DNA of 32,602 bases from a virus (lineage: Duplodnaviria; Heunggongvirae; Uroviricota; Caudoviricetes). This document shows positions 1 to 32,602 of this stretch, one piece after another; position 1 is the first letter of the stretch; every line of letters begins with the position of its first letter. Below the pieces are notes generated by a model. The model was given only the letters and a program-made list of their open reading frames with translations, made no database searches and was not told the DNA's origin. The stretch is from IMG/VR virus record IMGVR_UViG_651324052_000001, positions 1 to 32,602 of that record, one strand, 5' to 3'. Both the position numbers and the translations under genes were made by a program.

Positions 1-379
1 CACAAAAGGTAGTGGAAATGTTGGGACTCCGGGATGCGTTTCTTTCATGTTTGATGAGAAAGGACAGATCATTATTGCAAAAGAAGATTGCGATATGGAT
101 TCTGACGAACTGATGATGCTTGCTTTAGATGCAGGAGCAGAAGATTTTGTGGAAGAGGAAGACAGCTACGAAGTGTTGACAGTGCCGGAAGATTTCAGTG
201 AAGTTCGTCTGAAATTGGAAGAAGCAGGAATTCCGATGGCAAATGCAGAGGTGACCATGATCCCACAGACATGGGTAGAGTTGACAGATGAACAGGATCT
301 GAAAAATATTCAGAAGACATTGGATCTGCTTGAGGAAGATGATGATGTCCAGGAAGTGTACCACAACTGGGATGAATAA
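1..379 (+). CDS. yebC: YebC/PmpR family protein, 3' part (gene starts before the window)
   Basis: The frame is open from nt 2 (TKGSGNVGTPGCVSFMFDEKG...). It contains ALDAGAED and ends LLEEDDDVQEVYHNWDE, both typical of the YebC family. GC content is visibly higher than in the downstream phage DNA. Confidence 0.93.
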   Translation, partial: TKGSGNVGTPGCVSFMFDEKGQIIIAKEDCDMDSDELMMLALDAGAEDFVEEEDSYEVLTVPEDFSEVRLKLEEAGIPMANAEVTMIPQTWVELTDEQDLKNIQKTLDLLEEDDDVQEVYHNWDE

Positions 380-578
380 GAAATTCAGTTTAGAGTATAG
401 CATGTAGTTATTTTGCAGCAAAAAGGAGAAATAATACTACAAATCATGACTCAGTAATGATAGACAAAACGAAATCTAATCATTCAGTTACGAATATACG
501 AAATGTATAGTGGCATCTTTGGATAATGTATATTTACGCATAATTAATGTATAAATAATGTTTGAAGGAGTGACCACT

Positions 579-1487
579 ATGCTTTTGGAAGATGTTTTAG
601 AAGAATTTATATTTGATTGTAAATTACGCAGATTAAGCGAAAAAACCATAAAGGGATATAGGAATAACAATTTACGTTTCTTCACTTTCATAAAAAAAGA
701 ATATGATATTGATGATTTGGGGAAAATTCAAGGCAATGTGATTAATGCATATATAGCATATCTTACTTCAATTGGAAGAAAACCGTCATATATAAACGGA
801 ATCATAAAAAGCTTTAGGGCATTTTACAAATATTGTGAAAATGAAAAATATGTTTCTAGGAATCCTATGAATAAGGTTAATTTCCAAAAACAAGGCAAAA
901 CATTAATAAAAACTTTTAATGATAAAGAAGTAAGAGATATGGTTCGTTATTACGGTAGTGTAAGATATTTAGACATTCGTGATAAGTTAATCATGGTTAT
1001 GTTGCTTGATACAGGAATTAGAAATTCAGAATTATGTGGACTTTTAATTTCAGACATCCGATACGATCATATTCTGATTAGAGGAAAAGGAAATAAAGAA
1101 AGAGTGGTTCCGATTTCTCCTATATTGAATAAAATTCTTATAAAATATAAAAGGGTAAGAAATCTGTATATAAAAGATAAGTTTGCATATCAAATAGAAT
1201 ATTTATTTTTGTCACAAAAAGGTAAAAAGCTTACTCCAGAGACAGTGGAACGTGTCGTATTGGAGTGTGCTGAGGCATGTAAAGTAAGGAAAACTATTCG
1301 TTGTAGTCCGCATACTTGTAGGCATTATTTTGCACAAGCTCAATTAAAAAATGGATGCGATTTATATACGTTATCTCGTCTTCTAGGGCACAGCAATATA
1401 AATATAACTAAAATTTATTTGCAGTCAATGGACGATGAACGTGTGCTTGATATGGGAGTAAAGACAAGTCCTTTAATGAATTTGTAA
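579..1487 (+). CDS. Tyrosine recombinase/integrase (XerC/D-like, ~302 aa)
   Basis: It has an N-terminal SAM-like region and the catalytic set TGIRNSE (R), GKGNKER (K), HTCRH (HxxR), LGH (H) and TKIY (Y). The RBS GAAGGAG before ATG 579 favours that start over 558. Confidence 0.93.
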   Translation: MLLEDVLEEFIFDCKLRRLSEKTIKGYRNNNLRFFTFIKKEYDIDDLGKIQGNVINAYIAYLTSIGRKPSYINGIIKSFRAFYKYCENEKYVSRNPMNKVNFQKQGKTLIKTFNDKEVRDMVRYYGSVRYLDIRDKLIMVMLLDTGIRNSELCGLLISDIRYDHILIRGKGNKERVVPISPILNKILIKYKRVRNLYIKDKFAYQIEYLFLSQKGKKLTPETVERVVLECAEACKVRKTIRCSPHTCRHYFAQAQLKNGCDLYTLSRLLGHSNINITKIYLQSMDDERVLDMGVKTSPLMNL

Positions 1488-1497
1488 AAGTAAAAAA

Positions 1498-1531
1498 ATG
1501 GGTAGTAGAGAAATTAATCTCCACTACCCAT
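1498..1531. terminator. Bidirectional intrinsic terminator between integrase and endolysin
   Basis: ATGGGTAGT...ACTACCCAT inverted repeat, flanked by an A-run on the left and a T-run on the right, between convergent genes. Confidence 0.8.
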
Positions 1532-1555
1532 AAATTTTTATATTGATAAATAAGT

Positions 1556-2584
1556 TTAGAACAACTGGAATTTGTCGATTGCGACGCCAAGTTTACCTGC
1601 ATATCCGTCTTGACCACTATGTGTTTCATTATCGTACTGCCAGTCGTAGTATTCGCGCCCCTCTAACGTAGACACTCTGTACTGTGCTTTCTGCCAACCA
1701 TATTTAGCGGCGTAATCAGATGGTGTGTCGTAATAAACCTGAATACCATCAATAGGTTCTCCACATCCTGCATAACCGTTATTGTGGTCATTCCAGTTAT
1801 AACCATCAACCCAAGGCAACCAATTTTTACCCTTGACATGAACTCTATATTTAACATGACCAACATTACACCTGATAGCAATATCTGTAATAGCTACGCC
1901 ATCACCTGCACCAGCCCAGTCATTTAAGTCTTTTACAGGCGGATAATTCTTCCCACCGGCTTTAACCTGGTATTCAAAATACAGTTTCTCACCTTTATAA
2001 GTAGGTTGTGGTTTGGAAGGTTTAGACGGTGTAGGAGTAACCGTAGGTTTATTTGGGACTGGTGTATTCCCACCTTCGATTCCAAATGCTCCTAAAATAG
2101 CTCTAGCGATTTCATCCGTCTTATTATTAAAAACAGTTAAGTCATCAAAATTAGAAATAAATCCACATTCTGCAAGTCTATATCCAAATCCTCTGTTAGC
2201 CGCTACATCAACATTCTGTAAATCATTTCTTCCTACAATTTTAGACGCTCTGCCCGGAAAAATAGCTGCTAAATTATTTGCCAATGCTGTATCAAAACTA
2301 TCAGGATCAAATCCACCTTTGATTACGATATGCGCTCCTCTTGCAGTTTCGACACCACTATCCATATGCAATTCTACAATCTGCCAATCGGCTGGAATAT
2401 TAAGAGACGCGATACCATTACTTTGATAATAATCCATGTTAAAATCTCCTAGAGTTACATTGTCTCCACCGATAGCTTTTACTCTAGTTGCCAATGCTCT
2501 TACTCGTTCCGCTTCTGAGAATCCATGTCCGCATGCCCCCGGATCTCCTGCTCCATGTCCTGCGATTACAAATAAATGTGCCAT
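1556..2584 (-). CDS. Endolysin: N-acetylmuramoyl-L-alanine amidase (Amidase_3) with Pro-rich linker and C-terminal cell-wall-binding repeats
   Basis: Zn-amidase motifs VIAGHG, SEAE, VELH and AECGF are present, followed by the linker PTVTPTPSKPSKPQP and repeated W...GYAG motifs. The RBS AAGGAGG precedes ATG 2584. Confidence 0.9.
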   Translation of the reverse strand: MAHLFVIAGHGAGDPGACGHGFSEAERVRALATRVKAIGGDNVTLGDFNMDYYQSNGIASLNIPADWQIVELHMDSGVETARGAHIVIKGGFDPDSFDTALANNLAAIFPGRASKIVGRNDLQNVDVAANRGFGYRLAECGFISNFDDLTVFNNKTDEIARAILGAFGIEGGNTPVPNKPTVTPTPSKPSKPQPTYKGEKLYFEYQVKAGGKNYPPVKDLNDWAGAGDGVAITDIAIRCNVGHVKYRVHVKGKNWLPWVDGYNWNDHNNGYAGCGEPIDGIQVYYDTPSDYAAKYGWQKAQYRVSTLEGREYYDWQYDNETHSGQDGYAGKLGVAIDKFQLF

Positions 2585-2614
2585 AGTAACTTCCTCCTTA
2601 ATTTTCTGTAATAT

Positions 2615-2657
2615 AAAAGAGCCACTGTCTACCAAGATTAGTAAACAATAGCTCTTT
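2615..2657 (-). terminator. Terminator-like hairpin upstream of endolysin
   Basis: Minus strand reads GAGCTATTGTTTAC...GTAGACAGTGGCTC followed by TTTT. Confidence 0.55.
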
Positions 2658-2697
2658 CTCAATCGTATTCAGTTTTAAATTGTTGAGTTTTATGTGA

Positions 2698-2826
2698 TTA
2701 CTCAACTACTAAGTCGCCGCATCCACATTCTCTTAGGATACGTGCAACATCAGCTTTTAAACTTGCTGGTACTTTCTTGTAAGTTAATTTCCCGTCAACG
2801 ATTCTGTAAGCTAAAAATTCTGCCAT
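2698..2826 (-). CDS. Small CD1375/XkdX-like phage protein (42 aa; not in the ORF track)
   Basis: Translates as MAEFLAYRIVDGKLTYKKVPASLKADVARILRECGCGDLVVE, with a strong RBS (AAGGAGG). Its position after the tail fibre accessory gene is typical for this family. Confidence 0.75.
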   Translation of the reverse strand: MAEFLAYRIVDGKLTYKKVPASLKADVARILRECGCGDLVVE

Positions 2827-2841
2827 AATAAATTTCCTCCT

Positions 2842-3210
2842 TTATAAATGCATTGTATTTAATATTAAATCTTGAAGTGCATTATCAGACACTTCTTGTC
2901 TTTTTTTTAATTCATCTATTTGATCTTGTAATGTAGGTTGTGGTTCAACTGGCGGTAATGCCTCATAAGCATATTTAATTAAGATATGAGATGGGATAGT
3001 ACCCTCATCTGTAATCTGTTCTTCAACTAACATATATGACTCCACAATAGTAAAGCCTTCTTTTGGTGGAAGACCTACTTCTGATTTGACAGGATACCAA
3101 CCTAACTTTCGCAAGATTTCATCTGATGGGTTAATAATATTTTTTCCTTCGTAATTTACAACTCCATATTGTAAAATTAATTGCTCGTTTAATATTTTCC
3201 CGTATGACAT
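2842..3210 (-). CDS. Phage tail-fibre-associated protein (XkdW-like position)
   Basis: RBS AGGAGG; C-terminal PVEPQPTLQDQIDELKK coiled segment; lies directly upstream of the CD1375-like gene. Confidence 0.6.
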   Translation of the reverse strand: MSYGKILNEQLILQYGVVNYEGKNIINPSDEILRKLGWYPVKSEVGLPPKEGFTIVESYMLVEEQITDEGTIPSHILIKYAYEALPPVEPQPTLQDQIDELKKRQEVSDNALQDLILNTMHL

Positions 3211-3222
3211 GCTTAGCCTCCT

Positions 3223-4719
3223 TTATGATTTTGTTTTGTATTCAACACTGATTCCACATGGCACTTCTCCACTATCCACCATAATATTCGTTGTGCCATT
3301 ATAACTGTGCAGATTCCTAAGTTGTGTCTGTTCTTCTTGCGAGAGTGGAACGAATTGTGATTTTTTACTTTTTAATAAAATTTCAATCGGAGTCCCATTA
3401 CCAAGCATATCTTTTAAATACTGTGAAAATACTTTTAATGATTCTGTAATGTTTTCTGATCCGCTTTCTAAAAGGCGCAAATTTTTGTCGTCCTTTAAAT
3501 AAATCGAGTTTGAATATACCCCAGCTCCAATTGTAAATGTACAGTCTTTAGATAAGCTGTGCAATGTATCCGAATAATCGTAACATTCGCAAAACGCTCT
3601 ATCAAATCTTTGGATATCGTAAACTATAGTATAGAATTGTTTATTATATATCGCCCATCGCTCTTCTCCAGTTAATGCAATTTTTTCAACATTATACAAC
3701 CACCCAATCTGTCCACTCTGCTCGACAAGTTTGTCCCATTTGGTAATTGGGCGGTCTGATGTGAGAGTGAGGGTTTGTTCAGTGTAAGGCTCATAAGGGG
3801 TCGGTTCATTTCCATATTCAACTTGTATTTCAGAATACACACCACTTTTTATATGTGTTCCTCTAACTTTTATCGTCGTTATTGGATTTTCAGAATTTAC
3901 TTTAAAAGGAAGCCCGTCTGCCATTGAATTATCATACACAGCTCTACTTGTCCCATCTTTAAAACATACGATTAATCTAGCTTGATTATTTTCTACTAAA
4001 ACTGTTGAATTGTTGCTCTTGATATAAATATTGTTTTTTATCAAACACGGTATTTCTAGCCATTGTGGTGTTTCGGAAGTAATGTCCTTTATATCAAGTA
4101 AATTCTTCCCAGTAACTTTCACATCCACTTCATACTTCTGCTTTTCTTCATTCCACTTTCCGGCGGACTTAATCTCCTGCGGATACTCTGGACTTGGGGA
4201 TGGTTTGAGTCCTGTATAGGGTTCATAAGGAGTTTTAGACGACGCCTCCTCCAACTGGATATCAAAATATTCTTGCGATAATTTAGTCGCATTCAATTCA
4301 GTATCTCCGCCAGAAAATCCGACATATATTTTTCCGGAATCGAGCGAATTTAACGTTTCCTCTGTTTTTAATTTATTAAAAATACTTTTCCGCTGAACAT
4401 CATTTGCAATATTAAAATTAATGCTTGGTTGATCTGTCTTTCCAGAAACAGATAGGCAATAATTTGTATTTTTCTTGACATCAAAAACTATAGCTGCAGT
4501 AATGTCTATTTTCGCAAGAGTTTCTGTCGTTATGTAATTCGAGACATCCGAAGCTTTTTTAATATCAAACAAATTCTTCCCTGTCGTAGTAAGTTGTTCT
4601 GTGCCGCCAATCAGTTCCAATCTTCTAAAGAAACTTTTTACACAATCCAATAAAACAACTGTTTCATTCCCAGTAGCAACATGCCACTCATAACTTGTAA
4701 TCGTTCTTCTTCTAATCAT
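3223..4719 (-). CDS. Putative tail fibre/receptor-binding protein with duplicated module
   Basis: Contains two internal repeats, TGKNLFDI...IQLEE...TPYEPYT and TGKNLLDI...IQVEYG...TPYEPYT, of a kind common in Firmicutes phage tail proteins. Confidence 0.65.
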   Translation of the reverse strand: MIRRRTITSYEWHVATGNETVVLLDCVKSFFRRLELIGGTEQLTTTGKNLFDIKKASDVSNYITTETLAKIDITAAIVFDVKKNTNYCLSVSGKTDQPSINFNIANDVQRKSIFNKLKTEETLNSLDSGKIYVGFSGGDTELNATKLSQEYFDIQLEEASSKTPYEPYTGLKPSPSPEYPQEIKSAGKWNEEKQKYEVDVKVTGKNLLDIKDITSETPQWLEIPCLIKNNIYIKSNNSTVLVENNQARLIVCFKDGTSRAVYDNSMADGLPFKVNSENPITTIKVRGTHIKSGVYSEIQVEYGNEPTPYEPYTEQTLTLTSDRPITKWDKLVEQSGQIGWLYNVEKIALTGEERWAIYNKQFYTIVYDIQRFDRAFCECYDYSDTLHSLSKDCTFTIGAGVYSNSIYLKDDKNLRLLESGSENITESLKVFSQYLKDMLGNGTPIEILLKSKKSQFVPLSQEEQTQLRNLHSYNGTTNIMVDSGEVPCGISVEYKTKS

Positions 4720-4722
4720 TTT

Positions 4723-5674
4723 TTATTTCACCATCCAATTAGCATAAGAAAGACAGTTTTCCATGATGCTTACTTCATAAATGTTATTATTTTCAATAGA
4801 CGATAAATCTGATAAAACAGTTTCAGGGAGTGAGAGAGTGGTTTTTACACTAGGATCCGTAGATGACTTGAAAAAGAAATGATATTCATTAACAATATTT
4901 TCATTTGTAATTGGTGCAAGTGTAATATTGATTGTAGAAGCATATCCTTTATCTGTATTTTCAATAACAGTAAGCGTATTTGGCTGAATAGTTACATCAC
5001 CATCCTGTACTTTTACTCTAGGGACATTAGAGGAAGTTCCATCTGCTCCGTCATTAATCTTCGCTGTTTTTGTCCCAGCAGAATCTTTAATAGTGATTGT
5101 AGTTGTTTTCCCAGACTTGGAAACCTCAACAGTAGGAGACACTCCGTTTTTACCCGGTGTTCCATTTTCACCAGTTACTTTTCCGACATCCTTAGTAGAT
5201 TCGTCAGTAAAAGTTAAAACCAAGTGCCCAGAATCATTAATTTGAGTCGATTTGATTGACAAACCATCTTTACCATTAGTGCCGTTTGCCCCCCGGATTT
5301 CCTTTGTCTCCCTTTGCACCTTTTAATGCTTGTAATTGTTCTGGAGAAAAGTCGGAATATTTAAAGGATAAATCATCTAATGATACTAAATCAAACCAAT
5401 CTTCTGTGCCTACATATCGCCATTGGATATGAGTTTGTGTCTTCTGTAATTCAATTTCTCTTCCGTCAGAACCGCCAGAAGATTTTGGCTGTAATACCCA
5501 TGTTTTGTTCTGCTCGTCATATTCATATGTACTTCCGTCCAGTTCATGTAATTTACTTCCGTTTGTGATAACTAATCCGTCAATAGTCCCAATAGGTTTT
5601 TCATCTGCCTTTAAGCATTCTATCTCTAGGACTTGACGATTGTGATAATCACCGATTTTGTTTAATGTAATCAT
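4723..5674 (-). pseudogene. Collagen-like tail protein split by a +1 frameshift in a G6 run (ORFs 5276-5674 and 4723-5319)
   Basis: Removing one G at 5289-5294 fuses the two ORFs and restores an uninterrupted Gly-X-Y series, GAKGDKGNPGANGTNGKDG. The RBS GAAGGAGG precedes 5674. Confidence 0.7.
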
Positions 5675-5739
5675 AAAACCTCCTTCTCTATGTTAGATAA
5701 GTGCGGCATAACCCCTACACTTATCATTACATGTAGCTT

Positions 5740-6096
5740 TTATCGCATTACTACTTTTTGTTGTAAATTTTCTAGCATACTGGTTAATTCTTGTACTGTT
5801 TTTTCTAAAACAGAAACACGATCATCCACTTGCAATTTTTCAAAACAAACAGTAATCATATCAAAATTTTTATCTATCTGATTCTCTAATATGATATTTT
5901 TTAATTTCATTTCAACCGTATATGAAATAGTTTTATTTTCATCTATAATTGAAAATTTATTTAAAACCTTATCTGCAAAATAATTTGTAATCGTTTCATA
6001 TGAATACTTATCAAAAGTAAAGACACATGTGTTCTCTTCTATATAACTAATATTTAATTCTAAATTTTCTTTTTCACCTATTTTTAAATACTGCAT
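5740..6096 (-). CDS. Hypothetical phage tail accessory protein
   Basis: ORF within the operon with a C-terminal coiled coil. The spacing of the GGAG RBS favours ATG 6096. Confidence 0.6.
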   Translation of the reverse strand: MQYLKIGEKENLELNISYIEENTCVFTFDKYSYETITNYFADKVLNKFSIIDENKTISYTVEMKLKNIILENQIDKNFDMITVCFEKLQVDDRVSVLEKTVQELTSMLENLQQKVVMR

Positions 6097-6116
6097 AATC
6101 ATAATCTCCATTTCTA

Positions 6117-8633
6117 TTAGGCTGTTCGTCTCCACATATAACATGTGACGTAAGGCTGTAAATTTGTTACTTGTGTATCTGCGGTTGAACCAGAAACCGT
6201 TGTTGCGTGATTTACACGGTTGGCTGGTATGTTGGTCTTTAGATTTCCGTGACTGAAGGCGTAATCATACAATACACCACCCTTATTAGTTGCATCATAA
6301 CCAATAGAAGTTGTATCATTGTCAACAGCACCAATATTGGCAACCAGTGATCCTCTTGTATGATGGTGAGAAACTGTTTTGCTACCGCCTGTTTTATTCG
6401 ATGAATTGAACTCTATTTGATTTGTATCTACACCAACAGGAACTCTACCTGCTCCCCATGCTTGCCAAGTGCCTCCAAATGTATCACCAGGATTACTGTT
6501 ACTAGTAGTCATAACAATAGATCCAACTGGATGCATAAGTAGATATAAACTTTTAACAGCATTACTTATGACAGAAAATCTATTATTGGAATTCCATCTT
6601 GATCCCCAAGGTTTCCATGATTTTGAATCAACATGATCAAAATATCGTTCAAATCCTCCACCAATATACTCATATATAACCTGTTGAGGATAGTTGTCTC
6701 CAGTTCCTTTTCTGACTTCCATCGTAAATGCATAACCAGTAGGACAATTTTTTAATGTCTTAGCGGTCGTATTTAAAGGACAATAGTAATTACCTACTGT
6801 TTTGTAATTATTTAAATCAGCTCCTTCTGGTATCTCTATTCCGCCGTCAGATGCATCAAGGGAAGATCTCTTATCAATTTGTTCCATAACATATCGATTC
6901 TTAGCTTTTATATCCTTTTGCACTAATAAATTAGCTTTTGTGTCCTTCACGTTTCTTTCGTCAGGTGTTACCCCCATAAGAATATTACCGTTGTCCATAA
7001 TGTTCATTGCAGATACACCTTGATTTGCATTAGGAGTAATGGTGTAAGATGTTACTTTGTCCGAAACTTTAAATTCAAAGACATATGTTTTATTAATATC
7101 TAATGTTAAAAATTGTGGCTCATTGATAGCAATAACAAAATCTTCACCAGATTCAGATGTTGTGTAATTATTTAGTTGTGTATAAGTTTCTGGGAAGGGT
7201 TTGCCTGATTCGGCATAGCGATATTGCAGTGTTTGTATACCATTTTTATTTGATCCTGCAATATTAATTTTTGAGATTAATGTTGTAACCTTTAATGCTG
7301 TTTCCGCTTCAAATCCATTTAGACGATCAATACTAGCGGAAATAGCAGGTGTATGATATGGGTATACGACGAGAGTTTTAGAAACTACTGTACTTGCATT
7401 CCCACGACTGTCTACCGCGTCAATTCGAATAGTATAAGTTCCCGATGATTGTAAACTACCTATGTCTACATTTATATCACTCAAAGAGTAATTTATTTTT
7501 TTGGATATAATTGTGTTACCAGAACTTATAACAATATTATAATATTTCATTGTTGCACTATTTTTAGCAACTGCTTTATTTGCGCTTGCAATTGCCACTC
7601 GTAAATTTCCAAAAAGAGAAATCATATTTTGAGTATTACCAATTATATTAACAGTTTTATTGTCTGTATTCTGAAATGTAAAATTTGTAAATGTTGGATT
7701 ACTATTTGTTACTTTTGCAGTGCCTGAAACAGTATTTGTATATTCCTTTCCGTTCAAAGAAACTCCACATATAACCTTAATTTTTAAAGAATTGGAATTA
7801 GGGCACAAGGAATAAAGGGTAGAAGAGTATCCTGATAAATTCCATGAATATGAAGCAGCTTGAATATTAGATACGGTGGCTATTTGTTGCCAATTTCCAT
7901 CTGTTTTCTGAGCGTAAAATCTTAAAAATGATTTATTATTTCCATAGTTAGAAAATGAGAGAGATAAACTGCCACCAATATTCATACTTAATGATGAATT
8001 GGAAATTCGAGCAATTGATTTCGTAGTAAAAGAAATACTGTTTGATGTAGTATATAACCCTGAATCGGTTCTTCTAACTCTGATTTTGATATTATAGTTT
8101 GTTCCTGGAGACAGACCAGATATTGAAAATGTACTCCCTGATGCATTACTCCACGTTGATCCGTCGTTTAAAGAATATTGCAACACATCACATTTTGAAT
8201 CTGCTGTCCAATAGAATGTAGCACTATTTACTGTTGTTGCTGTATTTTTAAAGCTTGTAATATTTGCATATCGTGGAATTTTTGTTAAGGTGGCGCTTCC
8301 ACTTGCGCCCAAATCTGATGGGGAAATACCCGTGTAATAGTACCCATCAAAACCTATATGTTTACTACCATCTCCGTTATGTGCAATTGTAAATGTGTGG
8401 CTGCCAACAGTCCACCATTGATTTTGAGGATGGTATCCCCAGTCGAATGTAAAATATTTATTACCTGTACTCTGCCCGTCACAATTAATTCTCCAATAGG
8501 CATTCCCTTGATAGTTATATCCAATCATAGCATAATCAGTTCTTCTGATTTGAAAAGTAACAGTCACATTAGAACTGTTTGCAACAGAACCATTAGAAGT
8601 ATGACTCTGTATAACTCTTGCCTCATAAGGCAT
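6117..8633 (-). CDS. Minor tail/fibre protein (DUF859-like N-terminus, FN3-like domain, pyocin-knob-like region, Gp10-like C-terminus)
   Basis: Motifs TIAHNGDGSK and LTKIPR; FN3-like ISGLSPGTNYNIKIRV; DLNNYKTVGNYY; C-terminal HPVGSIVMTTSNSNPG...NLQPYVTCYMWRRTA. RBS GGAGGTG. Confidence 0.8.
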   Translation of the reverse strand: MPYEARVIQSHTSNGSVANSSNVTVTFQIRRTDYAMIGYNYQGNAYWRINCDGQSTGNKYFTFDWGYHPQNQWWTVGSHTFTIAHNGDGSKHIGFDGYYYTGISPSDLGASGSATLTKIPRYANITSFKNTATTVNSATFYWTADSKCDVLQYSLNDGSTWSNASGSTFSISGLSPGTNYNIKIRVRRTDSGLYTTSNSISFTTKSIARISNSSLSMNIGGSLSLSFSNYGNNKSFLRFYAQKTDGNWQQIATVSNIQAASYSWNLSGYSSTLYSLCPNSNSLKIKVICGVSLNGKEYTNTVSGTAKVTNSNPTFTNFTFQNTDNKTVNIIGNTQNMISLFGNLRVAIASANKAVAKNSATMKYYNIVISSGNTIISKKINYSLSDINVDIGSLQSSGTYTIRIDAVDSRGNASTVVSKTLVVYPYHTPAISASIDRLNGFEAETALKVTTLISKINIAGSNKNGIQTLQYRYAESGKPFPETYTQLNNYTTSESGEDFVIAINEPQFLTLDINKTYVFEFKVSDKVTSYTITPNANQGVSAMNIMDNGNILMGVTPDERNVKDTKANLLVQKDIKAKNRYVMEQIDKRSSLDASDGGIEIPEGADLNNYKTVGNYYCPLNTTAKTLKNCPTGYAFTMEVRKGTGDNYPQQVIYEYIGGGFERYFDHVDSKSWKPWGSRWNSNNRFSVISNAVKSLYLLMHPVGSIVMTTSNSNPGDTFGGTWQAWGAGRVPVGVDTNQIEFNSSNKTGGSKTVSHHHTRGSLVANIGAVDNDTTSIGYDATNKGGVLYDYAFSHGNLKTNIPANRVNHATTVSGSTADTQVTNLQPYVTCYMWRRTA

Positions 8634-8649
8634 TAAATCACCTCCAAAT

Positions 8650-8677
8650 AAAAAAAGAACTGATACGCTATCAGTCC
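8650..8677 (-). terminator. Intrinsic terminator-like hairpin directly upstream of the RBS of the 838-aa gene
   Basis: Minus strand reads GGACTGATA-GCG-TATCAGTTC-TTTTTTT. Confidence 0.7.
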
Positions 8678-8704
8678 ATTTTCGTTTAATAATTATATTT
8701 AGTT

Positions 8705-11033
8705 TTAAGAATTTCCACCTGATTTAACGAAAGCCAGTCCCTTGACACCCATAGAAGAGTAATCAACAGGAACTATTTTTAAACTCATAAAATCACAGCC
8801 TCGTTCAGCCATCAGTCGTTTGGTGCGAACCATATCCTCGTCTAACGAAAACACTTTTACCCAGTCTTGTCCATTATTGTAATATCCACCAAACTCGTCG
8901 CCTGTAATAACCGTTTTATATCCTTTATCTTCAAGACGAGTCACAGATAATCCATCTCCATTAATATTAATCGCTGTTTCTTGTTCTGGAATTCCTTCAC
9001 CTTTAACTCCAATAGAAGAGAAGATGAACTTCCATCCATTCGCATCTTGGATTTCTTGAGTCTGTTTTGCTACATCTCCTTCAAGCTTTGTAACTGTTGA
9101 TTTGATAGACTCTAAGGCGACCTCTAAAGCGGACTGATTTGCAGAAATTTGATTTTCTATATCAGGTAGCATATTACCTACAATATCAGTAATATCTTTT
9201 TCTGTATCACTGACACGCAGCTCAACTTCATTTTGTTTTACTGCCATTTCAGAAATTTTTCCTTCGGCATTGGCAACAGATGTGACTACTTTATTTATAT
9301 CAATATCAATTTTTGCAAGTTGATCTGTAAGATAATCAGAATCATTTACATAATGTATCTTCCCGCTTGCGGATTCCTTATAAGTCCCTTGTAATTGGCT
9401 ATCATATAGCGTATACCACGATTCCCCATCCTCTGAAACTTCTACTTTATTATTAAAGTATTTCTCTGATGAGTAGTCATGCCAAATTTGTATGTAATCA
9501 ATATCCTTATGTATTTTACCTAAATCTAATTGTAAATAATGATTGCCCGGAGAAGTGGTAGTATATTGATTGTCTGTCAATAGCCCATCTGTATAATAAG
9601 AAGGATTTACTATATCAACATCTGACGTTGGTATAATATTCAATGCGATATTATCTACACCTACAATTACTTTACATTCCATCCATTTATTTTCAGTATC
9701 TATATTACTTCCGTTCAACCAATCTCTGATATATCTTACAGAAATAAGTGGTACATCTTTTTTCTTAGCAACGCTTAATTCAACTTTATCAGCCTTTACA
9801 TTTAAATCTGCAACCTCTCCTTTTACGTTTTCAACAGCGACTCCAAACCCATTTACCTTTTGGGATACATTAGAGACATCTCCCTGAATATTGGTAACAG
9901 TTCCTCTAATTTCTTCAGCCGTTTGATTAAATGTAGATTCTATACTATCTACTTTTCCATTTGTTGCATATGTTTTTTCTACATGCTGCTTAAATCCTTC
10001 AGCTGTTTGCTCATTTTTAGCCACACGGTCTTCAAGAGTCTTAACAGTTGATCCGTCTGCCTTTTGTTCAACTGTTGTCTTTACATCGCTCACTTCAGAA
10101 GTTATTTTCCCTATTTCTGTTTTCTGCTCAGAAACCTGTGTCCTCAATGTTTTGATTGTTGTATTATCATAATTGTTTATTTGTGTTGTAATATCATCTT
10201 GCCACACTTTATTGGTGATAGATTTTTGAACAGCGTCTACTTTAGTCGATACGCCTGAAACAGTATTTTTTATTTCTGTGATAGAGTTATTAACCTCATC
10301 TAATGCAGTTAGTACGATTATAGTTTGTCTATCTAGTGTAGAAGTAATATTATCTTTTTTTACAGAGAGTACATCTGATCGCGGTTATTTCCTGTGTGGT
10401 AGGAGTATATACAACAGACGACTCAGCTGTTTCTGAAATATATTTGCTATTATATACCACTCCATTAACTGTTTCTTCTATAATAAAAAGTCCTTCATAC
10501 GGACTTAAATTTACATTTTTAGAATTTCTAACCCATGAATTAAATGTAATGGTAGTTGGGTCTAAACCTCCGTCTATTTTTTTAGTAATCACAGAAACAG
10601 ACGATTCAATAGAATACAGGTCGATATTTCCATCTCCACCATCTTTTGTCTTTGACCATGTAAATATTTTTACAATCTCTTTTTCTTTAATCGTGAATGT
10701 GAACGGTATCTGTCCAGATACAGTTTGATCACTTCCTAAATTACTTCCTTTTGCAACATTTAAAATTATACGACCGTCTTTTTTATCGGTTGCATTTTCG
10801 TTTGATCCAAGTGTGATTCCCGAAGGTAATACTCCAACAGAAGCACTACAAGGAAATTTATCAAAACCAACATATCCTGCAAATGGAATCTCGATTAAAA
10901 GATTATCTATGACTTTTCCGTCAGATGTACATGGTATATTTTGGTTCTCATTTGCAATAGAAACATTTAAAGATGGTTCACCCGGTTTGCCATCAGAGAC
11001 ATAGGTTATTGTAATTTGTCCATAAGTCTTCAT
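8705..11033 (-). pseudogene. Minor tail protein (beta-repeat + coiled coil + discoidin/F5-8-like domain) split by a +1 frameshift in an A7 run (ORFs 10350-11066 and 8705-10207)
   Basis: Removing one A at 10355-10361 gives CKKDNITSTLDRQTIIVL...SITNKVWQDD, which continues into the 500-aa ORF. The C-terminal part has discoidin-like motifs YLQLDLG and VEVSEDGESW. The RBS GAAGGAGG precedes ATG 11033. Confidence 0.7.
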
Positions 11034-11048
11034 GGGAGCCTCCTTCAT

Positions 11049-11080
11049 AAAATAGGAGAGCAGCATTACACCTGCTCTCC
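11049..11080 (-). terminator. Terminator-like hairpin between minor tail genes
   Basis: GGAGAGCAG...CTGCTCTCC, followed on the minus strand by TATTTT. Confidence 0.55.
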
Positions 11081-11089
11081 ATTAATATG

Positions 11090-13570
11090 TTAAATATTAA
11101 TATCTGCCTCACAATTAATTACTAAGTTTTTGTTTACAATTTCTCTATCTATAAAAATTACTTTTCCTTGTTTCCACGGAGCAGAAGTATCAAGTTCTAC
11201 ACCGTTAGACCTTCTGTAATATTTATAAATTCCTTTTGGCAGATCATCTCCGACAGCATCTTGCCAAATTGAACCATTATGTTTCTTGAGGGTAACTGTT
11301 TTTGCAACTTTATCAATATGATAATAAAAATCTCCATTTTGTGCTGTTTTAGGAGCAGATGTTGAGAAGACTGTTGTTTTGATTGGATCAATCTCCTTTC
11401 CACTCAAATAAGCCAGTGCATAGACTACACCAAAAGAAGTTTCGTTTGTGAGCTGCGTTCCTACACTAGAAAGAATAACCAAATCAATAGGATCATTTTT
11501 GTCCGTTACAGTCCAATAGGCTACATATTGTTTTCCACCATAATTTGCAGTACATTTGAATGATGCCAATGATTCTACCATATCTGGGGTTACGGTTAAT
11601 TTATCTTTTGTTGCGCTTGGGATGTTTTGATAACTACCAGATGTAAATTTAGACCATTGGTATGTAATGTTATCTTTTACGATAGTAGAACCATCAGTAA
11701 GCTGTGTTTCAAGTACAACAGAATTTTTCCCATTTATAATTACATCACCCCGTGGTGCAAAAATCTGCAATAAAATAGAGTTTGTAGCTTGAATGCTTTT
11801 TGTCCAACCAAATTTCCTTTCAACTGTAACACCTTCAGCTTTAAAACTTAAAGTAAAATTACCACTCAAATCTGATTCTGCGCCAAGATTATTTCCGGCT
11901 GGAATACTAATTACTAATAAACCATCTGCATTTACCGTACCGGCTGTATTAGTTTTTACTGTAACTCCCGACGGAAGACTACCAGGAACACAAGTTACAG
12001 CCACACGCTTAATCCCTTTATATGCATAAAATGGTATATTAATTTCCTTTAGAACTTTAACAGTACCATTCGAATTACATGGAATAACTTCTGCATCATT
12101 GCTCATACCAATAGAGATACCACCGTCGCCATCATGTCCGTCTTGACCGTCGCCACCGTCTCTAGTAATAACCACAGTTTGTGAATCTAATAATGTTGTT
12201 GTCCCTCCAGAAGCATATAACTCACATTTAATAGCACGAATAGAAGTATTTGATGGAGTGTATGATTTACTAATTTCATCAACAGATGATGTATATTTTA
12301 CTGTTGCAAAATTTAATCCATCATTAGATTCATAAATTTTAAAACGTCCATTGTATGTAGTAGACGTTGTTTCCGCACCTATTTGTCTGGACGCAGAAAA
12401 GGTCACATTTGCAGGTGAAAAGGCGTTTGTCTTGCTTAAATTCATGGATAATGCCGACGCTTTTAATGAATAAATTACAGCATCGCTTCCATCCACACCT
12501 GCTTTCTGTTTGATAAGAGTAAATCTTTTTTTCAATGTAGTGCTTAATTTTGTACAGGTAAATTCAACATGACCAACATCAATATTGTTTTCCATTTTAG
12601 TTACAGTGTATTTATGACCTTCTAATCTACCAGTAACTCCTTCACTTGGGACAGCATCAATTGACCATTCAGAGGTTACATCCGTTCCACCTTCGGAAAC
12701 ACTTATTTCTGTTTCGGCTCCAATATAACCTCCCTCATTAATTACACCTTTAGAGTTGCAAGGAAGGGTATGGCTATCATTACTTAAAACAACTGCGACC
12801 GTACTATTACCTGCTGCGCCATCTCTAATCTTAGTGATTGTATGTAAATCGTAGACAGAAGACTCATTTGTTACTAATTTAATAACCGCAACATCATTGT
12901 TAAATAAAATCGATTCACTTGCTTTGACTTTAATAGTTGAGCCATTAATACTTGGATTATTTGTTGTTGGCATAGCAACAAATTCCCCAGTTGCATTTTT
13001 ATACTGCCACTGTGTAACACTTACATTTGTTAATGACGCAGTCAATGTGATAGTATCCGCGCCAACAAGAGATTGATTTGTATTGTATAAAAATACTGAT
13101 TCACCAAGAATAGAACAATATTTAGCCTCTGTTGCTTGTTTAGATAACGAGAATGACATTTGAGCCTGCGTTTCTAAAGTTGCGTTTGTGTTTGGAACAG
13201 TATATTGAATGTTAGCAATATAAGTCAAAAGTCCACTTGGAATATTTCCTAAGAAGTTTTGTGACACCTTCAATGCTCCGTTTGAGACAGTTTCTCCAGA
13301 TCCTAAGCTAGCTGCCGGAGATGAGCCTTCTTGTCGCTTCCATGTTACTGCAAGACCTGTTTTTGGAAGTTGAATTTGTTCATCGTTAAAATATATAATT
13401 GGTGTTAATACCAAATTGTTTTTACTCCAATCTGGAGTGTAAGATGTTGTTTCGCTATTTGGATTTTCAATTACTGTCTGAGGCTGATTACTTGTAAGAT
13501 AAACGCTTAACCGCCCAACATCAGTGACATCTGTAATTGTGATAGAACCAAATACTTTTGCTTTTGCCAT
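11090..13570 (-). CDS. Minor tail structural protein with beta-rich/Ig-like repeats
   Basis: 826 aa with repeated modules (LSNDSHTLPCNSKG / MSNDAEVIPCNSNG) that are shared with the downstream gene. RBS AAGGAGG. Confidence 0.7.
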   Translation of the reverse strand: MAKAKVFGSITITDVTDVGRLSVYLTSNQPQTVIENPNSETTSYTPDWSKNNLVLTPIIYFNDEQIQLPKTGLAVTWKRQEGSSPAASLGSGETVSNGALKVSQNFLGNIPSGLLTYIANIQYTVPNTNATLETQAQMSFSLSKQATEAKYCSILGESVFLYNTNQSLVGADTITLTASLTNVSVTQWQYKNATGEFVAMPTTNNPSINGSTIKVKASESILFNNDVAVIKLVTNESSVYDLHTITKIRDGAAGNSTVAVVLSNDSHTLPCNSKGVINEGGYIGAETEISVSEGGTDVTSEWSIDAVPSEGVTGRLEGHKYTVTKMENNIDVGHVEFTCTKLSTTLKKRFTLIKQKAGVDGSDAVIYSLKASALSMNLSKTNAFSPANVTFSASRQIGAETTSTTYNGRFKIYESNDGLNFATVKYTSSVDEISKSYTPSNTSIRAIKCELYASGGTTTLLDSQTVVITRDGGDGQDGHDGDGGISIGMSNDAEVIPCNSNGTVKVLKEINIPFYAYKGIKRVAVTCVPGSLPSGVTVKTNTAGTVNADGLLVISIPAGNNLGAESDLSGNFTLSFKAEGVTVERKFGWTKSIQATNSILLQIFAPRGDVIINGKNSVVLETQLTDGSTIVKDNITYQWSKFTSGSYQNIPSATKDKLTVTPDMVESLASFKCTANYGGKQYVAYWTVTDKNDPIDLVILSSVGTQLTNETSFGVVYALAYLSGKEIDPIKTTVFSTSAPKTAQNGDFYYHIDKVAKTVTLKKHNGSIWQDAVGDDLPKGIYKYYRRSNGVELDTSAPWKQGKVIFIDREIVNKNLVINCEADINI

Positions 13571-13584
13571 ATGTATAGTCCTCC

Positions 13585-16500
13585 TTAAAATCTAGCTTCT
13601 GTAATAAGCTTTCCGTTATCATTAAAAAAGGAACAAGTAAAACTTGCTCCTCCTAACACATCATCCGATGTAATATGTAAATTTTTTATTCCGTTTGTAT
13701 GTGCTGCATTCCAATAGTGATCTCCGTCAGAATCAGATGATTGTCTTGTCCAGACAAAATGTGTTTCATCGTACATATCTGTAACATCACTTTGACCAAG
13801 ATAAAGTGATGGTATGAGAGTAGTATTAATCATCCCTGGTCTAAAGATAGTTCCGTTGGATGAAAAAATATTCATTGTATACGGTGTGGAAGTTTTAATT
13901 CCATCAATCTGGGTTTGCATATCAGACATACTATTTTCGATTGTTGTAAAAGAGGCATTGATGCCTTGTCCGTTTACAACAACATCTGATACATGTATTT
14001 TCCCATCTGCATCCTTTTCTACAGCCTGAAATGATAATTTCTCTTTAGAAATTGTATTATTGGCAATCATATCATTTTTTATAAGTCCATCGCTAATCGC
14101 AGAATCTTTGATTCCAGTAGAATCAATAAGAACTCCTTTTCCCGTTTCATCGTATAAGCAGAAAGTAAAATTATTATTTGTATCTCTACCTATTTGAATA
14201 CGGACTACACCATTTTGATCTTTGAACTGCATTGTATTTCCAACAATACTCATCCCGCCGTCTTCAGACTCTATATTAAATTTATCTGCATTAATGGTTC
14301 CGGCTTTTAACATAGATACTGTGATTTGTGACGCGATCAATTGACGAATTACTGCTTCGTCAATAATGACATTGTCTGCTGTCAATTTGATAATATGACC
14401 AAGTTCAGCAGAGACATTTCCCGCCAATAAATTGTCGATATTACCAACTTTTGCAAGAAGTTCTTTAAAATCTCCAGATTCAGCTACGATTTTTCCAACA
14501 GAAATTAATTCCGCCTGTAAATATTGGAAGAAACCATTTTCCGCATGAATGTCAATACATTTAATCATTTCGGCTTCAAGAGTACCTGGTGTAATATAAT
14601 TTCCACCAGTACCTCCGATAATGCTTCCGCCAGATCCGTTCACAATACTTTGTACTTTATTATTAAAAGCAGAAGATTGAAGTAATTTATTTAAGATTTC
14701 ATATATATTATCATCTGATAATTGAAGATTTCCCGAAATATTATGGCGTGAACTTTCACCGCCAATATTAGAGCTTGATCCTATGATCTGTAAAAAGTCG
14801 TCTCTACCAGAAGTAGACTTGATCATATTTGAAAACGTAATAGAGAAGTTGTTATCAAACAGAAATGGGTTATAAGAAATTGACATAACTCTCAGTTTGA
14901 CATAGTAATCGTCTCTTAAGCCAAGCCAAATAAAACTTCCATAATCAAGTGTTTCTGCATGTAATTCCGTCCCACTTGCAGATATTAAATTATCTAAAGA
15001 TGTTGAATAAATTGTTTGCGGAATAGAATATGTCTGCAATTCTTCAAGTGCTACACGACATAATTCACTTTGAGTTGTCACAATATCTGTTAATGAATCT
15101 TGATTAGTTGTAAAAATATTTTCGTTTGTATAAGGGGTTTGTTTTGTGATGTGATATAGTTCTGCTAATTCTTCTTTTGAGAAACTTCCTAACGATTCAT
15201 CAGACCATGTTTCAAGTGCCATTTTCTGTGATAAGGCAGTTCTTTTTTTGGAAATTTCTTTCTGCGTTTCTTCTTCTTTTTTTGCCTGTTCTCTACGTTC
15301 TTTGAGAGCAGCGGCGCAGGAATCTTTGTTATTTTCATCCATTTGATAAGCATTTTTTTCATATAGTGCATGTTTATCTTTGAAACCATCTTCTGTCAAT
15401 GCTGGATATTTTTCAGGATCTTGTTTTGATAATTCTTGGTATCTTTCCCACGTTAAATCATAATGACTTTTAGCAAGCAACTTTGCCTGATCTTGATACG
15501 ATTTTAATTTTATTTCTAATTCATTTATTCCATAGTATTTCCAGTTTGTAAGGTATTCTTCGATAAAATCTTTTTCACCTTCAGAGGTTGGTAATTTTCT
15601 GTTATCTATTTCTATTTGGATGTTTAGAAGAATTGTATCAACGATTTGGTGATAGATATTTGCATCCGGAGACGCATTAAGAGCATTTATATCAAAATTT
15701 CCTTCTTCATCAACATAGAGTTTTTCATATCCTAATTTCTGTGCTTCATAATCTTTTTTTAAAGTAAGCAATTCTGTATCTGAAAGTTTATCCCATTTAT
15801 CAGGATCACAATCACCAGTTGGTATACGAATGTATAATTCAGAAATTTTATCTTGTTGAATATTCCATTCTTTAGATAGGGCAGTATAATCAATTCGTGC
15901 CTGCACACAAAATGATTCCCATCTTTTATATTTTTTAATTGTAGTATCACTTAAAAATTTATTATTCAACCAAAATCTATCTAGGTAAAATAAGTAATTG
16001 CTTCCACCATTACATTGTTCAATCCCTAAATCATTTGCGCCAGAAACACGAATTTTCGTAAAGATATTTTCTTCATCTATTGTAATCTCATTTGAATTTT
16101 CCACATTACGAAATCCAATTGTAATATTTGTGTTTTTTCCAAAATTTTCAACACGATAAAAATTAACAATGAGATTTTCAAAATCAAATTCTACAATACA
16201 GTTGAAAAACTTTTCAAATTCTTGAGTGATAAAGCTATATACATCTGAATAGTCAAGATCAAATTTCCCCACCTCGTCTTTCAAGAGTACAGACTTTGTG
16301 ACAACTTCACCGTTCTCGATTGTTTTATATTCTTTGGGTTTATTATCAATATATCCGACTTTCCAGCCCGGCACTTTTTCGACCAAAATATTAACTAGAC
16401 TTAATTGAGGTTTTTTCTCATTGTAAAATTTAATTTGCTCTTTTGCGAATTCAACACCTTCAATTTCTTCCACATTCCCATCCACTAGCATCTCAAGTGA

Positions 16501-16890
16501 ATCAGTTGTACCGCAATTGACTTTCCATCCGTCTAGCGGAATTTGTGCATATTCACTTTGAATGGATTGAGCAGTAATAGACTTGTATTCTTTTGTACCT
16601 GTCCCATGAGTTACAGGGCTGTCCATAATAAACCATCCAATTCCAGTTACATATAATTTCATGAATTTGGATAACCAGTTATATGCGTTTGATTCTACAA
16701 ATTGTCCAGTATAAGTTTCAATATATTGATTTACATCGAAGGATATTGTTGATACGTCATTACATTTTCCCTCAAAGTTTCCGGAAGAATAATCGATACC
16801 GTTTAGAGCACACAAAATAATTCTGCTAGGCGTGGCAAGATAAACAATGGTTTGTTCATGATTGCCATATGTATCATATTTAAATTGCAA
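13585..16890 (-). CDS. Phage tail spike / Tal-like minor structural protein
   Basis: 1101 aa with a TTG start and RBS GAAAGGAG. It is the second gene after TMP. Motifs include ITIGFRN...IFTKIRVSG and a C-terminal VRIQIG beta-helix-like region. Confidence 0.75.
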   Translation of the reverse strand: MQFKYDTYGNHEQTIVYLATPSRIILCALNGIDYSSGNFEGKCNDVSTISFDVNQYIETYTGQFVESNAYNWLSKFMKLYVTGIGWFIMDSPVTHGTGTKEYKSITAQSIQSEYAQIPLDGWKVNCGTTDSLEMLVDGNVEEIEGVEFAKEQIKFYNEKKPQLSLVNILVEKVPGWKVGYIDNKPKEYKTIENGEVVTKSVLLKDEVGKFDLDYSDVYSFITQEFEKFFNCIVEFDFENLIVNFYRVENFGKNTNITIGFRNVENSNEITIDEENIFTKIRVSGANDLGIEQCNGGSNYLFYLDRFWLNNKFLSDTTIKKYKRWESFCVQARIDYTALSKEWNIQQDKISELYIRIPTGDCDPDKWDKLSDTELLTLKKDYEAQKLGYEKLYVDEEGNFDINALNASPDANIYHQIVDTILLNIQIEIDNRKLPTSEGEKDFIEEYLTNWKYYGINELEIKLKSYQDQAKLLAKSHYDLTWERYQELSKQDPEKYPALTEDGFKDKHALYEKNAYQMDENNKDSCAAALKERREQAKKEEETQKEISKKRTALSQKMALETWSDESLGSFSKEELAELYHITKQTPYTNENIFTTNQDSLTDIVTTQSELCRVALEELQTYSIPQTIYSTSLDNLISASGTELHAETLDYGSFIWLGLRDDYYVKLRVMSISYNPFLFDNNFSITFSNMIKSTSGRDDFLQIIGSSSNIGGESSRHNISGNLQLSDDNIYEILNKLLQSSAFNNKVQSIVNGSGGSIIGGTGGNYITPGTLEAEMIKCIDIHAENGFFQYLQAELISVGKIVAESGDFKELLAKVGNIDNLLAGNVSAELGHIIKLTADNVIIDEAVIRQLIASQITVSMLKAGTINADKFNIESEDGGMSIVGNTMQFKDQNGVVRIQIGRDTNNNFTFCLYDETGKGVLIDSTGIKDSAISDGLIKNDMIANNTISKEKLSFQAVEKDADGKIHVSDVVVNGQGINASFTTIENSMSDMQTQIDGIKTSTPYTMNIFSSNGTIFRPGMINTTLIPSLYLGQSDVTDMYDETHFVWTRQSSDSDGDHYWNAAHTNGIKNLHITSDDVLGGASFTCSFFNDNGKLITEARF

Positions 16891-17964
16891 TTAAATCAAT
16901 GCTCCTTTCCGTGGTTCAAGATATGTAATATCCAATGTCATATTCCCATAAACTCGAAATGTGTTATGGCCATGCAGCAATCGAATCCAGTAGATGTTAT
17001 CTTCATGCTCAATTCCAACCCTCTCAAATACGACAGGTCTATTTAATTCATCGTATAAGGATAAATTCCCACAATCTAATTTCAGATCTAAATCACGTTG
17101 TACTTGACAGTAGAAGAAACCACCTTGAAAAATATAATATTGACCATTTTCTATATAATAAGCACCATATTTATTCTTAACTCCAAAAGCATCTGTTAAG
17201 TAGAACAAGATAGCAGTGTCGTTGCATATGGACATAACCTGTTTATCTTTTCCGTATACATAATCTAAGGAACATCTATTTGTTTTTGCATAATTTTCAA
17301 TTTTTGTTTTTAATAATTCTAGGGTTAATTTATTAGAAGATTGAAGTGTTATGTTGTTTGTTTCGAGAATTTTACTATCAGATAAATTATGAAAATAGAT
17401 TTGTTCTGTTGCGGCAGGACGAATATTAATAACCGGATAAACATATCCATATTTTTCACTACTTGTATTTTCTAACATAAAGTTCTTGCTTCTCGTAATA
17501 GTTTGTTGATCGTTTTTTTCAACATAAGAAAAAGGAGAGTTGCACTTAAACTCGCATCTAAGACCATAACATATTCCCCAGTTTTCGTAAGGTGTAATAG
17601 AAGAGAAGTAGCCTTTTAATTTTACAGTTTCATTCCCTTGTGTAGTGACTGTAATCCATGAATTTTTGTTTGAAGAACTGAGCCATGAAACTATGCTTTC
17701 ATATTCTTCCGGTGTGAACTCTAATTCTTCCTGCGAAGTATTTATTTCATAATTTTTTGTAATATGGATTTCAAATGTAAGTGTTTCTGTATATTTCATG
17801 CCGAACCCGGTAGCTTCATTTCGAAATGGATTAAGTTCACTTACTTCCATTTCCCTCTTGATAGAAGATGGGAGAGAAGTGTCATCATCAAAATTTACAG
17901 ATGATAAATTCTGTTTTAATAACGAATTATCGTCATAAGAAAAATCTTTACATACCAAAATCAT
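16891..17964 (-). CDS. Distal tail protein (Dit)-like
   Basis: First structural gene after TMP. It has a CEFKCNSPF motif and a C-terminal WIRLLHGHNTF motif. The RBS GAGGTG favours ATG 17964. Confidence 0.7.
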   Translation of the reverse strand: MILVCKDFSYDDNSLLKQNLSSVNFDDDTSLPSSIKREMEVSELNPFRNEATGFGMKYTETLTFEIHITKNYEINTSQEELEFTPEEYESIVSWLSSSNKNSWITVTTQGNETVKLKGYFSSITPYENWGICYGLRCEFKCNSPFSYVEKNDQQTITRSKNFMLENTSSEKYGYVYPVINIRPAATEQIYFHNLSDSKILETNNITLQSSNKLTLELLKTKIENYAKTNRCSLDYVYGKDKQVMSICNDTAILFYLTDAFGVKNKYGAYYIENGQYYIFQGGFFYCQVQRDLDLKLDCGNLSLYDELNRPVVFERVGIEHEDNIYWIRLLHGHNTFRVYGNMTLDITYLEPRKGALI

Positions 17965-18006
17965 TTTTTCTTTCACCTCAACTTTCTTTTGGTTTTTGGA
18001 TATAAT

Positions 18007-18035
18007 AAAAGAGCCAAGGCACATGACCTCGACTC
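18007..18035 (-). terminator. Intrinsic terminator upstream of distal tail gene
   Basis: Minus strand reads GAGTCGAGG-TCATGTG-CCTTGGCTC-TTTTATT, a 9-bp stem with G-U pairs that form only on this strand. Confidence 0.7.
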
Positions 18036-18062
18036 TATTAATCTTATATTTTTAAATACAAA

Positions 18063-18091
18063 TTGACAAAATGTAGTTTAATTGATATATT
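18063..18091 (+). promoter_or_regulatory. Sigma-A type promoter for the small toxin-like gene
   Basis: TTGACA-17 bp-TATATT with an extended -10 TG. Confidence 0.8.
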
Positions 18092-18201
18092 ATGAATTGG
18101 CATTATCTAATACGGTAAGGACGGTTGTCTTCCACCAGAGAGCACAAGCTCTGTTCTTATAGAAACCTGTTTAGGAATCTTATGGAAAGGAGGACTTTTA
18201 C

Positions 18202-18348
18202 ATGGATTTAGCATTACAAGATTTATACTATATAGTGGGAATTTTTAGTTTGTCTATAAATATATCATATACGGTATATAAATTTGTAAAAGATAAAAGA
18301 CATGAAAAAAGTAACTGTCCTCAGCCTGAGAAACTGAACAGTTACTAA
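18202..18348 (+). CDS. Putative type I toxin, small hydrophobic peptide (48 aa; not in the ORF track)
   Basis: Translates as MDLALQDLYYIVGIFSLSINISYTVYKFVKDKRHEKSNCPQPEKLNSY, with one TM segment and a basic tail. RBS AAAGGAGG. The predicted mRNA ends are complementary (18098-18107 with 18392-18401; 18120-18131 with 18371-18382). Confidence 0.7.
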   Translation: MDLALQDLYYIVGIFSLSINISYTVYKFVKDKRHEKSNCPQPEKLNSY

Positions 18349-18814
18349 TTTCGTGTAACACATAGATTTCAGGGCAACCGTCATTGCTAACGATAATGCC
18401 ATTTTATGTACATAAAAGTACACTAATTACAATATATAGTATTAATCGTTTTCACGATTCTAAATTCTGTAACCGCCATGAGTAGGCGGCTATTTCTGTG
18501 TTGGTAATTAAAAATATTAGCCTTAAATGTCCAATAAAAGGCTCAACCGTCTATAGGATTCTGTTCTTTCCAACTAAACAAATTATATGATTAATCATTA
18601 AATGATTTACTTCTTTTACTTACGATTATATTAGATTATTTTCTAATTGTAAATACATAGGCACTAAAAAGATGAAATAAAAAGTTATATTTGTATAAAA
18701 TGCTATTTCTTCTTTTTAATGTCTATTTTTTTGTTATATATTTTATGCAAATTTATTTATGGTTATATTGACAGCCAGATTCAGATGTTGATCATCCTCT
18801 GACTGCCAGTATAA

Positions 18815-21800
18815 TTACAGTTTCTTATGCATTCCTAGTCTATGTGCTTCCTGTGTAAAATATTTTGTTACCTCTTGAATAACCTTTTTAATGCCTGGAT
18901 ATGTATCTTTATCAATACTTCCTTCAACATTAATTAAGTTATCATAATGCTGATTGATGGTAGTTCCCTTTCCGGTATCTTCTCTGACATTTCTTCGGAG
19001 AGATGCTTCCATAATCGCATTTTTATTTTCAGCAAGACTAAATAGGTTGTCTGTTAGCTTCTTAGGGACAATAGCATCGCCATATTCAAATGTTGCATAA
19101 TTGTCACTTCCACGCTTGATTCTAAGTTCTTTACCAACTTCATCAATTCTTGCAAGTTCAATTGCATTTGTGATTTTCTTCGTTCCTTTAGCATAACCAC
19201 TAATCTGATCTTGTCTTACCCACCCAAGATCACTGTAAAATCCAGGAGTTGATTGAGTACCTAGATGGATAGGGTATGGGCTATTAGGGTTCATATATGT
19301 AATATATAATTCCTCGCCAAGATGTTGATTTCCAACTGGGTTTGTTCCATACGAGTCGTTAAAATACATTCCACTATTGAATCGTACTTTGTCCCCTACT
19401 CGTGGAACGCCGTCTCCACCGCTAGAATTATTTTGCTGAGGTGGTTGTGGTTTAGGTGGTTCTGGTTTCTTTGTGACCGTAACTCCGACTGAAACGCTTA
19501 ATCCACTTCCATCAGTAGTAGATGCCGTTATCTGACATGCTCCTGGTTTGATAGCTCGAATTGTTCCCCCACTTACAGTAGCAACTCGTGTATTAGAAGA
19601 TTTCCAAGAAAGCTTCTTGTTTTTAGCATCAGTAGGTCGTATACTCGCAGTAATAGAAGTGGATTGACCTTCTTCTAATGACACTGATGTTTTATTAAGT
19701 TTCAATTCAGCAACAGGTCGATTGGATGTATTCGGAGCCTGTCCAATAATTCCTTCGATTCTATCATTGTTACTTTGTGCTGATCCGCTTTGAATAGCAC
19801 CGGTGTTTACGTTTGTAAAATCATTTGGTTTATAATTAGGGGCAGTAGTAATACTTCCATGTACTTGATTTTGTACGCCGCCGGCAGTACCCAAATTCCC
19901 AATGTTCGAATTAAAGTCACCACTCGGCTTAAAGCCTGTTCCGGCAATAATACTCTGAATTTTATCATAAGCTTGCTGATAATTATTAACAACATTTTCC
20001 AACATTTGAGAAATAACCTGCTCTTGTTTTTCAGCATTGTATGTGACTTCATTCAGAGTATCTTCAAGCTCTTTGTTTAGGTCTTCAGAAAGACCCTCAT
20101 ATCCGTCTTTTCTAACTTCATACTCACGGTCTTTCTGTGTTTGCTGTAATTGATCTTGAGCTTCTGCTAATTGAGCTTCTAATCTCTTTTTCTCTGCTTT
20201 TGCTGCTTCATTATTTACCGAATCTAAAGCAGCAATTTGTGCCTTTAATACATTAATATCTTTTGTCTGTTTCTTAAGATTACGAGAATAATCATCGTTC
20301 TTTTTCTTAATATCAAGCAGTTTTTCATATTTTTCAATGGATTTCTGAGCCATATCATTTTCAGCTTCTAATTGCTTACGATATAAGTCAACAATCTCAT
20401 TCTTGTAATCTTCAACAACACCTACAGAATCTCGGATAGAATCCAAGAATTCCTTTTGTTGTTCTTTATATTCACTTGTTGAAATGTTTCCGTTCTTTAA
20501 ATCTTCATCAAGTTTCTTTAATGCTTCATTATAATTTTTGATCTGCTGTTTTGCAGCATTCATGCCTTGAGAGATAAGTGCGAGATTAGTAATACCTTCA
20601 ATAGTTAATCCGCCGTTTTGACCAACAAATGCATCTGAATGAAGCATGCTTCTAAAATCATCAGTTTCTGTAATCAAATCTTTTAAGGCTTCTTGTCCTT
20701 CAAAGAAAGGATTCCATCTAACTTCCCAGATTTTATTTTTCAGTTCTTCAATGTTTTCGCTGGTACTGTAAATCTCATCATCAAGTTTTGCAATCTCATC
20801 AGCAATTTCTTGATACCTCTTAGACCCAACATCATACAATCCTTGCTCTTTTAAGAGTTCTTGACGTTTATTGAAATTAGCCTGAATAAGAGCATTAGCA
20901 TTGTCAAGTTGCTTCTTAAGATCTGCCTCACTAACCTTATCACCTTTTGCTTCGGTTAAGCTTGTGCCGTTTTCTAACCTCTGAGCTGTACGGTCAAGCA
21001 TATCAATAGTATGCTGTAACCGTGTAAGTTTCAGATTTCGGAACTCGTCTTCAAGTTCTACTAATCCAATTTGTGCATCAACGGCAGCTTCTTTCAGCTC
21101 ATTAAGTTTTGCCTGTGCTTCATACCACTCTTTAGATCCCTCAGACATGTATCCTTGAGACATAAGTTTTGATATTTCTGCTTCATAGTCCTTAATTTGC
21201 TGTTGTGTATTTTCTGCTAATTCTTGTTGATTTTTGATAGACTCTTTAATAGAAGCTTCTTGTTCCTTCCCATAAGCAGAATGACCAAGTTCTTCCCAAA
21301 GTTCACGTTGTTTTTCAAGATAGCCGTTTGCTGTATCCTGTTGATTATTCAGCATTTCCCAATATTCTTCAACGTTATCAAGAGCCTTTTGAACTAATTC
21401 GTCCTGCTTTTCAAGAAGTTCATCGTACTGAGAATTACAATCTTCTAATTTATCATAGTAATCTTGATAAATTTGAATTAACTTTTTGGTTTCTTCGTCA
21501 TAACCAGAAATATCAAATGAACCATTTTTAATCTGATTATAAATCGTAGGATCAAGTCCCATTTGAGATTCTAAACTTGTAAGATGCTCACGATATTTAT
21601 TAATAGCAGTGGAAGTATTAGAAAGATATTCTTGATTCTTTGCTAATGCTTCATACATCTTAATCTGCTTGTCTGGAAGTTTAGCAATACGTTCCATTTG
21701 ACTCATGAGATGGTCAAACTGACGTTCCATTGCCTTAAACACACGTTCAATCCAGTCAATCTGATCAGAGAGTGATTCTGATAATTTCTCAGCCGCTTCT

Positions 21801-24800
21801 GATGTATCTGTTGCTGCTTTTGAAAGATTTTCTGCGGCGTTGTTTACGGAAGAAGAGCCAGATGAACCTCCACCTGATAGATTGCCGTTGCCAGTATTTC
21901 CAGTCACCCAACTTCCAGAAGAGAATGCCGTTCCGTTAGATAGTGCATGTCCACGACCTCCGCCAGATGTGACCTTTCCATTTGCAAACAACTCAGCTGT
22001 TTGTTTGTGGTTGAAGACGATATCACCCTTCTTCAATGGGACAAACTGAGCGCCACCTTCAATTAAATGCCAACGTCCGTCTCTAACAATTAATTCGTTA
22101 CCAAGTTCATTTACAAGAGAAGTTTGATTTTTAGAAACACCCCAGTCACCACTTGCTTTTGCGTTACCAGAGTAGTGATACAAAGTAGTAGTTCCATTTG
22201 CGTTGGCGGTTCCATTTGCCACAGCTCCTTCTTCCTTGACATTGTTGGTAACAGAAGTAATGTATACAGTTTTACTTTGTACAGAAGAGATGGCAGAAGC
22301 AAGAGCTGATACATCGCCTGTTCCAGATGTAGTGGCAGATACAGTTACAGATTTACTTTGTACAGAATCAATAGCTGCTTTTAATGCTTTTACCAAATCC
22401 GTTCCAGTCACATTTGCTTTTGCATCAACAGTTTTTCCTTCAAGTGTTCCTAACGAAGCCTTTAATGCTCCGATGAGTTCCAATCCAGTTACATTTGCCA
22501 TTACGGATACAGATTTTGCTTCATTGCTCAATCCATTTATGGATGACTTGATACCATCAAGTTCGTCTTTTCCAGTCACACTTACAGAAACAGCTAATTC
22601 TTTATCATCAAGAGAAGACAGCATGGTTTCTAAAGCAGTAATGTCGTCTTTCCCTGCAACATTCACTGTAATAGTCACATCTTTGTCTTGTATGTCTTCA
22701 AGATGTAGGTCTTCTTTTTCAAGTTCAACAGGTATTTTAATCTCATTAGACATTAATTGAGAGGCAATCTCATCAGTACTTAATCCTTCAATATTTAATT
22801 CTGCCTTAATCTCTGGTGATATATTTTCAAGCTCGGCTTTTGCAGTTTCCACCATACCTAATGCTTCATTAAGTTTGCTTGTGTCGAAATTTGGAGTAGA
22901 AGCAATTATATCAGCATTAGTAACAGCGTCATAATAATTCTGAAAAAGTTGTATTGCATTTTGTAATTCCGCACTTGCATTACTTGTGTCAACATTTAAA
23001 ATAGCAGGCTCATTTAGTTCGGCGCGTTTCTGAATTAAAGTAGAAAGAACTTGCTGTGCAGATTCCAATTGAGAAGCATCACAGTTAATTGAACCATCAG
23101 AGTTATATAAAGAATTAATATATTCTTTTGTTTTTTCAATCTCATTATATATAGAAGAATCTGTTTTGGCATTTACGTCAATATCAACTTTCCCACCAGT
23201 AGCTTCTCTAATTGCGTCTGCTGCTAGAGTAGCTTTAGCAATAGCTTCGTCTAAATTACTTGTTTCTACTGACACAGAGGAAGGGTTTTCCAGAAGTTTC
23301 TTACGTTCTATGGCTTCTTCGAGTAATGTATTCAGATTTTCAACTTCTGCACTATCAACACCAAATTTAGTTTCCGATTCATCACGAGCCTTCGTTAATT
23401 CTGCGATTCGAGCGTCTAATCCATTAGCATCTAATTTAGACGTATCTACATCTAAATCAATTTCCGGAAAATCAGATCCAGCTTCTTTTAACTGTTGAAG
23501 ATTGGTTTTTGCTTTTTCAGCTTGAGCAGATAAGTCAGCCATTTTCTGAGCATAATTAGAATCGCCACTCGTATCACCAACACGAATTGTGTCATCGTAT
23601 TCAGTCATAGCCCTGTACAATGATTGAATAGCCTCTTTACTAATTCCTAATCTTTTTGCAATTTCTTCGTCTGCTCCAGTTTGAAATTCAAGAACACCAT
23701 TTTCTAACTCTTTTACCCATCCTAATCCCTCATTATCGGAAAGAGTTTTCATGTCTGTAACAAAGTTATCAAGACCTTGCTTAGTTCCGGTAAAGTATTT
23801 ATCAATTACAGGAAGAGATGCTTCGTATGCGGCGACAACTTCTTTCATAGAAGCAGTAGCTAAATCTTGATTAGAATAGAATTGCGATACAGCTCTAAAT
23901 TCCTCAGTGTTATATCGACCTTCTTTATAAAGCTCTTGTCCTCGTTCGCGCATTGTTTCAGAAACTGTGCGGAACATATCGCCTTCTTCGCCATTAGATT
24001 GTGCGCTCATCCATTTTTGATAAGCAGAAGTAGCACCATCATAGGCAGCCGATAATTGATTTACTGCTTCAAGTTGACGACTTAATCCGTCTATAACAAG
24101 TTGAGAATTATTATATTCAGAAGAACCTTTATCATAATTATTCTGTTCTGCATATGCTTTATTCAACTGCTCTTGAAGTGATTGTTGTTTTTCTGCAAAC
24201 TTCCCTTTTGTTATAGCTTCTTGTTGTGCTTGCAATTGGCGTAATGCTTCTCTGTTCAAATGAACACCGTTTGCGGTTTTCTCAAATAAAGTTGCAGGAT
24301 CATAACCTTCCAAATCTTCATATGCGGATGCTATTGCACCAATATCGCCTTCGAGTTCTCCTGTTTCTTCATTGAGAGAAACACCTAGCCCCTTGCCATT
24401 ATAACTATTTGCTAATACGGCATTTAAAGATTCTACAGAATTAATTTGTGATACAACATCTTTCTGGAAATCTGAAAAGCTTTCTTCAAGTTTAGTTAGA
24501 CCAGCGTCTTGACTGGCAAGTGCTGAAATTTCTTCTCTTAGAGTTTCGACACTAACACCTGCTTCATTACAAGCAACAACTAATTCAGGAAATCCCTTGG
24601 TGATTTCATCAACAGATAATTTGTCTCCACTTCTAAAAGCATCTACTAATTTCTGTTGTGCTTGAGCAAAATCATTATTTTCCCAAATTTTAGATAATGC
24701 TTTAGCTGCTTTGGCTTGAGGATTTTCTCTGGTGTAATCATCAATCACTTTTGTAATGTCATTGAATTTCTTTAGTTCTTTTGAAGACAACCCTTCTTTT

Positions 24801-25876
24801 GCAACACCAGTTGTTTCATCCATGAAATTCTTCCTAAGTTCTTGAAGTGATTTCATATTTTCAGAAACAGCATCCTCATACATTTTCATATCTGACTTAA
24901 GAGTATCTATTTCTCCGTCAATTTCAGATTTTCTTTTCTTGTCTTTTTTGGAAGTTCCTAAACCGTCACGTTCATTTAAAAGTTCTTCTCTTGTGTCTTT
25001 TAATTCATTTAATGCTTTGACTTCATTTTGAGTAGCTGTTAGAATATCCGTCTTTTCATAACCAGTATTTTCTACCCCTTGTGCAGCATTTGCGCCAGCA
25101 GCCATTCGATCAATCCAGTTATCAGACTCTAATAGTTCCTGTTGAGATGACTTTGTTGTTAAATCGTAAGTTTCTCTTTTATTTAGAGAATCCATTGCAG
25201 AACCAACAGCTTCTTTAGCTTCTTTATCTGCAATTTCTTTCTTTAAATCTCTCTGACGTTCTAGTTCAGCATTTTGTAATTTTAGTTGTGAAAGTTCAGA
25301 TTGCTCTACGAGATTTAAAGTCCCTTTGGATTCGAGTTCTGAAATTCTCGTAGATGTTGTTTCGATTTCAGAGTTTAAGGATTTTACTTCTGCCATTGTA
25401 GAAGCATAAGCTGATTGTGCTTCTTTTGCTTCTTCAACAGATCTCTTCATTTCAGTAGCTTTTAGATAAGTTAACCATGCTGCACCACCGACAACAGCTG
25501 CGCCGCCGATATACGGAATGGCTTTCTTAAATACCGTTAGTAATCCCTTTCCTGCATTCTTGAAGCCTTCCATAGCTTTTTGTCCGGTAGACATTCCATC
25601 TCCAAGACCGTCTAATGTTTTCTTTAATTCGCTTACACCTTCGGCTGCATCGCCAGCGCCTTCAGTAATATCTGCAACTGTATCTGCCCAACCAGTCATG
25701 TTTAATGCATCTTTTGCAAAATCCTTCGAAACACCGGAATGTTTAAGAATTTTCCCAACTTCTTCTAAATCTTTCGCATCGTCTAACAAATTTACCATTT
25801 TAGCAAATTTATTATTATAATCTAGTCCATTAAAATCTTTTAATAGTTCAGAGTATTTCCCTATCTCTTTTAATGA
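18815..25876 (-). CDS. Tail tape measure protein, 3' exon (C-terminal ~2350 aa, with Big_2-like and SH3-like domains near the C-terminus)
   Basis: Very long helical Ala/Lys/Glu-rich ORF upstream of Dit/Tal. It has LVNELGNELI...GDIVFNHKQT and GYAKGT motifs and an Ig-like LNKTSVSL...WKSSNTRVATV region. There is no RBS before ATG 25798, and the frame stays open upstream (SLKEIGKYSELLKDFNGLDYNNKFAK) to a TAG at 25904-25906. The 5' boundary is inferred. Confidence 0.85.
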   Translation of the reverse strand, partial: SLKEIGKYSELLKDFNGLDYNNKFAKMVNLLDDAKDLEEVGKILKHSGVSKDFAKDALNMTGWADTVADITEGAGDAAEGVSELKKTLDGLGDGMSTGQKAMEGFKNAGKGLLTVFKKAIPYIGGAAVVGGAAWLTYLKATEMKRSVEEAKEAQSAYASTMAEVKSLNSEIETTSTRISELESKGTLNLVEQSELSQLKLQNAELERQRDLKKEIADKEAKEAVGSAMDSLNKRETYDLTTKSSQQELLESDNWIDRMAAGANAAQGVENTGYEKTDILTATQNEVKALNELKDTREELLNERDGLGTSKKDKKRKSEIDGEIDTLKSDMKMYEDAVSENMKSLQELRKNFMDETTGVAKEGLSSKELKKFNDITKVIDDYTRENPQAKAAKALSKIWENNDFAQAQQKLVDAFRSGDKLSVDEITKGFPELVVACNEAGVSVETLREEISALASQDAGLTKLEESFSDFQKDVVSQINSVESLNAVLANSYNGKGLGVSLNEETGELEGDIGAIASAYEDLEGYDPATLFEKTANGVHLNREALRQLQAQQEAITKGKFAEKQQSLQEQLNKAYAEQNNYDKGSSEYNNSQLVIDGLSRQLEAVNQLSAAYDGATSAYQKWMSAQSNGEEGDMFRTVSETMRERGQELYKEGRYNTEEFRAVSQFYSNQDLATASMKEVVAAYEASLPVIDKYFTGTKQGLDNFVTDMKTLSDNEGLGWVKELENGVLEFQTGADEEIAKRLGISKEAIQSLYRAMTEYDDTIRVGDTSGDSNYAQKMADLSAQAEKAKTNLQQLKEAGSDFPEIDLDVDTSKLDANGLDARIAELTKARDESETKFGVDSAEVENLNTLLEEAIERKKLLENPSSVSVETSNLDEAIAKATLAADAIREATGGKVDIDVNAKTDSSIYNEIEKTKEYINSLYNSDGSINCDASQLESAQQVLSTLIQKRAELNEPAILNVDTSNASAELQNAIQLFQNYYDAVTNADIIASTPNFDTSKLNEALGMVETAKAELENISPEIKAELNIEGLSTDEIASQLMSNEIKIPVELEKEDLHLEDIQDKDVTITVNVAGKDDITALETMLSSLDDKELAVSVSVTGKDELDGIKSSINGLSNEAKSVSVMANVTGLELIGALKASLGTLEGKTVDAKANVTGTDLVKALKAAIDSVQSKSVTVSATTSGTGDVSALASAISSVQSKTVYITSVTNNVKEEGAVANGTANANGTTTLYHYSGNAKASGDWGVSKNQTSLVNELGNELIVRDGRWHLIEGGAQFVPLKKGDIVFNHKQTAELFANGKVTSGGGRGHALSNGTAFSSGSWVTGNTGNGNLSGGGSSGSSSVNNAAENLSKAATDTSEAAEKLSESLSDQIDWIERVFKAMERQFDHLMSQMERIAKLPDKQIKMYEALAKNQEYLSNTSTAINKYREHLTSLESQMGLDPTIYNQIKNGSFDISGYDEETKKLIQIYQDYYDKLEDCNSQYDELLEKQDELVQKALDNVEEYWEMLNNQQDTANGYLEKQRELWEELGHSAYGKEQEASIKESIKNQQELAENTQQQIKDYEAEISKLMSQGYMSEGSKEWYEAQAKLNELKEAAVDAQIGLVELEDEFRNLKLTRLQHTIDMLDRTAQRLENGTSLTEAKGDKVSEADLKKQLDNANALIQANFNKRQELLKEQGLYDVGSKRYQEIADEIAKLDDEIYSTSENIEELKNKIWEVRWNPFFEGQEALKDLITETDDFRSMLHSDAFVGQNGGLTIEGITNLALISQGMNAAKQQIKNYNEALKKLDEDLKNGNISTSEYKEQQKEFLDSIRDSVGVVEDYKNEIVDLYRKQLEAENDMAQKSIEKYEKLLDIKKKNDDYSRNLKKQTKDINVLKAQIAALDSVNNEAAKAEKKRLEAQLAEAQDQLQQTQKDREYEVRKDGYEGLSEDLNKELEDTLNEVTYNAEKQEQVISQMLENVVNNYQQAYDKIQSIIAGTGFKPSGDFNSNIGNLGTAGGVQNQVHGSITTAPNYKPNDFTNVNTGAIQSGSAQSNNDRIEGIIGQAPNTSNRPVAELKLNKTSVSLEEGQSTSITASIRPTDAKNKKLSWKSSNTRVATVSGGTIRAIKPGACQITASTTDGSGLSVSVGVTVTKKPEPPKPQPPQQNNSSGGDGVPRVGDKVRFNSGMYFNDSYGTNPVGNQHLGEELYITYMNPNSPYPIHLGTQSTPGFYSDLGWVRQDQISGYAKGTKKITNAIELARIDEVGKELRIKRGSDNYATFEYGDAIVPKKLTDNLFSLAENKNAIMEASLRRNVREDTGKGTTINQHYDNLINVEGSIDKDTYPGIKKVIQEVTKYFTQEAHRLGMHKKL

Positions 25877-25881
25877 CTGTG

Positions 25882-25890
25882 TGGTATAAT
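25882..25890 (+). promoter_or_regulatory. Extended -10 promoter for the Zn-ribbon gene
   Basis: TG-G-TATAAT lies ~48 bp upstream of ATG 25938, with an AGGAGG RBS in between. Confidence 0.6.
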
Positions 25891-25937
25891 ATAAAAAATG
25901 TTTCTATCATTTAATATATATTTTAGGAGGGATTTTA

Positions 25938-26420
25938 ATGGCATTATTAATTTGTTCTGAATGCAAAAAAGTTGTATCTGATAAAGCGGGAATATGTCCC
26001 CACTGTGGATGTCCAATAACAATAAAGGATGACTTGAATAGGCAATACACAAAAGTTAATGGCGTTGAATATGATGTAACAGAAATTGTTAAAATAATTC
26101 TCAATGCAGAGACATACAAAGAGTGGACTCCAGCCTCTGATATGATCAGAAATATGATGGACATTTCTCCGATAAAACTTATTAATCCAATACGTGAACT
26201 TGGAAGAGCACCGGAAGAAATTAATTGCGAAACATTATCCGACTTCTCAAAAAGACAACGAGCTATTCAGGCATCCAAGATTCACTGTCCAAACTGTAGG
26301 TCAACAGATGTAAAACGAATATCCGCAACTGAGAGAGCAGCGTCTGTGATTGGTTTTGGTCTACTTTCAAAGAAAATCAACAAAACATATAAGTGTAATA
26401 AATGTAAGTATACTTGGTAA
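25938..26420 (+). CDS. Double zinc-ribbon domain protein
   Basis: N-terminal CSEC...CPHCG and C-terminal CPNC...CNKC motifs; RBS AGGAGG. Confidence 0.8.
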   Translation: MALLICSECKKVVSDKAGICPHCGCPITIKDDLNRQYTKVNGVEYDVTEIVKIILNAETYKEWTPASDMIRNMMDISPIKLINPIRELGRAPEEINCETLSDFSKRQRAIQASKIHCPNCRSTDVKRISATERAASVIGFGLLSKKINKTYKCNKCKYTW

Positions 26421-26442
26421 AATAACAGTAAATTTGCTTTCC

Positions 26443-26471
26443 TTGACATTGTGTAATTGTAATGTTACAGT
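26443..26471 (+). promoter_or_regulatory. Putative sigma-A promoter for the YHYH/Ig gene
   Basis: TTGACA-17 bp-TACAGT with a TG extension. Confidence 0.5.
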
Positions 26472-26531
26472 TATAGAAGTGTGAGCGGTTTCTATAAGAG
26501 ATATAAACTACTTATAAGAGAGGGAAAACAA

Positions 26532-27914
26532 ATGAAAAAAAGAAAATGTATTATTTGTGCAGTAATATTATCTATGTTACTGCCTATTTCTGTGCACGCA
26601 CATCCAGGCAGAACAGATTCTAGTGGTGGTCATCATGACTATAAAAATCAAAGTGGACTAGGAAGCTATCATTATCATCATGGTATGGGTGCACATTTAC
26701 ATCCGGGAGGAGTTTGTCCTTATGGTGGTGGCGCGGTTCCATCATACACACCGCCAGTTCGTCCGAAACCAACTATTACTGTAAACAATCCACCCACCCA
26801 GCTTTATGTTGGCGAAAGTTCTGGATTAAACATCACTTTAAGCAATGTATCACAAAATACTCTTAGTGTCACATCAAGCAATCCACATGTCGTAAGAGTA
26901 AATCCAGATAATACATTAACTGCTGTAGGATCAGGAGATACTACAGTTACGGTAAGTGCATCTGGCGCAGATAATCAAGCATTTGTAGTAACAGTTAACA
27001 CAATCCCAGTAGAATCAATAGTTATTAAAAATTCAACAAACAGACTTCAATTAAATAGTACTATAGTATTTGAAACAGAAATATTACCCAGCAACGCCAC
27101 TGATAAGACAGTTACATGGAAATCAGAAAATGAAGAAATAGCTGTTATAACTGATAAAGGATCTGTAGTAGGTAAGAATCCTGGCAAAACCAAAATTACC
27201 TGCGAAGCAGTTAGTGGCGTTAAAACGGAAATAGAATTAGAGATATATGAAATATTTCCTGAATCAATAGAACTTGAAGCAAACAAAATTGAATTAGAAT
27301 GTTTAGACACATATGATTTAGATGTCAAAATTATGCCAGAAACAGCAAATAATAAAAATTATAGCATAGAAAGCGAGAACAATGATGTCGCTAAAATAGA
27401 AGATAAAAAGATTAAAGCTGTATCAGACGGCATAACTAACATAATAGTTAAAACAGACAATGGTATTGAACGCAAAGTACCTATTAAAGTTTATCATGTG
27501 CCAACAGATAACATACATATAGATGACTCAAAAACAAATTATTTTATGGATTTATTCTCTATTAAGCTATTAGATAAAAGAGAAAGTATTAGCCTGGAAT
27601 CTGTAGTTTATCCAAGTTATGCCACTTTTAAAAATCCAGAGTGGAAGAGTAGTGATGAAAATATTATTGATATTAGAAATAATAAACCATATATTGAAAG
27701 TACGGGTTGTGTAACTCTTACATCTACGACAATCGATAAAGTTTCTGATAGTATAACAATTTTCATCATAGATCGAGATATTGCTTTGTTGATAATTTTT
27801 GGAGTAACACTGATCCTTCTGTTTGTCAATGGATGGATTATTTATAAATACAAAAATAATATTATCGCCATAAAAAATAAATTAATGTCCAAAATTAAAC
27901 ATACAGATGTCTAA
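26532..27914 (+). CDS. Surface protein: signal peptide, YHYH-like domain, tandem Big_2 Ig-like repeats, C-terminal TM anchor
   Basis: MKKRK...VHA signal peptide; HPGRTDSSGGHH...YHYHHG; repeats such as PSNATDKTVTWKSEN; hydrophobic C-terminal helix followed by basic residues. The RBS GAGGG favours start 26532. Confidence 0.8.
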   Translation: MKKRKCIICAVILSMLLPISVHAHPGRTDSSGGHHDYKNQSGLGSYHYHHGMGAHLHPGGVCPYGGGAVPSYTPPVRPKPTITVNNPPTQLYVGESSGLNITLSNVSQNTLSVTSSNPHVVRVNPDNTLTAVGSGDTTVTVSASGADNQAFVVTVNTIPVESIVIKNSTNRLQLNSTIVFETEILPSNATDKTVTWKSENEEIAVITDKGSVVGKNPGKTKITCEAVSGVKTEIELEIYEIFPESIELEANKIELECLDTYDLDVKIMPETANNKNYSIESENNDVAKIEDKKIKAVSDGITNIIVKTDNGIERKVPIKVYHVPTDNIHIDDSKTNYFMDLFSIKLLDKRESISLESVVYPSYATFKNPEWKSSDENIIDIRNNKPYIESTGCVTLTSTTIDKVSDSITIFIIDRDIALLIIFGVTLILLFVNGWIIYKYKNNIIAIKNKLMSKIKHTDV

Positions 27915-28001
27915 ACTGTAAATATAAATGGTAGTGGAAGTGTAATGTCTGTAAGAGATATTTTTAGGATTGCGGAAAAGTAATTAGAAATAGAGATGTT
28001 T

Positions 28002-28265
28002 CTATAGCATATCTGTTTCTAATTCGCGTATTCTGCGCTTTAATTCATCACACGATTTGTGCTGTTTCCCAAATTTATATTTGTATGAATAATTGGTTTT
28101 TTGATGACCAAAATTATCTTCGATTTGCTTATTAAAGTCGTTTTGAATTTTATTTAATTCATGCAAATTATTTTTGTTTAATGAATATAAGAATATAACC
28201 ATTCTACATTTTGTAAAATGTAAGAGTGCACGAATTCTGTAATAGAATAACTGAAAAAAATTCAA
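28002..28265 (-). CDS. Hypothetical protein, divergent partner of HEXXH gene 1
   Basis: TTG start preceded by the RBS AAGGTGGTGA. Confidence 0.5.
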   Translation of the reverse strand: MNFFQLFYYRIRALLHFTKCRMVIFLYSLNKNNLHELNKIQNDFNKQIEDNFGHQKTNYSYKYKFGKQHKSCDELKRRIRELETDML

Positions 28266-28294
28266 TTTAATTCACCACCTTTGGAGGATAAATA

Positions 28295-29014
28295 ATGATT
28301 ACTGAAGAAATAAAACTTGAAACAAAATTACGTTGGTTGGAATATTGTAAAGAAATTAAAAATATCCCGCCAATACAAGAGATAGAGCTTCTTGATAAAA
28401 ATGATTCTTCACACGCAAGATTTAAATCAATAGATTTGTATAATCAAAAATATATCTTATATGTTCAAAAGGAGATATATGAATATACTGATGTTTCGAC
28501 AAGATCTATATTATTCCATGAATTTACTCATCTTGCGGACGCAATAAAATATAAAGATAAAAAATATGAAGTGTTCCTTAATATAATGTCTTCTTATTCA
28601 GAATATCATGCATCATATATTGAAATGCTTCAAATTCTAAAATGTTGTGACAGTAAATTAATAAACAAAGAATCAGAAGCTATTTACAGAGCTGGCTGTC
28701 TTACCTTAGAATCCCTTATGTCTCAATCATACACAGCAGCGATAAAATGTTTTGAAAAAATTGATGAGTCTTTTAATGGAGTACATGAGTTTTATTACTA
28801 TTTAGGATATAGAAAGGCTTTACAAAGATATAGTTTGGAATTTAATTTTAATTTATTAGATTTTAATTCATTGTATATGGTTTATATTAAAAATATTTTT
28901 GATTTTATTGAGTCAAATGAAATTACAAAATTAGCAGATGAACACTCAAAATTATTACACTCTATTGATAAGGAGATAGAATCAAATAAAATTTTGAATC
29001 ATTTTAATATTTGA
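28295..29014 (+). CDS. Putative Zn metallopeptidase (HEXXH), paralog 1
   Basis: RSILFHEFTH motif plus downstream SEYHASYIEM (candidate third-ligand Glu); RBS GGAGG. Confidence 0.7.
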   Translation: MITEEIKLETKLRWLEYCKEIKNIPPIQEIELLDKNDSSHARFKSIDLYNQKYILYVQKEIYEYTDVSTRSILFHEFTHLADAIKYKDKKYEVFLNIMSSYSEYHASYIEMLQILKCCDSKLINKESEAIYRAGCLTLESLMSQSYTAAIKCFEKIDESFNGVHEFYYYLGYRKALQRYSLEFNFNLLDFNSLYMVYIKNIFDFIESNEITKLADEHSKLLHSIDKEIESNKILNHFNI

Positions 29015-29329
29015 AAGTTGCTGTTTTTTTATGTGGCTACTTGGTTCTGCCAGGCAAAGCTGCAGACATCAATGACAACGACAAAGGTAAAGAGGAGAAG
29101 AACGGAGTCTATCTTATAATTCCACATCGCCCAAAACTTTTTCTTTAAACTTTTTTATGATTGAATAACATTCAGATTGGCTTACATCAGTACCGCAATA
29201 TAGCGTGTTGATTAGACACTTTACAATATAATTTTCTTTTTCTTCACGCTGCAAATAATTATCAACGGAATTATTGTTAAACATATTAACTGTTTGATTC
29301 TGAAAGGGAACTAATTTAAATATGAAAAA

Positions 29330-29641
29330 TTATTTGTCAATTAATCGTTTTAATAATTTTTCATGTTCTCGACAAATAATATCAAGATCAAATTCGGGCG
29401 AAATATCATCTGGGAGTTTTTCTACGGTTTTGTCTGGATTGATTTGATATACATCACCGTTCCAAATAAATTGCTTTTCAGATATGTACAGGCAATTAGA
29501 TTCAAAAGAGTAGTTTTTAGGGTATGTTAAAAAATTCATCGATTTTTTTAACTCTTGCTGCATTTTTATATCGTCAATTTGTAATTTGATTTTATATAAA
29601 TCCATAATTATTTGTTTTTCTTCACTTGTTAATTTAATAAT
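29330..29641 (-). CDS. Hypothetical protein, divergent partner of HEXXH gene 2 (ATT start at 29641 or ATG at 29605)
   Basis: The RBS AAGGTGGTGA is followed by an in-frame ATT at the same spacing as the TTG of the first module. Confidence 0.5.
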   Translation of the reverse strand: MIKLTSEEKQIIMDLYKIKLQIDDIKMQQELKKSMNFLTYPKNYSFESNCLYISEKQFIWNGDVYQINPDKTVEKLPDDISPEFDLDIICREHEKLLKRLIDK

Positions 29642-29668
29642 TTTAATTCACCACCTTAAGGAGATTTT

Positions 29669-30430
29669 ATGAAAGTATTAGATATTTTTTCATTGTATTT
29701 AGAATATCAAAAGGAATATCCTAGAAATGATTATCCAGAATTATCGGTAGACAACCTTGTGTATGTTCATGATGTTGATTTTTGGTTTCAATTTAATTCG
29801 TCTAAATTATATGATGATCAATACGAATTACAAGTCAATATGGAAGCGTTTGCATTGAATGATACTTATTTAAGAAGTATCTTGTATCATGAGTTTACGC
29901 ATATATATGATTCTCTTACGTTTAAAAATAAACCAATGGATGAGTATGAAAAAAATATGTCACACTACTCAGAAATACATGCATCTTACATTGAAATGAG
30001 AAAAAGAATAAGGGAAATATCTCATTCTTTATATATACAGGATGAAAAAAATGAAATTCTAATCCATATTTATCTACAAAAAGAGTATTCAACCGTTAAA
30101 ACAACATGGTCAAATTATATAGAATATAATCCGGAAACCATTACAGATAAAATGAAACGGCTCTGTTATTTTGTTGGACATTATAAATATCTAAAAGATC
30201 ATTATAATATACCTGAATTTAAAATTGTATCTCCTTATGCTGAAGAAATATACGGTATTATAAATGAATACTCTAACGGAATGTATAATCTAAACAAATA
30301 CTTTAATAAAATTATTCAAAAGTCAAAAGATTACAAAAACAGTCAATACCTTGATAAATTGCAATCAATTTTAAATGAAGATATAATAAACCAAGATGCA
30401 TTATTGGGATTTTTCACGAACAAGATATGA
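29669..30430 (+). CDS. Putative Zn metallopeptidase (HEXXH), paralog 2
   Basis: RSILYHEFTH and SEIHASYIEM motifs; RBS AAGGAG. Confidence 0.7.
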   Translation: MKVLDIFSLYLEYQKEYPRNDYPELSVDNLVYVHDVDFWFQFNSSKLYDDQYELQVNMEAFALNDTYLRSILYHEFTHIYDSLTFKNKPMDEYEKNMSHYSEIHASYIEMRKRIREISHSLYIQDEKNEILIHIYLQKEYSTVKTTWSNYIEYNPETITDKMKRLCYFVGHYKYLKDHYNIPEFKIVSPYAEEIYGIINEYSNGMYNLNKYFNKIIQKSKDYKNSQYLDKLQSILNEDIINQDALLGFFTNKI

Positions 30431-30578
30431 TCAGCAAATGTGGATCAACACTAATTATAACTGACGACAAACCGTGTTGTTATACATCGCTTGCCTTTCA
30501 AAAAATCATTCCTTTCATAATAGATGATTATTTCAGGCACAAAAATAGAGCAGTAGTAGTTACTGCTCTTGATTAAAA

Positions 30579-30959
30579 TTAACCATTTTGTTCCAAATCT
30601 AATAATCTTCGATTTATTTTTTTCATTAAAAAATCGTATTTTTGTGTATCGCATTGATAATTTTCCTGTGATTCACCATTATCTAATAGATAAGAATACT
30701 CCTCTATTAAAACCGAATTACTTTTGAATGTTTTAGGTCTTTCGTTAGATGCAATTATATGAGCCACTGAATCTGCAAGCAAGTCATCAAATACTTTTAT
30801 ATTTTTTCTATATTTTTTTTCTATAAGTTTTCGACGTTCTTCAAAGTCCTTTTCAATCATTAATTCTTCTTCAGATGTAATTTCAATAATTTGAATATTT
30901 TTTCGAAATGACAAGTCAACCATTTCACATTTTATTTTTTTCATTAATTTATCCCTCAT
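30579..30959 (-). CDS. Hypothetical protein, coupled to the upstream 2TM protein
   Basis: Its start overlaps the stop of the upstream gene. An alternative start at ATG 30944 follows GAGGG. Confidence 0.55.
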   Translation of the reverse strand: MRDKLMKKIKCEMVDLSFRKNIQIIEITSEEELMIEKDFEERRKLIEKKYRKNIKVFDDLLADSVAHIIASNERPKTFKSNSVLIEEYSYLLDNGESQENYQCDTQKYDFLMKKINRRLLDLEQNG

Positions 30960-31888
30960 TATTCATTTGGATTTACATAAAGTCCTTTATTAATTTTGTC
31001 TGCCAAAACAATCAAATTAGAATATGGAACAATGTTTTCTTCTGCAAATTTACGTAATTTTATACGATCAGTGTTTATAATATAATTATACTTGGTAATC
31101 ACTTGAAAGATTCCAAGCATTTTATTACTAGTGCAATACACTGGAATAGCAATGTATTGTGTATATTTCGATAAATCAGTATCTATACTAACTTTATTGA
31201 AGATTCGCTGGATCTCTTCATTATTAATAGCTATTTCAATGTCAGATAGATTGTCTTTAATTAAGTTAGCATAATGATACGAACTTTTTTCTAAAGGTTC
31301 TATATTTTTACACGATCGAGGGCGCGTCGATGAAGGATTGGAATGTGCTACCATATGTATCCATTTCTCCCTGTTTTCATCTTCCCAATAATATATAAAA
31401 CCAACGGATATTTTGCTGGTATCATCAATTCCTGTATAAGTTATAATCATATCCCTACAATAACTACAGATATCATCAAAAATTTTATATCTATCCCAAC
31501 ATTTTTTCGGAGCTTTACCATTTTGAATCACTTCATTGGCAAAAGAGTTGATATTTAAAGCCCATTTCTCTGAAATGGAAGAAAACATGCCAACAGAGTA
31601 AGAACATGTATTTTTATATCTATCTAATTCATTCAAAATTAAATTTAATTGGTTGTTTTTTTGATTCATTTCATATATAATTTCGCTTGCCTTACTCTCT
31701 TGATTTCCATAAAATAATACTGCAATAATTAAACAAAACATTAAAAATACAGAAACAGTACAAAATACTGCTTTCAAAACATTATTATTTACAAAAGAAA
31801 TAAAAATACCAATGCAGGAAATAATAGTTGGTATACTTATTAATATTGTATTCTTAAACCAAGGTTTTTGGTAGAATTTATCTTCCAT
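30959..31888 (-). CDS. Membrane protein: two N-terminal TM helices, coiled coil, GAF-like domain
   Basis: Two hydrophobic segments in the first 60 aa. The C-terminal YIAIPV...LGIFQV resembles the terminal strands of a GAF domain. Confidence 0.6.
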   Translation of the reverse strand: MEDKFYQKPWFKNTILISIPTIISCIGIFISFVNNNVLKAVFCTVSVFLMFCLIIAVLFYGNQESKASEIIYEMNQKNNQLNLILNELDRYKNTCSYSVGMFSSISEKWALNINSFANEVIQNGKAPKKCWDRYKIFDDICSYCRDMIITYTGIDDTSKISVGFIYYWEDENREKWIHMVAHSNPSSTRPRSCKNIEPLEKSSYHYANLIKDNLSDIEIAINNEEIQRIFNKVSIDTDLSKYTQYIAIPVYCTSNKMLGIFQVITKYNYIINTDRIKLRKFAEENIVPYSNLIVLADKINKGLYVNPNE

Positions 31889-31982
31889 GCAATATATCCC
31901 CCATATATTTATTTATATAGTATACACCATATTTCGACAAATTACTATCAGAACATTAGTTTGATTTGTCGAATAAATAGGA

Positions 31983-32602
31983 GATAGTAAACATTTTTCT
32001 CATATCACTGGAACCAAACAGCATTAGAGATTTGCTGCTAGAAAATAATCCGAAGATTATATTGGTTACGGCACTCCAGATTTTGCCGGAAGTTTTAAAA
32101 GCATATATCTATGCCACACATGGTACTGACAGTCTATGTTAAGTCAGATTGCCAGTAACGTATTACTAAAACTTTTCTAAATCGCAATACGCACTATGCC
32201 TTAAAAGAAGAATAGCATTTATGGCAGTTATTCTCTCCGAGGATGGGTATGTCTCTGGGGATACTATCTGTTAATGACCTTCATTATATACGCCAAAAGA
32301 ATTAACTCAGATATTGTCCTGCTCGTTGTCCTTTATATTCTTACTTAGATGTCTTAACATTTTCATATTAATATTCATATAAGAACAAATCATTTATTTG
32401 GGTTTCCCTACCTACTGTTATGGGTATGATTTGCAAAATAAGATTTCAAGCATTTACTCCTCTATGGATCAAAACCATAATAAATATATGGAACTCACCA
32501 TGCTCCGCCACTTGATATTACAATGCCATAATATTGTAAATCTTATGTCGGCTAGACTCATATATAATATAGGAATATTTTACTTATTTTATTATATATG
32601 TA
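31983..32602 (-). ncRNA. Group I intron-like ribozyme core (atypical P7)
   Basis: Minus-strand motifs: P AAAUGCUUGAAA (32455-32444), Q GGACAACGAGCAGGA (32331-32317), R CCAGAGACAUAC (32258-32247) and S AAGGCAUAGUGC (32202-32191). Helices: P4 UGCUUG/CGAGCA, P3 GAGGA/UCCUC, P6 GGA/UCC, P6a UAUCUG/CAGAUA, P8 AGAAUA/UAUUCU and P9 CGUAUUGC/GUAAUACG. There is also a cUUCGg hairpin at 32045-32060. Confidence 0.75.

Follow-up and report, generated by a model that had tools for sequence, protein, structure and literature searches.

A putative group I-type intron with variable accessory genes in the tape-measure gene of human-gut phages

Group I introns of phages and bacteria are known as small elements that carry at most one homing endonuclease gene, and IStrons add a transposon. 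Organelle genomes have large multi-ORF group I introns, in which the inserts are for the most part homing endonucleases, nested introns or repeats. Such introns reach a total length of up to about 20 kb (cited in PMC4227781). Group I introns have been described in the tape-measure genes of prophages of the Bacillus cereus group (TMP-IVS1, 2, 3a and 3b; Tourasse and Kolsto, 2008, PMC2504315). IStrons include CdISt1, BcISt1 and others (Tourasse et al., 2014, PMC4227781), and those of group A are inserted after TTGAT and have the 3' end TCAG (PMC4227781).

We analysed a 32,602-nt stretch of phage DNA (the window), which represents bases 1-32602 of a linear 161-kb IMG/VR contig. The original prediction for this stretch was of a cargo-carrying intron in the gene for the tape-measure protein (TMP), and our analysis of the sequence supports such an interpretation. 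The intervening sequence is 6,746 nt long (25877..32622, minus strand), and it is likely that it represents a group I-type intron that interrupts a single tape-measure gene on the minus strand.

The two parts of the tape-measure gene

The gene is represented by the following features.

18815..25876, minus strand: exon 2 (2353 codons and the stop), beginning TCA TTA AAA (SLK), without a start codon or Shine-Dalgarno (SD) sequence at its start
18815..25798, minus strand: ORF of the C-terminal part of TMP, 2327 aa from the ATG at 25798, with the frame open 35 codons farther upstream, to 25903
32623..34563 of the genome (outside the window), minus strand: exon 1 (P0001), 647 aa, ending 21 bases past the end of the window

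We confirmed in the sequence the earlier observations that no SD precedes the ATG at 25798, where the bases read aataaatttgctaaaATG, and that the frame stays open for 35 codons upstream; GGAGG-type sites are present before the nearby cargo genes, unlike this ATG. An upstream TMP fragment had been expected beyond 32602, and was found there as an ORF of 647 aa with a PhageMin_Tail domain (E 1.7e-21) and a match to the TMP family phrog_4211 (E 1.6e-65), ending at 32623 beside the structured RNA described below. Its last codon, GAT, is directly followed by a TAA stop. Uninterrupted TMPs (P0002 and P0025) continue through the break (FFKNLD|SLKEIG), where they read FVKNFKELAEIG, and two relatives (L004 and L005) have no ATG, GTG or TTG for 106 codons of the second part, with amino acids conserved from SLK onward. 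The 2327-aa ORF is therefore not a complete gene. Divergence of the relatives begins immediately past FFKNLD, and coding conservation of exon 2 begins exactly at SLK (in the genome analysed here, G000, and in L003-L005, L009 and L014).

The tape-measure gene is thus probably in two parts, of 647 and 2,353 codons (3,000 together), with an intron of 6,746 nt between them. The ligated exon junction would read ...AACUUAGAU|UCAUUAAAAG, and the spliced RNA would have ...AAAAACTTAGAT directly joined to TCATTAAAAGAG.... A junction peptide ending in SLKEIGK had been proposed; SLKEIGK proved to be the start of exon 2, and the junction is ...FFKNLD|SLKEIGK. No intact TMP with more than 64% identity to this exon 1 region was present among the best 8,000 candidates scored from 5.8 billion clusters, and an intron-less allele in a close relative was found neither in this search (above 64% identity) nor in a junction scan of IMG/VR, in which all 12 matches to the ligated exon junction were chance matches in unrelated genes.

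A structured RNA and its pairing with the splice sites

A structured RNA of about 555 nt opens the 6,746-nt intervening sequence. The elements of the RNA and of the 3' splice site are listed below.

32069..32602, minus strand: ribozyme (intron nt 21-554, with nt 1-20 beyond the end of the window), containing the P1 guide, P2, P2.1, P3-P9, P9.1, P9.2 and a further hairpin
32552..32561, minus strand: internal guide AUGA-GUCUAG, made up of the P10 strand (32561-32558) and the P1 strand (32557-32552)
32114..32120, minus strand: UGUGUGG, 5' strand of a P9.0-like helix, between P9.1 and P9.2
25877..25884, minus strand: 3' splice site, with the terminal G (25877) after CCACACA (25884-25878), the 3' strand of the long P9.0-like helix

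The region 31889..32602 (minus strand) contains no ORF and holds a structured RNA supported by covariation. Conservation extends past the ribozyme to 31995 in the closest relatives (L003-L006), and in L007 is seen only from 32099. For the 106 proposed pairs, 96.8% of cells pair, compared to 33-46% in slid controls, and 31 pairs show changes on both sides, compared to 1-4 in slid controls; none of 500 shuffles matched this. The proposed core helices, with a putative P3/P7 pseudoknot, would follow the canonical order (P3-P4-P5-P6-P7-P3'-P8-P7'-P9), and the P, Q and R blocks are similar to the group I consensus. P4, P5, P5a, P6a, P8, P9, P9.1 and P9.2 each contain pairs changed on both sides or on one side, and P3 shows no variation across the lineages. 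In the divergent L007 copy, all five P4 pairs, P7 (GAGCA/UGUUC) and P8 are compensated. P7 is non-canonical, with 4 bp and a bulged A, and is invariant in four lineages; in its standard register a G lies opposite G or A with no clear guanosine-binding G-C, and the candidate partner C covaries with P9 instead. P7 and P3' are separated by 4 nt, which leaves no room for hairpins, and the extra hairpins of the ribozyme are P2.1 and P9.1 to P9.3.

The non-coding RNA had been described as group I-like from ordered P, Q, R and S motifs. The S-like UAGAUAUAUGCU was ruled out as the 3' strand of P7, since covariation places it in a local hairpin, P9.2. Two long-range helices (CGGAG/CUUCCG and UGCU/GGCA) were abandoned for a covarying local hairpin (CGGCA/UGCCG), and a UUACUGG/CCAGUGA helix is incompatible with the covariation-supported P9.1. 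The sequence has no GUGYG start, domain V or reverse transcriptase, and a group II intron was rejected. The group I model search suggested in the original prediction was negative, as RF00028 gave no match at the gathering score or at E <= 10 with either the 660-nt RNA alone or the whole genome. In Rfam scans, which covered the window, its flank, six relatives, the L008 intron and the 660-nt RNA by itself, no relevant family was detected for the element; the sole match was a standard group I intron at another place in the tape-measure gene of L004 (RF00028, 53 bits). The L008 intron was also missed by RF00028, despite R- and S-like motifs seen by eye. No tRNA was found in a tRNA scan, and the RNA had no blastn match among 50,697 GenBank phages.

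Covariation, which had been put forward as a check of the core, supported the core and in addition P1, P10 and the P9.0-like helix, which join both splice sites to it. P1 (UUAGAU/GUCUAG) has a U.G at the cut, the last base of the 5' exon being U, and shows a compensatory change from A-U to G-C in L014. P10 is AUGA/UCAU in G000, and shows compensatory changes as GUGG/UCAC in L009 and as GUGG/CUGU in L040; in L007 it keeps its pairing with an entirely different sequence (AAAUCG/CGAUUU). The P9.0-like helix spans 6.2 kb between the core and the bases preceding the terminal G, and its 7 bp are far more than the 2-3 bp of the usual P9.0. Its first pair changes from U-A to A-U in L009, L014 and L040 (the L009 row was read by eye), and the helix is compensatory across lineages, but it is weak in L014 and does not form in L007. 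All nine loci examined have a G as the final base of the intron. Within the ribozyme there is only one 10-nt guide able to pair with both exon ends (P = 0.023, 20,000 shuffles), and within the entire intron only one 7-mer is complementary to the seven bases that precede the terminal G (P = 0.018, 20,000 shuffles). A further segment, AUCUAAGU, also covaries with the 5' exon.

Cargo genes and their variation among relatives

Eight ORFs in both orientations lie between the ribozyme and the 3' splice site, half of the cargo being transcribed opposite to the TMP strand. Together with the signals seen inside the intron, they are as follows.

25878..25890, plus strand: extended -10 promoter-like site TGTGTGGTATAAT, facing inward, upstream of the zinc-ribbon gene
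25938..26420, plus strand: antisense double zinc-ribbon gene (160 aa), kept beside the 3' splice site in every relative
26481..27914, plus strand: membrane-anchored YHYH/Big_2 protein (477 aa)
28002..30430, both strands: HEFTH (HExxH-type) region with two paralogues and partner ORFs, the motifs being seen in the translations
28002-28265, minus strand: small divergent partner ORF of HEFTH paralogue 1 (87 aa)
28295-29014, plus strand: HEFTH paralogue 1 (239 aa)
29330-29605, minus strand: small divergent partner ORF of HEFTH paralogue 2 (91 aa)
29669-30430, plus strand: HEFTH paralogue 2 (253 aa)
30547..30569, minus (TMP) strand: intrinsic terminator-like hairpin, a 9-bp stem followed by the T-rich ATTTTT
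30579-30959, minus (TMP) strand: ORF for a 126-aa protein
30959-31888, minus (TMP) strand: protein with N-terminal membrane segments (309 aa)

The number of genes agrees with the approximately eight originally counted, as does the absence of homing endonucleases. Searches of Pfam, PHROGs, NCBIfam and PADLOC gave no match to homing endonuclease, transposase or recombinase families among the cargo, and no family match for the HEFTH proteins, their partner ORFs or the 309-aa and 126-aa proteins; PADLOC and NCBIfam gave nothing useful on the cargo except a YHYH domain. The Atlas neighbours of the zinc-ribbon protein were phage zinc-ribbon hypotheticals, its AlphaFold model (pLDDT 73) had no informative PDB match, and fold, Atlas and family searches yielded no function for it. 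The cargo had been assigned to a 3' peripheral loop; we find it not in a closed hairpin loop but in a 3' tail, which runs from the P9 hairpins to the strand preceding the terminal G. The promoter-like site was seen directly in the sequence, and is absent from a consensus scan because the scan demands a -35 hexamer.

The site is occupied in all seven IMG/VR relatives (L003-L009). The RNA and the exon-1 flank were also found in further IMG/VR pattern matches and in 14 gut-metagenome loci, which came from a metagenome scan with the R block and gave no new lineage. As had been predicted for a conserved RNA with variable cargo, the ends of the element are kept among relatives and the cargo differs, with measured intron lengths of 2,220 to 6,746 nt. 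The only constants are the ribozyme and the antisense zinc-ribbon gene beside the 3' splice site, and the cargo of the relatives includes GmrSD-like, LytTR-regulator, DUF3800 and DUF2513 genes. G000 has one copy of the element, and copies elsewhere are all at the same TMP site. The tnpA and tnpB genes of IS200/IS605 and IS607 are absent from the cargo of G000 (Pfam, PHROGs and NCBIfam) and from the cargo ORFs of relatives (Pfam, n = 19). The terminator sits 2 kb into the intron on the TMP strand, and about 80 nt around it are 94-97% conserved in L003-L007, while the flanks differ. A single 6.7-kb precursor would therefore need read-through or antitermination.

Proposed joining of the exons and comparison with known systems

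In the mechanism that we propose, the first ~555 nt would fold into the ribozyme, whose guide, 62-71 nt into the intron, would pair with the final six bases of exon 1, where a U.G wobble lies at the cut, as well as with the initial four bases of exon 2. The 7-bp helix between the core and the bases preceding the terminal G would bridge the 6.2 kb to the 3' splice site, and two transesterifications would join ...FFKNLD to SLKEIGK... in frame. It is from the sequence that we infer catalysis, and splicing in one piece. The accessory genes, located past the ribozyme and ahead of the 3' docking strand, would have signals of their own (ribosome-binding sites, the terminator and, at the 3' end, the inward-facing promoter), and related phages would swap them, presumably via recombination in the conserved ends.

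The conserved terminator may indicate that the exons are instead joined in trans, which we consider unlikely. A transcript of exon 1 and the ribozyme would then end at the internal terminator, and a second minus-strand transcript from the cargo, bringing the docking strand, the terminal G and exon 2, would be captured by the P9.0-like helix and P10. Conservation of the TMP-strand terminator (30569-30547) in L003-L007 is consistent with this, as are a docking helix longer than is usual for P9.0 and the minus-strand small ORFs downstream of the terminator, so that minus-strand promoters are presumably present there. However, when longer complementarity was sought between the 5' and 3' parts, only AT-rich chance matches emerged beyond P9.0 and P10, and L009, with a 2.2-kb intron, has no comparable sense-strand terminator in its cargo. 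The natural trans-spliced group I introns that are known are split within the core and reassemble through long helices.

Splicing in one piece is also to be weighed against a gene split for good, in which 647-aa and ~2,330-aa proteins assemble, and the RNA is a relic or cleaves only at its 5' end. Phage genes split in this manner include T4 gene 39/60 and Aeh1 nrdA, which is split by mobE, and both a proper stop codon at the end of exon 1 and the ATG at 25798 in G000 would fit such an arrangement. The second piece would be expected to have its own start codon and ribosome-binding site, but this ATG lacks an SD, and L004 and L005 offer no start within the 106 conserved codons. Covariation that links the guide and core to the beginning of exon 2 and to the bases preceding the terminal G could, in addition, be selected only by a working 3' splice site, and we regard a permanent split as quite improbable.

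Removal at the DNA level, in which a transposon or an element driven by a recombinase (such as a skin-like element or an IStron that has decayed) is excised before late expression, is very hard to credit: the layout is IStron-like, and insertion after the T-rich ...TTAGAT with the end ...ACAG may be compared with TTGAT and TCAG of group A IStrons (PMC4227781), but no version contains a transposase or recombinase, there is a single copy per genome, always at the same site, and no direct repeat gives an in-frame joint. DNA recombination at the shared ACACAG was rejected because the TAA stop would remain. Equally improbable is a dead gene in a defective phage with the interruption left unrepaired, since both exons are intact and conserved in many independent gut contigs, and compensatory changes maintain the P1, P10 and P9.0 pairing.

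Beyond the intron itself, we tentatively suggest that the element may be a ribozyme-based gene-capture platform that splices over many kb or between two transcripts, a hotspot defined by RNA catalysis and not by an integrase or transposase; this is possible, and rather less likely than otherwise. The long docking helix, perhaps with AUCUAAGU as a second 5'-exon tether, would permit long-range splicing, and genes between the conserved ends would ride harmlessly in an essential late gene, expressed from the inward-facing promoter at the 3' end. If true, a self-splicing RNA would be a storage bay for accessory genes, and the logic of splicing out appears to shelter a changing multi-gene island in an essential virion gene of abundant human-gut phages. 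Should splicing be confirmed, this would be the largest group I-type intron that we found reported for a bacterial virus and a new type of accessory-gene hotspot, and an extended docking helix would be shown to let a ribozyme reach across more than 6 kb to its 3' splice site. Present annotation assigns such phages two tape-measure genes and an island, and the Rfam group I model misses the RNA.

The element shares with the Bacillus TMP introns the class of host gene, in-frame insertion, a stop codon at or near the intron start, the guide logic of P1 and P10, and, for the most part, the lack of a functional homing endonuclease. Whereas the Bacillus introns are of the IA1/IA2 type with at most one endonuclease gene, the element here is 2.2-6.7 kb long and has up to eight genes in both orientations, its own promoter and terminator, and cargo that differs between close relatives. 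RF00028, run here on this element, gave no match. Like IStrons, the element has a 5' ribozyme and, between the last P9 hairpins and the 3' splice site, foreign DNA; it belongs to Firmicute hosts and their phages, follows a T-rich insertion site that ends in AT, and has the 3' end ...CAG. Unlike IStrons, which occur as scattered copies of up to 2.6 kb with a transposase as cargo, it is a single copy of up to 6.7 kb at one fixed site with accessory genes as cargo, and has no tnpA/tnpB of IS200/IS605 or IS607. It also lacks the P7.1 or P7.2 of IStrons, so it is not of class IA2. Kilobases of inserted genes are tolerated here as in the multi-ORF group I introns of organelles, but in a bacterial virus and as swappable, independently transcribed accessory genes. 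The conserved flanks and variable gene set resemble those of the accessory-gene (moron and defence) hotspots of phages and satellites, but this hotspot lies inside an essential structural gene, which would be tolerable only because the RNA can be spliced.

The split tape-measure gene

The C-terminal part of the tape-measure protein (TMP) is encoded by an ORF whose frame was again seen to stay open for 35 codons above its first ATG, with no Shine-Dalgarno sequence among the bases read upstream of that ATG. The original prediction had taken this ORF for the second exon of a gene interrupted by an intron-like element of at least 6.7 kb, with an N-terminal exon lying past 32602. The window is bases 1-32602 of a linear IMG/VR virus record of 161,307 bp; DNA fetched from beyond its end, in the same record, contains such an ORF, its last sense codon adjoining the element. 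It was identified as the N-terminal TMP piece by its matches to PhageMin_Tail (Pfam E 1.7e-21) and to profile positions 514-940 of 2625 in the TMP family phrog_4211.

18815..25798, minus strand: TMP ORF (C-terminal part, within exon 2), 2327 aa
genome 32620..34563 including the stop codon, minus strand: exon-1 ORF P0001, 647 aa, PhageMin_Tail

The last sense codon of exon 1 is GAT (D), ending at 32623, and TAA follows directly. The TMP gene is broken at the same place in 7/7 related IMG/VR loci, and the exon-1 products have ...FFKNLD in common and diverge immediately past it, with a stop in the record under study (G000), KPEITR then a stop in locus L009, and 15 other residues in L007. Amino-acid conservation of exon 2 begins exactly at the first residue of SLKEIGK (TCA at 25876); over its first ten codons G000 and L004 show five base differences, three of them synonymous. 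Two intact TMPs from Lachnospiraceae-type phages (P0002 and P0025) are uninterrupted across the break, with ...FVKNFKELAEIG... aligned to FFKNLD|SLKEIG, and a GAT-TCA joint keeps the reading frame, for a protein of 3,000 residues. The element between the exons therefore spans 25877..32622 (minus strand) and measures 6,746 nt, as the predicted minimum required; intron position n is window coordinate 32623 - n. The 2327-aa ORF is not a complete gene, given that homologues are intact across the junction and that exon 2 of L004 and L005 contains no ATG, GTG or TTG over 106 codons from SLKEIGK.

The RNA at the start of the element and its proposed splice sites

The stretch 31889-32602 is non-coding, and the first ~555 intron nucleotides consist of strongly conserved blocks with variable hairpins between them. 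Four RNA lineages (the G000 type, L009, L014 and the L017/L040 type) are 69-78% identical pairwise, and a fifth, L007, is very divergent. RNAalifold on three sequences returned 16 compensatory pairs. A group I-style structure was built by hand and then counted on alignment A3, giving 106 pairs in 19 helices. Pairing held in 96.8% of cells, as against 33-46% with partners slid by 1-3 columns, and 31 pairs had changes on both sides, as against 1-4 in the slid controls; the observed pairing values were attained in 0/500 shuffles, which gives the core the covariation support on which the original prediction depended.

Elements of the RNA in order (intron nt, minus strand of the window)
exon -6..-1 with 66-71: P1
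84-90 with 99-105: P2
122-125 with 156-159: P2.1
161-165 (GAGGA) with 380-384 (UCCUC): P3
J3/4: GUAAAU
172-176 (GCUUG) with 298-302 (CGAGC): P4
between P4 and P6/P6a: P5, P5a, P5b
304-315 with 353-364: P6/P6a
365-379: R-like block, CCAGAGACAUACCCA
371-375 with 427-430: P7, four pairs and a bulged A
388-394 with 409-415: P8
after P8: S-like block, AAGGCAUAGUGC
after the S-like block: P9, P9.1, P9.2
535-539 (CGGCA) with 550-554 (UGCCG): further hairpin

The loops of P2 (UAUGGC) and P8 (GCCAUA) are able to pair. L007 has the same architecture in different letters: its P4 is UCGUC/GACGG, with 5/5 pairs changed, P7 is GAGCA/UGUUC, P8 is CAGUAUAU/AUAUGCUG, and 5 bp are still possible between its P2 and P8 loops (AUGGC/GCCAU). 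A metagenome copy of the ribozyme (L042:435-949) lacks profile positions ~55-174, comprising much of the P1 loop, the guide and P2, and may be degenerate or an assembly artefact.

The helices stand in the canonical group I order, with compensated pairs in many of them; P7 is weak and invariant in four lineages. The G-C guanosine-binding pair expected in P7 is not evident, the candidate C covarying with P9 instead. A search of the element RNA with the Rfam group I intron model RF00028, the check suggested at the outset, went against the prediction and gave no match; the same model recognised a standard intron of L004. RF00028 also misses the different RNA that follows exon 1 in L008 (12275-12800), a distant relative with 48% TMP identity, in which R- and S-like motifs can be seen by eye (GUUCAGAGGCUGG ... 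AGAUAUACAGUCC).

We tabulated the splice-site pairings over nine loci. P1 is formed by exon UUAGAU and guide GUCUAG and has U.G at the cut; L014 carries a compensatory change (UUAGGU with GCCUAG). The four bases immediately 5' of the guide form P10 with the start of exon 2: AUGA/UCAU in G000, GUGG/UCAC in L009, GUGA/UCAU in L014 and GUGG/CUGU in L040, while L007 has six pairs (AAAUCG/CGAUUU). At the 3' site, a long P9.0-like helix joins UGUGUGG, which stands between P9.1 and P9.2 (nt 503-509, window 32120-32114), to CCACACA (25884-25878), which directly precedes the terminal G at 25877. L040 retains 7/7 pairs of this helix with A-U in place of U-A as the first pair, a change common to L009 (6/7 pairs, read by eye) and L014 (4/7, or 7 if one bulge is allowed). 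The guide 10-mer occurs once in the ribozyme and the docking 7-mer once in the whole intron, each expected in only ~2% of shuffles, and the intron-terminal G is present in 9/9 loci. Of the arguments that the exons would be joined through RNA, this co-evolution between the core and a site lying 2.2 to 6.7 kb downstream is the strongest.

The final 8 bases of exon 1 have a further complement in the intron, AUCUAAGU (window ~32351-32344, intron nt 272-279, minus), with which the splice-site U would form A-U rather than G.U. L014 has C for U in this second segment alongside the exon change A to G, as in the guide; the segment is absent from L007. It may serve to tether the 5' exon or act as an alternative P1.

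Cargo and other insertions

The region 25938-31888 is filled by eight ORFs in both orientations, none of which (0/8) matched a homing endonuclease, transposase or recombinase family in Pfam, PHROGs, NCBIfam or PADLOC; for homing endonucleases this confirms the original prediction.

sense strand: 309-aa membrane protein and 126-aa protein, followed by the terminator
30569-30547, TMP strand: good intrinsic terminator, conserved in L003-L007
28002-30430: two HEFTH-motif (HExxH) paralogues, ~240-250 aa, each with a ~90-aa divergently transcribed partner
also in the cargo: YHYH/Big_2 membrane protein; zinc-ribbon protein

The HEFTH protein and its small partner form a tandem duplicate module, with no family match in any library. 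As anticipated, conserved RNA accompanies variable cargo: introns measure 2,220 (L009), 3,198 (L014), 3,915 (L007), 4,346 (L040), 4,714 (L005), 4,812 (L006), 5,159 (L004), 5,832 (L003) and 6,746 nt (G000), and relatives carry instead a GmrSD-like protein, a LytTR response regulator, DUF3800, DUF2513, DUF6338 and extra zinc-ribbon paralogues. Common to the closest relatives (L003-L006) are the ribozyme through 31995, the 3' end that includes the zinc-ribbon gene, and a stretch of ~80 nt at the terminator; the last of these and 32099-31995 are found in L007 too, but its ribozyme and 3' end are divergent. The zinc-ribbon gene is always antisense and adjoins the 3' splice site, even in L008 with its different RNA, where it is preceded by GmrSD-like and LytTR-regulator genes; there are three tandem paralogues at this place in L003 (16495-18149) and two in L004 (15959-17104). 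The complement of the docking strand, TGTGTGGTATAAT, reads as an extended -10 facing into the cargo.

Other insertions were seen in the TMP genes of relatives. The standard group I intron of L004 (20973-21330, plus strand; RF00028, 53 bits) lies in exon 2 at about window 22004 and is absent from G000. Exon 1 is split by a ~1.2-kb insertion in L005 (11256-12460) and L009 (10635-11856), at about genome 33313, beyond the window; its product, of 271 or 235 aa, has a zf-FCS zinc finger, so that the insertion is probably another intron or a homing element. Further exon-1 segments are replaced or inserted in L007 (10668-13884), encoding a 315-aa endonuclease-like protein with DUF723, a treble-clef finger and a CapR domain, and in L003 (10083-10751). 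The TMP gene of this phage group appears to be riddled with mobile insertions.

Proposed joining of the exons and comparison with known systems

The comparative evidence supports the intron interpretation originally proposed. The element is probably a group I-type intron with its cargo placed after the P9 hairpins and before the docking strand, and splicing would produce one 3,000-aa TMP. With a terminator on the TMP strand inside the intron, a single 6.7-kb precursor needs read-through; because few TMP copies are required per tail, even inefficient expression may suffice. Trans-splicing of two transcripts would suit both this terminator and the long docking helix, but further complementarity was looked for and not found, and we regard it as unlikely. 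That the pieces act as two separate TMP proteins is still less credible, being contradicted by the missing start codon and the covariation at the 3' site. DNA-level excision, for which there is neither an enzyme nor a usable repeat, is very improbable, and a dead gene, contradicted by conservation, equally so.

Group I introns are known in TMP genes of Bacillus cereus-group prophages, where they are in frame, often with a stop codon at the start (PMC2504315), and group I introns as long as ~20 kb have been cited (PMC4227781). No description of a group I intron that carries several cargo genes in a phage was found in the literature searched. In IStrons, which combine a group I ribozyme with an insertion sequence, the latter lies downstream of P9.2 of an IA2 ribozyme; their insertion sites, of the TTGAT type, lie directly before them, their last bases are TCAG, and their length is at most 2.6 kb (PMC4227781). 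The present element resembles IStrons in layout. Unlike them, it has no transposase genes and neither P7.1 nor P7.2, occurs once, at a single site, and carries accessory genes as its cargo.

Follow-up and report, generated by a model that had tools for sequence, protein, structure and literature searches.

A putative group I-type intron with passenger genes in a prophage tape-measure gene, and a candidate short helix beside its distant terminal G

In the 32,602-nt window (i.e., the whole stretch of DNA that was analyzed), which comes from an SPbeta-like prophage of gut Clostridia, the tape-measure gene on the minus strand lies in two parts with other genes between them, and this raises the question of how the parts are rejoined and, if by splicing, how a 3' splice site is found across kilobases of unrelated sequence. 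An earlier note on this DNA had pointed to two inverted repeats linking a ribozyme to the distant junction, and proposed that these helices dock the 3' end onto the core, with G25877 as either the omega-G at the 3' splice site or part of a ribosome landing region. Here, we compare the locus with its relatives (designated L002, L003, etc.).

The junction is marked by protein conservation. The N-terminal part of the tape measure (P0001) ends at 32620, while the C-terminal part (18815..25876, minus strand) lies in a frame open from 25903, within which coding-type (protein-like) conservation sets in exactly at 25876 in all relatives aligned, right behind a G that every lineage examined has before its first conserved codon. 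The in-frame codons UCA UUA AAA GAG follow G25877 on the minus strand, as had been read before. Moreover, the uninterrupted homologue P0004 (2,522 aa) is collinear with both halves and aligns straight across the junction (FVKNFK-ELAEIG against FFKNLD/SLKEIG), which, together with the onset of coding conservation, bears out the predicted start of the 3' exon at 25876. The gap between the halves measures 2.2-6.7 kb in every relative with both ends mapped. The tape-measure gene thus appears, from these comparisons, to be split by a group I-type intron of 6,746 nt carrying passenger genes, whose first nucleotide on the minus strand would be genome position 32622, 20 nt outside the window, and whose last would be G25877. 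The 5' splice site is placed after U32623, the predicted ligated junction is ...CUUAGAU joined to UCAUUAAAAG..., and translation of the spliced mRNA would go on with SLKEIGKYSELL. Among the sequencing runs that contain the locus, none was recorded as RNA, and four that were aligned to it gave DNA contigs lacking a joint at this junction, which speaks neither for nor against splicing.

The first 530-630 nt of the intron form the putative ribozyme (31995..32602, minus strand, and on to genome position 32622), and some 6 kb of exchangeable cargo genes come after it. This block is 97-99.9% identical to that of close relatives and 67-75% identical to that of other lineages. Its predicted internal guide sequence, AUGA-GUCUAG (32552..32561, minus strand), pairs with both exon ends. 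In P1, the 5' exon end UUAGAU pairs with GUCUAG (32557-32552), with U.G at the splice site, and compensatory changes occur in L014 (UUAGGU/GCCUAG) and L031 (UUGGAU/GUCCAG). In P10, the guide AUGA pairs with UCAU, the four exon bases after omega-G; the corresponding pairs are UCAC/GUGG (compensatory) in L008, UCAU/GUGA in L014 and AAAUCG/CGAUUU in the different ribozyme of L006. The U.G in P1, the terminal G and P10 are all features of group I introns. P2, P3 (GAGGA/UCCUC), P4 (GCUUG/CGAGC), P6, P8, P9, P9.1 and P9.2 also stand in group I order and covary; no P5 could be assigned, and no drawing in standard form was obtained for P7 and the guanosine-binding pair. The hairpin P9.2 (GGCAUA-GAUA-UAUGCU; 32100..32115, minus strand) carries compensatory changes in all lineages (CAUA/UAUG, CGUA/UACG, CGC/GCG, ACAU/AUGU). 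A pairing UUACUGG/CCAGUGA enclosing the 3' domain, a neighboring idea of the earlier reader, was replaced by a local hairpin, UACUG...CAGUA, which covaries in every lineage.

Since G is terminal in every lineage with a known 3' end and P10 covaries, G25877 most probably is the omega-G and the 3' splice site. Its alternative role in ribosome landing found no support, and ribosomal bypass of 6.7 kb was dropped because the junction is accounted for by P1 and P10. Searches with the Rfam 15 group I and group II models gave no match, neither at the gathering score nor at E <= 10, in the window, the extended locus or two relatives, and these models likewise missed a 1.2-kb insert with an endonuclease-like ORF in L004 and L008. 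A tRNA search found none, deposited phage genomes gave no blastn match to the ribozyme block, phages gave no tblastn match to residues 1-400 of the C-terminal part, and this genome holds no second ribozyme copy.

The cargo comprises eight ORFs, four of them antisense. Beside the 3' splice site lies the most conserved cargo gene, an antisense zinc-ribbon ORF of 160 aa (25938..26420, plus strand) with homologous ORFs at the same place in relatives. The other seven (26481..31888, both strands) form a variable cargo shared with relatives in a mosaic manner, in which no homing endonuclease, transposase or known defense family was found; the only Pfam domains recognized among the eight ORFs were zinc-ribbon and Big_2. 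Upstream of the zinc-ribbon ORF and facing the cargo, we noted a promoter-like extended -10 element, TGTGTGGTATAAT (25878..25890, plus strand). Its TGnTATAAT is kept in most lineages, with n freely G, A, C or T; in L081, TATAAT stands 17 nt from the splice site, lacking the TG. In a consensus scan, promoter-like sites were not enriched (55 versus 47.7 expected from shuffles), and four terminator-like sites were found versus 2.0 expected, among them a hairpin on the sense strand (30547..30569, minus) that matches the consensus only and lies in a linker common to several relatives.

Both inverted repeats of the earlier note are present, at the positions and with the matches claimed. In helix 1, 25894-25908 (AAAAATGTTTCTATC) and 31983-31998 (GATAGTAAACATTTTT) form 15 bp with one bulged base; in helix 2, 25878-25888 (TGTGTGGTATA) is complementary to 32110-32120 (TATGCCACACA) at 10 of 11 positions, the odd one being C.A on the minus-strand RNA (G.U if the plus strand is transcribed). 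We evaluated both with RNAduplex against the 663-nt 5' block, using dinucleotide shuffles and native segments as controls. For helix 1 (-13.3 kcal/mol), equally good duplexes had a frequency of 0.6% among shuffles and 5.2% among native cargo 15-mers; for helix 2 (-11.2 kcal/mol), the frequencies were 17% and, among native 11-mers, 4.5%; and for the entire 31-nt tail, they were 0.1% and, among native windows, 1.2%. Hence, the complementarities are real and weakly to moderately better than chance, but not clearly beyond it in this single genome. Energy-based (MFE) folds of cargo-deleted constructs were inconsistent between relatives: helix 2 formed only in the core-only construct of this genome and was absent in relatives, while helix 1 grew to 23 bp when its 5' arm was included. 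Since the single-genome statistics are not clearly beyond chance, the decision rests on the comparison of relatives.

For helix 2, this comparison separates an inner from an outer part. The 3' strand of the inner part, CCACACA on the RNA (25878..25884, minus strand), abuts omega-G, and its 5' strand, UGUGUGG (32114..32120, minus strand), is predicted to be single-stranded between the hairpins P9.1 and P9.2 and belongs to a conserved ACCAWGUGU motif. An unbiased scan across some 960 alignment columns gave the column of 32120 as the best partner of the 7 nt preceding G; with the clade of the window excluded, this site again ranked first at lengths 5, 6 and 7 (scores 0.96, 0.90 and 0.86). Counted from G, the run comprises 7 pairs in the own lineage, 5 in L008, 6-7 in L022/L023/L053, 6 in L081 and 3 each in L014 and L075, i.e., 3-7 pairs abutting G, as P9.0 would have on its 3' strand, in six of six lineages. 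In the own, L022 and L081 lineages it is the sole site of that length (for L081, among 606 positions). Next to G, the own clade has U-A and the others have A-U, and the second pair is G-C, G.U or A-U. Over the six lineages, double changes were seen at two positions and a compatible change at one, and two are broken (position 6, A.C in L008 and L014; position 3, U.U in L014). In L075, the tail has become AUAUCAU while the arm is still AUGUGUG, so the arm must also be kept for another reason; moreover, since independent lineages are few and both arms are conserved sequences, the recurrence is partly inheritance. The outer four pairs did not survive the comparison: their 5'-arm GCAUA is instead part of the P9.2 hairpin. 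The 5' strand also lies not in J7/9, where P9.0 is defined, but behind P9 and P9.1, some 75 nt past the S element. Hence, the proposed docking by helix 2 can be maintained for 5-7 bp abutting G, with some compensatory change, and the view of this core as a P9.0-like docking helix is partly supported.

Helix 1 behaves differently. Its 5' arm (AAAAAUGUUUACUAUC; 31983..31998, minus strand) is made of the first bases of the cargo cassette carrying a 309-aa ORF, and its 3' arm (GAUAGAAACAUUUUU; 25894..25908, minus strand) is, on the plus strand, the leader of the antisense zinc-ribbon gene. The 3' arm, as GAUAGAAAC, is kept in the own clade, L008 and L014 and missing from the L022, L075 and L081 lineages, and has no conserved partner within the ribozyme. 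Conservation with L002-L005 stops at 31995, inside the 5' arm, which occurs only with its cassette, even behind a different ribozyme whose 3' end offers no partner, and is lacking from near-identical introns bearing other cargo. In L069, a C to A change in the 5' arm faces an unchanged 3' arm, leaving an uncompensated A.G mismatch, and no equivalent stem enclosing the ORFs was found in L002-L005, L008, L014, L022 or L023. These comparisons argue against helix 1 as a conserved docking element and indicate an inverted repeat that belongs to a single cargo cassette and lies outside the conserved mechanism, although it may still help to hold the intron ends together in this phage. As a candidate repeated regulatory motif, TGTTTCTATC occurs four times versus 0.5 expected, but the contexts of the other sites are unrelated, and this idea was rejected.

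Taken together, we consider it probable, with some reserve, that this is a group I-type intron whose 3' site is set by omega-G, P10 and a G-proximal P9.0-like helix. The site would most likely be recognized in the usual group I way, with CCACACA (25884-25878) pairing with UGUGUGG (32120-32114) directly upstream of the terminal G and looping out, in the role of P9.0, the P9.2 hairpin, the 3' peripheral domain and the whole cargo. Only the 5-7 pairs beside G would be used, and the outer four would give way to P9.2. A duplex adjoining omega-G defines the second splicing step (PMC11417360). We infer splicing itself, and a contribution of helix 2 to it, from these comparisons. It is possible, if rather doubtful, that the intron is real and both complementarities are by-products, the 3' splice site being chosen by omega-G and P10 alone; helix 1 would then be a cassette-borne repeat and helix 2 an inherited coincidence of separately conserved segments, its 3' strand kept as the TRTGnTATAAT promoter of the zinc-ribbon gene and its 5' strand as a motif for tertiary contacts within the ribozyme. 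In most lineages, the 3' strand of helix 2 is indeed such a promoter-like element on the opposite strand, which alone could conserve CACA, and the variable position of the tail coincides exactly with the free n of TGnTATAAT. The single-genome frequencies of helix 2, the ACCAWGUGU arm left unchanged in L075 where only 3 bp of the tail match, an ACACA that might also pair with this arm and lies in the loop of the hairpin next behind the 5' splice site, and the bond of helix 1 to one cassette fit this reading as well. It leaves aside, however, the two positions beside omega-G and outside TRTG that change with the arm (U-A to A-U; G-C to A-U), and L081, whose box is clear of the tail and which nonetheless retains the pairing as a G-abutting 6-bp run unique for its length; moreover, the homologous site came first in the scan in lineages that had not been used to form the idea.

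Two further readings question whether one RNA, or any splicing, is involved. Late transcription might stop inside the cargo and the 3' part be made separately, with helix 2, and in this phage helix 1, assembling both RNAs for trans-splicing. The terminator-like hairpin at 30569-30547, the antisense half of the cargo ORFs with a promoter-like element before the zinc-ribbon ORF at the 3' end, and the 23-bp extension of helix 1 in the cargo-deleted fold would suit such an arrangement, which we nevertheless hold to be very unlikely: no sense-strand promoter for a separate 3' piece was identified, helix 1 is absent from relatives with equally long cargo, and the terminator is no more than a consensus match (four such sites versus 2.0 expected). 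In addition, the late genes of SPbeta, the model relative, form one operon transcribed by the highly processive phage polymerase YonO (PMC5467207), and L081 encodes upstream of its late genes a protein with a Pfam RdRP-family match (PF05183), possibly YonO-like. That nothing is spliced, so that two separate tape-measure genes flank a gene island and the 600-nt block is some other structured RNA, seems highly improbable to us. Gene callers annotate two proteins, Rfam finds no intron and an in-frame ATG stands at 25798, but this ATG is not preceded by a Shine-Dalgarno-like sequence here and is missing from most relatives (L003, L004, L005 and L008 among them), no conserved start codon of the downstream half was found among relatives, and frame conservation starts 26 codons further upstream, right after the conserved G. 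The guide sequence that pairs and covaries with both exon ends, the helix order of group I and the uninterrupted homologues spanning the junction likewise speak against two independent genes. We also regard as unlikely that 25878-25890 is read twice, as the RNA strand docking the terminal G across 6.6 kb and as an inward DNA promoter for cargo expression in the lysogen, which in its strongest form would make this a natural trans-splicing phage group I intron assembled from separately made RNAs; if true, cargo expression would be physically coupled to the rejoining of a tail gene.

Returning to the favored reading, the G-proximal helix, if real, would be the means by which a group I ribozyme finds its 3' splice site despite kilobases of exchanged genes in P9, and would explain how prophages use an essential structural gene as a safe harbor for accessory genes. 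As a design rule, a short helix abutting omega-G together with P10 would be enough, in agreement with recent RNA-circularization engineering, and the non-conservation of the longer, AT-rich helix 1 keeps that helix out of family models.

Docking of the 3' end is known from P9.0 and from IStrons, and the G-proximal pairing is a variation on it. As in P9.0 of group I introns, the 3' strand consists of a few bases right before the terminal G and acts with P10, and the helix closes a loop with peripheral P9 hairpins and inserted coding sequence; unlike P9.0, whose 5' strand directly follows P7, the 5' strand here comes about 75 nt further on, the helix reaches 7 bp rather than 2-3, the loop spans 2-6.6 kb with several genes on both strands, and the 3' strand doubles in most lineages as a promoter-like element of the opposite strand. 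The 3' junction of the phage T4 nrdD (sunY) intron, too, reportedly lies far behind its ORF and must pair back to the core. In IStrons (CdISt1, BcISt1 and relatives), the ribozyme is likewise 5', with P9.0, P9.1 and P9.2, and foreign genes are inserted after P9.2 (PMC4227781); a predicted inverted-repeat stem, AU-rich in group B, encloses their ORFs (PMC4227781), which helix 1 resembles, except that here the stem is not conserved. IStron cargo, however, is an IS200/IS605 or IS607 element with transposase genes, whereas Pfam found no transposase family in the eight cargo ORFs here; IStrons measure 0.48-2.6 kb (PMC4227781) versus 2.2-6.7 kb here, and the present insertion sits at one fixed codon of a phage gene. 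The introns TMP-IVS1/2/3 of Bacillus cereus-group prophages share the tape-measure host gene, in-frame insertion, a stop codon at or soon after the intron start and P1 and P10 adapted to the site (PMC2504315). They contain no HEG, HEG remnants or one HEG (only TMP-IVS3a in KBAB4; PMC2504315), whereas here a 530-630-nt ribozyme not recognized by Rfam models is accompanied by up to 6 kb of unrelated genes. Finally, the giant ND5-717 group I introns of corallimorpharian mitochondria (18-19 kb) similarly harbor many functional genes in one peripheral loop (PMC6545197); in the present case, the host is a bacteriophage and the cargo lies in the P9 region.

The virus record is 161,307 bases long, and the window spans bases 1 to 32,602 of it; since a 1.87-Mb bacterial contig contains an identical stretch, this DNA is a prophage. 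The tape-measure gene is split on the minus strand: the C-terminal part is an ORF of 2,327 codons (25798 to 18815, with the frame open upstream to 25903), and the N-terminal ORF, P0001 (647 aa, TP901-type tape-measure core), ends at genome position 32620, just past the window. They are separated by approximately 620 nt free of ORFs and by some 6 kb of cargo, whose eight ORFs are distributed over the two strands; zinc-ribbon and Big_2 were the only recognisable domains in these ORFs, and no endonuclease, transposase or defence families were found. Relatives gathered from IMG/VR, species genomes, metagenomes and public assemblies (loci numbered L) have the same split, with introns of 2,140 to 6,746 nt. 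The ATG at 25798 is absent from L003, L004, L005 and L008, thus leaving the downstream half there without an independent start. Moreover, gap-free tape measure proteins of 1,900-2,700 aa exist, and the uninterrupted 2,522-aa homologue P0004 is collinear with both halves, FVKNFK-ELAEIG being aligned to FFKNLD/SLKEIG (the slash marks the split).

Comparison of the relatives supports well, short of demonstration, a real intron with its 3' end at G25877, the 3' splice site proposed in the earlier note. The 5' exon ends in ...CUUAGAU or a variant in all relatives, and P1 pairs GUCUAG (32557-32552) with UUAGAU, the last exon base forming a U.G wobble; compensatory changes are seen in L014 (UUAGGU/GCCUAG) and L031 (UUGGAU/GUCCAG). 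Immediately 5' of GUCUAG in the guide, AUGA (32561-32558) fits UCAU at the start of exon 2 as P10, which in L008 becomes GUGG/UCAC. At the 3' end, nucleotide-type conservation (...UAUUAUACCACACAG) stops at a terminal G in every lineage, and protein-type conservation (S-L/F-K-E/D-I-G-K...) begins with the very next base. The predicted spliced junction would be ...AAAAACUUAGAU/UCAUUAAAAGAG... In L075, whose lineage is of the Hespellia type, the last base of an ATG coincides with the terminal G of the intron (CAUG/UCG; 4234-4242); gene callers therefore begin the downstream half precisely at the splice site. This ATG is not preceded by a ribosome-binding site.

No Rfam model matched the window, the extended locus or two relatives. 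In a consensus fold of twelve diverse ribozymes, P2, P3, P4, P6, P8, P9, P9.1 and P9.2 nevertheless follow one another as in group I introns and show numerous compensatory changes; P7 is non-standard in form. On the minus strand, the P2 loop AUGGCA (32526-32531) is complementary to the P8 loop UGCCAU (32215-32220), and the two change together (GGCG with CGCC in L014), which makes them a candidate loop-loop contact. The first intron hairpin (genome 32622-32601, mostly just past the window end) also covaries (AACCU/AGGUU, AACCC/GGGUU, CCCC/GGGG); its loop carries ACACA-like bases complementary to GUGU of the helix 2 arm, and hence is a possible competing partner for that arm.

The two long-range complementarities described earlier, helix 1 (25894-25908 with 31983-31998) and helix 2 (25878-25888 with 32110-32120), were both located in the sequence. 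They had been thought unlikely by chance; when both were scored against the 663-nt 5' block, with dinucleotide shuffles and native windows as controls, neither was clearly beyond chance within one genome. Shuffles equalled helix 2 in 17% of cases and native 11-mers in 4.5%; helix 1 was equalled by 0.6% of shuffles, yet by 5% of native cargo 15-mers.

Across lineages, we scanned the aligned 5' block for the best partner of the 7 nt preceding the terminal G. Column 32120 ranked first of approximately 960, and remained first when the window's own clade was omitted (scores of 0.96, 0.90 and 0.86 for lengths 5, 6 and 7). Counted from the G, and including two far more divergent lineages recovered later with both ends, the run comprises 7 pairs in the own lineage, 5 in L008, 6-7 in L022, L023 and L053, 6 in L081, 3 in L014 (7 with one bulge allowed) and 3 in L075; in the own lineage and in those of L022 and L081, no other site gives an equally long run. 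At the pair adjoining the G, the own clade has U-A and the other lineages A-U; the second pair occurs as G-C, G.U or A-U, and two lineages have A.C at position 6. Part of this signal reflects inheritance, given the small number of lineages and the conservation of both arms; in L075 the arm is unchanged despite a different tail. Furthermore, the tail doubles as a TRTGnTATAAT-like element on the opposite strand in most lineages (L081 being an exception), and UAUA, the partner of GCAUA in the tail, is its -10 box. GCAUA of the 5' arm forms the local hairpin P9.2 (32100-32115), which covaries in all lineages. The G-proximal pairs of helix 2 recur, but its outer four pairs find no support, GCAUA being taken by P9.2.

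The role of helix 1 as a conserved docking element did not survive the comparison, and by its distribution the helix is not conserved in the intron family. Conservation with four near-identical ribozymes (L002-L005) breaks off within the 5' arm, at 31995; past this point those introns carry other cargo, and nothing similarly placed in them is complementary to the conserved GAUAGAAAC tail. The 5' arm is found only with the cassette bearing a 309/323-aa ORF, and stays with it even where the ribozyme ahead of the cassette is a different one, with no GAUAGAAAC at its 3' end. Opposite the G of GAUAG, the arm's C is replaced by U in L065 and L066, preserving a G.U pair, and by A in L069, where the unchanged partner leaves an uncompensated mismatch. 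When this genome's sequence was folded without the cargo, helix 1 grew to 23 bp and competed with helix 2; it may be an extra clamp in this phage, a role proposed for the inverted-repeat stems of IStrons (PMC4227781).

Parts of these introns seem to be exchanged among relatives. A different core occupies the same exon site in L006 (13440-13990), L067 (3180-3730) and L070-L074, with exon ...CCUAGAU, guide AAAUCG-GUCUA and exon 2 CGAUUU following ...CAAAAG in the L006 type. Since both ribozyme types have their last ~105 nt in common (window 32099-31995, 99% identical), the 3' domain seems to be a module moving between ribozymes. In L073 (6626-7140), an L005-type intron 3' end (GATAGAAAC...CACG) and exon 2 start form a 171-aa ORF, itself cargo of an intron with the other ribozyme type; this is either a recombination relic or, possibly, an alternative 3' splice site. 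In the metagenome contig L042 (9180-9400), an own-type ribozyme is followed by a 3' end of the L006 type, and the exon start there, CGAUUU, is no match for AUGA, the P10 guide of the own type; either the contig is a chimera assembled at low coverage, or it is a natural recombinant, whose splicing would be impaired. Within the cargo, short linkers at 30495-30585 (including a terminator-like hairpin, 30569-30547, minus strand) and 27891-27937 are 88-97% identical in relatives with different flanking genes, and look like recombination joints between cassettes. Two paralogous plus-strand ORFs with a HEFTH motif (28295-29014 and 29669-30430; 239 and 253 aa), each beside a small divergent ORF, matched no Pfam or PADLOC family; a related 221-aa ORF in L004 has HEHIH instead.

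In relatives, the N-terminal tape-measure part bears further inserts. One of 1.2 kb (L004:11254-12461; also L008, L022 and L023) interrupts the same codon in all four (residue 418 of P0001), encodes a 271-aa zinc-finger/endonuclease-like ORF and is absent from the window's genome; it is probably a second, conventional intron, and was not detected by Rfam in L004 and L008, the two relatives run. A third, of ~0.5 kb, lies near residue 548 in L022 and L024.

We propose that the late transcript would pass through the whole intron and that the ribozyme would fold at its 5' end. After the first step, the short helix 32120-32114/25884-25878, together with P10, would deliver the terminal G, and exon joining would yield a tape measure of ~2,970 aa. 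SPbeta late genes form one operon, and the phage polymerase that transcribes it, YonO, is highly processive (PMC5467207); a duplex next to omega-G defines the second splicing step, whatever its sequence (PMC11417360). Upstream of its late structural genes, L081 has an 838-aa gene (2719-5235) with a Pfam RdRP-family match (PF05183), near genes with YomU/V/W-type Pfam matches; it is possibly YonO-like, and would then be consistent with late transcription as in SPbeta.

Group I introns have been described in tape measure genes of prophages (PMC2504315), IStrons begin with the ribozyme, carry foreign genes after P9.2 and have a stem that encloses these (PMC4227781), and coral mitochondria harbour giant multi-gene group I introns (PMC6545197). 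The helix at omega-G is thus a variation on a known pairing type, in an intron that is unusually large and gene-rich.

Follow-up and report, generated by a model that had tools for sequence, protein, structure and literature searches.

The window examined in this study covers bases 1-32,602 of a 161,307-bp phage record from IMG/VR, and it ends within a minus-strand RNA that lies between the two halves of a tape measure gene. The N-terminal half is encoded by an ORF of 647 aa (genome 32620..34563, minus strand; phrog_4211, 1.6e-65; PF10145), which is followed by approximately 731 nt of non-coding sequence, by cargo ORFs and then by a minus-strand ORF of 2,327 aa (18815..25798). Protein conservation in exon 1 stops at ...FFKNLD and that in exon 2 begins exactly at 25876 (UCA), so that the gene is split between FFKNLD and SLKEIGK. 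The exon 2 frame is open back to 25903, and the exon 2 start has neither a Shine-Dalgarno sequence nor a start codon of its own; in two relatives (L004 and L005), 97 conserved exon-2 codons precede any ATG, GTG or TTG. In-silico ligation of both exons joins GAU to UCA in frame, with AACUUAGAU followed by UCAUUAAAAGAG as the predicted junction letters, and the script-ligated junction aligns unbroken to eight uninterrupted tape measure proteins (best P0023, E 1e-96, 490 residues). In metagenomes, homologues without the interruption (P0023, P0032, P0044 and others) have the two halves in a single protein, and the nearest named relatives are SPbeta-like phages with a single tape measure protein of about 2,300-2,750 aa. 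In full, the intron measures 6,746 nt and runs on the minus strand from genome 32622 to 25877. Its 5' splice site is located at genome 32623, after GAU and 21 nt past base 32602; the window end cuts the RNA, and the first 20 nt of the intron fall outside. The ribozyme occupies the first 540-640 nt of the intron, and the long cargo-bearing 'loop' begins behind P9.1. The coordinates of all features are collected in Table 1.

Table 1. Features of the interrupted tape measure gene and its intron, in window coordinates
Feature	Position	Strand	Letters and pairing
Visible part of the group I ribozyme core	32084..32602	minus	Common to all lineages
Guide, P10	32561..32558	minus	AUGA, pairs with exon-2 start UCAU
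Internal guide, P1	32557..32552	minus	GUCUAG, pairs with exon-1 end CU(U)AGAU; U.G at the cut
P2-like hairpin	32551..32505	minus	Compensatory changes, e.g. AUGG/CCAU to GUGG/CCAC (P2-like/P2.1-like helices)
P2.1-like hairpin	32501..32464	minus	Compensatory changes
P3, 5' strand	32458..32462	minus	GAGGA, pairs with UCCUC at 32243..32239
P4, 5' strand (P element AUGCUUGAAA)	32447..32451	minus	GCUUG, pairs with CGAGC at 32325..32321 (Q element AACGAGCAGG)
P5 and long P5abc-like extension	32326..32443	minus	Includes GGGAAACCC hairpin; double changes in 14 pairs
P6 and P6a	32259..32319	minus	GGA/UCC (P6) and UAUCUG/CAGAUA (P6a); variable tip, deleted in L014, with AUCC/GGAU
R element, P7 5' strand	32255..32248	minus	GAGACAUA; g32255 a54 g53 a52 c51 a50 u49 a48
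P8 hairpin	32203..32238	minus	Double changes in four pairs
S element, P7 3' strand	32196..32191	minus	UAGUGC; u32196 a95 g94 u93 g92 c91
P9 hairpin	32190..32160	minus	Compensatory changes in P9/P9.1, e.g. GUAUU/AAUAC to AUAUU/AAUAU
P9.1-like hairpin	32157..32124	minus	See P9
Docking helix, core strand	32114..32120	minus	UGUGUGG, pairs with CCACACA at 25884..25878
Lineage-specific peripheral extension	31983..32083	minus	Ends in AAAAAUGUUUACUAUC (31998..31983), inverted-repeat arm enclosing the cargo
Cargo within the intron	25909..31982	both	ORFs listed below
Cargo ORFs, minus strand	30959..31888; 30579..30959	minus	
Cargo ORFs, plus strand	25938..26420; 26481..27914; 28295..29014; 29669..30430	plus	First ORF: Zn-ribbon, conserved; second ORF: Big_2
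Intron 3' end	25877..25908	minus	Inverted-repeat arm GAUAGAAACAUUUUU (25908..25894), docking strand CCACACA (25884..25878), terminal G (25877)
Exon 2	18815..25876	minus	Encodes the tape measure C-terminal part (2,353 aa); first codon UCA, the Ser of SLKEIGK

Relatives were sought in IMG/VR, ENA and other metagenomes using the N-terminal half and conserved motifs as queries. Five lineages with the entire core at 68-75% identity were obtained (window/L006, L009, L014, L017/L018/L011 and L022), each of which recurs near-unchanged across several samples, together with three more distant lineages (L024, L112 type and L116 type) that share the insertion site and the core elements. The layout is the same in all lineages, namely, N-terminal half, conserved non-coding block, variable cargo, antisense zinc-ribbon gene and C-terminal half. 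Intron length among the lineages ranges from 2,220 to 8,742 nt, the intron of L009 being only 2.2 kb long, and the core strands are invariant across the eight lineages at about 50-75% identity. The non-coding block had no blastn match in the phage collection, and a 15-mer scan of species-representative genomes returned 66 matches, all attributable to chance (best nhmmer E-value, 0.025). Cultured isolates (assemblies of 3-4 million letters) contain the core sequence, as do contigs from the human gut, gut metagenomes from mouse, dog and other sources and a single soil metagenome; because of this distribution, the phage is probably a prophage of a gut Firmicute. In public sequencing data, the stretch is present in 20 rows, one of which is on record as RNA. 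Comparison of runs X17, X18, X19 and X20 with genome 25001-34600 revealed contigs of related phages (probably DNA), joints of cargo replacement and no junction of 32623 with 25876, a result that counts neither way.

Other insertions were observed in the same gene of the relatives. An extra insertion of ~1.2 kb with a zf-FCS ORF is found in exon 1 at the site equivalent to genome 33313 (L005:11256-12460, L009:10635-11856 and L017); in L009 it carries a weak RF00028 match of 12.4 bits, and the insertion, which the window phage does not have, probably represents a second group I intron. A further insertion, of ~520 bp, lies near genome 32920 in L017. In L007 (11470-13880), a different intron with two ORFs and the canonical R/S pair UCAACGACUA ... 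AAAUAGUCU stands in place of the exon 1 end and the core of the cargo intron, and L007 retains the final 149 nt of the 5' block of the window type (32142..31995).

The unguided RNAalifold structure consists of P3 enclosing P4, P5 with its long extension, P6 and P6a, followed by P3', P8, P9 and P9.1, with three hairpins upstream. This topology is the group I arrangement (P3-P4-P5-P6 / P7-P3'-P8-P7' with the P3/P7 pseudoknot, then P9), with R and S left over for the P7 pseudoknot. P7 and P1 were added before pairs were counted on alignment A4, which covers five lineages. In this alignment, 96.0% of the cells were paired, compared with 88.4% in shuffles and 36-45% with the partners slid, and double changes were found in 37 pairs versus 19.4 +/- 2.7 in shuffles, a value reached by none of 500 shuffles. 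P3 and P4 are nearly unvarying among the five close lineages, P3 being invariant there; in L113 and L116, P3 is AAGAA/UUCUU (two compensatory pairs) and P4 changes from GCUUG/CGAGC to ACUGG/UCAGU. P8 covaries widely in alignment A6. The initial annotation of this stretch, made from its letters, had described P3, P4, P6 and P8 as intact; this description holds and extends to P5, P6a and P9, all of which have covariation support. The P element and the Q element, AA(C/U)(G/A)AGCAGG across the family, match the classical group I P/Q consensus. A pairing of the exon end with AUCUAAGU near 32350 was considered and dropped in favour of a local pairing within the P5 extension, which covaries in three lineages, and of P1 with the internal guide.

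The deviation of this core lies in P7, where R and S are connected by ACCCAUCCUC and the P8 hairpin. The initial annotation had read R with one extra A and S as UAGUGC, and both were recovered on the minus strand with an exactly matching span of 32191-32258. In the standard register (positions abbreviated to their last two digits), the pairs are a48-u96, u49-a95, c51-g94 and a52-u93, with a50 bulged, and g53 then stands opposite g92, which is the G.G opposition that the annotation had described at the guanosine site. The base g32253, the guanosine-site G equivalent to Tetrahymena G264, thus faces g32192, which occupies the place of the C in the canonical G-binding G-C pair. Homologues share this deviation, and such sharing had been named in the initial annotation as an indication of function. 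R is CAGAGAC(A)UACC, invariant in the eight lineages apart from the optional A (a32250), which is present in four lineages and absent in L022, L024, L113 and L116; the extra A is a tolerated and dispensable bulge, because half of the lineages are without it. S is (C/U)AUAGU with an invariant UAGU, and the next base is G in seven lineages, A in one (L014) and C in none of the eight. The P7 of the family is accordingly composed of four invariant Watson-Crick pairs, AC(A)UA/UAGU, with the guanosine-site G facing a purine above them (a G.G opposition in seven lineages and G.A in the remaining one). The canonical UAGUC, which would have marked the window letters as a private mutation, occurs in no homologue.

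The RF00028 consensus has UCAaAGACUA as R and AUAGUC as S; the family R is this consensus with or without one extra A, and the family S, AAGG(C/U)AUAGUG, differs from it by one base. The canonical site (RF00028; G264-C311) and the window family thus have in common four adjacent P7 pairs, a bulged A, the J8/7 sequence AAGG[C/U]A and the terminal G, whereas the C of the G-C pair is replaced by G, or by A in one lineage, in all eight lineages. As the P7 pairs never vary, covariation does not inform the register, which is set by homology to the consensus. Canonical GACUA/UAGUC is present in introns of related phages, one in L007 at another place in this gene and one in an SPbeta-like phage of Staphylococcus, and the odd S is therefore fixed in the intron family rather than being a trait of the host phages. 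The R/S-like pair seen in L008 was not used, as P3' and P8 would not fit there. Within P7, G264:C311 is described as the only strictly conserved pair, and swapping it abolished activity in Tetrahymena (PMC2860135).

Both splice sites bear group I signals, namely, a P1 with U.G and a terminal G with P10. All seven sequences have the U.G wobble of P1 at the final base of the exon, and exon and guide covary (GAU/GUC; GGU/GCC in L014, A-U to G-C; AGU/GCU). The exon CUAAGU of L113 pairs with GCUUAG, and P1 of L116 covaries too. The P1 loop holds an unusual hairpin insertion of about 75 nt, which contains the stop codon behind the splice site; this stop-codon hairpin was itself rejected as P1, having no conserved U.G pair. 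P10 comprises 3-5 bp, with UCAU/AUGA replaced by UCAC/GUGG in L009 (one compensatory change), and is weak or imperfect in L006 and L022. The terminal G is kept in six lineages, and the bases preceding it vary (caG, acG, uuG, uuG, cuG and uuG). The docking helix of 7 bp abuts the terminal G, and compensatory changes in other lineages affect its two G-proximal pairs: the first of these, adjoining the terminal G, is U-A in the window and A-U in L009, L018 and L014, and the second is G-C, G.U or A-U. The guide bases GUC (32555-32557, minus strand) are also pairable with GGC of the invariant AAAACUUCCGGCA at the core end (32085-32087), and the changes at these positions fit pairing (U.G, U-A and C-G); an alternative pairing that competes with P1 could be formed by these bases.

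The cargo differs even between phages that are 97-99% identical, with the break in identity at window position 31995. In the window lineage, for which it was shown, an inverted-repeat duplex is formed between 31998..31983 and 25908..25894; RNAduplex matches for a cargo-closing helix in other lineages are mostly AU-rich or pair a ribosome-binding site with an anti-site. Each inverted-repeat arm (25878-25930, plus strand; 31983-32010, minus strand) also reads as an inward-facing promoter module, with an extended -10 (TGgTATAAT on the plus strand, TGaTATGAG on the minus strand) followed by AAAAAUGUUU(A)CUAUC. The extended -10 TGgTATAAT lies on the strand opposite the intron 3' end and would serve the Zn-ribbon gene. 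Judging from the letters, one sequence would have two roles, as promoter and 5' UTR at the DNA level and, in the intron RNA, as a helix that closes off the cargo. A similar motif is found ~1 kb into the intron in L003 and L006. In L014 (about 9,480-8,790, minus strand), the first sense cargo gene and the antisense Zn-ribbon gene start with nearly the same ribosome binding site and AUGGCAU, and these shared gene starts constitute a strong inverted repeat across the cargo.

The Zn-ribbon gene (plus strand) encodes 160 aa with two zinc ribbons (CxxC...CxxC at each end; phrog_2546). It is the sole cargo gene conserved in all lineages, is always antisense and always adjoins the 3' splice site, and its product may be a factor of the element itself. 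Pfam and PHROGs scans of the cargo and the Zn-ribbon ORF detected no transposase core domain and gave weak zinc-ribbon matches only. A terminator-like hairpin at 30569..30547 (minus strand; AUUUUUG behind a 9-bp stem) directly follows the pair of sense-strand cargo ORFs and, as predicted from its sequence, would end the exon-1 transcript unless read through.

Rfam searches at the gathering threshold and at E<=10 of the window, a 2.6-kb stretch, the 566-nt core, an 18 kb extended locus and five relatives gave no group I match to the window RNA, and RF00028 found nothing in the whole 161-kb record. RF00028 scores the canonical introns of related phages at 12-25 bits, under its 50-bit cut-off. 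As these canonical introns also fall below the threshold, the absent match was read as low sensitivity of the model, and the case for a group I intron therefore rests on comparative analysis.

We consider it probable, if well short of certain, that this locus of an SPbeta-like gut phage carries a selected and probably splicing 6,746-nt group I intron that holds cargo and has a guanosine pocket built on a G.G or G.A pair. The far 3' end of the RNA would return to the core through the docking helix, abutting the terminal G, and through P10. A G.G or G.A pair would still present the Hoogsteen face of the 5'-strand G, and the pocket would still bind guanosine. The intron would then splice by the ordinary two-step pathway to yield a tape measure protein of 3,000 aa. 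Splicing, the use of G as cofactor and the geometry of the purine-purine pair are what we infer from these features. The retained terminal G has to occupy this pocket at step 2, and for that reason we think that the pocket still recognises G. The suggestion in the initial annotation of an altered cofactor or chemistry loses force for the same reason, this G being kept in every lineage checked. Its suggestion of a decayed intron is contradicted by the strong covariation, the core strands invariant in eight lineages and an exon 2 that has no start of its own; decay is excluded because of the conservation and covariation. The points that may be held against the splicing intron are the loss of activity on changing 264:311 in Tetrahymena (PMC2860135), the lack of an Rfam match, the invariant P7 and the short P10. 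A wider proposal is advanced more tentatively, at somewhat less than even confidence, namely, that a widespread natural family of at least eight lineages at one tape measure site in gut phages would splice with a G.G or G.A pocket, fetching its 3' site by the docking helix, possibly in trans, across exchangeable holds with 2-9 kb of accessory genes.

A single continuous precursor is not assured, because the terminator-like hairpin and 4.5 kb of convergent plus-strand genes separate the core from the 3' splice site. The same ribozyme may then act in trans: exon 1 and the core would be on a transcript that ends inside the cargo, exon 2 and the 3' intron end on a second transcript, and the docking helix, the inverted-repeat arms and P10 would assemble the two. 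Such an arrangement would account for a terminator placed on the intron strand after two sense-strand cargo genes, for a remainder of the intron that is antisense to four convergent genes, for a 3' end bearing two conserved or covarying strands complementary to the core region, and for the tolerance of introns of up to 8.7 kb. However, no promoter for an exon-2 transcript stands out, the scan having found 55 promoter-like sites versus 49 expected from shuffles, which is not above shuffles, and the L009 intron is only 2.2 kb long, so that cis-splicing is unproblematic there. To our knowledge, natural trans-splicing group I introns are known only from organelles. We regard splicing in trans as unlikely, though worth keeping in view.

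A domesticated relic that no longer splices would leave the two tape measure halves as separate proteins, with the RNA retained in some other role, for example in 3'-end formation, exon-1 mRNA stability or cargo control. No member has the universal G-C pair, a stop codon immediately follows the 5' splice site in the window, and in L009, L014 and L022 a TTG codon ends in the terminal G, where gene callers begin the C-terminal protein. These observations agree with a relic, but in the window and L006 exon 2 follows a CAG or ACG codon and no Shine-Dalgarno sequence is present, L004 and L005 are without any start for the conserved codons mentioned above, and the uninterrupted homologues are single proteins. 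Moreover, without splicing there would be no conservation or covariation of the U.G pair, the terminal G, P10 and the docking helix, and a relic of this type is considered a distinctly unlikely explanation.

The oddity of P7 could also be reduced to two bulges if the pocket were canonical in a shifted register, with g32253 paired to c32191 and g32192 bulged. This register had been raised in the initial annotation, and it is indeed possible in the window sequence as well as in four other lineages with C at that position; elsewhere this base is U (L009), G (L024) or A (L112 and L116 types), whereas the preceding purine is always kept. The shifted register was rejected as the solution of the family because the required C varies and a guanosine-binding pair should not vary freely, and we judge it improbable. 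Translational bypassing at the ribosome, of the T4 gene 60 type with the RNA as a scaffold, which the annotation had offered as a non-splicing way of joining the halves, would explain a stop codon at the base of a conserved hairpin right behind the last shared codon, but it is excluded because of the size and content of the gap (2,220-8,742 nt with genes on both strands, versus a short gap of ~50 nt flanked by matched codons for take-off and landing), the position of the stop is not conserved, the hairpin is the P1-loop insertion, and splicing signals, with U.G, terminal G, P10 and the 3' docking helix all conserved and covarying, account for all conserved features, so that hardly any credence is given to it.

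The splicing intron favoured here resembles several known systems in part. The T4 nrdD (sunY) intron likewise has its core upstream of an inserted coding sequence and a distant 3' site chosen by P9.0 and P10; unlike the window intron, it carries one same-strand endonuclease ORF of ~0.8 kb and has a canonical P7. IStrons (CdISt1 and BcISt1) also consist of a 5' group I ribozyme followed by a long 3' insertion of foreign genes, and they carry IS200/IS605 transposase genes at the 3' end; the Pfam and PHROGs scans detected no transposase core domain in the window cargo. The group I introns TMP-IVS1/2/3 interrupt tape measure genes of Bacillus cereus-group prophages (Tourasse and Kolsto 2008, PMC2504315), and like the window intron they lie in the tape measure gene of temperate Firmicute phages. 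Many TMP-IVS are without a homing endonuclease and are inherited passively with the phage, and group I introns are described as sized from 200 bp to over 1 kb (PMC2504315). TMP-IVS are of the IA1/IA2 type and of ordinary size with at most a homing endonuclease gene, whereas the window family is 2.2-8.7 kb long and carries several unrelated genes on both strands; the window intron has a non-canonical P7, and the comparison with TMP-IVS concerns size and content.

The giant ND5-717 group I intron of hexacoral mitochondria is obligatory and vertically inherited, measures 18-19 kb, contains many unrelated genes and ends in A (Chi et al. 2019, PMC6545197). It is similar to the window intron in holding many unrelated genes and in departing from a 'universal' guanosine feature. 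It is organellar, with ordinary mitochondrial genes as cargo in P8, and is removed by back-splicing of a permuted precursor (PMC6545197), whereas the window intron is hosted by a phage and has its cargo after P9.1, the cargo being variable and bidirectional, the terminal G kept and the pocket altered. Tape measure introns and giant gene-carrying group I introns are thus already known; what is new is a phage intron with variable cargo on two strands and the family-wide loss of the canonical guanosine-site pair.

All other catalytic hallmarks are kept while a purine is fixed in P7, and the family constitutes a natural experiment on guanosine recognition that, if the reading is true, would represent a second natural architecture for the guanosine pocket. 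For genome annotation, these tape measure genes get called as two unrelated ORFs. The intron shows a phage parking kilobases of changeable accessory genes in an essential structural gene without losing that gene, which bears on the organisation of phage accessory and defence-type islands.
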